64,000 nucleotides of DNA from a virus. The stretch spans positions 8,698 through 72,697 of IMG/VR virus record IMGVR_UViG_3300045999_013278; one strand, given 5' to 3'. This document shows positions 1-64,000 of this stretch, piece after piece. Made by a program: the position numbers and the translations under genes. The notes below the pieces were generated by a model that worked only from the letters and a program-made list of their open reading frames with translations, had not been told where the DNA came from and did not search any database. How positions within the stretch are numbered: position 1 is the stretch's first letter; each line of letters starts with the position of its first letter.

Positions 1-24
1 AATCTTCCGTACAAATTAATAAGA

Positions 25-321
25 TTGGGAGAAAAGGATAGAGAAGTCTGCCAGATGGTAGCTTACACGCTGGAAGAATTGCATGATTTTGCAAAAAAAC
101 TAGGACTTAGCAAAAAGGATGACTTTGAAGATTGTGTCGTACCCCATTACTTAGTTCCTTTGGAATTAAGAGACAAGGCATTTAACTTGGGCGCACAATC
201 TTCACTAATACAAGACCTTAGCCAAATTACGACAATAAGAAAACGCCAAACGGTACAAAGCGCAATACAAAAAGAAGTAAGGAAACGCGGGAGAAAGAAA
301 AAATGTACAAGTATTTCCTAG
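25..321 (+). CDS. DUF4031-like hypothetical protein (start uncertain, may extend beyond window)
   Basis: TLEELHDFAKKLGL...HYLVP...R..A...GA pattern resembles DUF4031. Confidence 0.5.
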   Translation: MGEKDREVCQMVAYTLEELHDFAKKLGLSKKDDFEDCVVPHYLVPLELRDKAFNLGAQSSLIQDLSQITTIRKRQTVQSAIQKEVRKRGRKKKCTSIS

Positions 322-830
322 GAATTGACCCAGGACAAAGCGGCGCAATTTCTATAATTAATTCCGAGGGAGTATTAATTAAGGTTATTTCTTTCAAGAA
401 TCATATTAGGGTTTTGTGGGGATTTAAAATAATTAACGCTAGAACTATTGCTGAAGAACTTCGGGGATTAATTAAAGATTTCTCGGAAGTGACCGCCCTT
501 ATTGAGAGGGTTAACTCTTATAACCAGGGCAGAAATAGCGCATTTAACTTTGGCGCTAATGCCATAGGATTAGTCTTAATATTAGAAGTGTTGGGAGTTG
601 GAGAAATTAACTCAACTCCGCCAACTGAGTGGAAAGATTTAATGGGCGTATCTGTAAAAAATTTAGGGACTTTTAACGGTAAGGATAAAGATAAGGCTCT
701 TAAAAAGTTAAGTGAAGCGAGAGCTAATAAGCTTTTTCCTTACTTTAAATTTAATCCTTCTGCTACAGCAGATGAGGAAGAGTCGGCACTTTTGGCTTAT
801 TTATGTTGGAATAGTAATAAAGGAAAATAA
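303..830 (+). CDS. RuvC-like Holliday junction resolvase
   Basis: N-terminal LGIDPG motif, ALIE, SAFNFG, PTEWK and C-terminal DEEESALLA acidic residues typical of phage RuvC-like nucleases. Confidence 0.8.
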   Translation: MYKYFLGIDPGQSGAISIINSEGVLIKVISFKNHIRVLWGFKIINARTIAEELRGLIKDFSEVTALIERVNSYNQGRNSAFNFGANAIGLVLILEVLGVGEINSTPPTEWKDLMGVSVKNLGTFNGKDKDKALKKLSEARANKLFPYFKFNPSATADEEESALLAYLCWNSNKGK

Positions 831-834
831 AAAA

Positions 835-1320
835 ATGCAACCATCTCAGTCGGAATTAGAGTTTTATCAAGATCGCTGTCCGGCGTTGATAGATAGCGGA
901 TGGGAGTGGAGTGATCACCAATCATTCCTTTCGTCAATGGCTATTCGCAAACTGGAAGATATTTCATACAGGGGAAAGCTCGTTTGCGTCAGCGTCCATT
1001 ACCACAATAACGGAACACAGTCTCGTTTTTGGGTACAAATTAGAAACATGGAGTACCCATCTTTTGTCTACAATGATTGGGTTAGTGTAGATGCCTACAA
1101 AGCCACAAGTCAAGAGTTGTTTGACGCAGCTACCAATGCCGCTTCTTCCTTATTAAAAAGTAAATTAGAAGAGATATTGGACGCGGAAAAAGAGATTGAG
1201 CAAATAAAACTAGAACAAAGGAAAATAAAATGGAAATTAAAATTAAACCAAATGGCGAAAAAGTTTTTATTTTTAGCAAGGATCAGGACTGTGCTAAAAG
1301 AGTTTTTGAGAGTTCTTTAA
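835..1320 (+). CDS. hypothetical protein with C-terminal coiled coil
   Basis: ATG at 835 just after the upstream stop, preceded by AAGGA; preferred over the overlapping 712 start. Confidence 0.6.
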   Translation: MQPSQSELEFYQDRCPALIDSGWEWSDHQSFLSSMAIRKLEDISYRGKLVCVSVHYHNNGTQSRFWVQIRNMEYPSFVYNDWVSVDAYKATSQELFDAATNAASSLLKSKLEEILDAEKEIEQIKLEQRKIKWKLKLNQMAKKFLFLARIRTVLKEFLRVL

Positions 1321-1514
1321 TGCTAGGCAATATAGGGTTAGAAGGTTTAATTAAAGCCGCAGTTTCCGCCCACGTTGAACTATTAAAAGAAAAAGATAAA
1401 GCTTGGGACACAATAACGGAATTAATTAAGGAAATACATCCGTTAGAAAACGATGAAGAACTTGAATACAATCACATCAGCGGCGAGTTTCGTGTAATTA
1501 AAAACAAGGGATAG
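1230..1514 (+). CDS. hypothetical protein
   Basis: ORF in co-oriented cluster, AAGGA upstream of ATG. Confidence 0.55.
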   Translation: MEIKIKPNGEKVFIFSKDQDCAKRVFESSLMLGNIGLEGLIKAAVSAHVELLKEKDKAWDTITELIKEIHPLENDEELEYNHISGEFRVIKNKG

Positions 1515-1520
1515 TAAAAA

Positions 1521-1850
1521 ATGTTTGATTTTTCTGGGATAAAACCAAGTTACGATGTTTTAGTCTGGGCTTCAGAAGATACCAATATGTTTTGGATGGA
1601 GTTCTCTACTAGTGCAGAATTAAAAATATCTGTACAGAAAGATCTTAGAGAAAAAGCTTTCGGGGTGATCGGAATGCCCTGCGATGAGATTCTGTGGATA
1701 CAGTCGCCTGTTGGGATGGACAGGCGACAAGTAATGGAAAGAATTTGCACGACTCTTGAATTAGAAGGTTTCAAGATCGAGCGGAAATTGATTCCAGAAC
1801 ACAAAACCTCTTCAGAGGTTGCGCCAATACAAAGTTTTATAATAGGGTAA
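1521..1850 (+). CDS. hypothetical protein
   Basis: ORF in co-oriented cluster, followed by a hairpin. Confidence 0.6.
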   Translation: MFDFSGIKPSYDVLVWASEDTNMFWMEFSTSAELKISVQKDLREKAFGVIGMPCDEILWIQSPVGMDRRQVMERICTTLELEGFKIERKLIPEHKTSSEVAPIQSFIIG

Positions 1851-1858
1851 AATTACCG

Positions 1859-1885
1859 CTCCCATATTTTTTTAATTTATGGGAG
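1859..1885 (+). terminator. putative stem-loop terminator
   Basis: CTCCCATA...TATGGGAG inverted repeat after gene cluster. Confidence 0.4.
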
Positions 1886-2095
1886 TAAATTTATATTGTC
1901 CCACAGATTTAAAATTTGATAATGGTGGCAGAAGTAGGATGAAGAGAAAAATAACTAAACCTAGACCCGCGCCAAAAAATATTATTATTCCAAATAAATT
2001 AAGGAAATATGCTATTAACTAAGACTTCTTCTCTGCGCCATCCCATCATAACAGATACGCGATCGCAAAAAAATCTTAAAACGCAGAGTCAGGTG

Positions 2096-2141
2096 AATGG
2101 TGTCAAAGGATTTTTCTTTTAATAAGGATTTCTCTTGACGT
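2096..2141 (-). repeat. GTCA-N30-TGAC dispersed element, copy 1
   Basis: reverse complement CGTCAagagaaatccttattaaaagaaaaatccttTGACAccatt aligns with copies at 19851 and 48707. Confidence 0.7.
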
Positions 2142-2240
2142 TTTTTAATCTACCATTGCGGCGCGCTGTATTACGTAAATTAAGTAAGTAAAAATACTTT
2201 GCTATAATGTAAAGAATTATACTCATTTACATTTACTCTA

Positions 2241-3053
2241 ATGGATGACTTTAAGTTTTTGGAGATCATAGAATTGATGCCTGGATATGTCTCTGCAATA
2301 AGCTTGGATTTAAGATATATTGCCGTTAGCCCAGGATTAAAAAAATTTGCCTCGGAAAAAACTCTTAACGGACAATCAATTGATTGCGAAGTTGGATGCG
2401 AGGGTCTACCGCAAAGGATGAAGGTTTTGATTAACACACCCGTCGGAACTGAGGATAAATGGATTTATAGGCAAGAAAGGTATCCGAAAACCCAAGTTTT
2501 AATGGTGGTAAGTAAAAAATTTGAGTGGGGAATCTTAAACGTAGCGACAGACATAACGGAAGTTATTGCTAACGAAGAAAGGCTTTTCAATATATTAAAT
2601 TACCTCCCTTCTGCATTAGCTTTAAGTAACGAGAGGAATGATCTTAAGGCTTTAATCCTCGCACTAAATCCTAGCGTAAGTGGGGAAAAACCCCAAAACA
2701 CTAGCGTGGTAGAAGTAGAAATTTTATCAAAGCAAGCCTTGGCTAAATATTCCCAATTAGAAAGGGATATTTTTATAGACCAGGATAGCCTCATGGCTAG
2801 ACTAAATAAATTAGAAGTGCGCCAAAGTAATGACGATGAGGAGTGGGAGAAATTCACAGAAAATAGAGACGAAATCCAAAAACTAGCATCATTAGCTCGG
2901 TTTTTTAACAACATCCCAGGAGGTAAAAAAACAATAATCATAATAATTATTATGATTAACATTACAGCTACTATAGTAGTAAATGCAGTTGTTAAATATT
3001 GGGGAATCTCACAATTTATTATTCCTAGTGAAATTAAGGAATTAATTAAGTAA
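2241..3053 (+). CDS. PAS/PAC-like domain protein with coiled coil and C-terminal transmembrane helix
   Basis: FLEIIELMP..V...LDLRY N-terminus, GILNVATDITE..EERL..IL..LP PAS C-terminal/linker signature; hydrophobic TIIIIIIMINITATIVVNAVV tail. Confidence 0.6.
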   Translation: MDDFKFLEIIELMPGYVSAISLDLRYIAVSPGLKKFASEKTLNGQSIDCEVGCEGLPQRMKVLINTPVGTEDKWIYRQERYPKTQVLMVVSKKFEWGILNVATDITEVIANEERLFNILNYLPSALALSNERNDLKALILALNPSVSGEKPQNTSVVEVEILSKQALAKYSQLERDIFIDQDSLMARLNKLEVRQSNDDEEWEKFTENRDEIQKLASLARFFNNIPGGKKTIIIIIIMINITATIVVNAVVKYWGISQFIIPSEIKELIK

Positions 3054-3059
3054 ATAAAT

Positions 3060-3698
3060 TTAATTATTCCTAAAAATACCTGGAAAACCACCATACCTTA
3101 ATAAGTTTTGGTATCTTCCGCAACTATCTAAATCTTTACCGCAAACGCTATTAACTAAAGTTGTAGCATTGCCAAAGATATCAAAGTTTAGCGCAGTTGT
3201 GGCTGCACAGTTAGAGTCCCTAAACTCCCAGCCACAACGCCTTAAGTAAGTTCTTCCAGGAATTTTTCTTCTCTCTAGTGAAGCTAGTGGGATTAAATTA
3301 AATTCAAACCCTATGCCATATTGCCCAGTCCAACTGTTTATTCTTAAGCTAAACTCTACAAACTGTGTAGGATCTTCTGAACTTTCCCCATCCAAAAACA
3401 TTTTTAAAGTTCTTTTAACGTTAACGGATGCACCAATTACATCTTCTTCGTAATTGTCAATTAATATTCCAACTACTCCATCAATATCCGACACATTTAA
3501 TTTACTACTTAATTCTGTACCCTCTCCTGATTGCCCCAGCCAAGATATTTCGCAAGGTCTAGCTAAATAAGTCAAGCCTTGGAAGTTAACCGTAGATAAA
3601 TTACAAAATCTTAAAATCTGGGAGTTTGCTGTAACTGTAATTAAGTCTATAGGACTTTCTACATCCAAAGATTGTAATTCTTTTGCTAAATTAGTCAT
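3060..3698 (-). CDS. minor tail protein L (lambda gpL-like, Fe-S hub)
   Basis: C-terminal CGWEFR..C...CGKDLDSC...YGGFPG cysteine pattern; tail-tip context. Confidence 0.85.
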   Translation of the reverse strand: MTNLAKELQSLDVESPIDLITVTANSQILRFCNLSTVNFQGLTYLARPCEISWLGQSGEGTELSSKLNVSDIDGVVGILIDNYEEDVIGASVNVKRTLKMFLDGESSEDPTQFVEFSLRINSWTGQYGIGFEFNLIPLASLERRKIPGRTYLRRCGWEFRDSNCAATTALNFDIFGNATTLVNSVCGKDLDSCGRYQNLLRYGGFPGIFRNN

Positions 3699-3712
3699 AA
3701 ATTATTTAAACC

Positions 3713-4483
3713 CTAAAATATTAATTTTTTTCTGAAATAAACGAGGTCGTCTGATTCACTTGAAGACCATATCCACTTAGCTGTTGTCCCATCCATGTTA
3801 GCTATAGTAGGCCACCTTCCCCCTTGGTAATTCGATACTTCCGTGGCATTAGTCCACGAACTTTCATTAAAACCTAATTCTTTCCATCCAGTTTGCTCTG
3901 TAAGAGAATATTTCCAACTAGAGTCGGTATTAATTCTACTTCCGTTAACCGATATGTCGCCCAACAGTCCAGAAATAACCCCAAAATCACGGCAAGCAAC
4001 AGCTATCTGATTCTCATACAAAAAATCCACAGAAAAAACATTGGCAACATACCAATTACTCCCACTTCCTACTTCCACACCATTTAGGAAAAGAGTGAAT
4101 GCGTTATCGCAAGTCATACGAATAACTCCGATAAACTCCGACGGACTCGGACTCGTTTCCTTTAAAATTAGCCTTAATTCCCAACAATCCAAACCTTGAG
4201 GAATAACTTGCGGCTCACCATCAAAAACATAAGTTTTGTAATCTTGCCAAGAAAATTCTCGCCATCCAAAGGTTTTGTAGCCCGCAAAATCCTTAATTAT
4301 CGCCCAAATCTCATTAAATTTTACAGTGGTTAATCCCGGTATCGTAATGTTAAAAGTATCTCTGCCTGAGAAGGGGACACTTCCGGTTAAGGTATATCCA
4401 TCACCTAACCCGTCTCCGTTACTTTCTATTTTTTTAACCTTAGTTAACTCCCATTTAACGGGAGGTAATTCTAAAATTGCCAT
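3713..4483 (-). CDS. gpM-like tail protein fused to a lectin/carbohydrate-binding beta-sandwich
   Basis: N-terminal GDGY...F.W gpM-like half; C-terminal TCDNAFTLFLNG...W...TDSSWK...W..A...W...AKWIW lectin-like pattern. Confidence 0.6.
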   Translation of the reverse strand: MAILELPPVKWELTKVKKIESNGDGLGDGYTLTGSVPFSGRDTFNITIPGLTTVKFNEIWAIIKDFAGYKTFGWREFSWQDYKTYVFDGEPQVIPQGLDCWELRLILKETSPSPSEFIGVIRMTCDNAFTLFLNGVEVGSGSNWYVANVFSVDFLYENQIAVACRDFGVISGLLGDISVNGSRINTDSSWKYSLTEQTGWKELGFNESSWTNATEVSNYQGGRWPTIANMDGTTAKWIWSSSESDDLVYFRKKLIF

Positions 4484-4553
4484 ATTTGTATACCTGCGCG
4501 AACCGAGCTATGGTTTTTTGAATAAATCAGATAGTAGTTGTTGAATTTCATAA

Positions 4554-5267
4554 CTAAACATTCAAGTAAGTGTCAGTTTCGGGGTTAAAATTACCTGTGT
4601 ATCTGACCGCTTTTGTTAACCGCAGGTGAGATAAATAGAATTGAGCAAATGCTAAATAACCATTTACACCATTTGTACCTATCACAATTCTTTCACCTGT
4701 GAAGCTTTCAGTTGAGCTAAAACTGACGGTTAATGTACCGTTTAAAAACCATTTAAAGTTATTGCCACTTCTAACTAAGGCGTGATGTTGCCATGTATTA
4801 ATAGTTAATTGCTGCAATTCTGCTACAGTTGCGTTTTGTCTCCAGAAAGAAAAAGTACCACCAAAGTTAGAATACACAGGATTAAGTGTTGCTAGGCTAG
4901 GCATTGTCGCGTTGGCATTCCAAGCCATGATCCCGTTAGGGGAAGTGGAGTAAGGATACACCCACATCTCTAAAGTGAAATTATCTGACCCTAGAGTATA
5001 AATGCTATCTACTGGTGTACCTATAAAACAATTGTTTGTGCCATCAAAATAAAGACTACTGCCACCATATTTACTTTGCGCTGTACTAATTTGAGCAGTG
5101 CCAAAAACAGAAATTGTTTTAGGAGTTGGTGAACTGTCAATAATACTTGATCCATTTCCTTTCAGGAACAGAACTACGTTTGCGGCAAAAGGATCTGCAC
5201 CACCGCCACCACCCCCGCCACCTAAGCTTTTACCCGACTGAATAATTCCATTATTACTTAATATCAT
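4554..5267 (-). CDS. LamG/concanavalin A-like tail (receptor-binding) protein
   Basis: QSKYGGSSLYFDG, NFTLEMWVYP, WQHHALVRSG, LRLTKAVRYTGNF LamG motifs; ATG overlaps upstream stop (ATGA). Confidence 0.75.
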   Translation of the reverse strand: MILSNNGIIQSGKSLGGGGGGGGADPFAANVVLFLKGNGSSIIDSSPTPKTISVFGTAQISTAQSKYGGSSLYFDGTNNCFIGTPVDSIYTLGSDNFTLEMWVYPYSTSPNGIMAWNANATMPSLATLNPVYSNFGGTFSFWRQNATVAELQQLTINTWQHHALVRSGNNFKWFLNGTLTVSFSSTESFTGERIVIGTNGVNGYLAFAQFYLSHLRLTKAVRYTGNFNPETDTYLNV

Positions 5268-5896
5268 GCCGCCAAACTCCCGAACACATACCACTCATTA
5301 ACACCTCTTTTAACTAAAGTTACACCTGAGTATTGTGTGGAGATTTTCAACTTATTACCATCGCTTCTTAAATTCACGCCAACTCCTCCTACCAAAGTTG
5401 TTTGTCCCGATCCATATTGGGCAATTAAAATTTGTGTCCCAATAGGGAAAGCCGCATCTACATTGGGCGGAATTGTTAAGTTATTGCTTGCGGAGACATT
5501 CATTTCTACTAACTTGTCTGCGTCACTTAAAACTAGGGTATAAGATGCGGTTTGGGAATTAATTACCAATAACTTATCCGTCTTAGAATTAAGCAAGGAC
5601 TGGATCTTTCCAAAGGCTTGCAAAATAGTGTCGGTTGCGGCTATTGCTATCGCGCTTCCTACAGAAAATCCCGTTAATAAAGTGGTTAAAACTCCTGTTG
5701 CGTTTTGATCAGGAAACCACCGCCCCGTACTGGGGTTGTCGTCAGGAGCGAATCCTCCAGTCGATGCTGAAGATTCAAACTGAAACCAACTCCTAAGACT
5801 TAGGACTTTTATATTTAATCCGTTTGCTCTTTTATCGGCGGGAATCGCTAATAAATCCGCTAAAGTATCCCTTTTATATCCCGTTAAAGTGGGCAT
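5264..5896 (-). CDS. tail fibre/adapter protein
   Basis: INSQTASYTLVLSDA...FPIGTQI...Q.G.GQ...W.V.G.L motif common in phage fibre proteins; follows J. Confidence 0.6.
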   Translation of the reverse strand: MPTLTGYKRDTLADLLAIPADKRANGLNIKVLSLRSWFQFESSASTGGFAPDDNPSTGRWFPDQNATGVLTTLLTGFSVGSAIAIAATDTILQAFGKIQSLLNSKTDKLLVINSQTASYTLVLSDADKLVEMNVSASNNLTIPPNVDAAFPIGTQILIAQYGSGQTTLVGGVGVNLRSDGNKLKISTQYSGVTLVKRGVNEWYVFGSLAA

Positions 5897-5931
5897 ATTT
5901 AATTACCTCCTTAGTATTGTTTAGTATTGTA

Positions 5932-8166
5932 TTATACACCCATTCCGAACCATTCATCTTCTCCCACAGTAAGCCAGGAATCCTCACTTAATCCAGTCCA
6001 ACTTATCTGTGCATAAGCTTTGGATTGTACGACCCATTGGGAAGTTTTACCTTCCGTTGAAATAGCAGCGACCCTAACGTAATAAGTGGTAGTTAAAATT
6101 GTGGGAAAATTCCAAGAAGCATATAAATTTACGGTACTAATTCTGTTTCCCCAACTTCCGTTTAGCCCAATCTTATATTCTGCAATATAAGATTTTGTAT
6201 AACTTTCTAACCCTCCGCCTATTCTTGTAGGTTGTTCCCAATAAGACTCTATCCCTACTTCATCACTTAAAATATTTACGACAAGGTTATTGGGAGGAGT
6301 CATAACGGCAGGAGGTCTGTTAATGGCAGGCCATTCCGTAATACTTATTCCAGACTCTATTTTACTTTCTAAATCCGGATCATAAAGTTTAGCAGTAATG
6401 CTAAAAAATAATGGATTGTCGGATGGACTAATATCTAAAATTTGGTAACGATGCAAAGTTACCGATCCGTCTACTATTTGCCACGTTGAGTGTGGCAATG
6501 GCAATACCGAAAGGGACTGCGAAACATTAATTATCGTATGCGTTCCTGCTGCATTTGAGATATCTCTTTCTAAGGTATAGATATTATTAGATTCGTCGGT
6601 TAAAGTTAAAACAATTACCGCATCACTTCCACTAACAGACGTTGGAGCATCTAAAGTAATAGCCGTAGAAGTGGCAGATGAAATAAGCCCAGCTTTTCTT
6701 TGCCTACCTCTAGCACTATCGGCGATTTGTACCACCTCTCCAGGTTTAAAAAATATTGCATGAGGTCTACACTCAAAAGTAATTTGCTTATTATATTTAG
6801 GTAGCGAATTGTAAATAATTCTGCGCCCCGCTCTAATAGCCGCGCCGCGAGTAATAACTCCTAAAGCTGTAAATTCTTCCTGATGATATCCATATTTAGT
6901 TATTGCCTCAGCTACTTCCACTGGTTCAGGACTTTGTTCATAATCATTAGTTGGATCGGTGTACCAAACTTTGCAAGCTGTGGTTATCGCTTGGTACTCA
7001 CCTTGTGATGGAGAAAATTTCCCGTCTCTTACGTCAGCGTTACACAAAATTCTTGGCAACACAGTCGTAGGTCGCTGTTGCCAAAAACGCCACTGAGTTC
7101 CGTCCCAATAAGGTTTTGTTGCAAAAGTCGCACAAATTCCCCTAATTGTTTCAATTGTTACTTGCTGCTGAGTTATTAAGCCGTTAAAACTGTAACGCCT
7201 TTCTGTACCACCAAAACCATTGCTTATTAATACATTATTATAAACGGAGCATTGGTATAAATCCCACTTATTAACTTGAGTAGTGGAATAACCTAAACCG
7301 CCGTCCTGCCTACTCCTAGTAAATAAAGCATAAACCGCCCAAGCTGGGTCAGTCGTCGCCAAAGTTGGAGTAAAAAAGTTTCCATCCCAACCACCGCTAA
7401 AAGTTAATCCTCTATCTGTCCTTAAAGTATTAATAGTGGAATTAGTGGGAATAGAAAAAATACTGCCAGCTAAAAATAACGAAACTTCTGGATCGGATGT
7501 GAACAACTCACTATTAAAATTGTAGGCAATTAAGGCTGTGCCGATATAAGCAATTTGTTTCTGAACAACTTCAGTAAAAGTTAACCATTGTAAGGATCTT
7601 ACTAAATCTGTTGTTACAGAATCATCAGAGATTTTTTCTACTCTTACGGAATACTCGTCTAAAGTTTCATCTACTTGGTAGAAGTATTGGAAAGTAGTAA
7701 ATGTAGGAAATCTCCCACTAATAGTAGGGACGGCTTTCTCAATAAAAGAACCGCCGCTACCTTCCTTAACTAAAATCCTAAAAGTTATGCTATCTTCCTG
7801 CCCTTTATTATCTAATTGAATAGCCAGCCTAATCCTTAAAGCTGTAACATCTGCATTAAATACGGTGCGGGTTGCGCTTAAAGAATTGGTTACTTCAACA
7901 TTTATAGTGTTGTCTATTGAAGTTTCGTTTAAGCCATTCGGAAAAGCTGTTTGATCTTTAGTCCCAACTCTTAAATCCCAAGAAAAATTCAGGAAATTAA
8001 AGCTGTCGTCACTGTTTTGTAAGGGAGTCCCGTTTAGGGAAATATCCTTACTTCCATTGGGTAAACCCTCAATCACTCCCTCGCAAAGTCCGGCAATGCC
8101 TCTAATATAATCTTTAGTTGTGCCACTAACGGGCGCATTTTCCCTCTCTTTCCTACCAAATCCCAT
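5932..8166 (-). CDS. host specificity protein J / central tail tip protein
   Basis: CEGVIEGL, LNGTPLQN, WDGNF...DPAW, YW.G, C-terminal FN3-like VRVAAIS; follows K and I. Confidence 0.9.
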   Translation of the reverse strand: MGFGRKERENAPVSGTTKDYIRGIAGLCEGVIEGLPNGSKDISLNGTPLQNSDDSFNFLNFSWDLRVGTKDQTAFPNGLNETSIDNTINVEVTNSLSATRTVFNADVTALRIRLAIQLDNKGQEDSITFRILVKEGSGGSFIEKAVPTISGRFPTFTTFQYFYQVDETLDEYSVRVEKISDDSVTTDLVRSLQWLTFTEVVQKQIAYIGTALIAYNFNSELFTSDPEVSLFLAGSIFSIPTNSTINTLRTDRGLTFSGGWDGNFFTPTLATTDPAWAVYALFTRSRQDGGLGYSTTQVNKWDLYQCSVYNNVLISNGFGGTERRYSFNGLITQQQVTIETIRGICATFATKPYWDGTQWRFWQQRPTTVLPRILCNADVRDGKFSPSQGEYQAITTACKVWYTDPTNDYEQSPEPVEVAEAITKYGYHQEEFTALGVITRGAAIRAGRRIIYNSLPKYNKQITFECRPHAIFFKPGEVVQIADSARGRQRKAGLISSATSTAITLDAPTSVSGSDAVIVLTLTDESNNIYTLERDISNAAGTHTIINVSQSLSVLPLPHSTWQIVDGSVTLHRYQILDISPSDNPLFFSITAKLYDPDLESKIESGISITEWPAINRPPAVMTPPNNLVVNILSDEVGIESYWEQPTRIGGGLESYTKSYIAEYKIGLNGSWGNRISTVNLYASWNFPTILTTTYYVRVAAISTEGKTSQWVVQSKAYAQISWTGLSEDSWLTVGEDEWFGMGV

Positions 8167-8168
8167 AA

Positions 8169-8756
8169 TTATTTACCCTTTCCGCCACTACCGCCGCCAC
8201 CGACATTAGTATATTCCGACACTATATCGTAAGTCAATATCATCACATCCTTAATTTTTACCTGACTGCCAATAGCTATCGGGATAGGCGTTCCCTCTTG
8301 AGTTCTAGTGCTGCCTCCCTGGAAATTTACACTACGCTTGTCTTCCGTTGGTTTAGGTGGGTATCCAAATAAAATACTTTGGAGTCCTTGGACAATTCCG
8401 CCAACAATTAGAGCCGTATTACTAGTTATAATCCCCACACTAATTAATAATATGGGTGAAAGAAATCGCATAAACCCATCCCCGCTACCCTCGAAAACCT
8501 CTTCTATGATTATTGTTTTGCCAGAAATAGGGAAGAGTTGGAGATTGGGGTCATGCGGCGTTAATTCTTTTTCCCAATTTTCGCCAACGCAAGTTATCTT
8601 ATATTGAGATTCCCTTTGGGAAAGTACAAAGTTTTTAAAGTCGGGGAATTGCGAGGATAAAAAATCAATTACCTCTTTAGGATTTTCTACGCTTGCATTA
8701 AACTCTTCCCCAAACTTTTCCCCTAAATTTCCCTTAAGGATTATTTTAGTTAACAT
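8169..8756 (-). CDS. tail assembly protein I (lambda gpI-like)
   Basis: L.G.LG.KFG ubiquitin-like N-terminus, central hydrophobic stretch, EG.PIPI..G motif. Confidence 0.85.
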   Translation of the reverse strand: MLTKIILKGNLGEKFGEEFNASVENPKEVIDFLSSQFPDFKNFVLSQRESQYKITCVGENWEKELTPHDPNLQLFPISGKTIIIEEVFEGSGDGFMRFLSPILLISVGIITSNTALIVGGIVQGLQSILFGYPPKPTEDKRSVNFQGGSTRTQEGTPIPIAIGSQVKIKDVMILTYDIVSEYTNVGGGGSGGKGK

Positions 8757-9574
8757 TATTTTAGCCTCCCGTGATTAACCACTAATTTTCGCCAATTATC
8801 GTCAAAAACATCCAACCTGCTTTTTTGGCGCACACCAGGACTGTGAAGGATTAAGTTTAATTCTGGGTTAATTAATACAGCTAAGTGATTAGCTTTTCCG
8901 CCACCTCTTAAGGCAATGCCAAAAATATCATTTAGCTTAAATTGGGAAGAATGTAATGGTAATTTATTAAAACTTTGGGAGAAATCCCAATAATCCTCAA
9001 ATGACCAATTAAGATTACCGTTACTGGGCGGTTCTTCTGGGCGTTTCCATTCCCCAATTTCTATATTTAAAGCACCTAAGAAATATCTACGGACTAATGC
9101 AAAGCAATCTGTCCGCCCCCAATCAAAACGCCATCCTAAGTAAAATTCTATTTCATCGGGACTATAATTAATTTTATTTAATGGATAAGGATTGGGGTTT
9201 GAAGGTTCGTAATAATCCCAGTTATTAAAATCTTCATGGGCGTGGTAAAGCAAAGATGGTATGTTTAAATAATTAGCTAAGGCTAAATCTTGGGACGTAA
9301 AACTTCCTTGATGAGAGTCCTTAAAGTGCGAGTGCCAAAATAATAAAATATCTTCTTTTTTAAAGTCAGTTAAGGTAATTCTAAAGCTATCCTCTGGGAC
9401 AGGGTGAGCGTTCCTTAAATTTAAAACTTCCTTATTATTTTTAAGGATAATTCCACAAGCTTCTTCGTTATTTTCCCTACCTTCTAAGGCATAAGATTTT
9501 ACCCTATTTAATTCCTCTATCCCAATATTAGGAACATTGGGGACGTAATTGGGATTTTGATTAATTAATGGCAT
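8756..9574 (-). CDS. tail assembly protein K (JAB/MPN + NlpC/P60)
   Basis: EEACG, WHSH...S.QD JAB motif; FDWGRTDCFALVR and NHLAV...ILH NlpC/P60 residues. Confidence 0.9.
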   Translation of the reverse strand: MPLINQNPNYVPNVPNIGIEELNRVKSYALEGRENNEEACGIILKNNKEVLNLRNAHPVPEDSFRITLTDFKKEDILLFWHSHFKDSHQGSFTSQDLALANYLNIPSLLYHAHEDFNNWDYYEPSNPNPYPLNKINYSPDEIEFYLGWRFDWGRTDCFALVRRYFLGALNIEIGEWKRPEEPPSNGNLNWSFEDYWDFSQSFNKLPLHSSQFKLNDIFGIALRGGGKANHLAVLINPELNLILHSPGVRQKSRLDVFDDNWRKLVVNHGRLK

Positions 9575-9649
9575 TTTAACTTTTTATTTGGGTATATCTA
9601 TAGTATAGTATAATATAAAATATCCCACAAGTTAAAGAAGATTAGGAAA

Positions 9650-9817
9650 ATGCAAAACAAACTACAAATATTCACAATGACCGTCCCAAGGATAAGATCG
9701 CGCAAGGGCAAAAATAACCCATTAATATACCCATTAATATTAAGTAACGACAGGGAAGAAATTACAGAAAGGCGGTTGCCTGGAGACGACTTGTACCTTC
9801 CTCCTGAAGTTAATTAA
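9650..9817 (+). CDS. small hypothetical protein (55 aa)
   Basis: MQNKLQIF...PPEVN with AGGA RBS and TATAAT upstream; not in the ORF track. Confidence 0.35.
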   Translation: MQNKLQIFTMTVPRIRSRKGKNNPLIYPLILSNDREEITERRLPGDDLYLPPEVN

Positions 9818-9833
9818 TGTAACAATATAAACC

Positions 9834-9914
9834 TGCGAGTTGGCGGAATGAAGATTTTCCGCACAGAGAGGATAACAAATGCGGTGCAAGCGGGTTCGAC
9901 TCCCGTACTCGTAG
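9834..9914 (+). ncRNA. tRNA-like RNA / pseudo-tRNA lacking a canonical anticodon arm
   Basis: acceptor TGCGAGT/ACTCGTA, TGGCGGAAT A-box, T-arm GCGGG-TTCGACT-CCCGT; no 5-bp/7-nt anticodon stem-loop. Confidence 0.55.
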
Positions 9915-9926
9915 GCAAAAACTTTA

Positions 9927-9964
9927 AAACCCCTTCTAAAAATAAAACTTTAGAAGGGGTTTTT
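9927..9964. terminator. bidirectional intrinsic terminator
   Basis: AAACCCCTTCTAAA-loop-TTTAGAAGGGGTTT between convergent units. Confidence 0.75.
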
Positions 9965-9966
9965 AA

Positions 9967-10263
9967 TTATTCCTCTACAGCTACTACGCTACTAATTTTT
10001 AATCCGCCAAAGATAAACGATAACAAATCCTTATCATCACTAAATTCTATATCATCCAAATCACCGTCCCAATTCTGTACCCCTAATTTTCTTAGCTCAA
10101 CATTAGGGGTGCTAATGCTTAATTTCTTTTCTTTACTATACCAGCGCGACTGATAAAACCCGACTTTCTCATCATTAATATAAATTAATTTAGTCGGAAT
10201 ATCCTCTAAGGAGAAGGTGTTAATGACTTTTACGATATGTCCCTTAATTATGTATTTTGACAT
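9967..10263 (-). CDS. hypothetical protein
   Basis: last ORF of the - strand early operon. Confidence 0.6.
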   Translation of the reverse strand: MSKYIIKGHIVKVINTFSLEDIPTKLIYINDEKVGFYQSRWYSKEKKLSISTPNVELRKLGVQNWDGDLDDIEFSDDKDLLSFIFGGLKISSVVAVEE

Positions 10264-10538
10264 TTTTTTAACCTTGTATGTTTTTTTAAAAGTAAAGTCC
10301 CGAAATCACTACGCCAACCTAAGACATTCACTCTTTCTGTTAACTCATCCAACTTTAAGTGAAAGTTTTTTTTAGTAAACTTAGTGGTGACGACGTAAAA
10401 TAATCCATTCATGAATGTGCAATAAATAGGCAATTCACTACCGGAAGTCATTACTAAACACATTTCACCCTCTCTTGGCAATTCTTTTTTAGGGATTTTC
10501 CAATCACTACTAACTTTAACTTTTTCTTGCACTTGCAT
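10248..10538 (-). CDS. hypothetical protein (DUF551-like N-terminal W...LP motif)
   Basis: DWKIPKKELPREGEMCLV...GWR. Confidence 0.55.
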   Translation of the reverse strand: MQVQEKVKVSSDWKIPKKELPREGEMCLVMTSGSELPIYCTFMNGLFYVVTTKFTKKNFHLKLDELTERVNVLGWRSDFGTLLLKKHTRLKKCQNT

Positions 10539-10545
10539 ATTTCCC

Positions 10546-12252
10546 TTACCCTGCTAAAACTACTTTCAGATTATTCGTGAGATGCGATCGCCAAATTGGA
10601 GTTAAAGCTTCTCCAAATTCCCCTTCCATTTTTTGCCAAACCCATTTCTCTGATTTATTAGAAAAGCTTTGGATTTTTCTTAAATATGCAAAATAGTGAG
10701 TAACGTCATTAAAACTAGGATCTGTACCAAAAACAGCGTGAGTAACCCAACTAGGATGAGGGTCAAACTTTTTAACCGTGCGAAATTCGTAGTAACCTTT
10801 GTCTGGATTTTTGCTTGACGCATAAAGTCTTTTTAGAATTAATTGGTAAAATTCTTGCGGTGGCGCATTCCTGTCCAAGAAAGGAATCTCTTCCATCTCC
10901 CTATCGTCTTCTTCTACATCATCTTCTAAGGTTAATCCCACTAATTCCAAACTATTTTCTTCTTTAGGTTTAGGTTTAGCTTTGGGAAATTCGTAGCCGC
11001 AGTCGGGGCATTTATGTTGGGACTTTCCGCAAATGTATGAACAAGTGGGACATTCTTTACCCTCATTTATTTTAACATCGTTCCAATCTTCAATTTCATC
11101 TGGCCTTCCTAAAAGAACCATAGAGCCAGTAAAATCCAGGATTAAAGAGGAAGTTTTGGGAGGTAAAAATTCATTACCCTTAAATAACCTCAAGACACGC
11201 CCAACACATTGAGTTAGTTGCCCAGGTGATTTCGTAGCACTTAAAAAGAGCATTGCTTGAGCGCAAGGCTCGTCAAAACCAATCGTCAAAACCCTTACCG
11301 ACCAAAGCATAATTCTACCTTGGCGGAACAAAGCGCAAGCCCCGCGCCGAGTTTTTGGTAAAGTTCCACTTAAATAAAATTCTTTAATTTCCTCCTCTTC
11401 TTTACTAGCGTTACCCTCTGGTGTTTCATCAGCAACAACTATAGAAGGGACTCCTTGGGAAATAAAGTAATCGGAGTATTTTTTGCACTGCGCTTTTGAT
11501 GGTGCAACTCCAATGGTGGGCATTTCCCTACAACCGTTCTTAAGCCACTCCTCATATACTTTTTCTGGACTACACTTCTCGAAAACTTGTTCAATTTCTG
11601 CTGTAGTGTAGTCGCTCCCATCGTTTTTATTTACCTTAGCGGAGACTTTAAAATCACCAATTCTTTTAGCTCGGAAGGGAACTAAATAGCTTTGCGAAAT
11701 TAATTCTCTTAACGAAATAACTTGGTTAATCTCTACATTTCTGCCAAACTCTTGACCGTCTAATCTATGGGGAGTGGCTGTTAAAAGTATGTGGTTGGCG
11801 TTTGGGGCTAAATTAAAAATTACCTCTTTACAGATTTGGCGAAACCAACTTAAATGAGCCTCATCCCAAATTACAACTGAAACATTAGAGGGTATCCATT
11901 TTCTTGACTCAATGGTTTGAGCCATCGCAATGATGATTTTTTTACTCTCTAAATAACTTTCTGACCTATTTTTCTTACCCCAAAGAAAATCAGTAAAGGC
12001 ACTAGCTTCCGCACCTAAAAATCCATAAACTGATTCATCCCACTGTGACATTAACGGAGATAAATTTGAGATTATTAGGACTTTTGAGTTGGGATTAAAT
12101 GTAATTGCTTTTTCTGCAATATCAACCCCAACTAAAGTTTTACCTCCGCCAGTGGGGATAGTTAGGCAGGGAATTTTGCCTCTGTTTAAAATGTCCCTAG
12201 CTACCTCCAGTGCTTTAATTTGATGTGGTCTTCTTTGGATGTGTGGGAGCAT
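10546..12252 (-). CDS. SF2 DEAH-box helicase (RadD/ResIII-like) with Zn ribbon
   Basis: PTGGGKT Walker A, DEAH, TATP, GFDEP, QCVGRVLR, CPTC...CPDC. Confidence 0.9.
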   Translation of the reverse strand: MLPHIQRRPHQIKALEVARDILNRGKIPCLTIPTGGGKTLVGVDIAEKAITFNPNSKVLIISNLSPLMSQWDESVYGFLGAEASAFTDFLWGKKNRSESYLESKKIIIAMAQTIESRKWIPSNVSVVIWDEAHLSWFRQICKEVIFNLAPNANHILLTATPHRLDGQEFGRNVEINQVISLRELISQSYLVPFRAKRIGDFKVSAKVNKNDGSDYTTAEIEQVFEKCSPEKVYEEWLKNGCREMPTIGVAPSKAQCKKYSDYFISQGVPSIVVADETPEGNASKEEEEIKEFYLSGTLPKTRRGACALFRQGRIMLWSVRVLTIGFDEPCAQAMLFLSATKSPGQLTQCVGRVLRLFKGNEFLPPKTSSLILDFTGSMVLLGRPDEIEDWNDVKINEGKECPTCSYICGKSQHKCPDCGYEFPKAKPKPKEENSLELVGLTLEDDVEEDDREMEEIPFLDRNAPPQEFYQLILKRLYASSKNPDKGYYEFRTVKKFDPHPSWVTHAVFGTDPSFNDVTHYFAYLRKIQSFSNKSEKWVWQKMEGEFGEALTPIWRSHLTNNLKVVLAG

Positions 12253-12257
12253 ATTAC

Positions 12258-12509
12258 CTAATAAGTATCGTGTCCTAATGTTTTACCTTTCGGCTCAGGT
12301 CTGTTAACCCGCCATTTTTTAACATCTTGCGGGAGAAATTTTTTAGGAGCGTTTCCATTCCAAGAAGCCATCACATATCTTTCTTCTAGATTTACTCCCA
12401 TTATCGTTACCTCAAATAAAAAGTTTCTTTTAATGGTTGTCTTGCCCATTCTTTGACGCTCAATACTAAATACAATTTGCCCCGGTTTTAGTCTGTTTAT
12501 GCTTGCCAT
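12258..12509 (-). CDS. hypothetical protein
   Basis: tightly packed ORF in operon. Confidence 0.6.
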   Translation of the reverse strand: MASINRLKPGQIVFSIERQRMGKTTIKRNFLFEVTIMGVNLEERYVMASWNGNAPKKFLPQDVKKWRVNRPEPKGKTLGHDTY

Positions 12510-12841
12510 AATCCTAAAATCTTACCTGCTTCTTTTAATTTCTCTAAAGGGATATCGTTAAAGTTTTTGTTTTTAACTTTCCAATTAAACTCGCGCCTAA
12601 AGTTTTTCTCCTGCCAATCTTCTTTAGTAAGAAAAATTGTTATGTAATAGCTAAGTCCGTAATGAGGGAAAGTTATGGTTAGGGGAAGCCGTTCTTCTCT
12701 ACCCTCCACCATAATGTAAAAAAATTTAGTCCCCACTTTTATGATTGGGGTGTAATATTCTGCTTTTACTTTATCATTTCTGCCATCCTTTGTGACAATA
12801 TATAGCTTGTCACCAACTTTTAACTTTAACTTTTCTGCCAC
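12497..12841 (-). CDS. hypothetical beta-barrel protein (KVGTKF family)
   Basis: LKVGDKLYIV...IIKVGTKFFY; similar to 51374..51778. Confidence 0.6.
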   Translation of the reverse strand: MAEKLKLKVGDKLYIVTKDGRNDKVKAEYYTPIIKVGTKFFYIMVEGREERLPLTITFPHYGLSYYITIFLTKEDWQEKNFRREFNWKVKNKNFNDIPLEKLKEAGKILGLWQA

Positions 12842-12843
12842 TT

Positions 12844-13503
12844 TTATTTGTCTCCTAAACTAAAGTTATTTAATCCTTCTCCTTCCCCATCCTTAATAAT
12901 TTCTAGGATTTTATTAAGCTTTTCTTGGGACAGATGTACTAATTCTTCACTAATCACAAATGCACGAATTTCATTAACGGCTTCAGTTTTTTCTTTTCCG
13001 TATTCTTTAATCGTCCAATCGTCGTCTATCCCACCTGCGGGGTTATTTAAGTTGTTTATTAGCCAACTCTTGTTTTTCGGAGTAAGTCTGTCCGCGAAGT
13101 TTTTTAAGTTTGCATAAATTTCAGCTTTCAGTCCAGAACTATCTAAGATAAAAGATTTTTCATCCTCAGATAGATTACGGATACCACTTTCTTGACCGTC
13201 ACCAAACAATGCCAAAATAATACCCAATCTTTTGTCATCTTTCGTTAGAGTCTCACTAGACTTGTTGTGATATTTCCAGTATTTAAACAAACTAAGAAAA
13301 CTAATCTCAAAATCCTCATCGGCTTCATGAGTAAAGTAGCCAAAACTCCTATCCCACAAGTCGTAAACGCCAACAAAAGTTAATTTCTCAAAAACTATTC
13401 TGTCTTCATCAGGAAAAAAGTGATGAGGATAACTTTTAACTAATTCCGAACGTAAGAACACTTTAATTTCTTGACCTAAGAAATGTCTTTCTGTTTTAGC
13501 CAT
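12844..13503 (-). CDS. hypothetical protein
   Basis: tightly packed ORF in operon. Confidence 0.65.
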   Translation of the reverse strand: MAKTERHFLGQEIKVFLRSELVKSYPHHFFPDEDRIVFEKLTFVGVYDLWDRSFGYFTHEADEDFEISFLSLFKYWKYHNKSSETLTKDDKRLGIILALFGDGQESGIRNLSEDEKSFILDSSGLKAEIYANLKNFADRLTPKNKSWLINNLNNPAGGIDDDWTIKEYGKEKTEAVNEIRAFVISEELVHLSQEKLNKILEIIKDGEGEGLNNFSLGDK

Positions 13504-13504
13504 T

Positions 13505-13834
13505 TTACCCCTTAATCTTGTATCCTAATTCGATAATTTTCGTTTTCGCTTCATCTAGCTTATTTTTGGGAACTTCAACAAGCAAATAGCTTACAGCCGT
13601 TTTTCTTTTCCAAGCAGAAAAAGCTTGGGAAAAAGTTTTTTTAACCAAATCATCATCCTCCAAGACCAACCAGCCAAACATACTATCTGACAAATCGTAA
13701 ACTTCCTCGTCTATTAAAACTTCCTCAAGTTCTAAGTCCGAGTCACCAGATTCATCAAAATCATGGATAAACCCTTCTGGGAATCCATCTTTCAAGAACT
13801 CTTTAATTTCAATTCCTAATGCTTTTTTAGCCAT
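13505..13834 (-). CDS. hypothetical protein
   Basis: first ORF after promoter at 13862-13890. Confidence 0.65.
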   Translation of the reverse strand: MAKKALGIEIKEFLKDGFPEGFIHDFDESGDSDLELEEVLIDEEVYDLSDSMFGWLVLEDDDLVKKTFSQAFSAWKRKTAVSYLLVEVPKNKLDEAKTKIIELGYKIKG

Positions 13835-13861
13835 TTTCTTATGTTTAACTTACTTTCTCTA

Positions 13862-13890
13862 ACTATACACAACTTCTATACCGTCGTCAA
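13862..13890 (-). promoter_or_regulatory. phage early promoter TTGACG-ACGGTA...-TATAGT
   Basis: TTGACG + 17 nt + TATAGT on - strand; member of repeated motif family. Confidence 0.75.
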
Positions 13891-13954
13891 GTACCTTATG
13901 GAAAATAATTTTGACACTCTCAGGGCTAAAGCCGCTGAGATTCTGCGGACAGAA

Positions 13955-15214
13955 TTAATTTAATTTAATTCTCGCTACGATTGCCAAAGATCGTCTACTG
14001 AGTTGATCAAGTGATAGACTCAACCTTCCCGATACTTTTCTTAAAATATTAGCTGCTCCGTTCAAATCTGCATTTACGAATGAACCATCGCCCGATTCAT
14101 ACAATCCACGCTTAACACGCTTTCCTGATGCTTTCCACCCGTCTGGTTTTTGACCATAAACAGGTAGGGAGTCTCCATCGAGAAAACTAGCTTTTGATGT
14201 ATAAGCCTCTTCGGTTTCTTGAAATCTAATACCGTGTAAATCGCATAGTTGCATCAGCCGGGTTTTGAGTTTACCTAACGGCATTTGGACAAACTTTTGA
14301 TTATTAATTCGCCCCATGTTAGCGTTAGATTTAAAACCCTCGTTCCAACCAATAACTAATGTACCAATGCCGTATTTTAAGCAATGATCAATAATTAATT
14401 TTGCAGCTTTATTAACACCATCCCGCATTTGATGGTTACGTTTACGGGTTACACAGTCTAACCAATTGTCCCAATAATCCCCCGGTTTCCCTTCTTTTCG
14501 TGTTGATACTTTTTTATTCCAAAGCTGGTTCATTGACTTCATCGAACGGGCATCAATCAAGAGGGAATTACCCAATGTATCAACACAAGCTGCTAAATTA
14601 TCAGCCGTTCCCAAGTCAATAGATAGAGCTTGATTAATGTCTAAATCATGCTGTTGTTTCTCAACTTCGTAAGACATCTCTAGATAAAAAGCACCGTTTT
14701 TAGGTAGGATAGTAAACTCCTTAACATGAGCTATATCTAAATTTGACGGCATCGGTAGAAAAAATTCAGAAATTCCAAACCATCTTTTAACCGTTAGTCC
14801 CAACGAAAATCTAAGTTGTCCATTAACTAGAGTTGGTTTCTGTCCTCCACTATGAGGATAAGCAACCTTGAAAAGTTTAGAACCTGTTAGATAGCCGGGT
14901 ACTTTAGGCTTAAAGTGTAATTGTCCTTTGATAAACAAAGAACGTAATTCTTTAAAAGATTTGAAGGCTTCTGTTACAGATAATAAAGTTTGTTGTGCGG
15001 GGATAGATGGCATCGATTGAGCAACCATAGTTTTAGACACTGAAGGCTCGTAAATCAAGTCGAACTTACCCGTTAACAACTTTCCAGTTTTTAAAAATGT
15101 TTGTCTAGCGAAATAAACACCACTGTTATACAGCTTCCCTGACTGCTGACAGAGATATTCTAATACTGCCTTTGTTTCATTATCGGGAGACAACAAAACC
15201 TGTTGTACTCCCAT
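13955..15214 (-). CDS. tnpB: TnpB RNA-guided endonuclease
   Basis: SIDLG RuvC-I, EEAYTSK, NADLNGAANIL RuvC-III; ATG at 15214 preferred over 15268. Confidence 0.92.
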   Translation of the reverse strand: MGVQQVLLSPDNETKAVLEYLCQQSGKLYNSGVYFARQTFLKTGKLLTGKFDLIYEPSVSKTMVAQSMPSIPAQQTLLSVTEAFKSFKELRSLFIKGQLHFKPKVPGYLTGSKLFKVAYPHSGGQKPTLVNGQLRFSLGLTVKRWFGISEFFLPMPSNLDIAHVKEFTILPKNGAFYLEMSYEVEKQQHDLDINQALSIDLGTADNLAACVDTLGNSLLIDARSMKSMNQLWNKKVSTRKEGKPGDYWDNWLDCVTRKRNHQMRDGVNKAAKLIIDHCLKYGIGTLVIGWNEGFKSNANMGRINNQKFVQMPLGKLKTRLMQLCDLHGIRFQETEEAYTSKASFLDGDSLPVYGQKPDGWKASGKRVKRGLYESGDGSFVNADLNGAANILRKVSGRLSLSLDQLSRRSLAIVARIKLN

Positions 15215-15323
15215 TGCTTTTTTATTTTTTGCCACCAAGTTACGATTTATGAGAAGTTGACTTCTCAAGAATAATTGATTAAGCTAGTATTGTCAATAGC
15301 TATCAAGAAAACAACAAGAGAAT

Positions 15324-15725
15324 ATGTTAACGCAAGAAGACTATAAAACCCACAACCACGTTAAATTCCTGGTTAATTACCATTTTGTTTGGATACCTAA
15401 ACGACGGAAAAAAGTTTTAGTAGGAGAAATAGCAACAAGAGCGAGACAGATTTTTGCTGAACTGGCTATAGAAAAAGGTTGGGATATTTTAGCTTTAGAA
15501 GTAGCTCCAGACCATATCCACTTATTTATTAGCGTTAAGCCCACAGATACCCCACATTTAGTTATCAAGGCATTTAAAGGTCGTTCTAGCTTCTACTTGA
15601 GAAAAGAATTTCCCCAATTAAAAAAACTACCGTCTCTTTGGACAAGTAGTTATTTTATAAGCACCGCAGGGAATGTTAGTAGCGAATCCGTGAGGAGATA
15701 TATTGAAGACCCGCATCACGGTTAA
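15324..15725 (+). CDS. tnpA: IS200-type Y1 HUH transposase
   Basis: YHFVWIPKRRK, PDHIHLF (HUH), LWTSSY, YIE. Confidence 0.95.
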   Translation: MLTQEDYKTHNHVKFLVNYHFVWIPKRRKKVLVGEIATRARQIFAELAIEKGWDILALEVAPDHIHLFISVKPTDTPHLVIKAFKGRSSFYLRKEFPQLKKLPSLWTSSYFISTAGNVSSESVRRYIEDPHHG

Positions 15726-15832
15726 TATAGAAAATACCAAAGCGGTTAAAACCGCTCGTGTCGCTTATATCTCAGGGCTAAAGCCGCTGAGTTTTACGCT
15801 TACCGCGAGGTCTTATAAAATTACCACACCCC

Positions 15833-15861
15833 TTGACGACGGTACAGAGTGATGGTAATAT
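15833..15861 (+). promoter_or_regulatory. phage promoter TTGACG-ACGGTA...-TAATAT upstream of rep
   Basis: TTGACG + 17 nt + TAATAT. Confidence 0.7.
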
Positions 15862-15929
15862 ATGTTATGTAAAGAAAGAATAATTTTTTTAAAACTATGG
15901 ATAGAGCATCAGGTAGGTAAAACTGGACA

Positions 15930-15968
15930 CCAAAAAGCCCGCAGCGACTCAGGCGACGGGCTTTTTGG
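15930..15968. terminator. stem-loop in rep leader (terminator/attenuator)
   Basis: CCAAAAAGCCCG...CGGGCTTTTTGG inverted repeat. Confidence 0.6.
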
Positions 15969-16136
15969 CAGTTAAGTAAAAAGTAAAGTCCGATTAGGGA
16001 AAATGCTTATTCTCAAATCATAGCACAAAAAAATTTACAGCGCAAGTCTACCCTTTTATAAAAAAATGGAGTAGAATCAGCATAAGTCTAAACCGCTACT
16101 CGGTACACACACATCTAAAATCAGAGGACTGGAATC

Positions 16137-19100
16137 ATGAGAGGTAAATTTAGCAAAAAAAATTCTACCGCGCCAACGGTAGAATTTTCTAAAAATATTA
16201 ATTGTTTAGATAACGACGCGGAATTAACAGCCGTTAAGGATAATGATAATACCTCTCTACCGTCGTTGTCAAGTGATTTTAATACTGAAATTACGGATAA
16301 AGTAATTAAATCGTTAAAAAAACTAGAATTACCGCACCTTAAGGAATTAGTGGAAGGATCAGGGATTCATCCAGAAGTCCTTAAAGCTAATAAAATTTTC
16401 TCCCTCGTAACTTTACCTGGTGAACTTAACGACGCTCACAGTTATTTAAACACTTACGGCGACGGCAACAAAAACGTTAACGCCAACGGAACTTTAAGGA
16501 AGAACGTTGCCGATAAATATTGGAACTTAGACTTAGGCGGATGGTGGGTGAGCGGCGCAGAAGTTACTTTTAACGGTTCTACATTTAATTGTGCGGAAAT
16601 TGAGTGGGGGCAATTTAAGCCAGATACTCCCAGACAATATACAGAAAAAGATAAAAAAGACCATGAGCATATCTGGTTTGATTTAGAACTGATCAATCCA
16701 AAATTAGGCGAAGCCTTAAGCCCTAAGAAAAAAATAATTAAATATGAGTCCCCAATTGGTGAAGCAGCAAGGCTAATGCTCTTGTCACCATCAGAGCAGA
16801 GTTTTAGAGCTTACGTTAAAAAGTTCTCGGACAAAGACAAATTAAATATAGCTAAGAATTTAGATTATAAAGTGGTTAGAGAGTTCTGGAAATTTGTGGC
16901 CAAAACAAATATGCCAATAATTATTTGTGAGGGTGCAAAAAAAGCTCTTAAGCTCTTATCGCATGGTTATGCGGCCATTTCGGTAGCTGGGATTTACGGC
17001 GGATACCGTAACCACGAAACTCGGATTTGGGAACTAAGAAAACTACATAAAGATTTTCACGCATTCATGGTCAACTACCGTGAATGGTACTTCTGTTTTG
17101 ATGGGGAGTCTAAACCCCACGTTAAGCACAATATAGAAGTGGCCATTACCCGGACTGGCGATTTAATCAAAAAAGCCAACGGGAAAAATACCATCCGCGT
17201 AATAGAATTACCTGCGCCTAAGCTGTGGGGTGAAAAAACTGGAGTAGATGACTTTATCATTAAAGAAGGGGTTGGGGAATTTGATAAGTTATTTTATAAC
17301 GCCCCAACCTTAATGGAATGGAAGAGTATTAGTACAGAATTACTAACCAAATCCTTAGATCCAGAAAAATCCCTTCATTTAACAAAAGAAGATTTAACTT
17401 ACTCAGAGTTAATGGGTAGACACTATTTACCTGAAGACTTATTTAGAAGAATCCCCAAGGATGAGCAGTTCATTGGGCTAAAAGCCCCAATGGGTTCAGG
17501 TAAAACACACTCCTTTAAAAATTTAGTTGGAGATACTCTAAAACTGGGCGGCGCACCACTGCTTATTACTCACCGCGTCCAGTTAGGTCAAGCCTTAGCT
17601 GAAAAATTAGGCGTGCATTACCTCTCTGAAATTAAGAACGAAGACGACCGCACCCAAGCCCTGAATGGTGGGTTAGGCTTGTGTATTGACTCTCTCCATG
17701 CCGCTTCTAAACTACGCTTCCATCCCTATGAGTGGCAACGTCCTTGCGTAATTATTGATGAAGTTGAGCAGGTCGTCCAACACTTAATATTTAGTAAAAC
17801 TTCTGTTAAAAATAACCGCGACTTAGTCATAAGAAATTTAGGCGAGTTATTAAAAAATTGCCTTAACTCAGGGCAAAGAATAGTCGTTGCAGATGCTCAC
17901 CTTACAGATATCTCCCTAAGATTTTTACGTGGCATTATCCAAGAAGCCAGTGGTCAAGACATTGAACCATTCATTGTTACAGCGGATGAATTTTATCTCT
18001 TAGGCGACGGTGAAAGACTGTGCTACTACTATAAGCACACACAGCCCGTAGCTTGGTTTGAAAACTTACTTTTACACATTCAAAAAGAGGGTGGGGCGTA
18101 TGTTTGTACTGATGGGCAAAACGTTTGCGCCACTTATGGAACACAAGCTTTAGGGAAAATTTTAAAAGGACGCTTCCCTCATTTAAGAGTTTTAGTAATT
18201 GATAGTGATACATCTCAAGATCCTAACCACCCCGCTTTTGGGATTATGGATAGGCTAAATGAGGAAATAGTAAATTGGGACATTGTTATAACGTCACCTT
18301 CTGTTGGGACGGGAATCAGTATTGATGTTCGCGGACATTTTAAAGCCGTTTTTGGTCGGTTTTCGGGAATGATTACGCCAAAACAAGCTGTTCAGCAACT
18401 TGGAAGGGTCAGAGAAGATGTTCCACGCCACGTTTTTGCTGCAACTAGGGGATTGCAGGAAATTAGCGGCGGATCAACTTCCATAAAATTAATTAAGGCT
18501 CATGAAGAGTTTAAGTATGGTGAAGTTATCCAGCAGTTAAAATCTTCTGGTAACTTTATCTATGATGAAGAGTCAGAAAAGCACATGGGTGGAAGTTGCA
18601 CAGCCCTTGATACCTATTGTGAACTAGCATTAAGGAGTAATGCTGGTAACAAGGGATACAGGGATTTCGTTATGACTGCGCTAAAAAATGAAGGATATGA
18701 AATAGTTGAGCCGGACGATTTAGACGGCGATCGCAAAAAAGAACTTAAGGATGAAGTTAAGCAAAATAAGGAAGAGCTTAATTCCCAAGACACGGGATTA
18801 AAATTCAATGCGGACATTAGTGTTGCTGAAGATAAAATCGAAAAATTAAATTTTAATGGTGAAGAAATTGCAATAGTAAATCGGGAAGGGGTCAAGAAAC
18901 TTAAGGATGAGCGGAAAATAGATAAATACCAAACTGAAAAATTAAACATTATTGCAAGGTACAATACTACGAGGTTAAGCGAAGAATTAATTCAATTAGA
19001 TAAAGATGGGATGTATAACGATTTACGCTTACGCTATTGGTTTAACCAGGGTAATGAGTTTTTAGCGGATAGAGATTTTAGGGTTTTAGATAAAGCTTTA

Positions 19101-19646
19101 ACCTTTGGGCGCAGCTTTAAGCCCGACTTAAACCACGACGTGATTAGTCCCAAGATTAAGAAATTAAAAAGCATGGGGATAGAGTTTTTGTTTGAGAAGA
19201 AAATTATCCACAATAACGATGAAGGATTACGGGCATGGATTAGTGACTTAAAAGAGACTAACCTAGTTGAGTTAAAAGCCTTGACTGGGTTAAATATAGG
19301 AGCGATGGAAAGTCCTGTAGAGATAGTCAGGAAGATTTACAAGTTATTTGGCTACAAGCTAAATGCAGTAAAAAGAAGTGGTCGCAAGGATGCCTTTGGT
19401 AAACGCCACATCTTCTATGAAATCCTGGATAAATACCAAAATTATGGTGGGGAAATTTTAAATAGATGGCTAACTTTGGATAAGAAAAATTCATTGGAAA
19501 AGAAAGTAACTAAGATTTGTCTGGAGAATGGTAAGAGAGTTGACCCACCCACAGATGAAGAATTAGCACTATTAAAATTGTCCACAGCATCAGAGGTGGC
19601 AGATTACTTAGCTTGGTGCGAGAAGTACGAATACGACGCAGCTTAA
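16137..19646 (+). CDS. DUF3854 (TOPRIM-like) + helicase replication protein, CyRepA-like
   Basis: KYESP, ICEGAKKA...G..AISVAG, FCFD, GVDDFI; KAPMGSGKT Walker A; LCIDSL, IIDEVEQ, SPSVGTGISID, QQLGRVR. Confidence 0.85.
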   Translation: MRGKFSKKNSTAPTVEFSKNINCLDNDAELTAVKDNDNTSLPSLSSDFNTEITDKVIKSLKKLELPHLKELVEGSGIHPEVLKANKIFSLVTLPGELNDAHSYLNTYGDGNKNVNANGTLRKNVADKYWNLDLGGWWVSGAEVTFNGSTFNCAEIEWGQFKPDTPRQYTEKDKKDHEHIWFDLELINPKLGEALSPKKKIIKYESPIGEAARLMLLSPSEQSFRAYVKKFSDKDKLNIAKNLDYKVVREFWKFVAKTNMPIIICEGAKKALKLLSHGYAAISVAGIYGGYRNHETRIWELRKLHKDFHAFMVNYREWYFCFDGESKPHVKHNIEVAITRTGDLIKKANGKNTIRVIELPAPKLWGEKTGVDDFIIKEGVGEFDKLFYNAPTLMEWKSISTELLTKSLDPEKSLHLTKEDLTYSELMGRHYLPEDLFRRIPKDEQFIGLKAPMGSGKTHSFKNLVGDTLKLGGAPLLITHRVQLGQALAEKLGVHYLSEIKNEDDRTQALNGGLGLCIDSLHAASKLRFHPYEWQRPCVIIDEVEQVVQHLIFSKTSVKNNRDLVIRNLGELLKNCLNSGQRIVVADAHLTDISLRFLRGIIQEASGQDIEPFIVTADEFYLLGDGERLCYYYKHTQPVAWFENLLLHIQKEGGAYVCTDGQNVCATYGTQALGKILKGRFPHLRVLVIDSDTSQDPNHPAFGIMDRLNEEIVNWDIVITSPSVGTGISIDVRGHFKAVFGRFSGMITPKQAVQQLGRVREDVPRHVFAATRGLQEISGGSTSIKLIKAHEEFKYGEVIQQLKSSGNFIYDEESEKHMGGSCTALDTYCELALRSNAGNKGYRDFVMTALKNEGYEIVEPDDLDGDRKKELKDEVKQNKEELNSQDTGLKFNADISVAEDKIEKLNFNGEEIAIVNREGVKKLKDERKIDKYQTEKLNIIARYNTTRLSEELIQLDKDGMYNDLRLRYWFNQGNEFLADRDFRVLDKALTFGRSFKPDLNHDVISPKIKKLKSMGIEFLFEKKIIHNNDEGLRAWISDLKETNLVELKALTGLNIGAMESPVEIVRKIYKLFGYKLNAVKRSGRKDAFGKRHIFYEILDKYQNYGGEILNRWLTLDKKNSLEKKVTKICLENGKRVDPPTDEELALLKLSTASEVADYLAWCEKYEYDAA

Positions 19647-19850
19647 TCCTCCTTAACTTAAAAATAAATATTATTTAAACTCAACTCCGGCTTAACTTTA
19701 ATTCAGCCGGGGCAAAAGTCATGATTATATAAATTTAGGGAGAATAAGCCCAAACGCCCGCGCAATAAGGGTTTTGAGTTTTCCTGTTTTAAAAACGCCG
19801 GCGGGCAAATTGTCTTAGGAGTTAGGTTTTGGTTTGTAAAGTTTTATGAA

Positions 19851-19896
19851 GCGTCAGGCAAAATCCCTATTATAAGAAAAAAACCTTGACACCATT
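19851..19896 (+). repeat. GTCA-N30-TGAC dispersed element, copy 2 (downstream of rep; candidate origin)
   Basis: gCGTCAggcaaaatccctattataagaaaaaaacctTGACAccatt. Confidence 0.7.
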
Positions 19897-19933
19897 AATG
19901 ACGCTCACCCGACGGCGTAAAATTTTTAATTAC

Positions 19934-19962
19934 TTGACGACGGTAGATAACTAATGTATAAT
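19934..19962 (+). promoter_or_regulatory. phage early promoter TTGACG-ACGGTA...-TATAAT
   Basis: TTGACG + 17 nt + TATAAT. Confidence 0.8.
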
Positions 19963-19988
19963 AGTTAATAAATCCTACCCTATGATTT

Positions 19989-20141
19989 ATGCTAATGCTA
20001 AAGATTTTTTACTTTTGGCTTATTGCCATTACTTACGGCGTTTCCTATAAGGAAGCTCGGGAAGTGGTTTGGGAAGAATACTCGCGCCCCCAAAATAAAA
20101 CCCCAATTTTAACTTTGTGCAAAAACTTACTTAAAAAATAA
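19989..20141 (+). CDS. small hypothetical protein (50 aa)
   Basis: MLMLKIFYFWLIAITYG...LLKK fills the gap between promoter and recJ. Confidence 0.35.
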   Translation: MLMLKIFYFWLIAITYGVSYKEAREVVWEEYSRPQNKTPILTLCKNLLKK

Positions 20142-20146
20142 AATCC

Positions 20147-21868
20147 ATGCCCCAACCTAAACATAAGTGGTCAATTAAAAACACGCCACCCCGACCTAAT
20201 ACACAATCTCGTTTTTACCATCCTTGCCTTGATGTTTTAGACCAATTAATCCAAAAGCGTAATTTAAGGGATGATTTTATAGATCCTGAGTTAATGCAAC
20301 TCTGTGACCCTCAAGAAGTTTTTACGGACTTGGAAAAAGCGGCCACATTATGCCAATTTGGTATTATGTCCGGTTACAAAATTGGCATAAGCGGTGACTA
20401 CGACGTAGACGGCATGACCTCTACTGCCCTATTACTTAGGACTTTTAAGGAACTTAATGCCACCGCGACTTATGCTATCCCTTCCAGAACAGGCGAGGGT
20501 TATGGATTAAATAACAGAATAGTCGAGGAATTTTATAATGAGGGCTATAAAATCCTTATTACGGTAGACAATGGTACAAGTGCAATAGAGCCTATTAAAC
20601 GGGCTAAGGAATTAGGATTAATAGTAATCATTACCGACCACCACGAACCCAGTTTAACTGGCGAACTGCCTATAGCTGATGCCATCCTTAACCCTAAATT
20701 TGTGCCACAGGACAATGAGTGGTCGCAGGTTTCGGGAGTGGGGATGGCATTTATCCTGGCCATGTCTGTTTTGGAGAGGTTTAATCTTCATGAAAAGTTA
20801 ATGGGAGAGTGCCTAGAGCTTTTAACGCTGGGAACGATCGCTGATATGGTTGCCTTAACTGGAGTAAACCGCCGATGGGTTAAGCGTGGGTTAAAACTTA
20901 TCCCTAATTCCCAAAATTTAGGCATCCAAGCTTTGATGGCGGTCGCAGGGATGGAGTTGGGCGGTAAGGATGGACTAAAGCCAGATGATATAGGATTTAA
21001 ATTAGCCCCAAGAATTAATAGCGTAGGTCGGATTGGCGAACCGCAACAAGTTATTAACCTTCTTTCCTCAACTAATGTTGTTGAGGCTATGGAATTAGCT
21101 CACGAAATAGAAGCTTTAAATGAAGAAAGACAAGGATTGGTTAAAACTTGGGAGCAGATTGTTTTTGATCATATAAATTTACAGCTAGAAGCTGATCCGG
21201 AAAAGTTTGAAAGGGAAAAAGTTATTTACTACTTTGAAAAGGGAATCCATAAAGGGATCGTCGGATTGATTGCCAACAAAGTTGTAGAAAAATATGGTTA
21301 TCCTGCTTTTGTCGGAAGCGTTTCTGAAGAATATAAAATCTCAGGATCGTGTAGAGGCGGAATGTTTTTTGATGTTTTCGCAGCATTAAATTATTGTTCT
21401 GAATATTTAGCTACTTTTGGCGGTCACAAAGCTGCGGGTGGTTTTAGTCTTTGGTGGGATGTTAATAATAACTTCCATGAAAGATTAATTAAATACGCCA
21501 ACTTAGTAAGTAAATCTGAAGAGTTAGGTACAAAATTAGTCTTCGTAGATCACCATTTAGACTTTACTCAAATTTCCCTAAGCACTTTCCAAGAAGTCCA
21601 AGTTTTGCAGCCGTTTGGGATGAAAAATCCTGAGCCAATTTTTTACACCACTAAGGTTAAAGTCTTAAAACAAGATAAGCTTAATTTTCCCGGTGCTGTA
21701 AAATTTACTTTTGAACAGGCGGGGATTAGTGTTAAGGCTATTGGTTGGGATTTTCAGAAATATTTACCACTTCCTTCCGAGGTTGACATAGCCTATAAGT
21801 TGAAAGAAAATTTATGGAATGGTAAAATTACAATAGAATTAAATTTGGAGAGTTTTAAGTCATGTTAA
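20147..21868 (+). CDS. recJ: single-stranded-DNA exonuclease RecJ
   Basis: GDYDVDG, EGYGLN, ITVDNG, TDHH, LGTIAD, PRINSVGR, GGHKAAGG, PFGMKNPEP. Confidence 0.93.
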   Translation: MPQPKHKWSIKNTPPRPNTQSRFYHPCLDVLDQLIQKRNLRDDFIDPELMQLCDPQEVFTDLEKAATLCQFGIMSGYKIGISGDYDVDGMTSTALLLRTFKELNATATYAIPSRTGEGYGLNNRIVEEFYNEGYKILITVDNGTSAIEPIKRAKELGLIVIITDHHEPSLTGELPIADAILNPKFVPQDNEWSQVSGVGMAFILAMSVLERFNLHEKLMGECLELLTLGTIADMVALTGVNRRWVKRGLKLIPNSQNLGIQALMAVAGMELGGKDGLKPDDIGFKLAPRINSVGRIGEPQQVINLLSSTNVVEAMELAHEIEALNEERQGLVKTWEQIVFDHINLQLEADPEKFEREKVIYYFEKGIHKGIVGLIANKVVEKYGYPAFVGSVSEEYKISGSCRGGMFFDVFAALNYCSEYLATFGGHKAAGGFSLWWDVNNNFHERLIKYANLVSKSEELGTKLVFVDHHLDFTQISLSTFQEVQVLQPFGMKNPEPIFYTTKVKVLKQDKLNFPGAVKFTFEQAGISVKAIGWDFQKYLPLPSEVDIAYKLKENLWNGKITIELNLESFKSC

Positions 21869-22119
21869 ATCTAGATATTTGGGTTTTTAATAGAGCTAAA
21901 CTAACCAAGGAACACACAAGTTATTTAGTGGAACATTACAAAAATTTCGTTCCTGTTACTGCAAAACTTTATAACATGACAGAAGTTGAGTTTTTAGAAA
22001 AAGTAGAAGGTGGCGAGATTTATATTAGGGATGTTTTCTTTAAGCTTGCGGCAGATTTAGTGGTGGCTATATTTTTTAATGTTTTTGCTGCATTTTTTAA
22101 GGGAGTGGAAAATAAATAG
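21862..22119 (+). CDS. hypothetical protein
   Basis: overlapping ORF in operon. Confidence 0.55.
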   Translation: MLNLDIWVFNRAKLTKEHTSYLVEHYKNFVPVTAKLYNMTEVEFLEKVEGGEIYIRDVFFKLAADLVVAIFFNVFAAFFKGVENK

Positions 22120-22165
22120 CAAACTATGTCCACGAATTAGCTCAAGAAATAATTAGGTTAAATAA

Positions 22166-23638
22166 ATGCTAAAAACGTACACGGCACAGCACAAACCCAA
22201 TCAGTTAATTTACGGAAGTGGACAAACTGCGGTAATTACGGGATGGGCAGTAAAAGAAACCCTACGCAAGCACTTAAAAGATAATGAATACGCTGTAATT
22301 GGACAGCTATACTCACCTACTAGAGGTATCAACTTACTAATTCGTAATTTGTTACTAAATCCTCATGTGCGGTATTTAGTTATTCTCAACGCTACTAAAG
22401 AAGATAAAAACGCGGGTGCTTGTCAATGTTTAGGTGATTTTTTCCGTTATGGTGTAGAAGCAAGTATTAGTGATACCGGGCGAAAATCTTGGGTAATTCG
22501 TTCTTTAATTCCGGGTTATATTGATATTGATATTGATATCAATGCTTTAGAAAAATTACGGCGTTCTGTAGAAATTCAAGACGCAATATCAATTTCTGAT
22601 GCTGTTGAAAAAATCCAATATTATGGAAATAAAGAAATAGTTGCACCCTGGGGAACACCTGTAGAATTTCCCATGACGACAATTGAACCAACAGTTTTTC
22701 CAGGAACACGATATGGACATAGAATAGAAGGTAAAACCATTGCTGAAACCTGGGTAAAAATCATCCACAGAATTAAAACAACAGGGACAATTAGACCAAC
22801 TGGTTATGATGGAAAATGGCAAGAATTGATAGATTTAATGGCAGTTGTCACCGACGAACCTGATGATTTTTATTTTCCCGAACCTAATTATTTACCAATA
22901 GATAGGAGTTTTTTAGAAGAATATATTTCGCAAATATTAGATGATGCAATTAATCAAGAAGGGGTAAAATACACCTATGGACAAAGGTTGCGTTCTTGGT
23001 TTGGAAGAGATCAAATTGAACAGGTAATTGAAAAATTAATTGGAGAAATTGATGCTGCTAGTGCGGTCATGACTTTATGGGATGTTAAAGATCATGAAAA
23101 AGGTGGTAGTCCGTGTTTAAATCATATTTGGTTAAGAGTAGTTGATAATGAATTATCATTAACTGCTGTTTTGAGAAGTAACGATATGTTTGCAGCTTGG
23201 CCAGCTAATGCTATGGGATTGAGGGCTTTACAAAAACATATTAGAAATGAGATTTGTCAACGTTCTCAATATGATTTGAAACTTGCTCCCTTAATAACCT
23301 TGAGTCAGTCTGCTCATATTTATGATGATACTTGGAGTAATGCGGAACAGCTAATTAAAGAACAATATTCTGCAATTTGTAAAAAATTAGATTATTATGA
23401 TCCTGCGGGTAATTTTTTAATAGAAATAGCAGATGATAAGATAGTTGTTACCCATACAACCCCTGGAAGTGGTGAAATTGTCGGTTGCTATTCTGGGAAA
23501 AATCCTTTGAAAATGATTAAAGAAATTTGTGCTGCATCCCCTTCGGTGTGTCCAGATCATGCAGGATATTTAGGTATGGAATTACAAAAAGCCAGTGAGT
23601 GTTTAACAAACGGTATTGAATACATCCAGGATAGGTGA
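22166..23638 (+). CDS. thyA: thymidylate synthase (long form with extra N- and C-terminal domains)
   Basis: YTYGQRLR, PCL catalytic Cys, RSND...PAN, SAHIY; C-terminal DPAGNF...HAGYLGMELQKA (DUF4346-like). Confidence 0.85.
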   Translation: MLKTYTAQHKPNQLIYGSGQTAVITGWAVKETLRKHLKDNEYAVIGQLYSPTRGINLLIRNLLLNPHVRYLVILNATKEDKNAGACQCLGDFFRYGVEASISDTGRKSWVIRSLIPGYIDIDIDINALEKLRRSVEIQDAISISDAVEKIQYYGNKEIVAPWGTPVEFPMTTIEPTVFPGTRYGHRIEGKTIAETWVKIIHRIKTTGTIRPTGYDGKWQELIDLMAVVTDEPDDFYFPEPNYLPIDRSFLEEYISQILDDAINQEGVKYTYGQRLRSWFGRDQIEQVIEKLIGEIDAASAVMTLWDVKDHEKGGSPCLNHIWLRVVDNELSLTAVLRSNDMFAAWPANAMGLRALQKHIRNEICQRSQYDLKLAPLITLSQSAHIYDDTWSNAEQLIKEQYSAICKKLDYYDPAGNFLIEIADDKIVVTHTTPGSGEIVGCYSGKNPLKMIKEICAASPSVCPDHAGYLGMELQKASECLTNGIEYIQDR

Positions 23639-23641
23639 ATA

Positions 23642-24169
23642 ATGATTACTTACCAAAGACCAACATGGGATGAATATTTCCTCATGTTGGCTAAATTAGC
23701 CGCAACTCGCTCAACTTGTCTTGCTTTTCCAGTTGGTGCTGTAATTGTTAAAAATAAGCAAGTTGTAGCCACAGGTTATAATGGTTCACCGTCAGGCTCG
23801 GCTCATTGTATAACCCAAGGATACTGTTATCCAGGCTTAAATAGCTGTGATGCTAGTAAAATACTACCATCAAGGGCTGTACACGCAGAAGCAAATGCGA
23901 TCGCTCAAGCCTCAAAGTATGGTATATCTACAGATGGATCAAGTATATACGTAACATTAGAACCCTGTTTATCTTGTTTGAAGTTAATTATCTCCGCTGG
24001 AATTAAAGAAGTATTTTATGAAACTTCTTTTAATAGTGGAGAAAAAGCTTTAGTTAGAGATTCTTTTGTTAACGAAGGTTTAGTTACAATTAAGCAAGTT
24101 CAACTTTCTGAAAATATAGCCAAAAAAGCTGCTTCTATCTTTATGGAAGGTGGGTTAAATTATGGCTAG
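23642..24169 (+). CDS. dCMP deaminase
   Basis: RPTWDEYF, RSTC, TGYNG, HAEANA, PCLSC. Confidence 0.93.
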   Translation: MITYQRPTWDEYFLMLAKLAATRSTCLAFPVGAVIVKNKQVVATGYNGSPSGSAHCITQGYCYPGLNSCDASKILPSRAVHAEANAIAQASKYGISTDGSSIYVTLEPCLSCLKLIISAGIKEVFYETSFNSGEKALVRDSFVNEGLVTIKQVQLSENIAKKAASIFMEGGLNYG

Positions 24170-24557
24170 TTGGGTGAGATGGAGTAAAAAGGAAGATGAA
24201 ATATTAGAGGAATATGTAGGATTCCACAGCCCTGAAGACATATCTCTAATATTAAAAAAACAGGGATTTAATAGAACTCCAGAAGCCGTTAGATCAAGGT
24301 TTAAGGTTTTAAAAATATCTTACGCAAGAGAGTTTGATGATCTATCTCTTTCCAGGATAGGAAAATTATTAGGAGTAAGCCGTAGCACAACATCTTCTTG
24401 GCATAGGACAGGAAAAATAAAAGGTAAACCTTTAGGGAAGGGTAGGGAAATTGTTGTAAAATATGAAGAAGTGAGGAATTTTTTAAAGAAATATTCCCAG
24501 AAACTTAAAACTGTTTTAGACAAAGACGGATTAAACTTTTTCTTAGGAGGAGAATAG
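24162..24557 (+). CDS. DNA-binding protein (Myb/SANT-like + helix-turn-helix)
   Basis: RWSKKEDEIL...RTPEAVRSR; LSRIGKLLGVSRSTTSSW HTH. Confidence 0.7.
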   Translation: MASWVRWSKKEDEILEEYVGFHSPEDISLILKKQGFNRTPEAVRSRFKVLKISYAREFDDLSLSRIGKLLGVSRSTTSSWHRTGKIKGKPLGKGREIVVKYEEVRNFLKKYSQKLKTVLDKDGLNFFLGGE

Positions 24558-24563
24558 AACCTT

Positions 24564-24743
24564 ATGCTTTACTTTTACGCTTACCTTATTTTTGGATTAG
24601 GTTTTACTTTCCATGCAGCCTTGAATGATTTTTCTAATTTAATCTCAACCCCGATAAAATCATTCTTCTACCTACTTGCACTCATCGCCTTTTACCCAAT
24701 CTTTGCTATTTACGGGATTTATCTCAGAGTATTCACGCCCTAA
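24564..24743 (+). CDS. small two-TM membrane protein (59 aa)
   Basis: MLYFYAYLIFGLGFTF...FFYLLALIAFYPIFAIYGIYL; AGGAGG upstream; not in ORF track. Confidence 0.5.
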   Translation: MLYFYAYLIFGLGFTFHAALNDFSNLISTPIKSFFYLLALIAFYPIFAIYGIYLRVFTP

Positions 24744-24771
24744 ACCCTTGTTTTTTAACTTTTAACTTACT

Positions 24772-24831
24772 ACTTGACGACGATATAGGAAGTGTGTAAA
24801 AATTCTTTTATATCGTCGTCAAGTTTTTTTT
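24772..24831 (+). promoter_or_regulatory. composite promoter/terminator inverted repeat
   Basis: ACTTGACGACGATATA (24772-24787) and exact complement (24809-24824) followed by T-run. Confidence 0.65.
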
Positions 24832-24834
24832 AAA

Positions 24835-25044
24835 ATGAAAGCCAAAAAAGAGCCTTGGATTATTGTCACAGAAAAGAACGGTAATGTTCATAGATTTAAT
24901 TATTACACCATTTGTAGTTTACACAACATAAAAGAGGATGTGGTTCTTACGCAAACTAATGGGAAGTCACATACATTCGTTGGCGATGCTGCTAAGAGTT
25001 GTTTAGAACAATGGGAAAGAATTGTAAATAAAGAGGAAAATTAA
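24835..25044 (+). CDS. hypothetical protein
   Basis: ORF downstream of promoter motif, converges on gpM. Confidence 0.55.
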   Translation: MKAKKEPWIIVTEKNGNVHRFNYYTICSLHNIKEDVVLTQTNGKSHTFVGDAAKSCLEQWERIVNKEEN

Positions 25045-25382
25045 GGACGAAACTCCTGTTTTAAGCTTAAATTAAGCTCAAAAACGTCATTACCCTTAAA
25101 TATCCAATTCCACTCTAAACAACTCCATAATTGGGAGTTAAAGTTAAATGGCGCACCATTTCTGGAAGTTAAAAACTCTTCAATTTCTTCATAATCATCC
25201 CTTGTTACTGCCATTACTTTAGCTTCTTGCATTTCCCTAACTAAGTTTAGTTGAAAATTAGTCCCCCTTAATTCAGTCCCGCCCTTACGCCTATCTGCGT
25301 TTGTGGCGGGACTTTGCTTTAGGGATAGGGGATTCTCCCAAGTTAAAACAAAACTTTGTGGTGCTGTGGGGTATACTGGCAT
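25041..25382 (-). CDS. minor/distal tail protein (lambda gpM-like)
   Basis: 113 aa just downstream of TMP; EIEEFL...NG.PF.F...W.C..W...L.L.QEF pattern. Confidence 0.75.
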   Translation of the reverse strand: MPVYPTAPQSFVLTWENPLSLKQSPATNADRRKGGTELRGTNFQLNLVREMQEAKVMAVTRDDYEEIEEFLTSRNGAPFNFNSQLWSCLEWNWIFKGNDVFELNLSLKQEFRP

Positions 25383-25405
25383 AAAAGTTAAAATTTAATA
25401 AGGTT

Positions 25406-25558
25406 ATGGACATTAAGAAGAGGAATGAGGAAATTAAGGGGTGCGTAGGATTAATAATTCTAATGGGCTTGGTATTTTTCATTAAAGGTGTTGTAGATGG
25501 GGATATTAACCTCAATCCTCCTACGAGAGTAATCAAGATTGAGGTTAATAAAAGATAA
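25406..25558 (+). CDS. small single-TM protein antisense between TMP and gpM
   Basis: MDIKKRNEEIKGCVGLIILMGLVFFIKGVV...NKR (50 aa), AAGG RBS, exactly fills the gap. Confidence 0.45.
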   Translation: MDIKKRNEEIKGCVGLIILMGLVFFIKGVVDGDINLNPPTRVIKIEVNKR

Positions 25559-25559
25559 A

Positions 25560-28500
25560 TTACCTATCATATAAACCACCTCTATTTAAGCTACCTCCAG
25601 GACGACGCTCTTGCTTGATTGTCTCCTGGATTTTTGCTTCTAAAGCTTTTTCAAACAAGGCTTTGTTAATGTTGCCGTTGCCACCCTCGCTATTATTAAT
25701 GTTCACGTTAGGCGTAATGTTAATCGTATCTCCACTTCTTCCTACGTTATTAATATTCCCTAAACCTTCACCTATCATACCGCCGCTACTGAAACTCTCC
25801 AATTTATTACTACTGTTTAGTTGATTCCATAACTTAGTTTCTTTTGGAGTTAAAACCCGTTCACCTTCGTTAGCGATAATTAAGCGTGGGTTAAACCCAC
25901 TTATCGCCCTTTCCTTGTTTAATAAATCCCCAACCATTCCGCCTTTAGCAAAACTAGGGAGCGTAGCTGAACCAAAGTCTAATCCGCCGTCTAAACCACC
26001 TAAGCTAAAACCATCGCTAAAGTCAAATGCTCCGCTAGAACTAAATGGGATTGCGCTACTGCCTTCGAGTATTCCAAAACTACTCTCTCCAAACGCTCCA
26101 AAAATACTATCTAGCACTCCGCCATCTTTGCTACCTGCGCCCATAATATTTTGCAAGACTAAAGCCGCTTGTTGTAGCATTGTAGCGGACACACTTAGAT
26201 TAGCTCCCGCGTTATTTAAAGCGATCGCGCCCACGTCTTTAGCTTTATTGCCAAAAATAATTTCAGTTAATTTACCAAATAGTTGGTTAGACAGTTCCTT
26301 ACTTGCAACAGCAGCTAAATTGCTTAAAATACTTTTTGCAATCTCGCTAAAAGCATCGACTATACTTCTTTTACTCAACTCCGTCTTTTTCTTTTCTAAG
26401 TCTCTCTGCGCTCTATCTAATTCTTTTAGTTGTTTGTTATTGCCAGAATTTTGGTATGCGTTTCTTACTTCCTGAATATTACCGGACGTATTCATTATAA
26501 TGTCGCGGCGTTTCTTAGCAATCTCATCTAGGGATTTATTAATATCCTGTAAATCGCCAGCGTTTTTATTAACAGAGTCGTTCATGAAAAATCCCTTTAG
26601 GATATTGTCAAAATCTCCTTTAATTCCGCTAATAGCCTCGGTGAACATATTAAATTCTTTCGCAACATTGTCTAGTTTTAACTCGTTTAGCTTAAGTAAA
26701 TTTTCACTAAGTACAGATATTTCTTCTGCTGAATAATTACTTGATAATCCTAGTTTAGCTATTTCGTTTTTTTCCTTCTCAAAATCCATCTTAATTTGTG
26801 ATAAAAGCTGTGCTTTTTGCAATTCCTTGTCTCTAACTCCGAACAAACCCCGACCTCTTATTATCTCGGAAGAAATTGCACTACCGGATGAATTTAATTT
26901 TTCCATCCTGCCGAGTTCAATGCCTCTATTTGTAATCGGCGCGAGCTTAGTTTGGTAAGAATTTTCTGCGTCAAGGTTAGATTTTTCTTTTCCGTAATTA
27001 CGGAAAGCTTTTAGTCGTTCTATTAATTTTTCTTGTGGACTAAGTAAGGCGTTACCTTGAATTTCCAATAATTGTTTCTTGTAAGCATTAGTTAGCTCGT
27101 TAGTTTTTATTGTTAATTCATTGGTTAAGCTGACTAAACTAACCATCCCATCCTTATTGTCAATCGCAAACCGTTCATTGTCTAGTTGCAATGATTTCAT
27201 TTGCGAGGCTTGGATAGTTTGCGATTTAGTTAATTCAATGCCTCTATTTGTAATCGGGGCGAGCTTAGTTTGGTAAGAATTTTCTGCGTCAAGGTTAGAT
27301 TTTTCTTTTCCGTAATTACGGAAAGCTTTTTGTCGTTCTATTAATTTTTCTTGTGGACTAAGTAAGGCGTTACCTTGAATTTCCAATAATTGTTTCTTGT
27401 AAGCATTAGTTAGCTCGTTAGTTTTTATTGTTAATTCATTGGTTAAGCTGACTAAACTAACCATCCCATCCTTATTGTCAATCGCAAACCGTTCATTGTC
27501 TAGTTGCAATGATTTCATTTGCGAGGCTTGGATAGTTTGCGATTTAGTTAATTCGTCGTTAGCTTGCTTAATTCGCTTAACTGTATCGGCATAATTAAAG
27601 TTAAGATCAACGCCCTCTCTTTTAACAGAATTAACATTGAGAATGGCTTTAAATTCCTTCTGAAAAGCTGCTTCACTCATGTTACCGCCCTTACCTCCGC
27701 CATCATAATAACGTCTTTGGAGGTCTAGTAATTGTTGGTATTGGTCACGGGTTAATTCTAGTAAGCTAATATTTCTTTGAAGTGATGGAATTTTTAAAAC
27801 CAACGGATTTAGCGGGTCAATTTCCTCAAGTTTTTGAACTAACTGTAACTGTTGTTGTAGTTGTTCAATAACTTTTGATTGTTGCGATATATCCTGCTCG
27901 CTTAATCTGAAAAACTCTTTTTTGTCAAAATCTTTCATTGACGCTTTGAGGATGCTATCAATATTGGATTTTAAAAATTTCAAGCTATTTTTAGCTTCTG
28001 CATTTTTAAAAGCTGTAGCTTTAAAACTTAGATCGTTTGTCTGGATTGCGGCTGCGGCTAATCTCGGATCATTAGGAAATCTCTTCATTGCCAGATTAAA
28101 TGCGGCTTGTAAGTCCGGTTTTTGCGCGATCGCTCCATCCGTTTCTCTAACAATTTGCTCTAACAACTCAACATCTTTCTCTAATTTGCGGCGTAATTCA
28201 TTAAATTGGAGACTAAACATATCCGCATTACTCATGGTAGGAGATAAACCTTTTAACACCGTTATTCTAGTCCCTAGAGTAGAATCTTTCGTACTGCTGA
28301 TGTCTCCTATCGCGGTTTTTTGAGAGGACATAATAAGCCTGTAAGCCTCTAGCCTTTGTTTTAGCTCATTTTCTCTGATTTGTTCAGGATTTAGGTTGCT
28401 GTTAGTTTGATTAGTTTGATATTGTTGGGCAGCGGTGTTTAATTTAAGTCTACTAGCTTGTGTTACCACTTCCTGCATTTGGTTGGGTTGAATACTTCCG

Positions 28501-31500
28501 CCTTGCATAACAATCTGCACCAATTGTCGCGCTGTATTGCCGTACCGATTTTCTGCTTTGGGGAGGTAATTACCTAGCGTAATATCACCATCCCCTACTC
28601 CTAATGATGCGTTAGGATTCCCCGCAAAAACGGTAGATAAAACTTTTCGGAAGGAGTCTAGCTTTTGCCCTCTACTGTTCTGTTTTAAGTATTTCTGAAC
28701 AAAGACTAATTGCTCTTGTGGACTCATTTGAGACAGAGCATCTATGTTTGTACCCAGTCCTCTAGCCGTAGCGGGCATGAACTGAATTAAACCTGTTGCG
28801 TTTGTGCGTTTGTTCCTAGCAGATGGCGAAAGTGTACCACCTGTTTCATACAGCATCGTTTTAAGTAGGTCTTCAGGGTTTGCTCCTACGCTTTGAGCTA
28901 TTTTAGCCACGCTTTGCAGGAACTTGGTATCTATACGTGGATCTAGCCCTGGAACAAGCGGAACTGATTGGCGTTGTTTTGTTGGCCGTTGTTGAGGCAT
29001 CGGCCAATCTGCTACCCTGTTCAGCCTCTTGTTGTCTTGTGTGGTATCAACAACCTTTTTGGTTGTATCCAATTTAATCCCAGGTACTTTAAAAGTTTTA
29101 CCTAACTGGGTAGTTGGGTTTATCCTTTGACCGTTGATCGTTACCTCCCAATGTAAATGCGATCCTGTGCCACGCCCAGTGCTTCCAACTTTACCTATTA
29201 CATCACCTTGTTGTACAACGTCCCCAACCTTTTTAAGTAATTCAGATAAGTGAAAAAAGCGGTTTACAACTTTTTTACCTTCTGCGGTGATGGTTTCAAC
29301 TTCGACCATATTGCCCGCACCACCATTCCAACCACCTTTAGATGTGATAACCGTGCCTGTCAGTGGTGCTTTAATTGGTGTTCCTGTAGCGTCTTCAAAA
29401 TCAACACCGTTGTGCATTTTTCTAGTGCCGTCCAATGGGTCTGTACGCATTCCGTACTTAGATGTTACGCGCCCCGGCGTAGGTCTAAGCAAAGTTTGAT
29501 TAACAGTCTGTAAATTATCCAATCCGTAGAACTTTTTGACAGCCCCTAACGGATTACTAACGAACTCTTTAGCACCCTGCTCTAACTGTTGCCCAGCTTT
29601 TTCCCCAAACACCGTGCTAACCGCCGATTGAACACCGCCCGCTAAATTTTGTAACAAGCCTTGTCCGGTAGCCAGGGAAGCTAACCAGTTGGAGGTTTTT
29701 ATTCCCATATCAGCGATCGCAGTCCCCACGCGATCAAAGCCGTTCTCAAAAGACTTAACTAAATCTGCAAACTTAGTACCAAGACCTTCTATCCATGAGT
29801 TGCTAGTTTTACTTAAGTCTTTAATACTATCTTCAGCTTTTTTAGTTGCGTCTACAACACTGTTAGATAAGTTATTTATATTCTTATTAATTTCATCAAC
29901 CGTCCTGTTTACGTTTTTAAGACTGAGATTAAAGTTATCGGCAATACTAGAATCTATCGGGATAATTTTTCCTGGTAAACTCCGTTGTAGTTCTATAGCT
30001 TGTAGCTGAATATCTTGGACGTTATTCTGGTAGTCAATCCTCTGTTTTCTTGCTTCTAGTTGTTGTTTCTCTATTTCGGTTGTTTGGGAAATTACATTAA
30101 TAATTCCCTCAATAAACTGAGTGTAGATATTGTCCCCAGCACCAATTAAAGCCTCTCTAAGTTTATTCTGTACTTTAGAGTTTTCAAAGGTCTTTTGTGC
30201 TTTCTCAAATTCAATACCCACAGCTTGAGATTCTCGAACGGCTGCGCGATAATAGTCGGTGACTTGCTTTGTTTGTTGGTAGAGGCTTTGGATTAAGTTA
30301 TATTTCTGCTCTGCAATTTGTTGTTGCATATCAACAGTTTGGATTTGCATTTCCTTAACTTTTATAAAGCCACTTAAAATCTCTTTTTCTTTACTTCCAT
30401 CAATACTTCTTTCTTGTGCAGCCTTTAAGGTGTCTATACCGCTTCTTTTATTTAAATTAAGTGTGCCTAAGACTCTATCTAAATCATTAACTTCCAATTG
30501 AGCGGACATCTCTTGGATTTGTTTTAAATTATCGGCAATTTTACCAGTCAGAGTGGCTTGAGTTTTTAAGTTGTTCGTATATTCCAGTTGCCCTGGTAAA
30601 ACGTCCCCACTGCTGCCAAGGTTAAATAAATTAGTTTTCTCTAAACTTAATGCTGTATCTCTATATTGTCTTAGATCGTTAAACTTAGCTTCTAAGTTCC
30701 TTATTTCAATTGCAAATTTTTGCATTTCTGTTAAGGAATTTTTAATAGCCTTAGTCATCTTGTCTTGTTCTTGAATAACTGTAGCTAAATCTTGTTCAGT
30801 TACCTTAATTATTTTATTAATGTCGTCAATTTCACTTTGGTAAAGTTTGGGATTTTTCTTTAGTTCTTCCCAATACTCCAAATAAGTTTTTAAAGTTTCT
30901 ACTTGTTTGTCTAAATTAGCTTTAGTTCCGCCAAACAATTCTAAGGGCTTTTCTCTCACCCCGCTTATTCTCTTTTCCCATTCTTGCAGAGATCTCAACG
31001 CTTCACTATTGCCGGGATCGTTGGCAATAATCGCCCGACGTTCCATTTTAATATTATCCAAAGATTTGTCTAGGAATTGAATGTCTTGGATAGCGTTTTT
31101 AATAGCGGGAGAGTTACTATCTTTCAAAATATCGAAAGTGTTTTGTTGCCCAATAGTTGTTTGTTTGGCACTATCCTCCATTTGTTTTATTAGTTTTTTT
31201 GTATCGTTATCAAATGGGTTAAGCGTAAATCCTTCTCTAAATGCTGAAAAGTTATCACGGCTAACTTTAGAGGATGGATTTAATAATTTTCTTTGTTCAT
31301 TAATAGACTGAGTAACGTTTCTAGTCTGTTCGCCAATTGCGCCGCTGCTATCCTTGAAATTCATCATTGTTTCATCAATAGCTTTCATCGCCATTGATAA
31401 AACAAACATCTGAGCGGCTAAAGTTGCAATACTTTGACTCATTCCCAGCAATGCACCCTTAGCCCCTCCCGCAGAGAATAAAATTCCTTTTAAATACGTC

Positions 31501-34500
31501 GCAAACATTAACCAAACAGGACTTCCTAATTTAATTAAGGTAATCAGTAAGACACTTTTTAAGAGTTGGAGATTCTTAGTTACTAAATCTATACCAGACG
31601 CAAAAACACTTAAAGAAAAGTTTCTGAAAGGCAGTAAAGTTTTACCAATACTTTCCTGTAACTCAATTAAGGAATTATTGAATTTATTAGTTATCGCCAC
31701 TGAAGAATTAACGGCATCTCCTACACCTGATGAAGTTTGCGCTTTTAATTGTTGAGCAAATTTTGGCAAAAAGTCCTCAGCTAAAACCCTGCCTGTACTT
31801 AATAATTGGTTCATGGACTGGGTGGTTGTTCCGTAAGCATTTGCGGCGATTTGCGAAGCGTTGGGGATTGCTTCAGCGAGTTGTTGTCTTAATTCTTCTT
31901 GAGATACAACCGTTTTTCCAGACATTTGCTCAAGCGCGGTAAAAGTCCTTTGCTGCTTGTCTAAATCTAAACCATAGACAGCCGAAGCTTGAGTGACTGC
32001 GCTAACGATCTGGCGAGATTGATAGCCTTCTATGGGAGTATCCTTAGTTGCCTGGAAGAATTTACTGCCACTTTCTAAAGTTTGGCTTAAGTCAACGTTG
32101 AGTCTTTTTGCTTCCGATCTTAAAAATGCAATATTTTTAGCACCCTCTGAAATGCTTCCAGAAGTGAACTTAATCCGTCTCTCTAAATTCTCAAAGTTAG
32201 CAGCGACTTCTATGCTTGCGGGAGCTAAATCTAAGATAATTTTCCCTACGGCCAACAAAGCTAGGACTTTAACAACATTACCTATAGAAGATTTAACAAA
32301 GTCCATCATCTCGCCAAATTTCTGGACTTTACTCATTCCCTCTACAAAACTATCAAAAGCCACCTTAGCCTGGATGAACCCTTCCTTAATTTTTTCTGGC
32401 ATCTTAAGGAAATCTACAAATAATTCCTTAGCTGCAACAATACCGTTAGCTAACCCCTCGCCTAATGCTGCCGATACGTTAGGATTGGCGATTTCCTTAA
32501 GGAAATCTAAATAACCCTTAAATCTTTCCTTAGCTTCCTTAAATCCTGGGATACTTCCTAATCCTTTACTAAAGCCTCGGCTTAATCTTTCTTTATCTTT
32601 TTCTACGTCAGATGTAATTGTGCCATTTTCTACAGATTCTTTAATTCTGTTTATTTGTCTAATGAGCGATGGAATTATGCCATTGTTACCACCTTCTAAG
32701 AATTGCAGACCCTTAGTGAAACCTTCACCTACGTATTTGCCCAACATTATGCCAAGTCTTACAAATGACTGGGAATTTTTCTTTACGCCATTTTCTATCG
32801 TAGATTGTGGAACTTGGGGAATACCATTTGGTAGGAATGGGGGTAGTTGAGGGTTCACACCTCCGACGGTCGTGTTTGGAATCTTAAAAGATATAGAAGG
32901 TTGTGGAACTTGGGGAATTGGCGGTACGTAAGAATTTGGTAGGATTAGGTGACGTGAAGGATTTTGATTACTATTGGGAAGAATCAATGATTGATAAGAA
33001 GGCTGTGGAATATTTTTAGGAAGAATTGAATTGTATCCTCCTTGCGCCCATCCCATTCTGCCAGATGCAGCTAAAGTAGTTAGTGGGTTTGGCGAACTCC
33101 AGCCCCTTCCTCTTGGAAGAATTAGAGAAAAGTTAGTTACCGCATTTCCTGCACTTAAAAGCACATTTTTAAATGACTCTTGCGCTTCTGTTAACCGTAC
33201 TACATGAGGCTGTTTTTCAGGAGGCAGTATTAGAGGCAGACCGCTTCCGGATCTTTGTCCTGGGAGTATTAAGTTATTGCCATTGTTAGAGTTGTTGTTA
33301 TTAGGGAGAATTAATCCTTGGTAGGGTTTAAGAGGATTTGCCAACGGAATAGAACCGCTATATGGATTTAGCTGACTAGATGATGTAATTATTGGCGAAA
33401 CGTTATTTTGTTTTTTATATTTAGCGTAGCTATCTGGAAGGATTACGGGAGACAGCCCCAAAGACCTATTTATCTCATCCGTAGAAACTACAGAAGATAA
33501 ATTTTTAGAGATTTGTTTAGCAAAAGTTTTCCTTAACTCTTCTGTAGAAATGTTAGGGTTGTATAGTTTAGAGAACTCACCCGTTGGTGCTGAAAATACG
33601 CTAGTCGTTCGGGGAGAATTTAATCTTGTTGAGTCAACGCCAGAAGAAGGTTGGAGTAGTCCATTAATAGGAAGATTTGCTAAACTGCCTTTATTTATGT
33701 GCGGAAGTTTATTATATCCTGACGGTAAAACTAATCCGTTTTCTGCGCCTTTCCTTATCTCATCTACCCTTGAGGTAATTATTTTCTTAGCGTTATTTAA
33801 GGATTCGTCCGCACCCACCCCCATAGCATTGCCTATATTTTGACCAGTTCTAATAGCCCATCTTGAGGGTGATTTAATTTCTAATTTTTCTTCTACTGTA
33901 TCTATTACTGTCTCTGCTAATTTTTCAGAAGATGTACGTAAATCACCTATGCTATTTTCTACACCTTTACTTACGCCCGCTCCTATATTTTCGCCAATTC
34001 TAACTCCTCCATGCAACGCACTTATTCTCGCTGCTTTATTTTGAACAGAAGTTATTTGTGATAAAGAATTGCTTAGTTGTGAACTCTCTCTGCTTTTTGC
34101 AAAATTAGGATCTATTCCTGCACTATTTCTTAATTTTGTTATATCAGCTTTGGCTTTATCTCCATACTGCTTAATCGCCGCAGATAACTCAATAACTGGA
34201 GCGAAGTTACCAGTTGTTTCTGCATCTTTTAACAGGGATCTTAGTTTAGCGAAATTAGCATTAAATTTAGCGGCTAATTCTTGCGCTGATTTTACCGCAA
34301 GCTTGGCTTTTTCTGACACCTCAATATCTTTACCGGATGTAGATTGAGTAACTGGGTTAACTCTAGTTACTTGATATCCGTTGGGGGTTGCGCTTACGGA
34401 TGTAGATTGAGTAACTGGGTTAACTTTAATTACTTGATATCCCTTGGGGATTGTGCTTACTGGAGTTGGAGTATAAGATTTTTCAACAGTATAAGTTGGT

Positions 34501-37500
34501 AAAATGGCCGTTGGTTTAAATTGTGGTAAATCCCCAACAGTTTCTTGCAGTAACGATTTGCCCGAATAACCTATCGGTATTTCTTTAGCAGGATTTAGCG
34601 GTATAAGTAACGAAGGATCTATTTGCCTAGCTTCGGGTATGGGCAGGGCTTTTTTGTACCCTTTCTTTATACTGTTCCTTATTTTGTTAGCATCTAATAT
34701 TCCCCACAATGAAATGTCTATTAAAGCTCTTTGAATAGTTGTCGCCTCATCCTCAGCTTTCTGCTTGGCAGAGGGCATAGTTGTGGACATACCTAAATCA
34801 ATTGCTGATATTTTCCCAGGATCTACTTTGTTTGTTACTGGATCGATTTTATAGTCTTTAAAAAATACATTGGCGGAAGCTAGATCGTTATGAACAACAC
34901 CCATGTCTTGCATAGCCCTACCCAAACTTCCGACATAACGATAGAACTGTGAAAATATTTCATTAAATTGCTTTATATCCTTTCGGATTTGTCTGTCTAA
35001 TAATTTGTTGGCGTTTTCTAAATCCTCTATAGCTTTTTTTATTTCTTTCCTTCTCTCAGGGTTTTTTTCGTTTTCTAATTCATTTTCTAATTTCGCTATC
35101 CTTGGTTTTGTCTCTTTCTTTAACTTTGCTTGTTCTTCTTTCGAGGCTCTTATGGGTGCTGCATAGTCCTCCATAATTTTCTTCAAGTCCCTCCCTTCTA
35201 TTTTTTCTACAATCATAGATTCTTTTTCGTTCGCCGCATAAAGTAACGGGGCGTATCTGCCCTGTAGTCTTTCATAAGCTTTAACTTCCTGTTTTGATGC
35301 TATTTTTTTTGCACCTTCAGGATCTAAATCAGTTTTGTAAACCAATTTATCGGTTATCAAAGCCATAGCTCCAGACCATCCATGACCTACAGCTTTAATT
35401 TCTTTAGCGTCCGGCATCATCGGAGCTATAGTTTTAAGCATTTTATTAAACCCTAAAATTGACGCTGGGTGTTCTCTCATAGCATCCGAAATCGGTAGTT
35501 TTTTTAAGTTTAAATTTTCTTCAAAGTATTCCGATAAATTGCGAAACTCAGGACTTTGCTCAGAAGCATACTTTGGTATTTTTTCTGACCCTGGAATTGT
35601 CGGTAAATACTCAATTTTATCTAAAAAGTCAGGCGATATATTTCCTTTGGTTTTAATAAATTCTTCTTGTAACGACAGAATTACTTTAAATCCTTGAACG
35701 ATTTTTTTTCCGTACTCTTCAAACTGTTTTTGTGATTCAAACCAAGGAATTGTTGCTATAGACAAATCTCGCTTGCGTTCCGCAACTTTGCCAACGTTCA
35801 GTCCGCCAGCCCACCAACCCTTATCAGGGATTGCTTTATTTTCTTTAAAAGTTTGAATAGACTCATTAATGCCACTAACTTCATCCACATACCTCATAAA
35901 TCCGGGATCGGTAACATTATCCGGGAACTTAATCTTTTCCATAACGTCGGTTTTGAGATTTTCGGTAGGCAAATAATCAATCTTGTCTAAAAATTTTGGC
36001 GATATATTGCCGTGAGTTCTAACAAACTCTTCTTGCAGTTTTGCAACAATTTCAAGCCCTTTAATTATTTCTCTTCCGTATTCCTCGAACTGTTTTTGTG
36101 ATTTAAACCAAGGGATAGTTTTTTGTGAAAGTTCTTGGTTTCTTGCAGCAACATCTTCTCTTTTCAAACCACCTGCGAAGTAAGCTCCTGGTACAACCGT
36201 TCTAGTTTTAAAAGATTCAATAGATTGATTGATAATCGATGCCTCTTGTTTATATCTTTGATATCCAGGATGAGATTCATCATTGGGCAAATCTTTCAAT
36301 TGCCCTGTAGGACGTTCTGTTTTTTCTGCATTTGATAGCATTAATGTGCCAGCGTCCACAGCCTGACCTCGAAGTATGGTTGCCATTGATCTCACCTGTT
36401 CCGGCATCCGTTCGTTGGATAATTGTCCAAAAAGGTATTTAGAATCAAATAAGTTTTTTATTACACCTTGACTGTATTGCCCCTTAGAGGCTAAATCCTT
36501 AGCGTGCATCGTAGAAATGACTACTTGGTGAACCTGCAACATGAGTCTTTGCAAGTCAGACATAGTATCTCTTGATGTCTTGTCTGTAGGTAAACTACTA
36601 CCTACAGTGTCATTAAATTTTTCGACAAAACCAGGAGATCGAAATAAGTGATGTGTCGCATGAACGTTTGCCCCTGACGATCTTAGACCTGAATCATCAA
36701 GGATGTTCATTGCACTGCTCGGATTATAAACACCTATTTTAAACGGGAAAGTTAAGGGATCTTTTTCTAAAATTGCAGATGCAAAACCTTTAGGTGTTGC
36801 ATTTGATAAATTTGAAAAAGGATAAGCCATAGCTAGTGCTTTTGTCTTAGTCCCTTCATACTCCGCCGCTTTTGCATACCTGTAAGCACTTGCGCCACCA
36901 AGAGAGAAGCTGATAGCCGAAGCGTCGTTTCCTTGTTCTCTAGCCAGCCTTGTGTGAGCTAAAGCTTGAGCGGCGGCTACGTCCGATCCTAGAGGATTTA
37001 GCGAATAGGCGATCTGTCTTACCGCATTCTTTATAGTTGGAGATAACGATCCCATCCCAGGGAGAAGTTTTTTTATTAATACGTCATCAGTCCACTTATC
37101 TATTTCAGCAGTCCTTTTGCTAACATCTGTGTCCAAATTTTCCACTGGTAACAATTTTATATTCTTCCCAACAATAGGTTCTAAGGAAGTAGCGAGTGCG
37201 CGGCCACCCTGTCCGAACTTATCCTCAGCACCCCCGATTACAGAAACCACCTTTTGTCCAGGCTCTAGTATAGGGAAGGTTGCTTTTCTTGCTTGGTAGT
37301 GAGATTCGGACAGCTTGCTTGTATGATAGGACTGCATCCCCTGTATAAAATTAAGAATTGGTTGAACTTCTTTCATCAAAGGGAGAATAACTTTGTTCGA
37401 CAAGTCAGTGGGTTGAGCTTCTTTTATGATTGTCGGAATAAATCTCCTCTTGTGTTCATCCAACGACAAGCTTGATTTTTTGGAAGAAATTGTTTCAAAC

Positions 37501-38327
37501 TTTTTCTTTAATTCAGGCTCTTCGGACAAAATTCGGTCAACAGCTTCAATAGAGGATGGAGTGTTTTTATTAGATTTATACTCTTCCTCAAGATTTGCGA
37601 TTACTTGTAAATCTCCTAGCCTATTAAGCTGTTTTTGCATTTTAGTTCTTTTTCCGGCAGCAAATTTAGCTTTATCGAAACTACCGCTACTGATTAATTC
37701 TGCAAAAAAAGTTTCATAGACCTGGGACTTTCCTATAATTTCTTCATCAACTAGCCTAAATCCATCTTGAATTTTTTTAGCAAACTGTTTTGTACTTTTC
37801 CCTGTTAATTTAATAGACATCGATCTACCGATTTCTTCAGTAAATCCAACTGCAATATTATCAATACCTTTACCTATGGCATCAGCTACTTTTCCTACAG
37901 CCCTAAACGGCGACATGGCTATATTCGCAGCCATATTCACAGGTGACATAATTACACCCTTTACGACATCTCCTACAGTATTGTTTTTATTTCCACTGCC
38001 GTTATTGTTAACGCTAACATTAGCTGTAACCTTTCTTTGCCCTAATTTATCTAATTCCTTATTTAAGTTAGTTAATTCCCCGTCATCAACAAAAACTTTT
38101 AAAGGATTGTTTTTAAAATAAGTTTGTGTTTGCTTAAAGTGAGTTACCTTTAAGTCAAAATGTTTATTAAGGTTTTTTAGCGAGTCATCATTAACGCCTA
38201 TGGTTAAATTAAGATCTTTCTCTAGAAATTGAGCTTGTTTAATAGCCTCGACCCTAGCCTTTTTTATATCTTCCATTAGCTTGGAGTAATCACCAACTAA
38301 CTCAACAACTAATTGTGGTAATTCCAT
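25560..38327 (-). CDS. giant multidomain tail tape measure protein (alpha/beta-hydrolase-like, kinase-like, tape-measure core, M23 peptidase, lytic transglycosylase)
   Basis: position after tail chaperones; tape-measure core FENLERRIKF...QMSGKTVVSQEELRQQLAEAIP; HNGVD...HLHWEV; YETGG...ATGLIQF; C-terminal FAKGG...NEGERVL. Confidence 0.92.
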   Translation of the reverse strand: MELPQLVVELVGDYSKLMEDIKKARVEAIKQAQFLEKDLNLTIGVNDDSLKNLNKHFDLKVTHFKQTQTYFKNNPLKVFVDDGELTNLNKELDKLGQRKVTANVSVNNNGSGNKNNTVGDVVKGVIMSPVNMAANIAMSPFRAVGKVADAIGKGIDNIAVGFTEEIGRSMSIKLTGKSTKQFAKKIQDGFRLVDEEIIGKSQVYETFFAELISSGSFDKAKFAAGKRTKMQKQLNRLGDLQVIANLEEEYKSNKNTPSSIEAVDRILSEEPELKKKFETISSKKSSLSLDEHKRRFIPTIIKEAQPTDLSNKVILPLMKEVQPILNFIQGMQSYHTSKLSESHYQARKATFPILEPGQKVVSVIGGAEDKFGQGGRALATSLEPIVGKNIKLLPVENLDTDVSKRTAEIDKWTDDVLIKKLLPGMGSLSPTIKNAVRQIAYSLNPLGSDVAAAQALAHTRLAREQGNDASAISFSLGGASAYRYAKAAEYEGTKTKALAMAYPFSNLSNATPKGFASAILEKDPLTFPFKIGVYNPSSAMNILDDSGLRSSGANVHATHHLFRSPGFVEKFNDTVGSSLPTDKTSRDTMSDLQRLMLQVHQVVISTMHAKDLASKGQYSQGVIKNLFDSKYLFGQLSNERMPEQVRSMATILRGQAVDAGTLMLSNAEKTERPTGQLKDLPNDESHPGYQRYKQEASIINQSIESFKTRTVVPGAYFAGGLKREDVAARNQELSQKTIPWFKSQKQFEEYGREIIKGLEIVAKLQEEFVRTHGNISPKFLDKIDYLPTENLKTDVMEKIKFPDNVTDPGFMRYVDEVSGINESIQTFKENKAIPDKGWWAGGLNVGKVAERKRDLSIATIPWFESQKQFEEYGKKIVQGFKVILSLQEEFIKTKGNISPDFLDKIEYLPTIPGSEKIPKYASEQSPEFRNLSEYFEENLNLKKLPISDAMREHPASILGFNKMLKTIAPMMPDAKEIKAVGHGWSGAMALITDKLVYKTDLDPEGAKKIASKQEVKAYERLQGRYAPLLYAANEKESMIVEKIEGRDLKKIMEDYAAPIRASKEEQAKLKKETKPRIAKLENELENEKNPERRKEIKKAIEDLENANKLLDRQIRKDIKQFNEIFSQFYRYVGSLGRAMQDMGVVHNDLASANVFFKDYKIDPVTNKVDPGKISAIDLGMSTTMPSAKQKAEDEATTIQRALIDISLWGILDANKIRNSIKKGYKKALPIPEARQIDPSLLIPLNPAKEIPIGYSGKSLLQETVGDLPQFKPTAILPTYTVEKSYTPTPVSTIPKGYQVIKVNPVTQSTSVSATPNGYQVTRVNPVTQSTSGKDIEVSEKAKLAVKSAQELAAKFNANFAKLRSLLKDAETTGNFAPVIELSAAIKQYGDKAKADITKLRNSAGIDPNFAKSRESSQLSNSLSQITSVQNKAARISALHGGVRIGENIGAGVSKGVENSIGDLRTSSEKLAETVIDTVEEKLEIKSPSRWAIRTGQNIGNAMGVGADESLNNAKKIITSRVDEIRKGAENGLVLPSGYNKLPHINKGSLANLPINGLLQPSSGVDSTRLNSPRTTSVFSAPTGEFSKLYNPNISTEELRKTFAKQISKNLSSVVSTDEINRSLGLSPVILPDSYAKYKKQNNVSPIITSSSQLNPYSGSIPLANPLKPYQGLILPNNNNSNNGNNLILPGQRSGSGLPLILPPEKQPHVVRLTEAQESFKNVLLSAGNAVTNFSLILPRGRGWSSPNPLTTLAASGRMGWAQGGYNSILPKNIPQPSYQSLILPNSNQNPSRHLILPNSYVPPIPQVPQPSISFKIPNTTVGGVNPQLPPFLPNGIPQVPQSTIENGVKKNSQSFVRLGIMLGKYVGEGFTKGLQFLEGGNNGIIPSLIRQINRIKESVENGTITSDVEKDKERLSRGFSKGLGSIPGFKEAKERFKGYLDFLKEIANPNVSAALGEGLANGIVAAKELFVDFLKMPEKIKEGFIQAKVAFDSFVEGMSKVQKFGEMMDFVKSSIGNVVKVLALLAVGKIILDLAPASIEVAANFENLERRIKFTSGSISEGAKNIAFLRSEAKRLNVDLSQTLESGSKFFQATKDTPIEGYQSRQIVSAVTQASAVYGLDLDKQQRTFTALEQMSGKTVVSQEELRQQLAEAIPNASQIAANAYGTTTQSMNQLLSTGRVLAEDFLPKFAQQLKAQTSSGVGDAVNSSVAITNKFNNSLIELQESIGKTLLPFRNFSLSVFASGIDLVTKNLQLLKSVLLITLIKLGSPVWLMFATYLKGILFSAGGAKGALLGMSQSIATLAAQMFVLSMAMKAIDETMMNFKDSSGAIGEQTRNVTQSINEQRKLLNPSSKVSRDNFSAFREGFTLNPFDNDTKKLIKQMEDSAKQTTIGQQNTFDILKDSNSPAIKNAIQDIQFLDKSLDNIKMERRAIIANDPGNSEALRSLQEWEKRISGVREKPLELFGGTKANLDKQVETLKTYLEYWEELKKNPKLYQSEIDDINKIIKVTEQDLATVIQEQDKMTKAIKNSLTEMQKFAIEIRNLEAKFNDLRQYRDTALSLEKTNLFNLGSSGDVLPGQLEYTNNLKTQATLTGKIADNLKQIQEMSAQLEVNDLDRVLGTLNLNKRSGIDTLKAAQERSIDGSKEKEILSGFIKVKEMQIQTVDMQQQIAEQKYNLIQSLYQQTKQVTDYYRAAVRESQAVGIEFEKAQKTFENSKVQNKLREALIGAGDNIYTQFIEGIINVISQTTEIEKQQLEARKQRIDYQNNVQDIQLQAIELQRSLPGKIIPIDSSIADNFNLSLKNVNRTVDEINKNINNLSNSVVDATKKAEDSIKDLSKTSNSWIEGLGTKFADLVKSFENGFDRVGTAIADMGIKTSNWLASLATGQGLLQNLAGGVQSAVSTVFGEKAGQQLEQGAKEFVSNPLGAVKKFYGLDNLQTVNQTLLRPTPGRVTSKYGMRTDPLDGTRKMHNGVDFEDATGTPIKAPLTGTVITSKGGWNGGAGNMVEVETITAEGKKVVNRFFHLSELLKKVGDVVQQGDVIGKVGSTGRGTGSHLHWEVTINGQRINPTTQLGKTFKVPGIKLDTTKKVVDTTQDNKRLNRVADWPMPQQRPTKQRQSVPLVPGLDPRIDTKFLQSVAKIAQSVGANPEDLLKTMLYETGGTLSPSARNKRTNATGLIQFMPATARGLGTNIDALSQMSPQEQLVFVQKYLKQNSRGQKLDSFRKVLSTVFAGNPNASLGVGDGDITLGNYLPKAENRYGNTARQLVQIVMQGGSIQPNQMQEVVTQASRLKLNTAAQQYQTNQTNSNLNPEQIRENELKQRLEAYRLIMSSQKTAIGDISSTKDSTLGTRITVLKGLSPTMSNADMFSLQFNELRRKLEKDVELLEQIVRETDGAIAQKPDLQAAFNLAMKRFPNDPRLAAAAIQTNDLSFKATAFKNAEAKNSLKFLKSNIDSILKASMKDFDKKEFFRLSEQDISQQSKVIEQLQQQLQLVQKLEEIDPLNPLVLKIPSLQRNISLLELTRDQYQQLLDLQRRYYDGGGKGGNMSEAAFQKEFKAILNVNSVKREGVDLNFNYADTVKRIKQANDELTKSQTIQASQMKSLQLDNERFAIDNKDGMVSLVSLTNELTIKTNELTNAYKKQLLEIQGNALLSPQEKLIERQKAFRNYGKEKSNLDAENSYQTKLAPITNRGIELTKSQTIQASQMKSLQLDNERFAIDNKDGMVSLVSLTNELTIKTNELTNAYKKQLLEIQGNALLSPQEKLIERLKAFRNYGKEKSNLDAENSYQTKLAPITNRGIELGRMEKLNSSGSAISSEIIRGRGLFGVRDKELQKAQLLSQIKMDFEKEKNEIAKLGLSSNYSAEEISVLSENLLKLNELKLDNVAKEFNMFTEAISGIKGDFDNILKGFFMNDSVNKNAGDLQDINKSLDEIAKKRRDIIMNTSGNIQEVRNAYQNSGNNKQLKELDRAQRDLEKKKTELSKRSIVDAFSEIAKSILSNLAAVASKELSNQLFGKLTEIIFGNKAKDVGAIALNNAGANLSVSATMLQQAALVLQNIMGAGSKDGGVLDSIFGAFGESSFGILEGSSAIPFSSSGAFDFSDGFSLGGLDGGLDFGSATLPSFAKGGMVGDLLNKERAISGFNPRLIIANEGERVLTPKETKLWNQLNSSNKLESFSSGGMIGEGLGNINNVGRSGDTINITPNVNINNSEGGNGNINKALFEKALEAKIQETIKQERRPGGSLNRGGLYDR
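26916..27554. repeat. 318-bp near-perfect tandem duplication (106 aa) in TMP
   Basis: 26916-27236 vs 27234-27554, about 2 mismatches by eye. Confidence 0.9.
34335..34460. repeat. 63-bp tandem repeat x2 in TMP
   Basis: VS..P.GYQV..VNPVTQSTS twice. Confidence 0.8.
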
Positions 38328-38332
38328 ATAAT

Positions 38333-38766
38333 TTACTCTTCTAATAATAAACTGATTGAGGCTAGAACTTGAGGACTAACTAAACTATTCTCAAAGGCAA
38401 ACTTAATACAAGATTTTGTTTCTTCACTAATGCCCGCCTTGTCGGTTTTAACTTCATTCTTGAACGGTAAAAAATCAGTCCACGAAATATTTTTACCGCC
38501 CAAGAACCCATAAACCACTTCCGCCAACCTTGCTGTTGCAAAGCTTTTTTCGTTAGACTTGACCCTATCAATTTTTTCCAGTCTTGATAGGGTGTCTAAA
38601 ATTACAAAAGGCGGAAGTTGGAGGAAATTTACCCAGCTACTAAATCTACTGTCTTGGATTCCGTGCTTTTGGATCTGGAGGTAGATGGTGTACCAGTCAA
38701 TGTCTTGTCCGCTTCCACTTCCATATCCATCTTCTTCACTTCCTCCAGTGGAGTTAGTGCTTTTTT
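38333..38766 (-). CDS. tail assembly chaperone gpT portion (expressed by -1 frameshift)
   Basis: -1 frame stays open from the A8 slippery run through IDWYTIYLQIQKHGIQDSRFSSWVNFLQLP... to the stop at 38333. Confidence 0.8.
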
Positions 38767-39555
38767 TTCACCTTCAGGATCTTCTATAATGTTGAGGCTT
38801 TCGGATTGGTAAAACTCAAAGACGGCTTGGATTAATTCTTGGGGAAGTCCTGCAATGTCAGCAAAGCTTAAATTCTCGCAACCTAGGACATACTGGCGGT
38901 CAAAATTATCGTACAAGAATCCAAGTTCTCCGTCTTTAATTTTTCCGGGAGATTTCTCAATCACTACGTCCTGGACTTCAGAATCGTGATTTCCTTTAAC
39001 TACCAGAATTACATCACCGAATTTAATATTTGTCCCATCAGGAAGAGGGTATCCTAACTCTTCGATCTTAATTTTTTCACTATTTATTAAGACACTTTCT
39101 AGTAGTTCTACATGATAAGCGAGTCGTCCCGGAACAAATACGGGTTCGGGATTACCTTCGACGTAAAAACCTCCCATGATGGTTTTGGCGACAAAATTCC
39201 AAATTTCTAAAGTTGGAACTTCATTCTTGTTTAATTCGCTTAATTCTTCTTCGTACTCACTTAATACTGTATCTTGATCACTGGGAAAAACTCTAGTCCC
39301 GTCAACTTCCTTACCAAAAATGTATTCCGAAGCTTCTTCCCTGCTTATATCTTTATCCTTAGCAATACCTTTAATTACGGCATTAATTACGCCAGTAACT
39401 TGTTTTTTAGTAGCCGAATATTTTTTAACTTGTAACGACTCACCGGCTTTTACATAGCCCAATCTTTGCAAATACAAATAGCCGTGATTTTCTGTACCGA
39501 CAGCGACGATTTCTGCCTTTTTTTTCTTGGAATTGGAAGGTTTTACTTTTAGCAC
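38629..39555 (-). CDS. tail assembly chaperone gpG-like
   Basis: between tail tube and TMP; contains slippery site GAA AAA AAA G. Confidence 0.7.
   Translation of the reverse strand: MLKVKPSNSKKKKAEIVAVGTENHGYLYLQRLGYVKAGESLQVKKYSATKKQVTGVINAVIKGIAKDKDISREEASEYIFGKEVDGTRVFPSDQDTVLSEYEEELSELNKNEVPTLEIWNFVAKTIMGGFYVEGNPEPVFVPGRLAYHVELLESVLINSEKIKIEELGYPLPDGTNIKFGDVILVVKGNHDSEVQDVVIEKSPGKIKDGELGFLYDNFDRQYVLGCENLSFADIAGLPQELIQAVFEFYQSESLNIIEDPEGEKKALTPLEEVKKMDMEVEADKTLTGTPSTSRSKSTESKTVDLVAG
38760..38769 (-). other. programmed -1 ribosomal frameshift site (GAAAAAAAAG)
   Basis: A-AAA-AAA(G) heptamer joining gpG and gpT frames; conserved feature of long-tailed phages. Confidence 0.75.
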
Positions 39556-39779
39556 AATTCTATCTCCAGGTTTGTGTTAATTATGGTTGTGTTGTTGTCT
39601 TTAACTTCTGGGGGAATTTTTATCTTAAATTCTTCCCCCGTTTCTGAGAATAATGAAAGTTCTCCAGATAATCCGCCCCTAAAAAACGCCGCGCCACATA
39701 AAATTTTTGTCTCGCTAGAATTAAGTCGGCAGTTAAATAACGCAACAATGTTTTTAGATATATCTGCAAGGACTTTCAT
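39549..39779 (-). CDS. hypothetical protein (tail operon)
   Basis: ORF overlapping start of chaperone gene. Confidence 0.6.
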   Translation of the reverse strand: MKVLADISKNIVALFNCRLNSSETKILCGAAFFRGGLSGELSLFSETGEEFKIKIPPEVKDNNTTIINTNLEIELC

Positions 39780-39797
39780 TTAAAATTAGTATCCTGA

Positions 39798-40511
39798 TTA
39801 TGAGTAAGGGTCGACCCAAGTAAAGGAAGTCCCTTGCAAGTGAGCGGTAAAGGAATACTTTTTAACTTCGTTGTAACTACCGGGCTGGCTGTAGTCCGTA
39901 ATTAAAATAGCCGCTTCAATAATTTCGCCGTCTGGATAGACAGCGTAGAAATACAATTCGCGTCCAAAATAGCCGCCATCTCTTTGGGTTTGCTTAATAA
40001 GCTGTAGCGCAGGATCTCCGCCAACTGGGGAATCGTAATGGTTTTCTACGCCAGAGAATTGGATGGTTCTATCGCTACGGATGGCCTTTTTCTCAGTTCC
40101 AGTGCCACTTAAAGTATTGGTTGTGTCCACTGTGGTTGTTTGAGCGGCCAAGGGGAACTCTTGAATCCCGTACATGGGGAGCAAATCATCAACAATCCTT
40201 GCTGTACTTGCGGTAGCGATCGCGTATTTTGAACTAAAGATGGGAATGTTAGTCGCTGTAGTCGCTACGGTCACATCTTCCGAAATGAGGACATAAGTTC
40301 GCGCTTTATCCCCATCCTTGAAGAAGGATAGTGCCATACCTGCTTTTAAGTCTGTCGCTACAGAAGCAGTACAAGTAATTACGGTCGCGCCAACAGCGAC
40401 GGCTACTGTAGACGTAAGAGTTCTTGCGACTACAGTTCTTGTGCCTTTGGGCAATAGTAAGATTCCTGCACTAAAACCCTCTAAAGATGTAGTGTTGTAA
40501 GCTAAAGGCAT
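39798..40511 (-). CDS. major tail tube protein
   Basis: position; Thr/Val-rich; TTVDTTNT...QFSG...KYSFT..LQG tube-like C-terminus. Confidence 0.7.
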   Translation of the reverse strand: MPLAYNTTSLEGFSAGILLLPKGTRTVVARTLTSTVAVAVGATVITCTASVATDLKAGMALSFFKDGDKARTYVLISEDVTVATTATNIPIFSSKYAIATASTARIVDDLLPMYGIQEFPLAAQTTTVDTTNTLSGTGTEKKAIRSDRTIQFSGVENHYDSPVGGDPALQLIKQTQRDGGYFGRELYFYAVYPDGEIIEAAILITDYSQPGSYNEVKKYSFTAHLQGTSFTWVDPYS

Positions 40512-40534
40512 AGTTATTTTTTCCTTTAAAAAAA

Positions 40535-40909
40535 TTAAATCATCACCCTGTCGGCAATATAAATTCTTGCCTGTTCAATCACCTTTTCATCTGCCGGGGT
40601 ATTCGTAAATCTTGAAGTTACATAAGCCCTTCTAATCCTCTCTACCGCTAAACTTAAATTAGGCGTTGCTGCCCAATTTTTAAGGGTGATTTCCCAAAGT
40701 CTAGGGTGATATTTCATCCCAGCAGAAGATGAGCGAGGATCGCCAGATGGGATGTGGTTAATCAAAATCTCTAATCCGTTACTACTAGATGGCGGATTTA
40801 CTCCGCTACCGGATACCCAAATACTAGGAATAGGAACTCCGCCTTTATATGTCCCCACAAGTCCTGTGAGCAAATTTAAAAGTTCCGTCCTTAGTTCTTT
40901 TGAGGTCAT
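40535..40909 (-). CDS. putative tail terminator/completion protein
   Basis: size and position immediately upstream of tail tube. Confidence 0.5.
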   Translation of the reverse strand: MTSKELRTELLNLLTGLVGTYKGGVPIPSIWVSGSGVNPPSSSNGLEILINHIPSGDPRSSSAGMKYHPRLWEITLKNWAATPNLSLAVERIRRAYVTSRFTNTPADEKVIEQARIYIADRVMI

Positions 40910-40911
40910 TT

Positions 40912-41328
40912 TTATCTAACGGTAAGGGAGTAAGAGTTAATTAAGCCGCCTAAATCTACGATATCTCGTGGACTTCCCACCAAGTCACCACTTTTACGAA
41001 GGGTGTATCGTGGCCAGTTCCAAATGGGACTTTTTATGGAATCTTGCATCTCGTTGCCGAAATTACTACTAAGTTCAAAAAAAGAGTTTTTAATCGCATC
41101 CCCTAATCTCTTACTTTTACTAGAGTTAAGAATTGTTCTTGAAAATTCTTCCTTAAAATTAAAGCTATCGGCAGTTACCCAAACCCAAGGCCTTGCTGGT
41201 GCGGATTCACCACTCTTAAGAGTCCATCCCTCATGCAGTTTAGCTGCATAATCAACGTCCCACTTAAAAGTCGCTACCTGAGATTTGGGTAAATTTACAA
41301 GTTTTTCCCAATCGTTTGTTTTTACCAT
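40912..41328 (-). CDS. putative tail completion/neck protein (HK97 gp10-like)
   Basis: YAAKLHEG...ARPW and IVDLGGLINS motifs; position. Confidence 0.55.
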   Translation of the reverse strand: MVKTNDWEKLVNLPKSQVATFKWDVDYAAKLHEGWTLKSGESAPARPWVWVTADSFNFKEEFSRTILNSSKSKRLGDAIKNSFFELSSNFGNEMQDSIKSPIWNWPRYTLRKSGDLVGSPRDIVDLGGLINSYSLTVR

Positions 41329-41355
41329 TATATCACAAGGTATAAAAAATTACAT

Positions 41356-41760
41356 TTAATTTCTCAGGGAAAGGTTTAAATATCCAAAAATAACCTCTCC
41401 AAACCTCATAGTTAAAGACGAAAAAATAGGCTGTACTATGGGTAAGAATTTAAACTTACCTACATATTCTCTATCGCCTAAATCCAAGACAGCGTTAGCC
41501 TCAATCTCTAAGTCAAAAACTAGAGGAAGAGTTGAAGGCATCCAAATATTATTATTGTTTAAAGTTAAAATATTACCCTTAAGAAAAATATCAGTAATTT
41601 GGATACCTGGCATTTGATAATGAATAGGGTTTTTGGATTGCGCCACCCTAGCAAAAACTTCTACATTAGTTTTCTCCTCAATGGGGTTGCCGTAATCATC
41701 TTCTGTAAAGCTCCCATTACCTGCGAGTAAGTTAATTTTTAAATTAGGGTTATTTAACAT
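41356..41760 (-). CDS. putative head closure protein
   Basis: EDDYGNPIE motif; position; ATG at 41760 preferred. Confidence 0.5.
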   Translation of the reverse strand: MLNNPNLKINLLAGNGSFTEDDYGNPIEEKTNVEVFARVAQSKNPIHYQMPGIQITDIFLKGNILTLNNNNIWMPSTLPLVFDLEIEANAVLDLGDREYVGKFKFLPIVQPIFSSLTMRFGEVIFGYLNLSLRN

Positions 41761-41761
41761 C

Positions 41762-42397
41762 TTAAGTCCGAGGTCTATATTTATAAAATAACGGCAAAAG
41801 ATTAGCAAATGGTTTTAAATCATTAAAATCTTGGTAGACTATTTTCGCTCCCTGCGAACTCTCTTCTTTAATTATCTTCTGCTCTCTATATAGAACTTCT
41901 GCGATAGCTGCAATTACAGATTTAATTTTTAATATCTCTTGGGATTGGGAAGTTGCGGAAAAATTTAAACCTGCGCTGTAAGTAATTCTTATTTCTTGAG
42001 TTACGTTATTGCTACGACTCCTTCGTATACCTCTAATAATATTGGCATTTATATAGTTAAAATTATTAAGTTCTAAACAATCTCCAATTAAAAAGTAATT
42101 TTCTGATGGTAAAACTTCCCAATTTTGGCTAACTGGGATATCACCAAAACTAACAAATAAATTATTATACCTAACTTCTACTAAATTAATTGCCGTTACG
42201 GGTGCATAAACTAAGGCTATTTTATTTAAACCTAAAACCCTTTCTAATACATAATCCTTAATTACCAATTCCCGATTTGCGCCCAAGGATGATTCGCACA
42301 GAGATTGAGATCGCAAAATAAGTCCTTCTAATTCTAGATTACCAAGGACGGACAGCGATGGCGAAAAATTTCTCAATTCCTGTACGGTTAAAATCAT
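41762..42397 (-). CDS. putative head-tail adaptor
   Basis: LTVQEL..., IRITYSAG, LL..YKY pattern; position after capsid. Confidence 0.55.
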   Translation of the reverse strand: MILTVQELRNFSPSLSVLGNLELEGLILRSQSLCESSLGANRELVIKDYVLERVLGLNKIALVYAPVTAINLVEVRYNNLFVSFGDIPVSQNWEVLPSENYFLIGDCLELNNFNYINANIIRGIRRSRSNNVTQEIRITYSAGLNFSATSQSQEILKIKSVIAAIAEVLYREQKIIKEESSQGAKIVYQDFNDLKPFANLLPLFYKYRPRT

Positions 42398-42402
42398 CTT
42401 AA

Positions 42403-42648
42403 TTAATTTCCTAGCCTTGGGCAATTATCTTTGGAAAAATTTTCTGCACAAACAGGTTCGCCTGTCTGGTTAGTTTGGTATTGCGCCCCACAATTTTGGC
42501 AGTAGGGAATTTTGTTTCTTTTGAAGTATTCTGTAGAATAAACGCCCATTGCTTTTTTTATTACTTTTGCTTCTACCGCTGGCGTTTTAGTTTTGGTTGG
42601 AGGTTTTTTAGTTTCCTCAACCGGAATATTTTCGTTTTCTTCTGGCAC
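42403..42648 (-). CDS. small Cys-rich hypothetical protein
   Basis: CQNCG...C......CP. Confidence 0.55.
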   Translation of the reverse strand: MPEENENIPVEETKKPPTKTKTPAVEAKVIKKAMGVYSTEYFKRNKIPYCQNCGAQYQTNQTGEPVCAENFSKDNCPRLGN

Positions 42649-42677
42649 TTTCTTATCCTTAAATTTAATCTTAAAAG

Positions 42678-42703
42678 TTACCCTTAACTTAAGTTAAGGG
42701 TAA
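42678..42703. terminator. 26-bp perfect palindrome after capsid gene
   Basis: TTACCCTTAACTTAAGTTAAGGGTAA. Confidence 0.6.
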
Positions 42704-42708
42704 AAAAC

Positions 42709-45120
42709 TTAAACAGCCCTACGCGCAACTCTTAATTTAGCGCAACGGGTTTGTTGTCCTGCTGGGGAAGCTAAAGCTGCATCCAAGTCAATAACGCCAG
42801 TTTGTTCACGGCTAATCCAGATAAAAGATTCTCCCATGTTAAATGGAGTTGTACCAGAAGCGCGAACTTCCATTGGTAATGCAATACCGCGACCGACCGC
42901 ACCGTAGCTAAATACGAAACAGTCTTCAGTAACGGTTGCACCCGCGCCAAAAGTAGTTGTGTTTACGGTTGGATCAGATCCACCTGGCGCACCAACACCC
43001 CATGTATTGCCTGAGAAAATTTCAAAGCCGCAATATTGACCGACGTAACCTGAGCTTTGTCCGATTTCAATTCCAGAAGCCGCACGGAGAACGTTAGAAA
43101 TATTCTGGCGTTGTTCTTCAGTTACAGGAGAGTAAAGCTTGCCTAAAGATTTCTTTAGATTGTCTAAGGATTTAGGGGGAACTGTCAAAATGTAACTGTT
43201 GTTAGGCAAAGTTGGCCATTGGTCGGCGTAAAGCTGGGAATAAACAGAAGACAGGAAGTCTTCAGTTAAAGTACCGTCATCTGTTGCGGCAACGTTAGCC
43301 GGAACGGACGTTACTTCACCCTTATCGTTGTAATAAACTTTAGTTGTCTTAAAGTATTCCTTACGCACCATCAAATCTTCAAATTTGAAGTAGTGCTGCA
43401 TTAATACTTTATCCAGAACTGCCATTAAGTCAATTAATGACGTAGCTTCAGTAAATTCTGGAATAAATACAGGGCGGTTGCCTACTCCTGTGCTCAAACC
43501 TAGACCCCATTGAGCAATAGTTAATGGGACTGTGGTAATTTCCAAGCCTTGAGAATCCGTAGAAGTACCACGAGAATAATTAATGCTGGTATAGGTGTCG
43601 GTTGTGCTGATCAGGAAGTCGTTAACATCTGTAGGATCGGCTAAATTATTAGCGCGAGGAATCAGGATGGATTTATTGGGCGCAGATGTTGAGTCATATA
43701 TAGTGGAAGCAAACTGCCACCAAATATTATTGGAGTTGTGAGTTTCTCTCATTAAAGCTGAGAGAACATCCAAGAAAATTGCGCCAATGCTGCCGCTCGA
43801 TCCGATAGTTGGCCCGGCCGCACGACCAGAAAGAAATCCGCCACCCTCAGAAGATTTAAAGTAATTTTCTAATTCTTTAACCAAAGGAGAGTGTTTCCAA
43901 TTACGCAAACCCTTAGTGGCTTGCTCTTCACGGAAGTGATCGTGCATGAATCTAGCTAAAACATTATGATTCCGTTGGACTGCAACCATTCCATCGTGGC
44001 GAACTTCTGTAGGTTCGGCTTTGGAACTGTTAAATAAGTCAATAAATTCTTTAGCTAAACCTTGCATGGCAAACTTTGGGGTATTTTTAACGGCGGGGAC
44101 GACTTCAGATCCGGGGCGGCCAATTAACTGCGAAATATCTTTAAGGGTATCAGCTAATTGCTGGGCTTTTAATCTCTCGGCGCGTTCTTGGTCTAATTCT
44201 TGTTTTAAGCTTGAATTTTCTGCTAAGGCTTGAGATTTTTCTTGTTCTAGAACTAAATTCATTTCCCGAACTGGAGTTACTGTTTCAAGAATTAATTTTC
44301 TAACGGCTTCTAAATCTAAGCCTTGAGGCTTCAACTCTGCTACGGCTACAATCTCCCTTTCCTCTAGCGCAGGAACGGGGTCGGGAGTTGAAGATTTAAC
44401 TTCTTCTAAAGGTGTTAGTGGAGGCATATCTTTACCTTTAATTTGAATAATTTTAGGCTCATCTTTTCCATTGCGCTGTAGGCTTTTACCTACTCCTACC
44501 GTCGGGTCGGCGGGTACGCTTGCATGGGATATCTCAAATATTTCCCAATTTTTACTTATCCTGACTGGGTAATAACCCCTGTCTGCGAGTCCGTATTTTT
44601 CAATAAGAGCGGCGGCTTCTTTCTTGGGAAGTTCGGTGTATTCATCCTGTACTTGGTACATGAACGAAACACCTTTACGAGTACCCTTTTGGACTAAGTT
44701 ATATAAGTCTCTACCCTCTGCGTTGTCGTCGTACTGGACATCGCAAATAGCCTTACCTTGGGAGAAATTTACCCCCATTACTAGGCCGCGTTGCAAATCC
44801 CAATTATGATTCCAAAGAATTGGGCAGACACCTTCTGTAACCCTTTGAGTATTGCAACAGCCTGGCTCATGGGAAAGAACTTCGTAATATCTCTCATCTT
44901 CCCAGTAATCGTATCTAAGGATTGGATATTCGGAAGAAAAAACAAAACTTGCGGTTAAGTTTCCTACTACTTCTTCCCCACTCTCCTCTTCCTCCATATC
45001 CTTATTTAAATTTAAAGATTTTGAGAAGTTGGGAAGAATTTCCAAATTAAAATATCGCGTAGCTTGACCTACGGCAATTTCACCATCCTTAAGTTCTAAC
45101 CTTGCATTTTTCTCTGACAC
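42709..45120 (-). CDS. prohead protease-scaffold-major capsid fusion protein
   Basis: LWNHN, GVSFMY, WEIFEISHASVPADPTVGVG (HK97-type protease); coiled-coil linker; about 370-aa capsid-like C-terminus. Confidence 0.8.
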   Translation of the reverse strand: MSEKNARLELKDGEIAVGQATRYFNLEILPNFSKSLNLNKDMEEEESGEEVVGNLTASFVFSSEYPILRYDYWEDERYYEVLSHEPGCCNTQRVTEGVCPILWNHNWDLQRGLVMGVNFSQGKAICDVQYDDNAEGRDLYNLVQKGTRKGVSFMYQVQDEYTELPKKEAAALIEKYGLADRGYYPVRISKNWEIFEISHASVPADPTVGVGKSLQRNGKDEPKIIQIKGKDMPPLTPLEEVKSSTPDPVPALEEREIVAVAELKPQGLDLEAVRKLILETVTPVREMNLVLEQEKSQALAENSSLKQELDQERAERLKAQQLADTLKDISQLIGRPGSEVVPAVKNTPKFAMQGLAKEFIDLFNSSKAEPTEVRHDGMVAVQRNHNVLARFMHDHFREEQATKGLRNWKHSPLVKELENYFKSSEGGGFLSGRAAGPTIGSSGSIGAIFLDVLSALMRETHNSNNIWWQFASTIYDSTSAPNKSILIPRANNLADPTDVNDFLISTTDTYTSINYSRGTSTDSQGLEITTVPLTIAQWGLGLSTGVGNRPVFIPEFTEATSLIDLMAVLDKVLMQHYFKFEDLMVRKEYFKTTKVYYNDKGEVTSVPANVAATDDGTLTEDFLSSVYSQLYADQWPTLPNNSYILTVPPKSLDNLKKSLGKLYSPVTEEQRQNISNVLRAASGIEIGQSSGYVGQYCGFEIFSGNTWGVGAPGGSDPTVNTTTFGAGATVTEDCFVFSYGAVGRGIALPMEVRASGTTPFNMGESFIWISREQTGVIDLDAALASPAGQQTRCAKLRVARRAV

Positions 45121-45215
45121 TTTTTTTAAGGTTAAAAAAACTGATTAGTGCTTATTATAACATTCTTTATGGGAATGTGCTATAAACAAGTATAAATCTT
45201 TACTCCTCTAAGAAA

Positions 45216-48200
45216 ATGTTTAACGAAGTTTATGCTCCGTCCGCAAAACCTGTGTTTTACCGCACTTATTCAAGAAGTAAAAAAGAGACATGGCAAGATG
45301 TTTGTGACCGGACAATTACGGCATTAATTTCTCTGGGAAAATTAACTAAGACTGAGGGTGACTTAATTAGGCGATCGCAGGAAGAATTTAAAGTATTAAG
45401 TAGTGGAAGATGGCTGTGGTGTGGTGGTACAGATTGGTTAAAAAAGCCAGAAAACGTTTACGGTGCTTATAATTGCTCATCCACAAACATTACAGACTGG
45501 GAAGCATTAAGCTTAATGATGAATTTGGCTATGCAGGGATGCGGGACTGGCGCAGTGTTGGAAGATAAATATATTAAAAATCTTCCTATTATAAGGAATA
45601 ATTTAAGCGTAGAGATTGTTAATTTACCTGGCACTGTAAAAAAAGAAAACAGGCACGATGACACTATCGTTAGCGGCGCGCGCGGACAAGTTAACATTTT
45701 TGTTGGAGATAGCCGTAAGGGTTGGGTAGACTCTTACCTTACACTTCTAGAGTTGTCTTCAAGGGAAGATTTAGCGAAAAACGTTAAAGTTTTCGTTTGC
45801 TTAGGTGCGGTAAGAAGTAGTGGGGAAAAACTTAAAGGCTTTGGCGGAAAAGCTAATCCCATAGCTTTAGCTGGGATGTATGGAAAATTAGCTAAGATTT
45901 TAAACGGGGCTATAGGTCGCCAACTTACCGCTTTAGAGTTATGCAAGTTAATTGATGAGGCTAGTGTTACAATTGTAGCCGGAAATATAAGAAGGTCGGC
46001 GGGCATGAGACAGGGTTCGCCAGAAGATATAGAGTTTGCGACCGCTAAAGATAACTTGTGGCAACAAGACAATGAGGGTAACTGGAAAATAGATCCTGAC
46101 AAAGATTGCTTAAGAATGGCTAATCATACGTTAGTTTATCACCGTCGCCCAACTTTAGAAGAGGTCAAAAAAAGTGTGCAAAAACAATTCCACAGCGGTG
46201 AAGGTGCAATTCAATGGGCTGGCGAAGCGGTAGCTAGAGCTAACGTGGATTTACTCTCTAATAAGGATTTAAAAAATAAGTTTTTAGACTTATACAATAA
46301 GTCCTTAAATGAAGCATTAAATTTTTTAGCTAAGTTAGGGCTGTTGAGTATTGCTGAAGCGGAAGAAAGGATGTCTAGGTACGCTACCAACCCTTGTTTT
46401 CGTGGGGATATGAAAATATTAACTAAAGATGGTTACAGAGCATTCGAGTCGTTGGACGGTCAAGATGTAGAGATAATTAACGCAGAGGGCAATGTTTCTC
46501 TATCTCATATATGGTGTTCAGGTGAAAAGGAAACCGTAAGGGTAGGAATGGGGGCTTATGGAAGTATTCACTGCACTCCAGATCACTCTTTTTTAAATAT
46601 TGATGGCAAAAGAGTTGACGCATCTGAATTAAGACCGGGTGACAGATTAATGCCATTCTTAAAAGTGCCAGAGCATAAGAATAAAATATTCGTTTGTTTA
46701 GGATTTGTCCAAGGTGATGGTCAATTATCTGATTTATCTGATTTGAAAGGCGACAAAAAAGGGCAACTAGGTGTTGCTGTCAACATAGGTAAAAAGGATC
46801 AAGAAATCCTAGAATTTTTCCAAGAAACGGAAGGTTTGAAATGCAAGAAACATGGCGAAAGGCGTATTTATGTTAACGGACTGAATGAGTTAATTGACAA
46901 ATACGACTTTTCTCTTTACACCCTTCCATTTCGCGCACTCCCATCCACTTATAAAGGCTGGGACTTAGACATAAAAGCATCGTTCTTGTCTGGACTTTAT
47001 TCAGCTAACGGCAGTGTTCTAAAAAACGGCAGAGTGACCTTAAAGACGACCTGTAGAGAAATGGGCGAACAGGTTGTTGATTCTTTAAAAGCAGACTTTG
47101 GCATAGAAGCTTATATTACCATCAACCGACCGTCAACCGTATCGTTTCCTAACGGTATTTACCAATGTAGAGAAAGTTACGACGTAAATATTCAGCAATA
47201 CAAAGGGAGACTTTCATTCTTCAACCAAATCAACTTTATTCATTCGTACAAGATTGATAAATTTGCCAAAACTCTCTTGGCAACCTCTCCCTCAATATCG
47301 GTAGTAGAAAAACAAGGGATTGTAAAAGTTTATGATTTTTCTGAACCAATAACGCACTGGGGTGTAGTAGAGGGCTTTGTCGCGCATAATTGCGGAGAAA
47401 TTGTGGGTAACAATTTTTTCTGCGATCTCGCTGAAGTACACCTAAACACGCTAGATGGAAAAGACTTAAATAGTTTAAGAGACTCATTTAGGGCTGCGGG
47501 TTTAATTGCAGCCGTACTATTAAATGACAAATTCCCTGACGAGAGATATCAAAAATCTAGGGAGTTAGACCCTATTGTTGGCGTTAGCTTTACTGGCTTA
47601 TTTGACTTTTTCGTTAATTTATTTGGGGAAAGTTGGTTGCGCTGGTGGGAAGGCGGCAGGGAGGAATACTCAGACAGAGACTTTATCACATCAAAGGATT
47701 TAGAAAATTGGATAGAAACATTCCCAGATGAGGTAGTTGAAATTATTAACGATTGGAATAAAAGCCAAGGGAAATTTGCTATAAAACACCCCGGCGTTTG
47801 CAACGGACTACTTTTTAAAGCCTTGGAAGAATTTTACCTGACGCTTTTTAAAGATGAAGCCCATAAAGCAGTTTGGGAATACTGTCATGCACATTCGCTT
47901 AAACGCCCCAATAGATGTACTACGGTGCAACCAAGCGGGACTAAGAGCCTCTTAACTGGCGCGTCTCCTGGCTGGCATCCTCCAAAAGCTGCTAGATTTA
48001 TCCGTCGGATTACTTTTGGCAGAGACGACGCAGTAGCTTTAGCTTGTATGGACTATGGCTACGGTATTATTCCTTCCCAATCTTGTAAAGATGCTGAGGG
48101 TAATTTATTAAACGATCCATTTGACCCAAGAGTTACGGAATGGTTGGTAGAAATTCCCACAAAAACTAGCTGGGCGGATAACATCGGGGAAGATGTAGAT

Positions 48201-48599
48201 ATAAGCAAATTTAGCGCAAAAGCCCAATTTGACTTTTACCTACAAGTACAAAATTACTACGCAACTCACAATACTTCAGCAACTTTGGAAATACGTCAAG
48301 AGGAAATTGGGGAATATGCACAACTCCTTTACCAGAACATCCAAAATTGTGGCGGATATAGTTCTGCGGCACTTTTGGCAAGATTTGACAGTGGCGAAAC
48401 TTTCCCTCGTCTGCCATTTGAGCCAATTTCTAAGGAAAAATATGAAGATTTATGGGGAGAGGTTTTAGCTCGCCGTAAAAATAGTAGTTTTGATAAACTT
48501 TTGCAAATAAGGTTAAGCGCAGCGGAAGTGGAAGATTCTCAAGTTGGCCCGGCCGGATGCGACTCGGATAAGTGCTTATTTAAGGAAGTGGGCAAATAA
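45216..48599 (+). CDS. nrdJ: class II (B12-dependent) ribonucleotide reductase with intein
   Basis: FYRTYSR, YNC, GCGTG, AGNIRRSA, NP|C..CGEI, TTVQPSGT, C-terminal GCDSDKC. Confidence 0.95.
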   Translation: MFNEVYAPSAKPVFYRTYSRSKKETWQDVCDRTITALISLGKLTKTEGDLIRRSQEEFKVLSSGRWLWCGGTDWLKKPENVYGAYNCSSTNITDWEALSLMMNLAMQGCGTGAVLEDKYIKNLPIIRNNLSVEIVNLPGTVKKENRHDDTIVSGARGQVNIFVGDSRKGWVDSYLTLLELSSREDLAKNVKVFVCLGAVRSSGEKLKGFGGKANPIALAGMYGKLAKILNGAIGRQLTALELCKLIDEASVTIVAGNIRRSAGMRQGSPEDIEFATAKDNLWQQDNEGNWKIDPDKDCLRMANHTLVYHRRPTLEEVKKSVQKQFHSGEGAIQWAGEAVARANVDLLSNKDLKNKFLDLYNKSLNEALNFLAKLGLLSIAEAEERMSRYATNPCFRGDMKILTKDGYRAFESLDGQDVEIINAEGNVSLSHIWCSGEKETVRVGMGAYGSIHCTPDHSFLNIDGKRVDASELRPGDRLMPFLKVPEHKNKIFVCLGFVQGDGQLSDLSDLKGDKKGQLGVAVNIGKKDQEILEFFQETEGLKCKKHGERRIYVNGLNELIDKYDFSLYTLPFRALPSTYKGWDLDIKASFLSGLYSANGSVLKNGRVTLKTTCREMGEQVVDSLKADFGIEAYITINRPSTVSFPNGIYQCRESYDVNIQQYKGRLSFFNQINFIHSYKIDKFAKTLLATSPSISVVEKQGIVKVYDFSEPITHWGVVEGFVAHNCGEIVGNNFFCDLAEVHLNTLDGKDLNSLRDSFRAAGLIAAVLLNDKFPDERYQKSRELDPIVGVSFTGLFDFFVNLFGESWLRWWEGGREEYSDRDFITSKDLENWIETFPDEVVEIINDWNKSQGKFAIKHPGVCNGLLFKALEEFYLTLFKDEAHKAVWEYCHAHSLKRPNRCTTVQPSGTKSLLTGASPGWHPPKAARFIRRITFGRDDAVALACMDYGYGIIPSQSCKDAEGNLLNDPFDPRVTEWLVEIPTKTSWADNIGEDVDISKFSAKAQFDFYLQVQNYYATHNTSATLEIRQEEIGEYAQLLYQNIQNCGGYSSAALLARFDSGETFPRLPFEPISKEKYEDLWGEVLARRKNSSFDKLLQIRLSAAEVEDSQVGPAGCDSDKCLFKEVGK
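46395..47390 (+). mobile_element. intein (332 aa) with LAGLIDADG homing endonuclease at the NP|CGE active-site position
   Basis: begins CFRGDMKILT, CTPDH block B, LGFVQGDG and FLSGLYSANGSV, ends VAHN followed by extein Cys. Confidence 0.92.
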
Positions 48600-48620
48600 A
48601 CCCGTCAGGTAAATTACAAT

Positions 48621-48663
48621 AAATCCTCCAAAGGCTTATACAAAAGCACTTTGGAGGATTTTT
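48621..48663. terminator. intrinsic terminator after nrdJ
   Basis: AAATCCTCCAAAG...CTTTGGAGGATTT+T-run. Confidence 0.7.
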
Positions 48664-48706
48664 AACTTTAAGCCCACGTCAGGTAAAAAGGGGTATTTTT
48701 GTAAAA

Positions 48707-48752
48707 GCGTCAGGTAAAATCCTTATTAGAGAAGAAAACGCTTGACGCGATT
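48707..48752 (+). repeat. GTCA-N30-TGAC dispersed element, copy 3, with extra CGTCAGGTAAA half-sites at about 48603 and 48677
   Basis: gCGTCAggtaaaatccttattagagaagaaaacgctTGACGcgatt. Confidence 0.7.
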
Positions 48753-48795
48753 TGTGTGACGTTTCCCTAAAAACTCCATTTTTACTTGACGTTTT

Positions 48796-49320
48796 TTAGA
48801 CTATTTCTACCCAACCCTCGCCGCCGTAAACAAAAAATTTAGTCAAGGTTGAGTTAAAATAAATCTGATATTGAGCCAAACTTGTAGTTGGCGCAGCACT
48901 TAATACTCCTAAAAATCTATAAGTATGTTGGGCAACTGATGATGCGGTAATAACTTGAATTTTATCCGCCGGCGTAATATTGGCGGAAAAGTTAAATGAA
49001 TCAATTTGGCTCAATGGCGTAATAAGCTGAATCTCTCCCGAATAGGCAATTGGGATTTGTCCACTCATGGCTATAGTTTGCCCCGCGCTAATTACTAAAT
49101 CTAATTTGCTGCCAACCGCGGGGATTTTAAATAAGTAATAGCCACTGGGGAATAAACCCAGTCTTTGCTGTGTGTCGCCTATAAAAATAATTCCCAACGA
49201 TCCGTAAAACTGTTGGATATTTTGGAGTGTGAATGTAAAAGTGTCACCGGGGCTTATGGTGAGGTTTATAAATTCCGCAGATTGGGAAGTTAAATCTATT
49301 TGTTTTTGACGCTTAGGCAT
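48796..49320 (-). CDS. putative virion structural/decoration protein
   Basis: C-terminal APT......QIYFNST...F.VY.G..W motif seen in fibre/decoration proteins; late-gene strand. Confidence 0.45.
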   Translation of the reverse strand: MPKRQKQIDLTSQSAEFINLTISPGDTFTFTLQNIQQFYGSLGIIFIGDTQQRLGLFPSGYYLFKIPAVGSKLDLVISAGQTIAMSGQIPIAYSGEIQLITPLSQIDSFNFSANITPADKIQVITASSVAQHTYRFLGVLSAAPTTSLAQYQIYFNSTLTKFFVYGGEGWVEIV

Positions 49321-49383
49321 ATCTATAAAGTAAGTAATTATTTATATCAGTATATCCTAAATTTATATTTTTTAATTTACCTA

Positions 49384-49413
49384 TTGACCGACGATAGAAA
49401 GGTGTGGTATAAC
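49384..49413 (+). promoter_or_regulatory. variant phage promoter TTGACC-GACGATA...-TATAAC
   Basis: 18-nt spacer, related GACGATA core. Confidence 0.55.
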
Positions 49414-49449
49414 CAGAATGAAGTTAAAGAGTAAGAGAGGAATATAAAG

Positions 49450-49557
49450 ATGACTAAAACAGAAGTAATTGAATTGATGAAGTCCGCGTCTAGCGAAGAA
49501 GATTGGAATAACAAATGCGATCAAGTAAAATCTGCTTGCGGCGGATATCCCGATTAG
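49450..49557 (+). CDS. small ORF (35 aa), possibly truncated
   Basis: AAGAGAGG RBS, MTKTEVIELMKSASSEEDWNNKCDQVKSACGGYPD. Confidence 0.4.
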   Translation: MTKTEVIELMKSASSEEDWNNKCDQVKSACGGYPD

Positions 49558-49648
49558 GGAATGTTCCGAACAAAGAATGTTGCAAACTTGGACAAGTAAT
49601 AAAAATTGTCGCGGTAGAAATTTTAAAATAGTCAGGTAATTAAAAAGT

Positions 49649-49885
49649 ATGCCAGAAATAAAATACATAAAATGCCCTAGTTGCGGATGGGTTGGGGATT
49701 CCAATCCTACGCCAGCAGAAATTTATGGAAGTTTAAAAACTGAAGTTCCGACAGTAATAAAAACTTTACAATTAAACAGATCTCTTGGCAATTACGGTTT
49801 TAGCGGGAGTTATGCTGAATGTCCAAATTGCGGAAAAGATTTATCGGACGGAAAATTTAACGTAAACCCCGATTATTTATGCTAA
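49649..49885 (+). CDS. Zn-ribbon hypothetical protein
   Basis: CPSCG...CPNCG. Confidence 0.6.
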   Translation: MPEIKYIKCPSCGWVGDSNPTPAEIYGSLKTEVPTVIKTLQLNRSLGNYGFSGSYAECPNCGKDLSDGKFNVNPDYLC

Positions 49886-49935
49886 AATATTATCGTGGTT
49901 CTTAGCTTGAGTCACTCCTCACTATTTACTATGGT

Positions 49936-49975
49936 AATCCCTTAACTCAGCACCAGAAGTTAAGGGATTTTTTTT
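49936..49975. terminator. terminator between convergent genes
   Basis: AATCCCTTAACT...AGTTAAGGGATT+T-run. Confidence 0.7.
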
Positions 49976-49980
49976 ATTAA

Positions 49981-51282
49981 TTATTCCTTCCCTGCGCCCG
50001 CACTTAACTGTTGATTTTGGGTTGATTGGTTTTGAGCTTTCATTAAAAACTCTTGTCCGTTAACTGCCCAAATTCCCCAATCTAATTCAAAGCCACCCCT
50101 TTTAATGACATTTTCATAGTACGATTCATACCCGAATTTCATGCAATACTCTAGGCTAATGCACCACTTAACCTGAGTTCCGACCAACCCACGCAAAGCT
50201 TGGATATTTCTTGAGTACATCAATGCGGGTTGGTTAGCTATATCCTTACCTGAGTTTGATTCCATTCCCAACCCTGGGAAAAACCATAGCGGTACGCCAG
50301 GCGGCACTAACTCTTCCCTAAGCTTCATCCAATAATCAAAAACGCCCTTAAGACTTTCATTACCATTACTATAAGCTTTTCTTACGTCAGCTTTATTTAA
50401 CAAGTAAAGGTTGGAAATTAAGCCTTGTGCTAATTGCGATTTATGCTCAAGCATATAAGCTTCTTTGTATTCTTCATCCGCGCCTTCGGGCATGAGATGA
50501 AGCCAAGGAGAAATTGCGGCGGCTCGGACAGCTTGGGCGACATCTGGACGGTGTTCTTTTAAGTATTCGTAAGCTTCAACTGACTGTAAAAATAAGGGGT
50601 CGCCATACCTTCCTGAAGCTCCTAATTCTTCATATTTAAAATGCAATATTTTCCAATCAGGAAATACCCTATCGTCAGGGCTTTCGCTAATCATTTTCCT
50701 TTGTGAATAAGTTCCTTTTAGTTCCCCTTCACTATTTACATCCACAAACATAGAGAAAGTTGGGAGGTATTGGATTTTTTCTATAAAGTAATCTTTCTTA
50801 TTTTTACTGTCGAAGTTTAATCCTAATTCTGCAAAACTATCGCCAGACCTCAGCATCCTCCTTACGCCTGGCTCTAAGGCATTACCTCCTAGAACTAAAT
50901 CTTTTCCAAATTGCCTTGATGCCATTTCTTTACTAATCGCAATTAAATTTTTATCTACTTCTACGTCATCCATCTTAGAATTAACTTTCCAACTACGAAC
51001 TTCGCCATTTTCTCTAATAAAAACATCCCTAGCTAAAATACTACTAGAGTGCCTTACTTCTTGATTCCAAATTGACATCTCGATCAATTGGTGAGTTAAA
51101 TAGCCATCCCCCATAATTGTTCTAACGGGAATTTCCGGTAATCCTAAGCTTAAATTTCTCTTAGAAGCTAACCCCAAACGTAAAGACTCAGAAGATCCTG
51201 TAAACCCTCGCGGTTTTCTTATCCTTGCAAGGATTTGCGTGAAAATGTTTTTTACTCTTTGGAAAAAATTAATACTAGGCAT
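49981..51282 (-). CDS. portal protein
   Basis: GDSFAEL, IQYLP, ILHFKY...YG.P, GVP..F portal-like pattern; about 430 aa on late strand; ATG 51282 preferred since 51330 overlaps a promoter. Confidence 0.7.
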   Translation of the reverse strand: MPSINFFQRVKNIFTQILARIRKPRGFTGSSESLRLGLASKRNLSLGLPEIPVRTIMGDGYLTHQLIEMSIWNQEVRHSSSILARDVFIRENGEVRSWKVNSKMDDVEVDKNLIAISKEMASRQFGKDLVLGGNALEPGVRRMLRSGDSFAELGLNFDSKNKKDYFIEKIQYLPTFSMFVDVNSEGELKGTYSQRKMISESPDDRVFPDWKILHFKYEELGASGRYGDPLFLQSVEAYEYLKEHRPDVAQAVRAAAISPWLHLMPEGADEEYKEAYMLEHKSQLAQGLISNLYLLNKADVRKAYSNGNESLKGVFDYWMKLREELVPPGVPLWFFPGLGMESNSGKDIANQPALMYSRNIQALRGLVGTQVKWCISLEYCMKFGYESYYENVIKRGGFELDWGIWAVNGQEFLMKAQNQSTQNQQLSAGAGKE

Positions 51283-51308
51283 AATTTTTATTTTTTTACT
51301 TTTGGGAC

Positions 51309-51337
51309 TTGACGACGGTATATAAACCATGTATTAT
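51309..51337 (+). promoter_or_regulatory. phage early promoter TTGACG-ACGGTA...-TATTAT
   Basis: TTGACG + 17 nt + TATTAT. Confidence 0.75.
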
Positions 51338-51373
51338 ATAATTATACTTTTAAATGTATAAAGAGAGGTAACT

Positions 51374-51778
51374 ATGGAAGGATTAAAAAAAATAAACATT
51401 GGCGACATTTACTGGATGCCTGGCGACATTTACTGGATGCCTTCAAATAAACCTATTGATAAAAAATCAATAGATATTAAATTAATAGTTACTAAAGTAG
51501 GCACTAAGTTTATCTATGCTAATAATGAAGATACAAATTGGGAGTATAAGTTTACTTTTAAATCTGATGGTGTACTGGATTTAGTAAATAATATGTGTTC
51601 CGGTAAAGCTTATTCTGAGGAGCAATGGGAGAAGCAAAAGCTAATTATCAAGTTGGATAAATTAACTCAAAAATTCAAACAAGAGTTTTCGCAAATTAAT
51701 AATTCTACAGACTTTAAAAAATATCAAGAGTTGGTTAGCGAAATGAATGAATTGTCTCAAAAGATTTTAAATCTATGA
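51374..51778 (+). CDS. hypothetical beta-barrel protein (KVGTKF family)
   Basis: AAGAGAGG RBS; IVTKVGTKFIY. Confidence 0.65.
   Translation: MEGLKKINIGDIYWMPGDIYWMPSNKPIDKKSIDIKLIVTKVGTKFIYANNEDTNWEYKFTFKSDGVLDLVNNMCSGKAYSEEQWEKQKLIIKLDKLTQKFKQEFSQINNSTDFKKYQELVSEMNELSQKILNL
51400..51441. repeat. 21-bp perfect tandem duplication (GDIYWMP x2)
   Basis: TGGCGACATTTACTGGATGCC twice. Confidence 0.9.
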
Positions 51779-52695
51779 AGATCGCATACAACAACCCTCA
51801 AGCTATAACCGTCCTTCCCAATAATGCAAAATTAAAATACGAACATGACTTTAATTGTTTAACAGAAATAGTTAAAGATAAAAATTTTAAACCATTCCTT
51901 AAGTGGGTAGGAGGCAAAACTAGATTAATTCCTCAATACGAAGAATTAGGATTAATCCCCGCCGAATTTAATACTTATTTTGAGCCATTTTTAGGTGGCG
52001 GCGCAATGTTTTTCCATTTACAAAATATAGGATTAATTAACCGCGCACTTTTAAGTGACTTAAATAAAGACTTAGTTAATACTTACAAAGAAGTTAAGGA
52101 TAATTTAAGTAAATTAAAACAAGTTCTTTTAAAGGATTTCGCAGAAGCTCACAATAAAGAGTTTTTTGAAGAAGTTAGAAATAAGCAATTTAAGAGTGAT
52201 GTTTATAATGCTGCAAAATTTATCTACTTAAACAAAGCTTGTAGATCGGGAATGTACCGCGTTAATAAAAGCGGCAGTTTTAATGTTCCTTTCGGACTGC
52301 CGGGACAAACTATTTACCAACCTGAACTTTTAACTAACAGTAATTTAGCCTTAAATACTAATAATGTAGCGGTAGTTAATACATCTTTCTTTAATATTAG
52401 TCATTTGCCTCAACCTGGCGATTTTGTATTTTTAGATCCGCCTTATCATGGGACTTTTAATGGTTATAACAAAAGCCCGTTTGGGGAAGATGAGCAAGTT
52501 AAATTAAGAGACGTATGTAGGGAATACAGTGAAAATAAAATAAAGTTTTTACTTTGCAATTCTCACAATAGTTTTATTTTAGATTTATATGCAAGTAAGA
52601 AGTTTAAGATAAGTGAAGTTTGGAGAAATGGTACGATAAATAGCAACAGTAAAGAAAGAGAAAAAGTTAAGGAATTGGTAATATGCAATTTTTAA
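51775..52695 (+). CDS. Dam-family (D12) DNA adenine methyltransferase
   Basis: LKWVGGK, EPFLGGGA, YRVN..G.FNVPFG, DPPY. Confidence 0.92.
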   Translation: MKIAYNNPQAITVLPNNAKLKYEHDFNCLTEIVKDKNFKPFLKWVGGKTRLIPQYEELGLIPAEFNTYFEPFLGGGAMFFHLQNIGLINRALLSDLNKDLVNTYKEVKDNLSKLKQVLLKDFAEAHNKEFFEEVRNKQFKSDVYNAAKFIYLNKACRSGMYRVNKSGSFNVPFGLPGQTIYQPELLTNSNLALNTNNVAVVNTSFFNISHLPQPGDFVFLDPPYHGTFNGYNKSPFGEDEQVKLRDVCREYSENKIKFLLCNSHNSFILDLYASKKFKISEVWRNGTINSNSKEREKVKELVICNF

Positions 52696-52901
52696 ACACA
52701 ATAAAAATACTTCATATAGAGGTATTGTGGCAGATGCTTTATAACATAAAAGAAAGCGTAGAAATATTGGAAAAACAATCTGTGGCGCAGGAGAAAAGTA
52801 AGGATTATAAAAATTATTATAAATCCTTTAAATACCTAAATCAGTGCCGCTGGAAAGTTTTGGAGATTAGCAAAGAAATAGAAAGTAGGGTTTTGAAATA
52901 A
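52683..52901 (+). CDS. hypothetical protein
   Basis: overlapping ORF between two MTases. Confidence 0.5.
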   Translation: MQFLNTIKILHIEVLWQMLYNIKESVEILEKQSVAQEKSKDYKNYYKSFKYLNQCRWKVLEISKEIESRVLK

Positions 52902-53917
52902 TGAAAAAGTTTTTATGGTTTTCGCATTTTAGCGGCGGTGGCGGCTCAACTTTGGGAGCAATCCAAGCTGGGTTTATGCCTTTGCTGGGGATTGAGTGGG
53001 ATAAGAAAGTGGCGGAATTATATGAGAAGAATTTAGGTAAAGTAATTTGCCAAGATATAGGAGAGGTAAGTATCCTAAGTGTTATAAAACATATTCCATT
53101 AAAAGAGGCAAGGGAAAAGAATAATGAGATTTTAGTAATCCAAACTTCGCCACCATGTCAGGAGTATTCCCAATTAAAACTAAATAAAAATCCTAATTCC
53201 GAAAGTGCAAAAGTCATTTGGAAGACAAGGAAGTTTTATGCTTTATTTAGACCTGAATATGTAATTTTAGAAAACGTTAGGGCTTATGCTAAAAGCGAGG
53301 TTTATATTAAATTTAAAAATTACCTTAAGGAATTAGGCTATGAAATAAGTTTTGAGGAGATAGTTAACTGTGCTGACTATGGCGTGCCACAAACTCGCCA
53401 AAGATTAATTACTATTTTTAACTATAGAAATTTCCCTGCCGTAAGGATTAGTTCTACGCATAGTAAAAATAATGGTGAATGGGTAGGATGGTACTCAGCA
53501 ATTGAAGATTTAATCCCTAATTTAAAAGAAGTTAGTTTAACCAGAAAACAACTTAACTCTCTAAGTTTAAGGAATAAAGGCTTTAGTAATGCCAAGGTAG
53601 TCGTAGAAAGAGTTGGCGCAAGAAGTAAGGTGAATAAAATCCGTGAGGAAGATTCACCAATTTGGACAATAAAAGCATCTTTAGGAAGCGATGGAAAGGG
53701 TGCGAATAGGGAAAAGTTAATAGACGTAAGCATAAATGGCGTTGTAAAAACCTTAAACGTGGCGTGTTTGGCCAGATTGCAGACTTTTCCGCCAAGTTAT
53801 GAATTTTCTGGCAAAAACGCCTTGGATGTTCATGTAATTGGCAATTCTGTACCACCATTACTTATTAAAGTAATTTGCGAGGAGATAAAAAATACTTTTA
53901 ATACTTTTGGGGATTGA
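52901..53917 (+). CDS. C5 DNA cytosine methyltransferase
   Basis: FSGGGG, SPPCQ, ENV, PQTRQR, ARLQTFP, GNSVP. Confidence 0.93.
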   Translation: MKKFLWFSHFSGGGGSTLGAIQAGFMPLLGIEWDKKVAELYEKNLGKVICQDIGEVSILSVIKHIPLKEAREKNNEILVIQTSPPCQEYSQLKLNKNPNSESAKVIWKTRKFYALFRPEYVILENVRAYAKSEVYIKFKNYLKELGYEISFEEIVNCADYGVPQTRQRLITIFNYRNFPAVRISSTHSKNNGEWVGWYSAIEDLIPNLKEVSLTRKQLNSLSLRNKGFSNAKVVVERVGARSKVNKIREEDSPIWTIKASLGSDGKGANREKLIDVSINGVVKTLNVACLARLQTFPPSYEFSGKNALDVHVIGNSVPPLLIKVICEEIKNTFNTFGD

Positions 53918-53942
53918 CGGCGGTATATAAAAAGTATATAGT
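53914..53942 (+). promoter_or_regulatory. phage promoter TTGACG-GCGGTA...-TATAGT
   Basis: TTGACG + 17 nt + TATAGT. Confidence 0.7.
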
Positions 53943-53966
53943 AGGATTAAGTTAAAGTTAAAAAAA

Positions 53967-54233
53967 ATGCAACTTAAAATCTTTGAGATAACTGGTGAGT
54001 ATGCTATATGTCACGGCGACGGGCATATCCTTTATGATCACCCTGGGGAAATTGTAGAATTAAGTTTCGAGGGAGTTAGAGTTTTTCATTTTAGTTTCTT
54101 TAGGATATTTTTTAGCCAATTAATTAAGGAATTTTCTTTAGTTGATGTTAAAGATAAATTGGAGACTACTAATATAACGGGAGACGGTTGGGAAGTTTTA
54201 CAAGGAGTTTTTAAAAGCTATGCTAATAACTAA
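53967..54233 (+). CDS. STAS-like (DUF4325-like) protein
   Basis: DG..LY...VELSFEGV.....SFF...FSQL pattern. Confidence 0.6.
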   Translation: MQLKIFEITGEYAICHGDGHILYDHPGEIVELSFEGVRVFHFSFFRIFFSQLIKEFSLVDVKDKLETTNITGDGWEVLQGVFKSYANN

Positions 54234-54345
54234 AAATACTAGGGAAAGATGAGGAAGATGAGAATTTAGTAATTAGCTTAGATGATAGGCTAGAAGTCGT
54301 AAGTCAATATCCTAATTTAAAAATAGTCGTAAGTGAGAAAGTAAA

Positions 54346-54768
54346 ATGCTAATACTAAAATTTGTGGGGAAAATAACTCCTGAAGTAAATCCTGGGATTT
54401 ATATAGAACATCGTTACGAAATAACTAAGGACAGCCCGCAAATATTTATTTTGCCAAAACCTTCAATATTTGATTCCGTTTGTGTAAGTGATGGCGTTAA
54501 ATTTAAGCCACTGGCTATGGATTTTTCTTATTATCGTGTGCCGGGTTTTTGGAATGATGATTTGTACGTAAGGACAGATGTTTATCCATTACTTTGGTTA
54601 TTTTACGCATTTATTGTTTTTTTAGATAGGTGTAACTTAAAGCTCAAAAAAGTAGTCTATAAATTTTTACTGTGGACAAAACAAGGTAAAGATTTTCTTC
54701 CCGTTGGCGAGAGAGTTAGTTCTTGGAGAGAGTTTTTTAAGTTTTATTTAATTAGTTTAGGAGGATAA
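54346..54768 (+). CDS. hypothetical protein, possible TM segment
   Basis: ORF in operon. Confidence 0.55.
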   Translation: MLILKFVGKITPEVNPGIYIEHRYEITKDSPQIFILPKPSIFDSVCVSDGVKFKPLAMDFSYYRVPGFWNDDLYVRTDVYPLLWLFYAFIVFLDRCNLKLKKVVYKFLLWTKQGKDFLPVGERVSSWREFFKFYLISLGG

Positions 54769-54771
54769 AAA

Positions 54772-55065
54772 ATGTTAATTAATTTACCGAAATGCAGAAC
54801 CCATATTAAGTTTGAGGAAATGTATGAGTATTTCTTTACAGAGGCTAACTTCCCAGAATTAGTGGAGCGAAACCTCAATTACGGATGGGAAGGTTTGAAC
54901 ACATATAAGTTTATTAAATTCCTCCAAAATAACAAAATCCAGGGCGTGAATGCAGGGGTAGACAAGCTTTATAGCGTCGCACAGCTTGAAGAGTTGTATA
55001 AACAAATTAAGTCTATCGATCCTGAAGACTGGAAGTCAGGCAATTTAAGTTTTCTAGAAAGTTAA
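54772..55065 (+). CDS. hypothetical protein
   Basis: AGGAGG RBS. Confidence 0.6.
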   Translation: MLINLPKCRTHIKFEEMYEYFFTEANFPELVERNLNYGWEGLNTYKFIKFLQNNKIQGVNAGVDKLYSVAQLEELYKQIKSIDPEDWKSGNLSFLES

Positions 55066-55089
55066 AGGTTAAAGTAAAGGTAATTTAAA

Positions 55090-55749
55090 ATGTCTCATGA
55101 ATTTAGACTCGCTTGCAAAACCTGTAATTTAGAAACAGAAGAAGTTAATCACGCTCAAGAAAGTATTAAAAATTTCTTGAGTAAGTGGGAGGAAAATAAA
55201 AACGCCCTAACTAAAGTATTAGATTTAGGGTTGTTTGATATTGGTGATGTGCGCGAAAGTTTTAGGTCTAAATCACTTCCTGTAGATATTTATGAATTTA
55301 TGCTTTTGCATGAAAATCATGAACTAGTAATTAGGTCAGAATACACATCTGTAGCAGATGAGGTAATTAAAGCTAAGGTAAAAAAAGCGTTAATTTTTAA
55401 GCTAGAGGAAGAATTTAACAATTTATTTACTGTTAAAGAAAATGGCTATGGGTACATAAAGTTAAAAACACCATTTACTTTACCGGATGGTGCAATTATA
55501 GATGTTTACTTAAAGCTAAATAAAGATGGAGACGTAGAGCATATCACCGACTTAGGATGTACATTAGGGTGGGTCTATGTAAACTGCCACGAAGAAGATA
55601 GAAGTGCGGATTTTTGGGAGAGGGTAAAAGATTTTGATGTAGGTTTCATTGGCGAAACGTTAATTACCAAACCCTCTCCAAATACGGGATTAGTGCAAGA
55701 AGTTTTTAAATTAATTACTGCAACAATTAGAGTTAGTAATTTTATTTAA
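55090..55749 (+). CDS. hypothetical protein with C-terminal DUF1828-like domain
   Basis: TPFTLPDG.IIDVY...ITDLG.TL motif; N-terminal CxxC. Confidence 0.55.
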   Translation: MSHEFRLACKTCNLETEEVNHAQESIKNFLSKWEENKNALTKVLDLGLFDIGDVRESFRSKSLPVDIYEFMLLHENHELVIRSEYTSVADEVIKAKVKKALIFKLEEEFNNLFTVKENGYGYIKLKTPFTLPDGAIIDVYLKLNKDGDVEHITDLGCTLGWVYVNCHEEDRSADFWERVKDFDVGFIGETLITKPSPNTGLVQEVFKLITATIRVSNFI

Positions 55750-55826
55750 CGCCTTAATTTTTTTGCATAAAACTTAAAAGTATCGTAAAATGTAAATATA
55801 GTATATTTTTACACACGCTTTTAAGT

Positions 55827-56546
55827 ATGTCTACGATAAATAAAGGCGACCTGCCTAGATATGAAAATGGCGAATATGGGCAATCTGAATTAACGCAAGC
55901 TGTGGCTAATGCCGAAGTAGCAGCACTCTTAAATCCTAGTAGCGGTGGCGGAGGCTCTACCACGGTTAACTTTGGCACTAAAATAACAGATGCTACTATA
56001 CCTACTGGTGGTGTGGGTAACTTAGGTTGGTTGTCTGCGATTTGGAAACTGATAGGCGATCGCATCCCTCCAAAGTCAGCTTATGAATCCTCAACCACAA
56101 TTACAATTACTCGCGCTGCTACTACAACTTATACTGCTTCTGCACCGAATTTTGATGTTTATGGCGGTCTATTCCAACTTCAAAATATAGGCGAAGCAGG
56201 TAAAGGGATTTTTCTTTCCTATTTTGAAATATCTCTTAATCTATCTTCTGTACCTACGGGTATGACTTCTTTTGCGGTACACTTATACCCTACAGCACCT
56301 ACAAATATTGCAGATAATAGTATCTGGACAATTGGTTCTGACCCTGTTCTAGACCCTGTAGGTTTCAATGTACCTATGAGTTTAGCTAAAGGAGGGGGTA
56401 AGGTTGTTGGCGTTATTAGAGACTTAAATCAATTGTTTATTTTAACCAGTTCAAGTTTGTGGGGATATCTGGTTACTAACGGTGCAATTGCCCCGGCTGC
56501 TAACTCAGAAACAGGGACTATACGCGCTAGGAGTTTTGTACCATGA
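55827..56546 (+). CDS. putative virion structural protein
   Basis: Gly/Thr-rich, beta-rich; coupled (ATGA) to LamG gene. Confidence 0.5.
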   Translation: MSTINKGDLPRYENGEYGQSELTQAVANAEVAALLNPSSGGGGSTTVNFGTKITDATIPTGGVGNLGWLSAIWKLIGDRIPPKSAYESSTTITITRAATTTYTASAPNFDVYGGLFQLQNIGEAGKGIFLSYFEISLNLSSVPTGMTSFAVHLYPTAPTNIADNSIWTIGSDPVLDPVGFNVPMSLAKGGGKVVGVIRDLNQLFILTSSSLWGYLVTNGAIAPAANSETGTIRARSFVP

Positions 56547-57430
56547 GAACTTCTACTAGAATGGTGGTGTTGGGTGGTTTTAAAGGTGTTCTTGATTTAA
56601 TTTTTGCTATAGCCTCTGTCGCTTATGGATTAAGACGGCTTTCCAGGTTTTGGACTGGCGCAGCTATAAGAGTAATGAGAACTAGTGATAACTCAGAATT
56701 AGATATAGGTTTTATTGGAGAGGATTTAGATGTAGTTACATTATTAGCATTTGTCGGTTTGGCCAACGGTGAGGTTGTTATCTGGTATGACCAATCTGGC
56801 AATGGTCGTCATGCAGTTTCAACTACGGCGGGATTGCGCCCGCGCATTGTCGTTAATGGCGTTTTACAAACGCAAAACGGAAAGCCGGAAATCAGGTTTG
56901 ATGGCGTGGATGATTATTTAGCTGCCGCTTCTCCGCTTATTGACACAACGCACAGTTTGTTTATTCTGTTCACACCGACGATTGAAAATGAATTTGGGAC
57001 TGTTTTTGGGCAGTGGAAATCGGGGGAAAATGGCCGTTTTTACGTTATTGCAAACCAAGTATCGGTTGGGCCTATTTCGGCTGGGCGCTTAAACGTAGCC
57101 AACACTTCATCGACGGGAGGCGGAGGCAGCGGAGGTTCAGCCATAGATGTTGCTATTTCAAATACACCCACTTTAATCACATCTATATCAACCACCGGAA
57201 GCGAGCAGTGGAAACTGTTTAAGAACGGCGCGGAATGGGATAGCGCAACAATTTCGCGCGTCTATACGGGGGTCAATAGCGCGATAGGTTCGTTGAATGG
57301 AACTGGATCATTGTTCCCATTTGACGGCACTGTATCAGAATTGATTTCGTTCCCCTCCGTCCTCTCCACCACCAACCGACAAACGCTTGAGCGTAATCAG
57401 GGTAAGTACTACAGCATCACAGTAGCTTGA
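56543..57430 (+). CDS. LamG/arabinofuranosidase-B-like carbohydrate-binding protein (putative fibre/RBP)
   Basis: AYGLRRL....G.AIRV.R.SDN.E.DIGF, WYDQSGNGRHA, FDGVDD, FDG.VSELI, LE....KYY. Confidence 0.75.
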   Translation: MRTSTRMVVLGGFKGVLDLIFAIASVAYGLRRLSRFWTGAAIRVMRTSDNSELDIGFIGEDLDVVTLLAFVGLANGEVVIWYDQSGNGRHAVSTTAGLRPRIVVNGVLQTQNGKPEIRFDGVDDYLAAASPLIDTTHSLFILFTPTIENEFGTVFGQWKSGENGRFYVIANQVSVGPISAGRLNVANTSSTGGGGSGGSAIDVAISNTPTLITSISTTGSEQWKLFKNGAEWDSATISRVYTGVNSAIGSLNGTGSLFPFDGTVSELISFPSVLSTTNRQTLERNQGKYYSITVA

Positions 57431-57506
57431 GGAAAATCATGAAAATTTTGCAACTATTATTTACGATGCTGTCAATAGAATAACTATTAGTGGATAATTA
57501 AAAACC

Positions 57507-57944
57507 ATGACAAAACAAGAATGGCTGCTTTCTCAAATTGCACAATTCCCTCAACTATCTGCTAGGGAATTAACTTCATACCTCAATGACAAAGTATTAG
57601 TAGATAATCCAGTGCCAATAGGTCAAGTATCTGTAGAGACAACTTTAGAAGAAGTTTCAGCAGTAGTCACAGATGCGGAAGTTTTGGCACTAGCTGAAAG
57701 TCCAGTCTATTTAAGGATATTAGATGCTATTGCCCAAAATCGACCTGATTGGATTGTTGGCAACTTAACAACATTAAAACGTGGTGGCAAACTAACCCAA
57801 GCAAGTTTTGATGCAATTTTAGTATTACTTCAAAGGACTCAAATAGACCCTAGCTATCAAGAGCAAATATTGATAAGCCCCGCTGAGTTAGCGGGGTATG
57901 GGGCTATTTTAGTTAGTGATGTTGAGGAATTATTAACTCCCTAA
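57507..57944 (+). CDS. hypothetical protein
   Basis: ORF converging on terL. Confidence 0.6.
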   Translation: MTKQEWLLSQIAQFPQLSARELTSYLNDKVLVDNPVPIGQVSVETTLEEVSAVVTDAEVLALAESPVYLRILDAIAQNRPDWIVGNLTTLKRGGKLTQASFDAILVLLQRTQIDPSYQEQILISPAELAGYGAILVSDVEELLTP

Positions 57945-59447
57945 ACTTCCCCCAAATACTAAATTCTGGGATAAACAAGAATGTGCGCCACTTCCCCCGT
58001 CTACAACATCATTTGTGGGCGGGGTTTTTCTACTGCCGTCAAAAGCATCCACATAAGATAAAAAGTCATCATTCCACCAAGCTCTTAGTATTTTTATCTT
58101 CCCGCTCCTAGCATCCATAGCCCAGGGTTTAGCCCGGGTTAATTTATCGCCAAGAGGTTGGACTCCCTTACAATTACACTCAGGCAAAGCTTTTTTGATT
58201 GTCCTAATTAAGCTTTGTTCATGTCTCCTTGACGCTGAACCGCCCTCTAACTCCCACCGTTGCTTAACTTTTTTACCATCCGCCACGGCCATCGTTACGA
58301 TTTGGTTATCGCCCTCTTCTGCTCCTAACTGTTCCCAGTAAACATCTAAGATGTAATATTCATACTCTCCCGTAAATTTATTTTTAACTTTCATCCATTT
58401 CTGGGATGCACTAAAGCATGAGGATGAAGAGGCAACTTCTTTAGCTGTACTGGCCAAATCCCAAAACCTTAAAAATTGGGCAGAAGTTAAATCCATGCTG
58501 CTTAACTGTTCTTGATCTATTATCTCAAACCACGAACGGTTAAAGACTAATCCTGCCGACCATTTAATCTTCCAATTACCTTTAAGCAATCGCTCCATGT
58601 CAACATTAAGTAATGAAAGTAAATTAGCTTTGTAATCAGGGTTTTGGCTTAAGAGAATCTTATTGTCGTCTAAGGTTGCACTAATAAAAGTTAAGGATTT
58701 TGGCGGCGCAATTTTAGCTAATTCTGGGAATTTAAGCATTAATTCTTCTGCGGAATCTCCCCAGTGAATAACGTTATTTAAGCGGTAAAAGTATCTTAAA
58801 ACGCCTGACCTTTCTTCGATAGGGTATCCCGTCGTAGGGTTAATATACCAATCAATTAATTTAGCTACCCACGAATCTGCGTCAGGGTTACAGGTTGCAT
58901 CAATCCTTGGCTTAACTCCGCACGTACTTCTATTTCTTGAAAATAAGAACCAAAATTGTTTTTCGGTAAATTTATTTAACTCATCAAAGCCAATATAGGC
59001 TATTTGCGCTCCGGGGAATTTATTCTCTACGTCTTTTTCATGTTGAGCGTGACCAAAGCTAATAGCTGCGCCGCTGGGAAATTTCCAATCTAATTTACCC
59101 TCTCTTGGAATTGCACCAGGGACTAAGCCAAATAATTTCTTAGACTCATCCCATAAACCACCCTCTGTTGTTATTTCAGGCGAAGTCCGGCGGAAGATTA
59201 CCGCACCATAATTAGGGTTATCAATATTAATTAAAGACTTCCTTAACAATGCCCACGACTTCCCGCCTCCGCCGGCTCCTCCATATATGCACACATCAGC
59301 GCGCGTATTTACAAAGCTTGTTTGCTTTCCAGGCTGTGGATCTGGAAGGGTAAAAGTTACCGCATTATTCTTAGCTTTTTCGTTAACCTTGGACTTTAAT
59401 AAAGTTGTTGGTGCGCCACTTAAAAAATCTTTTCTTTTGCTTCCCAT
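57933..59447 (-). CDS. terL: terminase large subunit
   Basis: YGGAGGGGKS Walker A, IGFDEL Walker B, ATCNP, RFWDLAS and NDVVD nuclease residues. Confidence 0.93.
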   Translation of the reverse strand: MGSKRKDFLSGAPTTLLKSKVNEKAKNNAVTFTLPDPQPGKQTSFVNTRADVCIYGGAGGGGKSWALLRKSLINIDNPNYGAVIFRRTSPEITTEGGLWDESKKLFGLVPGAIPREGKLDWKFPSGAAISFGHAQHEKDVENKFPGAQIAYIGFDELNKFTEKQFWFLFSRNRSTCGVKPRIDATCNPDADSWVAKLIDWYINPTTGYPIEERSGVLRYFYRLNNVIHWGDSAEELMLKFPELAKIAPPKSLTFISATLDDNKILLSQNPDYKANLLSLLNVDMERLLKGNWKIKWSAGLVFNRSWFEIIDQEQLSSMDLTSAQFLRFWDLASTAKEVASSSSCFSASQKWMKVKNKFTGEYEYYILDVYWEQLGAEEGDNQIVTMAVADGKKVKQRWELEGGSASRRHEQSLIRTIKKALPECNCKGVQPLGDKLTRAKPWAMDARSGKIKILRAWWNDDFLSYVDAFDGSRKTPPTNDVVDGGSGAHSCLSQNLVFGGSLGS

Positions 59448-59627
59448 TTCCTTTAAGACTGTGCTATAATTTATATATAAGTTAAATTATAGATTTAAAA
59501 ATTGCATAGGCGACACAAAGTATTATCCCAGATGAAGAATAGTCTGGGATATTTTTTTTGGATTTTTTTCGTAGATGAAGTGTGTCTAGAGTACCCGCCC
59601 ACTCTCGCCTTACCCCCGCCTTAATCT

Positions 59628-59702
59628 CGACCCCCCCTTAAATAAATTAATTAAAGTCCCGGCACTAAATTTAAAATATTTAAGGATTAAATTAGCGATC
59701 GC
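59628..59702 (+). repeat. 75-bp direct repeat copy 1 ending in HIP1
   Basis: identical to 60276-60350. Confidence 0.9.
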
Positions 59703-59730
59703 AAGATAAGAGATAAGAGATAAGAGATAA
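59703..59730 (+). repeat. heptamer microsatellite (AGATAAG)x4
   Basis: aagataagagataagagataagagataa directly after HIP1. Confidence 0.8.
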
Positions 59731-59847
59731 GCCTTAAATTAAATTAGTGCATAGTGCAGACAAGTTTCGACGCTAAATTAAATTAGCGATCGCAGAATAT
59801 TTTTAACTCATGTATAAAATATAACATAAAATTAATTTAAAATACTG

Positions 59848-59876
59848 TTGCACGACGGTAGAGAGTAAGTTATATT
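59848..59876 (+). promoter_or_regulatory. variant phage promoter TTGCAC-GACGGTA...-TATATT
   Basis: 17-nt spacer, GACGGTA core. Confidence 0.6.
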
Positions 59877-59921
59877 AGTTATATTGAAAGTTAAAAAGTA
59901 AAGAAAAGAGGACATAGGAAA

Positions 59922-60191
59922 ATGAAGACCGTACAGACCATATCTGGAGACAATTTCGTATTAGTTACTGACGACGAAAAGGAGATACCTATCTCCAGAC
60001 CTTACTTGAACCACTGTGATATAGAGTATAGAAAAAAGAAGGAGGAACACTGTGCAAAGTATAACCTTCAGGCACACCATCAAGAACGTTATGGCGAAGG
60101 TCTTTTTCAAGGATACGATTACGGACACGATTTGGGGATAAACGATCCCTTTGCTGAAGAGATATTAGGGTCGGATATCTTGTTAAGATAA
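59922..60191 (+). CDS. hypothetical protein
   Basis: AGAGG..AGGA RBS, own promoter and terminator. Confidence 0.65.
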   Translation: MKTVQTISGDNFVLVTDDEKEIPISRPYLNHCDIEYRKKKEEHCAKYNLQAHHQERYGEGLFQGYDYGHDLGINDPFAEEILGSDILLR

Positions 60192-60209
60192 TACCTTAAA
60201 ATACTCTTA

Positions 60210-60251
60210 AAATAAACCTCTTAAATTAAGTTTTAAGAGGTTTATTTTTTT
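60210..60251 (+). terminator. intrinsic terminator
   Basis: AAATAAACCTCTTAAA...TTTAAGAGGTTTATTT+T-run. Confidence 0.7.
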
Positions 60252-60275
60252 AATTCATACATTATTCTTGACCCG

Positions 60276-60350
60276 CGACCCCCCCTTAAATAAATTAATT
60301 AAAGTCCCGGCACTAAATTTAAAATATTTAAGGATTAAATTAGCGATCGC
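60276..60350 (+). repeat. 75-bp direct repeat copy 2 ending in HIP1
   Basis: identical to 59628-59702. Confidence 0.9.
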
Positions 60351-60483
60351 TAAGGAAATATTTAAGAGTTAAATTACTTAGTCCTAGCTTATACATAAAA
60401 TTAATTTTAAAATACTGTAGCGTTATTTTTAAGAGTGCGCTATTATAAAGAGAGTTAAGGAAGTTAGAAAAGAGGTAAGGAAA

Positions 60484-60720
60484 ATGAAAAATAAAATAGC
60501 AGAAATTAAAGAACTAGTTAAAGAAGTATTCCCTGATTTTAATCAGGAAAACGACAAAGATATAACCCCGACGGCGGTTAGGCAATATATTAAAAACAAG
60601 TTACCAGAAGATGTTTTATTTCAAACGGCAGTTTTAGTTCCATCCCGGATCAATTGCTGGGTAAGAATTGAGAGACTGTGCAACTACTTAAAAACAGTCA
60701 AATACTGGGCTAGTTTATAA
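60484..60720 (+). CDS. hypothetical protein
   Basis: AGAGGTAAGG RBS. Confidence 0.6.
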   Translation: MKNKIAEIKELVKEVFPDFNQENDKDITPTAVRQYIKNKLPEDVLFQTAVLVPSRINCWVRIERLCNYLKTVKYWASL

Positions 60721-60868
60721 CTTTAAATAAGTTATTGCGGTCGAGTGAGTTATGACTCCCGACTTAGGTTTAATGCCTAAGCGATCGCATTCTTAATCCT
60801 AAGAAGTAGTTAAGCTTAGGATTAAGAGTTAACAAAAAGTAAAAAAGTAAAGGAAGAGGTAAGGGAAA

Positions 60869-62800
60869 ATGGCTAATACATTCGTAACCGGCAACTACTA
60901 CAAAAATAGCTCTAGAGAGATCATTATTCTCGTTACGTCCAGAACAAAATGCTTTATAAACTACAAAGCATTTTGGATTAGTGACTTAAACAACTGCTAT
61001 CAAGACGGTAAGGTTAAGGTAAGAGTTAATGAAAATAACGACGAGTTTGTTTTACTCGATGGATTTAGCAAATACTCGTCAATAGACGAGTATGTAAAGT
61101 ATGTTAAGGAGGATAATATAAAGGAGGAGGTTAATGTTAAGGAGGAGGTTAATGTAAAGGAGGAGGTTTATAGCGCAGTACACAGAAACTTCCTTAAAGT
61201 TGGGAAGAGGTTTAAATATGTAGATTTAAAAAATGATATAATACAAGATGTCATTTTTGAAGACACTAACGGTAATGGTACGATTTTAAACTTTAGAGCC
61301 ATAAATAATGGCAATCCAATTTACTGTCACGGCAGTTTGTTTGTGGTTACTGAACATAACCGCGATTGTTTAAAACCTTTTAATTATTTAACTGTTGAGG
61401 ATAGCAACCTACCCTTACCTACTAATGCAACAGTTAATAATGTAAAGGAAGAGGAAATTAAGGAAACTCTTGAGGATAGTGTGTTACCTTTACCTACTAA
61501 TGCAACAGTTAATAATGTAAAGGAAGAGGAAATTAAGGAAACTCTTGAGGATAGTGATTTACCTTTAACTACTAATGCAACAGTTAATAATGTAAAGGAA
61601 GAGGAAATTAAGGAAACTCTTGAGGATAGCAACCTACCCTTACCTACAACATTACTATCATTAGTTATTCAGGAACAGGTACAGTTAAAGGAGACAAAAA
61701 CAATGTTTAAAATTAATGTTACCGAGCTACACTCCGAAATTCAAAAAAAATTAGCAGTTAAATTAAATGGGGTGCTGAACACCTCTGGATTAATAGACAT
61801 TATTCAAGTAGACACCAATCCAAATCTTCTGGATTGGTATGAACTAGAAATTGCCATTTATGGCGATATTGACACTGACTCTGATAGATTGCACCAATGT
61901 GTCTCCTGGGATGAAGTCCAGGAAACGCAGAAAATCATTGATCCTCTATTGCAAGAAATTTGGTCAGCATTGACTTGTTTAGACGACTGGCATAAATACC
62001 AGCATAGCGCCGCACCATGCGCTATGTTTAACCAAAAGTCACTTGAAGCGGCAGTAAGCATCTACTGCCATGACCTCCCCAGAAAATACTGGGGGGAAAC
62101 TTTTCTTCCCACGGGAAAAGAAAAAACTAAAAAGACTTATGATCAGGCTTTAAGCTTTTCAGGAGACAGTTACGCAGAAACTAATTACTATACCGTGTGG
62201 GAGTATGCTCACTCGGATGGTGCTACTGTCTGGTGCAGCGAAAAGCTTAATCTTCTTCAAATTAGCACTGAAAAACAAACCCTTGCATCAATGCAAAGGT
62301 TTGTGTACGAATATTGCAAACGTGAAAAGGTTACATTTGCAGACTTAGTGTCACAAATAGACTCTATCCGCGCTCGTTGGGAGCGGGATAGACTAGCAAA
62401 AATAGCGGACGAAGAAGCCGCTAAACTGGCTATACCAAAACCCAAATGGGTTGAAAAGGAAATTACCAGTAACGGAAACGTTAATCGTTTTTGGGTTGGA
62501 GACGATATGGTTGTCTCATTCAACTGGAACGATGAAGACGGCACAGTATGGGAGCATTGCGATGACCGGACACGCGGGTTATCCAATAGAGTCAGGACTT
62601 CAGTGTCCATCGGTTCTGATAGAGATGCTGTCATGGCACGGATAAGCTTCTTGCAAGCAGAAGCGAGTAAAAAATTCGCTGAAAAGAGAGCGAGAAAAGA
62701 AGCCTATGAAGCTTATAAAAAGGCTCAAGAAGCTGGCAGCAGACCTATTAAGTCTTTTGACAAGTGGCTACAAACAACGCAAATCTCAAGTTCGCGGTAA
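60869..62800 (+). CDS. hypothetical protein, probably two genes read in one frame (second start at 61703)
   Basis: internal AAAGGAG RBS + ATG at 61703; repeat-rich linker between halves. Confidence 0.6.
   Translation: MANTFVTGNYYKNSSREIIILVTSRTKCFINYKAFWISDLNNCYQDGKVKVRVNENNDEFVLLDGFSKYSSIDEYVKYVKEDNIKEEVNVKEEVNVKEEVYSAVHRNFLKVGKRFKYVDLKNDIIQDVIFEDTNGNGTILNFRAINNGNPIYCHGSLFVVTEHNRDCLKPFNYLTVEDSNLPLPTNATVNNVKEEEIKETLEDSVLPLPTNATVNNVKEEEIKETLEDSDLPLTTNATVNNVKEEEIKETLEDSNLPLPTTLLSLVIQEQVQLKETKTMFKINVTELHSEIQKKLAVKLNGVLNTSGLIDIIQVDTNPNLLDWYELEIAIYGDIDTDSDRLHQCVSWDEVQETQKIIDPLLQEIWSALTCLDDWHKYQHSAAPCAMFNQKSLEAAVSIYCHDLPRKYWGETFLPTGKEKTKKTYDQALSFSGDSYAETNYYTVWEYAHSDGATVWCSEKLNLLQISTEKQTLASMQRFVYEYCKREKVTFADLVSQIDSIRARWERDRLAKIADEEAAKLAIPKPKWVEKEITSNGNVNRFWVGDDMVVSFNWNDEDGTVWEHCDDRTRGLSNRVRTSVSIGSDRDAVMARISFLQAEASKKFAEKRARKEAYEAYKKAQEAGSRPIKSFDKWLQTTQISSSR
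61106..61168 (+). repeat. 18-bp tandem repeats (NVKEEV)
   Basis: aaggaggaggttaatgt units. Confidence 0.75.
61396..61648 (+). repeat. 75-bp tandem repeat x3.4 (EDSxLPLPTNATVNNVKEEEIKETL)
   Basis: unit starts at 61396, 61471, 61546, 61621. Confidence 0.9.
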
Positions 62801-62811
62801 ACTCAACCCAG

Positions 62812-62909
62812 AATGCAACAGTTAATAATGTAAAGGAAGAGGAAATTAAGGAAACTCTTGAGGATAGTGTGTTACCTTTACCTACTAATGCGATCGCATT
62901 AGTAGGTAA
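62812..62909 (+). repeat. isolated copy of the 75-bp unit ending in a HIP1-centred 32-bp palindrome
   Basis: 62812-62891 identical to 61424-61503; TTACCTACTAATGCGATCGCATTAGTAGGTAA at 62878-62909. Confidence 0.9.
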
Positions 62910-62991
62910 GGTTACAAAGGTTAAAATATTAACCAAAATGGTAGCGGTTAACCCCGCTGTACACCACGAGGTTAAACTAATCTTAATAGTT

Positions 62992-63492
62992 TTAGGACGA
63001 GGCTTTTAATTCCTTAAATCCCTCACTTTTTTTAAACTCTTGCCAAGAATCTTCCCATGATTCATCTACGGACACAGAATCAATAAACTCTAGCCATTTT
63101 AAGGATATTTCATGCGCTTTATCTTTTTTTATCCCTTCACTTTCGCATAAACTTAGGAAGGTCTCTTCACTCATTACTCCCCTTATATAACTTTTAAGGT
63201 TTTCCTTAGCTTTATTGTCACTGTCACCTCTAAAGTATTCCCTAACGTCCTCTAATCTGCGACCCTTAAAAACTTTTTTAAGAGATAAGTCTCTTAATTG
63301 AACCCTCTCCTCCGGCGTGAGTTTTTTAATCAAGACTTCCGCAAAAGTCTTGATTAGTTTTGGTTCTATTCCATTTTCCACATATTTTTTAAGTGAAGTC
63401 AGAGCCATAACCTCAAATTGGGTTAGGTTTTTATCATTAAAATCCATCTTAACTAAAAGTTTTATAGCCGCGTAACTTTCTTTAGTCAGCAT
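62992..63492 (-). CDS. hypothetical helical protein
   Basis: AAGGAGG RBS upstream on - strand. Confidence 0.65.
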   Translation of the reverse strand: MLTKESYAAIKLLVKMDFNDKNLTQFEVMALTSLKKYVENGIEPKLIKTFAEVLIKKLTPEERVQLRDLSLKKVFKGRRLEDVREYFRGDSDNKAKENLKSYIRGVMSEETFLSLCESEGIKKDKAHEISLKWLEFIDSVSVDESWEDSWQEFKKSEGFKELKASS

Positions 63493-63589
63493 ATTTTCCT
63501 CCTTTTCCTCTTCTGTTGCGATCGCGTATTAAGAATCATGTCCTAAGCTATGACATTAAACTAGCTTAGTTAAAAAATAAAAAACACCC

Positions 63590-63883
63590 ATGAATAACTG
63601 TATAACCTGCGGAAAAAAGTTAAGATCGGATAGTAGTAAATCCCCACATTGTTCAAGATGTTGGCTGAAGACAACAGAAGAGGGACGGGCTTTTAACGCC
63701 GCCAAGACTAAAAAGTTTTATATTCCCAGGACTAATTTAAAACCCCGGTGTTTAGCTTGCCCAAAGTTAATTAATACCCCTAAAAACCAGGGCTATTGCC
63801 GGGTTTGCTGGGAACAATGGACAGAAGAGGGTAGGGAATATAGATCGCAAAAAGTCAAGCGATCGCAATCGGCAAAACCTTAG
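63590..63883 (+). CDS. tandem zinc-finger protein
   Basis: two copies of CxxC...CxxCW...TEEGR. Confidence 0.6.
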   Translation: MNNCITCGKKLRSDSSKSPHCSRCWLKTTEEGRAFNAAKTKKFYIPRTNLKPRCLACPKLINTPKNQGYCRVCWEQWTEEGREYRSQKVKRSQSAKP

Positions 63884-64000
63884 CCCAAAGTTAATTAAAA
63901 CCCTAGTCCTAAGCATGACTTTAAACTGGCTTAGAAAAAAGTTAAAAAGTAAAGGACTCAAGGAAGATGACAGACTTAAAAGCTTTGGAAATCGCGTCCT

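Follow-up and report, generated by a model that had tools for sequence, protein, structure and literature searches.

The gene and its setting

The gene occupies positions 25560–38327 (minus strand) of the window, by which we mean the whole 64,000-nucleotide stretch of DNA analysed, and it encodes a protein of 4255 aa that starts with ATG and is free of internal stops. An earlier note, made from the sequence alone, had called the product a tape measure protein (TMP), and this identity is borne out: the TMP core domain PF20155 (TMP_3) scores 70.4 bits against a Pfam cut-off of 41 over aa 2039–2227, PHROG TMP families match at 1e-14 to 1e-29, and the C-terminal half finds matches in 744 phage records, most of them annotated as TMPs. 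All nine features described in that note lie in the reading frame where it had placed them. From the N-terminus, with the evidence in brackets, the features are:

25560–38327, minus strand: whole TMP gene (open reading frame list and translation, Pfam TMP_3 above cut-off, PHROG TMP families)
38043–38327, minus strand: conserved N-terminal anchor, aa 1–95 (BLASTP to CrV gp064, allele DNA identity)
37338–38027, minus strand: linker region L1, aa 101–330, conserved within the family (phmmer map, dN/dS 0.21)
36468–37337, minus strand: hydrolase-like domain, aa 331–620 (invariant columns, weak alpha/beta-hydrolase matches, dN/dS 0.17)
35964–36290, minus strand: repeat module copy A, aa 680–788 (tile BLAST)
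35598–35927, minus strand: repeat module copy B, aa 801–910 (tile BLAST, phmmer map)
34458–35540, minus strand: protein-kinase-like domain, aa 930–1290 (invariant columns, hhalign 97.5%, Bud32 9.2e-6, dN/dS 0.11)
34334–34460, minus strand: 63-nt tandem repeat in two copies (21 aa x 2), directly after the kinase domain (Tandem Repeats Finder, 92% matches)
33753–34349, minus strand: TMP-type segment with the motif IKSPSR, aa 1327–1525 (PHROG, BLASTP, blastn breakpoints)
32823–33752, minus strand: Pro/Ser/Asn-rich array with repeated ILP motifs, aa ~1526–1835 (motif list and composition)
31377–32300, minus strand: TMP core PF20155, aa 2039–2227, and flanking hydrophobic segments (Pfam, Kyte-Doolittle)
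29115–29420, minus strand: peptidase M23 domain, aa 2970–3071 (Pfam 2.6e-25, PDB 2hsi 1.1e-21)
28548–28931, minus strand: lytic transglycosylase-like domain, aa ~3133–3260 (PDB, PHROG 21656 and 196)
26916–27554, minus strand: 318-nt tandem duplication, 106 aa x 2 (Tandem Repeats Finder, 2.0 copies, 99% matches)
25560–26000, minus strand: conserved C-terminal region, aa ~4110–4255 (BLASTP, phmmer map)

Upstream of the TMP gene and on the same strand lie a protease-capsid fusion gene and six small tail-region genes, and lambda-like tail-tip genes (L/K-, I- and J-like) are found at 5932–9574. A tube protein and chaperones were not identified, and tRNA genes are absent. The source is a metagenome-assembled viral contig with an estimated completeness of 65%. 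Megablast of the TMP gene against the phage collection returns zero matches, while the best phage matches of the capsid protein are CrV (Cylindrospermopsis raciborskii virus) and Cr-LKS4, at 31.7% identity. We conclude that the 4255-aa protein is the TMP of an uncultured siphovirus-type cyanophage that probably infects a Nostocales cyanobacterium, for instance Dolichospermum. Two RNA-library contigs, X15 and X17, map onto the gene; such libraries can contain DNA, and the mapping is no sign of transcription.

A conserved frame shared with CrV-01T

The conserved TMP frame comprises the anchor (aa 1–95), the SPSR-type segment, the TMP_3 core, a long C-terminal part bearing the M23 and transglycosylase domains, and a conserved C-terminus. 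The nearest described counterpart is CrV-01T gp064 (MH636380.1), which at 4416 aa is likewise a giant TMP of a Nostocales-infecting siphovirus. The two proteins are collinear in a series of islands, namely the anchor, the SPSR-type segment, a core about 2000 aa in, a coiled-coil stretch and the C-terminus. The anchor, common to all allele types described below, is 41% identical to aa 1–101 of gp064, the IKSPSR motif recurs in the CrV TMP by BLASTP, PHROG tail and TMP families match aa 1331–1544, and aa ~4110–4255 are common to the CrV TMP and other giant TMPs. The CrV-01T protein differs in having no L1, hydrolase-like, repeat or kinase modules (phmmer finds none at 1e-3, and the family HMMs give E values of 0.03–4), and its phmmer map shows no match to the M23 or transglycosylase domains of the query. 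The proposal that about 2000 aa of cargo precede the core thus stands for aa ~95–1450, which are lineage-variable cargo, but not for aa ~1327–2038, which are TMP-type sequence common to the CrV-01T TMP, where the core likewise begins ~1975 aa from the start.

A Kyte-Doolittle scan places hydrophobic segments at aa 2010–2039, 2255–2277 and 2299–2317 and none outside aa 2010–2317, so that the order along the protein is enzyme module, hydrophobic segments flanking the core, and wall-degrading domains. The M23 domain scores 88.9 bits against a Pfam cut-off of 28.7 and contains HNGVD and HLH, which we take to be its metal-binding motifs. The transglycosylase domain, also predicted earlier, is recognized through PDB entries 9udh ("lytic transglycosidase", 2.9e-17) and 9k2v_E (a phage internal protein, 3e-21) and through PHROG; Pfam SLT reaches 15.6 bits, below its cut-off of 21.3. 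In some alleles M23 is replaced by a version of only 31% identity, and an insert of ~209 aa between the two domains in other alleles has no match in the PDB. Distant giant-TMP relatives carry M23 and a tail lysozyme, or a domain of beta-lactamase fold, and it is these wall-acting C-terminal domains that make up their variable part.

The repetitive elements reported for the protein are all present. Repeat copies A and B, of ~105 aa each, are 51% identical (E 8e-35, tile BLAST), and relatives have one or two. The 106-aa duplication, read earlier as recent, consists of 99% identical copies (aa 3592–3697 and 3698–3803) that differ at a single residue; a variant on contig X15 has one copy of the 318-nt unit. 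The Pro/Ser/Asn-rich array holds nine ILP motifs, one VLP and one FLP, and its length differs among alleles and contigs. We considered and rejected the ILP array as a set of conserved processing sites, because the motifs are enriched in this lineage only (1.34 per 100 aa, compared with 0–0.56 in 22 relatives).

The enzyme module is a swappable cassette

The earlier note had proposed comparing related TMPs for variable N-terminal cargo, and such variation is found within the phage's own group, where near-identical phages carry three or four versions of aa ~95–1450. The allele set is the 18 contigs that have the upstream gene at 93–100% identity: seven are of type A, as in the query, five of type B, four of type C and one of type D, and one is too short to type. 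Type A has both the hydrolase-like and kinase domains, in a cassette of ~1350 aa between the anchor and the SPSR segment; type B has a divergent hydrolase-like domain only, with the kinase absent; type C has a CrV-like N-terminal part without enzymes and so resembles the enzyme-free form of the CrV-01T TMP. At aa 93–95 (positions 38045–38051, the left breakpoint) a DNA identity of 99.5–99.7% to types B and C ends abruptly in blastn alignments, and the right boundary of the type-B swap lies at about 33967–34000, with a joint at 33967 in the X15 contig. An independent contig of 13,114 nt shows the same cassette replacement. The region aa ~95–1450 is therefore a swappable cassette, present, reduced or absent on 99.5% identical flanks. 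Sister TMPs lacking the kinase or both domains include lengths of 3040–3232 aa. Type B (no kinase) and type C (neither domain) show that tail assembly and infection can do without the module, which looks like optional enzyme cargo.

The earlier note had also named an assembly chimera as a way in which the reading frame could mislead, but its N-terminal architecture proves to be real. Residues 100–1299 recur at 99–100% identity, in one open frame, in seven viral contigs from different samples. A 4112-nt unitig from another run spans positions 33969–38080 with one mismatch, and the arrangement is seen in unitigs of two other runs from other lake metagenomes. The exact 4255-aa combination reported here could be a mix of co-occurring haplotypes, because the alleles have identical segments and occur together in samples. 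The phage group recurs in at least 14 lake-metagenome runs.

The kinase-like domain

The domain at aa 930–1290, which contains a coiled-coil insert at aa ~1060–1120, is well supported as kinase-like from its sequence. Across 23 aligned sequences of 19–53% identity there is no variation at Gly983, Gly986, Glu1014, His1146, Asp1148, Asn1153 or Asp1177, and at least 90% of them have Lys998. We take the kinase motif set to be a Gly-rich loop, a strand-3 Lys, a helix-C Glu, an HxD...N catalytic loop and a DxG metal-binding Asp; all of these are present in the domain, in canonical order. A comparison of the family profile with Hanks kinases using hhalign gives a probability of 97.5% (E 6.3e-12, 110 columns), where the target was a set of 18 Hanks kinases from one Calothrix genome and four negative controls gave at most 0.4%. 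These results uphold the kinase-like domain earlier placed at about aa 970–1200.

Assignment to a particular kinase family is another matter, as none of the curated cut-offs (Bud32, RIO, Kdo, APH, Pkinase) is reached. NCBIfam Bud32 comes to E 9.2e-6 (25.3 bits, cut-off 125), and the Pfam families Kdo, APH and Pkinase to E 0.0098 (15.8 bits, cut-off 21.3), 0.015 (15.5, cut-off 23.2) and 0.036 (13.9, cut-off 31.7), respectively. When members of the family were searched, RIO1 matched 3/7 (best 4.1e-5), APH 3/7, Pkinase 3/7 and Kdo 2/7. By sequence the domain resembles small atypical kinases and is a member of no curated family. The IMG annotation calls two fragments of a relative "Bud32". Sequence and profile searches of the PDB return no significant kinase match (best 0.084), and PDB profile searches with further TMP alignments return coiled-coil noise and sub-threshold kinases. 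No Kdo family members were found in the 41 genomes in which they were sought for profile comparison.

The hydrolase-like domain

At aa 331–620, Ser475, Asp523 and His556 are invariant across 25 aligned sequences of 19–58% identity. Ser475 lies within SFSLGG, a nucleophile-elbow-like motif, and the three residues follow the order nucleophile, acid, histidine with spacings of 48 and 33 residues, which resemble those of the CrV class-3 lipase, a protein whose triad we assigned by eye. Profile comparisons with hhalign aligned the Ser elbow to three alpha/beta-hydrolase families and the CrV lipase, extending barely past the nucleophile elbow; the matches are weak, with probabilities of 18.5% for DLH, 5.1% for Abhydrolase_2, 26.1% for Lipase_3 and 27.8% for CrV gp068, compared with 0.1–0.4% for negative controls and 59–98% for true alpha/beta families aligned to one another. 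Pfam Abhydrolase_6 is likewise weak (E 0.15–0.2), and neither profile searches of the PDB with this domain nor a PDB sequence search with aa 1–2040 gave anything significant. What had been described as an alpha/beta-hydrolase-like domain at aa 355–565 is thus a conserved domain with an invariant Ser/Asp/His set, while the fold label draws on weak matches (hhalign 5–28%) and, for aa ~331–620, is suggestive.

A search for stand-alone homologues of the hydrolase-like domain, in its type A or type B form, found only fragments of the same TMPs, and no stand-alone cellular homologue of either enzyme-like domain was found. When the hydrolase-like domains of types A and B were aligned together, the nucleophile was shifted by one column, and that alignment was left unused.

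A distant family under selection

The enzyme module is more than a peculiarity of this phage. An exhaustive phmmer search yields 30 representatives at E <= 0.001, 25 of them at least 1900 aa long; the TMP core is present in 23/30, both domains in 20, and the hydrolase-like domain only in four long ones. About 20 distant giant TMPs (3000–5800 aa) have the hydrolase-like domain, the repeat module and the kinase arranged in this same order, at 25–62% identity. The cassette is old, as its recurrence in these ~20 proteins shows. A kinase without the hydrolase-like domain was not seen, as 20/20 long kinase-bearing proteins have both. A search of metagenome contigs with the alignment of aa 681–1300, which takes in the kinase-like domain, found only four loci, and a search of genome contigs with another TMP alignment gave a single contig of 1368 nt, assigned to an alphaproteobacterial MAG and probably mis-binned.

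Comparison with two relatives (L016 and L017) gives dN/dS values of 0.17 for the hydrolase-like domain, 0.11 for the kinase, 0.21 for L1, 0.24–0.31 for the anchor and 0.5 for the SPSR segment, with dS saturated; the lowest values across the TMP, 0.11–0.17 at that same saturation, are those of the two enzyme-like domains. The cassette is under purifying selection. The N-proximal domains look like working enzymes and not decayed spacers, because catalytic-type residues are invariant at 19–58% identity and dN/dS is lowest there.

A proposed role in early infection

We propose, with a probability of about 0.5, that this is a cyanophage TMP with a cassette that would deliver the hydrolase-like and kinase-like domains as accessory early effectors. 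Delivery of the two domains into the cell is plausible. In other siphoviruses the TMP N-terminus is head-proximal, and here too the protein would fill the tail tube and, at infection, leave it with the C-terminus in front. The peptidoglycan would be opened by the M23 and transglycosylase domains, the hydrophobic segments on either side of the core would insert into the cytoplasmic membrane, and the N-terminal part would exit last, just ahead of the DNA, into the cytoplasm. That destination is suggested because a kinase-like enzyme needs ATP, which is held in the cytoplasm alone, and such a route for the N-terminal part agrees with the location of the enzyme module, on the N-terminal side of the hydrophobic segments. 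Both domains could then serve host takeover or counter-defence before phage gene expression; the hydrolase-like domain may alternatively have lipids or esters of the envelope as its substrate, or cleave the polyprotein. A difficulty for this proposal is that folded domains of 30–40 kDa are expected to be a tight fit in the tail-tube lumen.

A broader version of this proposal, which we put forward tentatively, is that the TMP is a modular translocation platform, in which the anchor and a channel-forming C-terminal half would bring exchangeable enzyme cassettes into the cytoplasm of the cyanobacterium shortly before the DNA. The kinase-like domain might then phosphorylate host defence or regulatory proteins before phage genes are read, or might instead act as an ATP-driven ratchet that pulls the several-hundred-nanometre TMP and the genome from the tail. 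If this were true, the differences between co-occurring and otherwise identical phages, which have the cassette whole, reduced or not at all, would record an ongoing arms race with lake Nostocales hosts.

The module could instead work in the producing cell, where ATP is also present: the kinase-like domain, as an ATPase or kinase, would aid the folding of an unusually long TMP and tail, act as their chaperone or monitor their assembly, and the Ser-Asp-His domain would serve as a peptidase in self-processing, after which the module would be removed or remain inert in the virion. Its closest families are RIO and Bud32-type proteins, largely ATPases in assembly processes, TMP processing occurs in other phages, and the constant pairing of the kinase with the hydrolase-like domain in 20/20 long proteins would be accounted for. 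However, tail assembly needs no module, even at TMP lengths of 3040–3232 aa: sister phages whose flanks are 99.5% identical make their tails from TMPs without the kinase or without either domain. In addition, a module set in frame between the conserved anchor and the rest would be harder to remove cleanly, and neither cleavage sites nor a family of processing peptidases could be identified. We consider this explanation unlikely, though deserving of attention.

Less probable still is that the hydrolase-like domain is a tool for envelope penetration, acting on outer-membrane lipid, lipopolysaccharide or polysaccharide esters, with the kinase-like domain secondary or regulatory. Ser-Asp-His hydrolases require no cofactor, the best (weak) profile matches are class-3 lipases (26% for the family, 28% for CrV gp068), CrV has a separate putative class-3 lipase near its TMP gene, and the domain is kept without the kinase in type B and in four long relatives. 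Yet it lies N-terminal to the hydrophobic segments, distant from the wall-degrading domains, and would therefore exit the tail last, and a kinase with intact motifs is left unexplained.

That the domains are inert, exapted filler adding ruler length or bulk we judge very improbable. TMP length is thought to fix tail length, and very long TMPs occur in the lineage even when enzyme-free, as in CrV (4416 aa), but catalytic-type residues are invariant down to 19% identity, the dN/dS minimum falls exactly in these domains, and what is true filler here (the Pro/Ser/Asn array and the coiled coils) is free to vary in length and sequence. To an assembly chimera, in which a TMP would have been fused with genes foreign to it, we give almost no credence: the contig is metagenome-assembled and an estimated 65% complete, and co-occurring alleles with identical segments invite mis-joins, but the anchor-kinase-core frame is continuous in seven contigs from different samples and in unitigs of two other runs, and the same order holds at 25–62% identity in distant relatives.

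Relation to known systems

T5 Pb2 and the TMP of mycobacteriophage TM4 are TMPs with embedded cell-wall hydrolase domains. They share with the query enzymatic domains inside a TMP ejected at infection; whereas their domains act on peptidoglycan, the query adds kinase-like and Ser-Asp-His domains N-terminal to the core. This combination was not found in any of 50,697 phage records, nor such TMP cargo in the literature searched.

Polyvalent proteins, as described by Iyer et al. 2017 (PMC5512222), are large multidomain proteins proposed to be delivered together with DNA in phage-host conflict, and their catalytic domains include a distinct group of protein kinases, a likeness to the query TMP. 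The same paper describes those kinases as lacking the C-terminal subdomain and as occurring mainly in prophages of Verrucomicrobia-Chlamydia and Bacteroidetes, and it makes no mention of "tape measure" (PMC5512222). Pfam finds in the query neither the MuF domain nor the processing peptidase that serve as the mark of a polyvalent protein; the query, in which the carrier is a TMP, is not classed as one but may work like one. The Sle1-type effectors, according to Nagakubo et al. 2026 (PMC13277306), are similar in that a TMP-related modular protein in a tail-like particle bears an exchangeable functional domain, but they belong to intracellular contractile particles of Actinobacteria and their functional domains seem unrelated, while the query is from an infecting siphovirus. 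MARTX toxins offer an analogy only: their conserved ends form a translocation device around variable central effectors that include an alpha/beta-hydrolase, but they are secreted bacterial toxins directed against eukaryotic cells and have an autoprocessing cysteine protease domain.

TMPs are known to bear wall-degrading domains, and the delivery of enzymes along with the DNA is attributed to polyvalent proteins packaged in the head. With an intact-motif kinase on a TMP, virion-borne effector delivery would extend to the siphovirus tail lumen, and, if this is true, some portion of a TMP reaches the cytoplasm, an entry for which documentation is still poor. With three or four alleles on 99.5% identical backgrounds, these bloom-associated phages offer a ready-made natural comparison of how the cassette affects host range, the kinetics of infection and tail length. 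Since the group has links to bloom-forming Nostocales, Dolichospermum being one example, the cassette may also be relevant to bloom dynamics.

A giant tape measure protein in a siphovirus-type phage

The open reading frame at 25560-38327 on the minus strand encodes the tape measure protein (TMP) of a siphovirus-type phage. As the earlier note had proposed, a TMP core (PF20155) scores above its Pfam cut-off, and PHROGs places aa 2024-2935 in TMP families and aa 1331-1544 in tail and TMP families. The M23 peptidase also clears its cut-off, while the lytic transglycosylase, for which the Pfam SLT match is below threshold, is secured by PDB sequence matches to 9udh (2.9e-17) and to the phage internal protein 9k2v_E (3e-21). 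Both the diverged pair of repeats and the recent 106-aa duplication described from the sequence were recovered, the latter as aa 3592-3697 and 3698-3803, one residue apart. The Pro/Ser/Asn motif array was located as claimed, and its enrichment in ILP-type motifs is lineage-specific (1.34 per 100 aa vs 0-0.56 in 22 relatives).

Features of the TMP gene and protein
25560..38327 (-): TMP gene, single open frame, 4255 codons, ATG start
26916-27554: recent duplication, 318-nt unit, 2.0 copies, 99% identical
34334-34460: further tandem repeat, 63 nt x 2
aa 680-788 and 801-910: diverged repeats, 51% identity, E 8e-35
VLP at aa 1533, nine ILP motifs at aa 1629-1795, FLP at aa 1831: Pro/Ser/Asn region
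aa 2010-2039, 2255-2277 and 2299-2317: the only hydrophobic segments, on both sides of the core
aa 2039-2227: TMP core PF20155, Pfam 70.4 bits (cut-off 41)
aa 2970-3071: Peptidase_M23, Pfam 88.9 bits (cut-off 28.7)
aa 3166-3216: SLT match, Pfam, below threshold

The source contig is a linear IMG/VR viral contig of 72,697 bases with an estimated completeness of 65%. Upstream of the TMP gene, on the same strand, lie six small genes, none with a family match, and an 803-aa protease-capsid fusion (42709-45120, -) that joins a prohead protease (Peptidase_S78, aa 97-208) to the major capsid protein and whose best phage matches are the Cylindrospermopsis phages Cr-LKS4 and CrV-01T (31.7% identity). 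Lambda-like tail-tip genes (L/K-like, I-like and J-like) are found at 5932-9574 (-), about 16 kb from the TMP gene, and the intervening stretch holds genes for replication and nucleotide metabolism in both orientations; the TMP gene of CrV-01T, a virus of Cylindrospermopsis raciborskii, is likewise set apart from other recognisable tail genes. The window also encodes a large terminase, a ribonucleotide reductase, a helicase and a primase/polymerase-like gene. In the 1127-aa ribonucleotide reductase (45216-48599, +), the match to its PHROG family is broken into two stretches, and the protein may contain an insertion such as an intein. A 490-aa protein (22166-23638, +) has a thymidylate-synthase-like part and, at its C-terminus, a pterin-binding DUF4346 domain; its gene adjoins those for a dCMP deaminase and a RecJ-like exonuclease, a neighbourhood that suggests a nucleotide-modification or salvage module.

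The host is likely a Nostocales cyanobacterium. The capsid protein is nearest to those of Cylindrospermopsis phages, and fragments of the nearest TMP relatives have been assigned to Dolichospermum MAGs. A TnpB/IS605-OrfB-type transposase gene (13955-15268, -) shares 96% identity with a copy in a Nostocales MAG, 86-89% with Cronbergia, Anabaena and Dolichospermum genes, and 77-89% with genes of many filamentous cyanobacteria. This gene is likely a link to the host and points to insertion sequences moving between phage and host; an IS605 OrfB gene also lies close to the TMP gene of CrV-01T.

An assembly chimera, which the earlier note had raised as a danger, is contradicted for the N-terminal architecture. 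The stretch aa 100-1299 recurs at 99-100% identity, inside one long frame, in seven IMG/VR contigs of different samples, and a single 4112-nt unitig spans 33969-38080 with one mismatch. Fourteen lake or freshwater DNA runs contain 97% or more of the words sampled from 31000-38400, and unitigs cover 30 of 30 gene bins in two runs outside those flagged as possible sources. A joining of the TMP with unrelated genes during assembly is contradicted by the seven contigs and by unitigs of other runs.

Kinase-like and hydrolase-like domains

The kinase-like reading of the domain within aa 930-1290 is well supported by sequence comparison. In an alignment of 23 sequences with 19-53% identity to the window TMP, seven residues never vary (Gly983, Gly986, Glu1014, His1146, Asp1148, Asn1153 and Asp1177), and conservation of Lys998 is 90% or more; we take these residues to be the glycine loop, strand-3 lysine, helix-C glutamate, HxD...N catalytic loop and metal-binding aspartate. 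When the profile of this alignment was compared by hhalign with 18 Hanks-type kinases from one Calothrix genome, the probability was 97.5% (E 6.3e-12, 110 columns, helix C through DxG), as against 0.1-0.4% for four negative controls. Single-sequence Pfam matches were all below threshold (Kdo 0.0098, APH 0.015, Pkinase 0.036), and NCBIfam Bud32 gave E 9.2e-6 at 25 bits, where the cut-off is 125. Individual scans of seven family members returned RIO1 in 3/7 (best 4.1e-5), APH and Pkinase in 3/7 each, and Kdo and ABC1 in 2/7 each. PDB sequence and profile searches, in which the coiled-coil insert (aa ~1060-1120) causes noise, yielded no significant match (best kinase match 0.084). The domain is thus protein-kinase-like and resembles small atypical kinases, and it is a member of no curated family.

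Of the proposed alpha/beta-hydrolase-like domain, the candidate catalytic residues are conserved and the fold matches are weak. Across 25 sequences (aa 331-620, 19-58% identity), Ser475 (within SFSLGG), Asp523 and His556 are invariant, as are Gly366, Gly372, Gly374, Asn397 and Asp401. Pfam Abhydrolase_6 matches weakly (E 0.15-0.2), and a PDB search found no significant match. By hhalign, the 25-sequence profile reached 5.1% against Abhydrolase_2, 18.5% against a dienelactone-hydrolase set, 26.1% against Lipase_3 (90 columns) and 27.8% against gp068, the putative class-3 lipase of CrV-01T; in the same script negatives gave 0.1-0.4%, and true alpha/beta-hydrolase families gave 59-98% against one another. 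The weak alpha/beta-hydrolase signal is specific, yet far from proof. The domain is a plausible candidate Ser-Asp-His hydrolase, possibly lipase-like.

Constraint was estimated per domain against L016 and L017, two relatives at 62% identity. As dS exceeded 1, the dN/dS ratios are approximate: 0.11 for the kinase-like domain, 0.17 for the hydrolase-like domain, 0.21 for the linker (aa 101-330) and repeats, 0.24-0.31 for the N-terminal anchor (aa 1-95) and 0.5 for the SPSR segment (aa 1327-1525).

Relatives of the enzyme module

A comparison of aa 1-2040 with 50,697 phage records gave no match beyond the first 99 residues, which match the 4416-aa TMP of CrV-01T. Collinear islands common to the two TMPs are the anchor, a segment of the SPSR type, the core (near aa 2000 in both), a stretch of coiled coil and the C-terminus, whereas aa ~100-1330 of the window TMP have no counterpart in that of CrV-01T.

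An exhaustive phmmer search with aa 100-1299 against 1.84 billion representatives (E <= 0.001) returned 30 proteins, 25 of them at least 1900 aa long and 23 with a TMP core. Hydrolase-like and kinase-like domains occur in the same order in 20 of the 30; four long proteins have the hydrolase-like domain without the kinase, and just three matches are kinase-only, all fragments of 377-476 aa. The source annotation is "tape measure domain-containing protein", with two fragments called "Bud32". A Pfam scan of five relatives found TMP_3 in all five, with M23 and tail lysozyme added in one. The distant relative P0006 (4425 aa) has, downstream of the core, a class-A beta-lactamase-fold domain (aa 3569-3765, Pfam Beta-lactamase2, 4.5e-25) in the place held by M23 and transglycosylase in the window TMP; this may be a penicillin-binding-type peptidase that acts on the wall.

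An exchangeable N-terminal cassette

Variable N-terminal cargo among related TMPs, for which the earlier note had suggested looking, is present. We typed every viral contig encoding the upstream 308-aa protein (18 loci, 93-100% identity).

TMP types among the 18 loci
Type A: 7 loci, N-terminal content as in the window
Type B: 5 loci, aa ~93-1443 replaced by about 640 aa
Type C: 4 loci, CrV-like, without hydrolase-like or kinase-like domain
Type D: 1 locus, divergent, 3040 aa
Untyped: 1 locus, contig too short

Type B DNA is 99.5% identical as far as codon 93, then unrelated as far as about codon 1443, and 95.5% identical from codon 1863, with a complete ORF of 3210 aa. Within its replacement segment lies a hydrolase-like domain that has diverged strongly but keeps the order of the motifs (GTSGG, DPL, His); its matches are to the family HMM (E 9e-4, four targets, two collinear stretches), to Pfam Abhydrolase_3 (0.19) and to a PDB cutinase (0.35); neither the repeat module nor the kinase was found in type B. 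Searches for stand-alone homologues of the two hydrolase-like versions came up empty. Type C DNA is 99.5-99.7% identical as far as codon 95, unrelated as far as codon 2678 and then 99% identical, and the N-terminal two-thirds of the protein resemble the CrV-01T TMP. TMPs of types C and D measure about 3040-3232 aa or more. The enzyme module is therefore an insert that can be present, absent or exchanged, with the conserved anchor as its boundary.

A 13,114-nt contig from the metatranscriptome library X15 (word depth 86) matches the C-terminal half of the gene and its first ~92 codons, with 2295 other letters in place of 33967-38051 (4083 nt); it is type-B-like and has a single copy of the 318-nt unit. 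In X17, from a second RNA study, small contigs map on 32343-38361. These contigs give only a hint of TMP gene expression, as DNA carry-over is possible in RNA libraries.

A second polymorphic site lies at ~28977-29540 (aa ~2940-3118; loci L005, L008, L142 and L144 vs L009, L134, L147 and L149), where some alleles have M23 swapped for a version of 31% identity in a 203-aa segment, and others keep M23 but have ~209 further aa between it and the transglycosylase, a segment with no PDB match. The window TMP has M23 without the extra segment, and unitigs of other runs break within the site, at 28979-28988.

Unitig ends and loose ends at 30296, 33794 and 38053 are points of allele divergence, so several alleles co-occur within single samples, and the 4255-aa protein in its precise combination may likewise mix haplotypes. 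Sister contigs have ORFs of 4098, 4280 and 4520 aa.

Possible role of the enzyme module

By analogy with other siphoviruses, the TMP would occupy the tail tube, its C-terminus facing the tip, and would be the first to exit; the M23 and transglycosylase domains would attack the wall, the hydrophobic segments flanking the core would enter the membrane, and the N-terminal third would come next, directly before the DNA. A kinase needs ATP, and the periplasm has none, so the kinase-like domain would make sense only in cytoplasm, of either the new host or the producing cell.

We favour an accessory effector as the role of the module, since it is optional on identical backgrounds, its catalytic-type residues are constrained and its domain order is kept in distant TMPs. 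A part in assembly, in the producing cell, is less favoured, given that otherwise identical backgrounds dispense with the module, and the strong constraint on catalytic-type residues speaks against mere filler. Against the effector reading we count that domains of 30-40 kDa would have to be stored in the tail lumen.

The literature consulted, from which many subscription papers are missing, yielded no TMP with a kinase-, lipase-, esterase- or effector-type domain like those of the window TMP. Kinases do occur in multidomain proteins co-delivered with DNA, according to the polyvalent-protein paper (Iyer et al. 2017, PMC5512222); a search of that paper for "tape measure" gave no occurrence, whereas the carrier here is a TMP. 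Actinobacterial contractile particles are reported to have TMP-related effectors with exchangeable functional domains (Nagakubo et al. 2026, PMC13277306).

The protein is a real giant TMP in which, as read from sequence, a well-supported kinase-like and a plausible hydrolase-like domain form a swappable cassette (aa ~95-1450), and its delivery of these putative enzymes is plausible, at about even odds.
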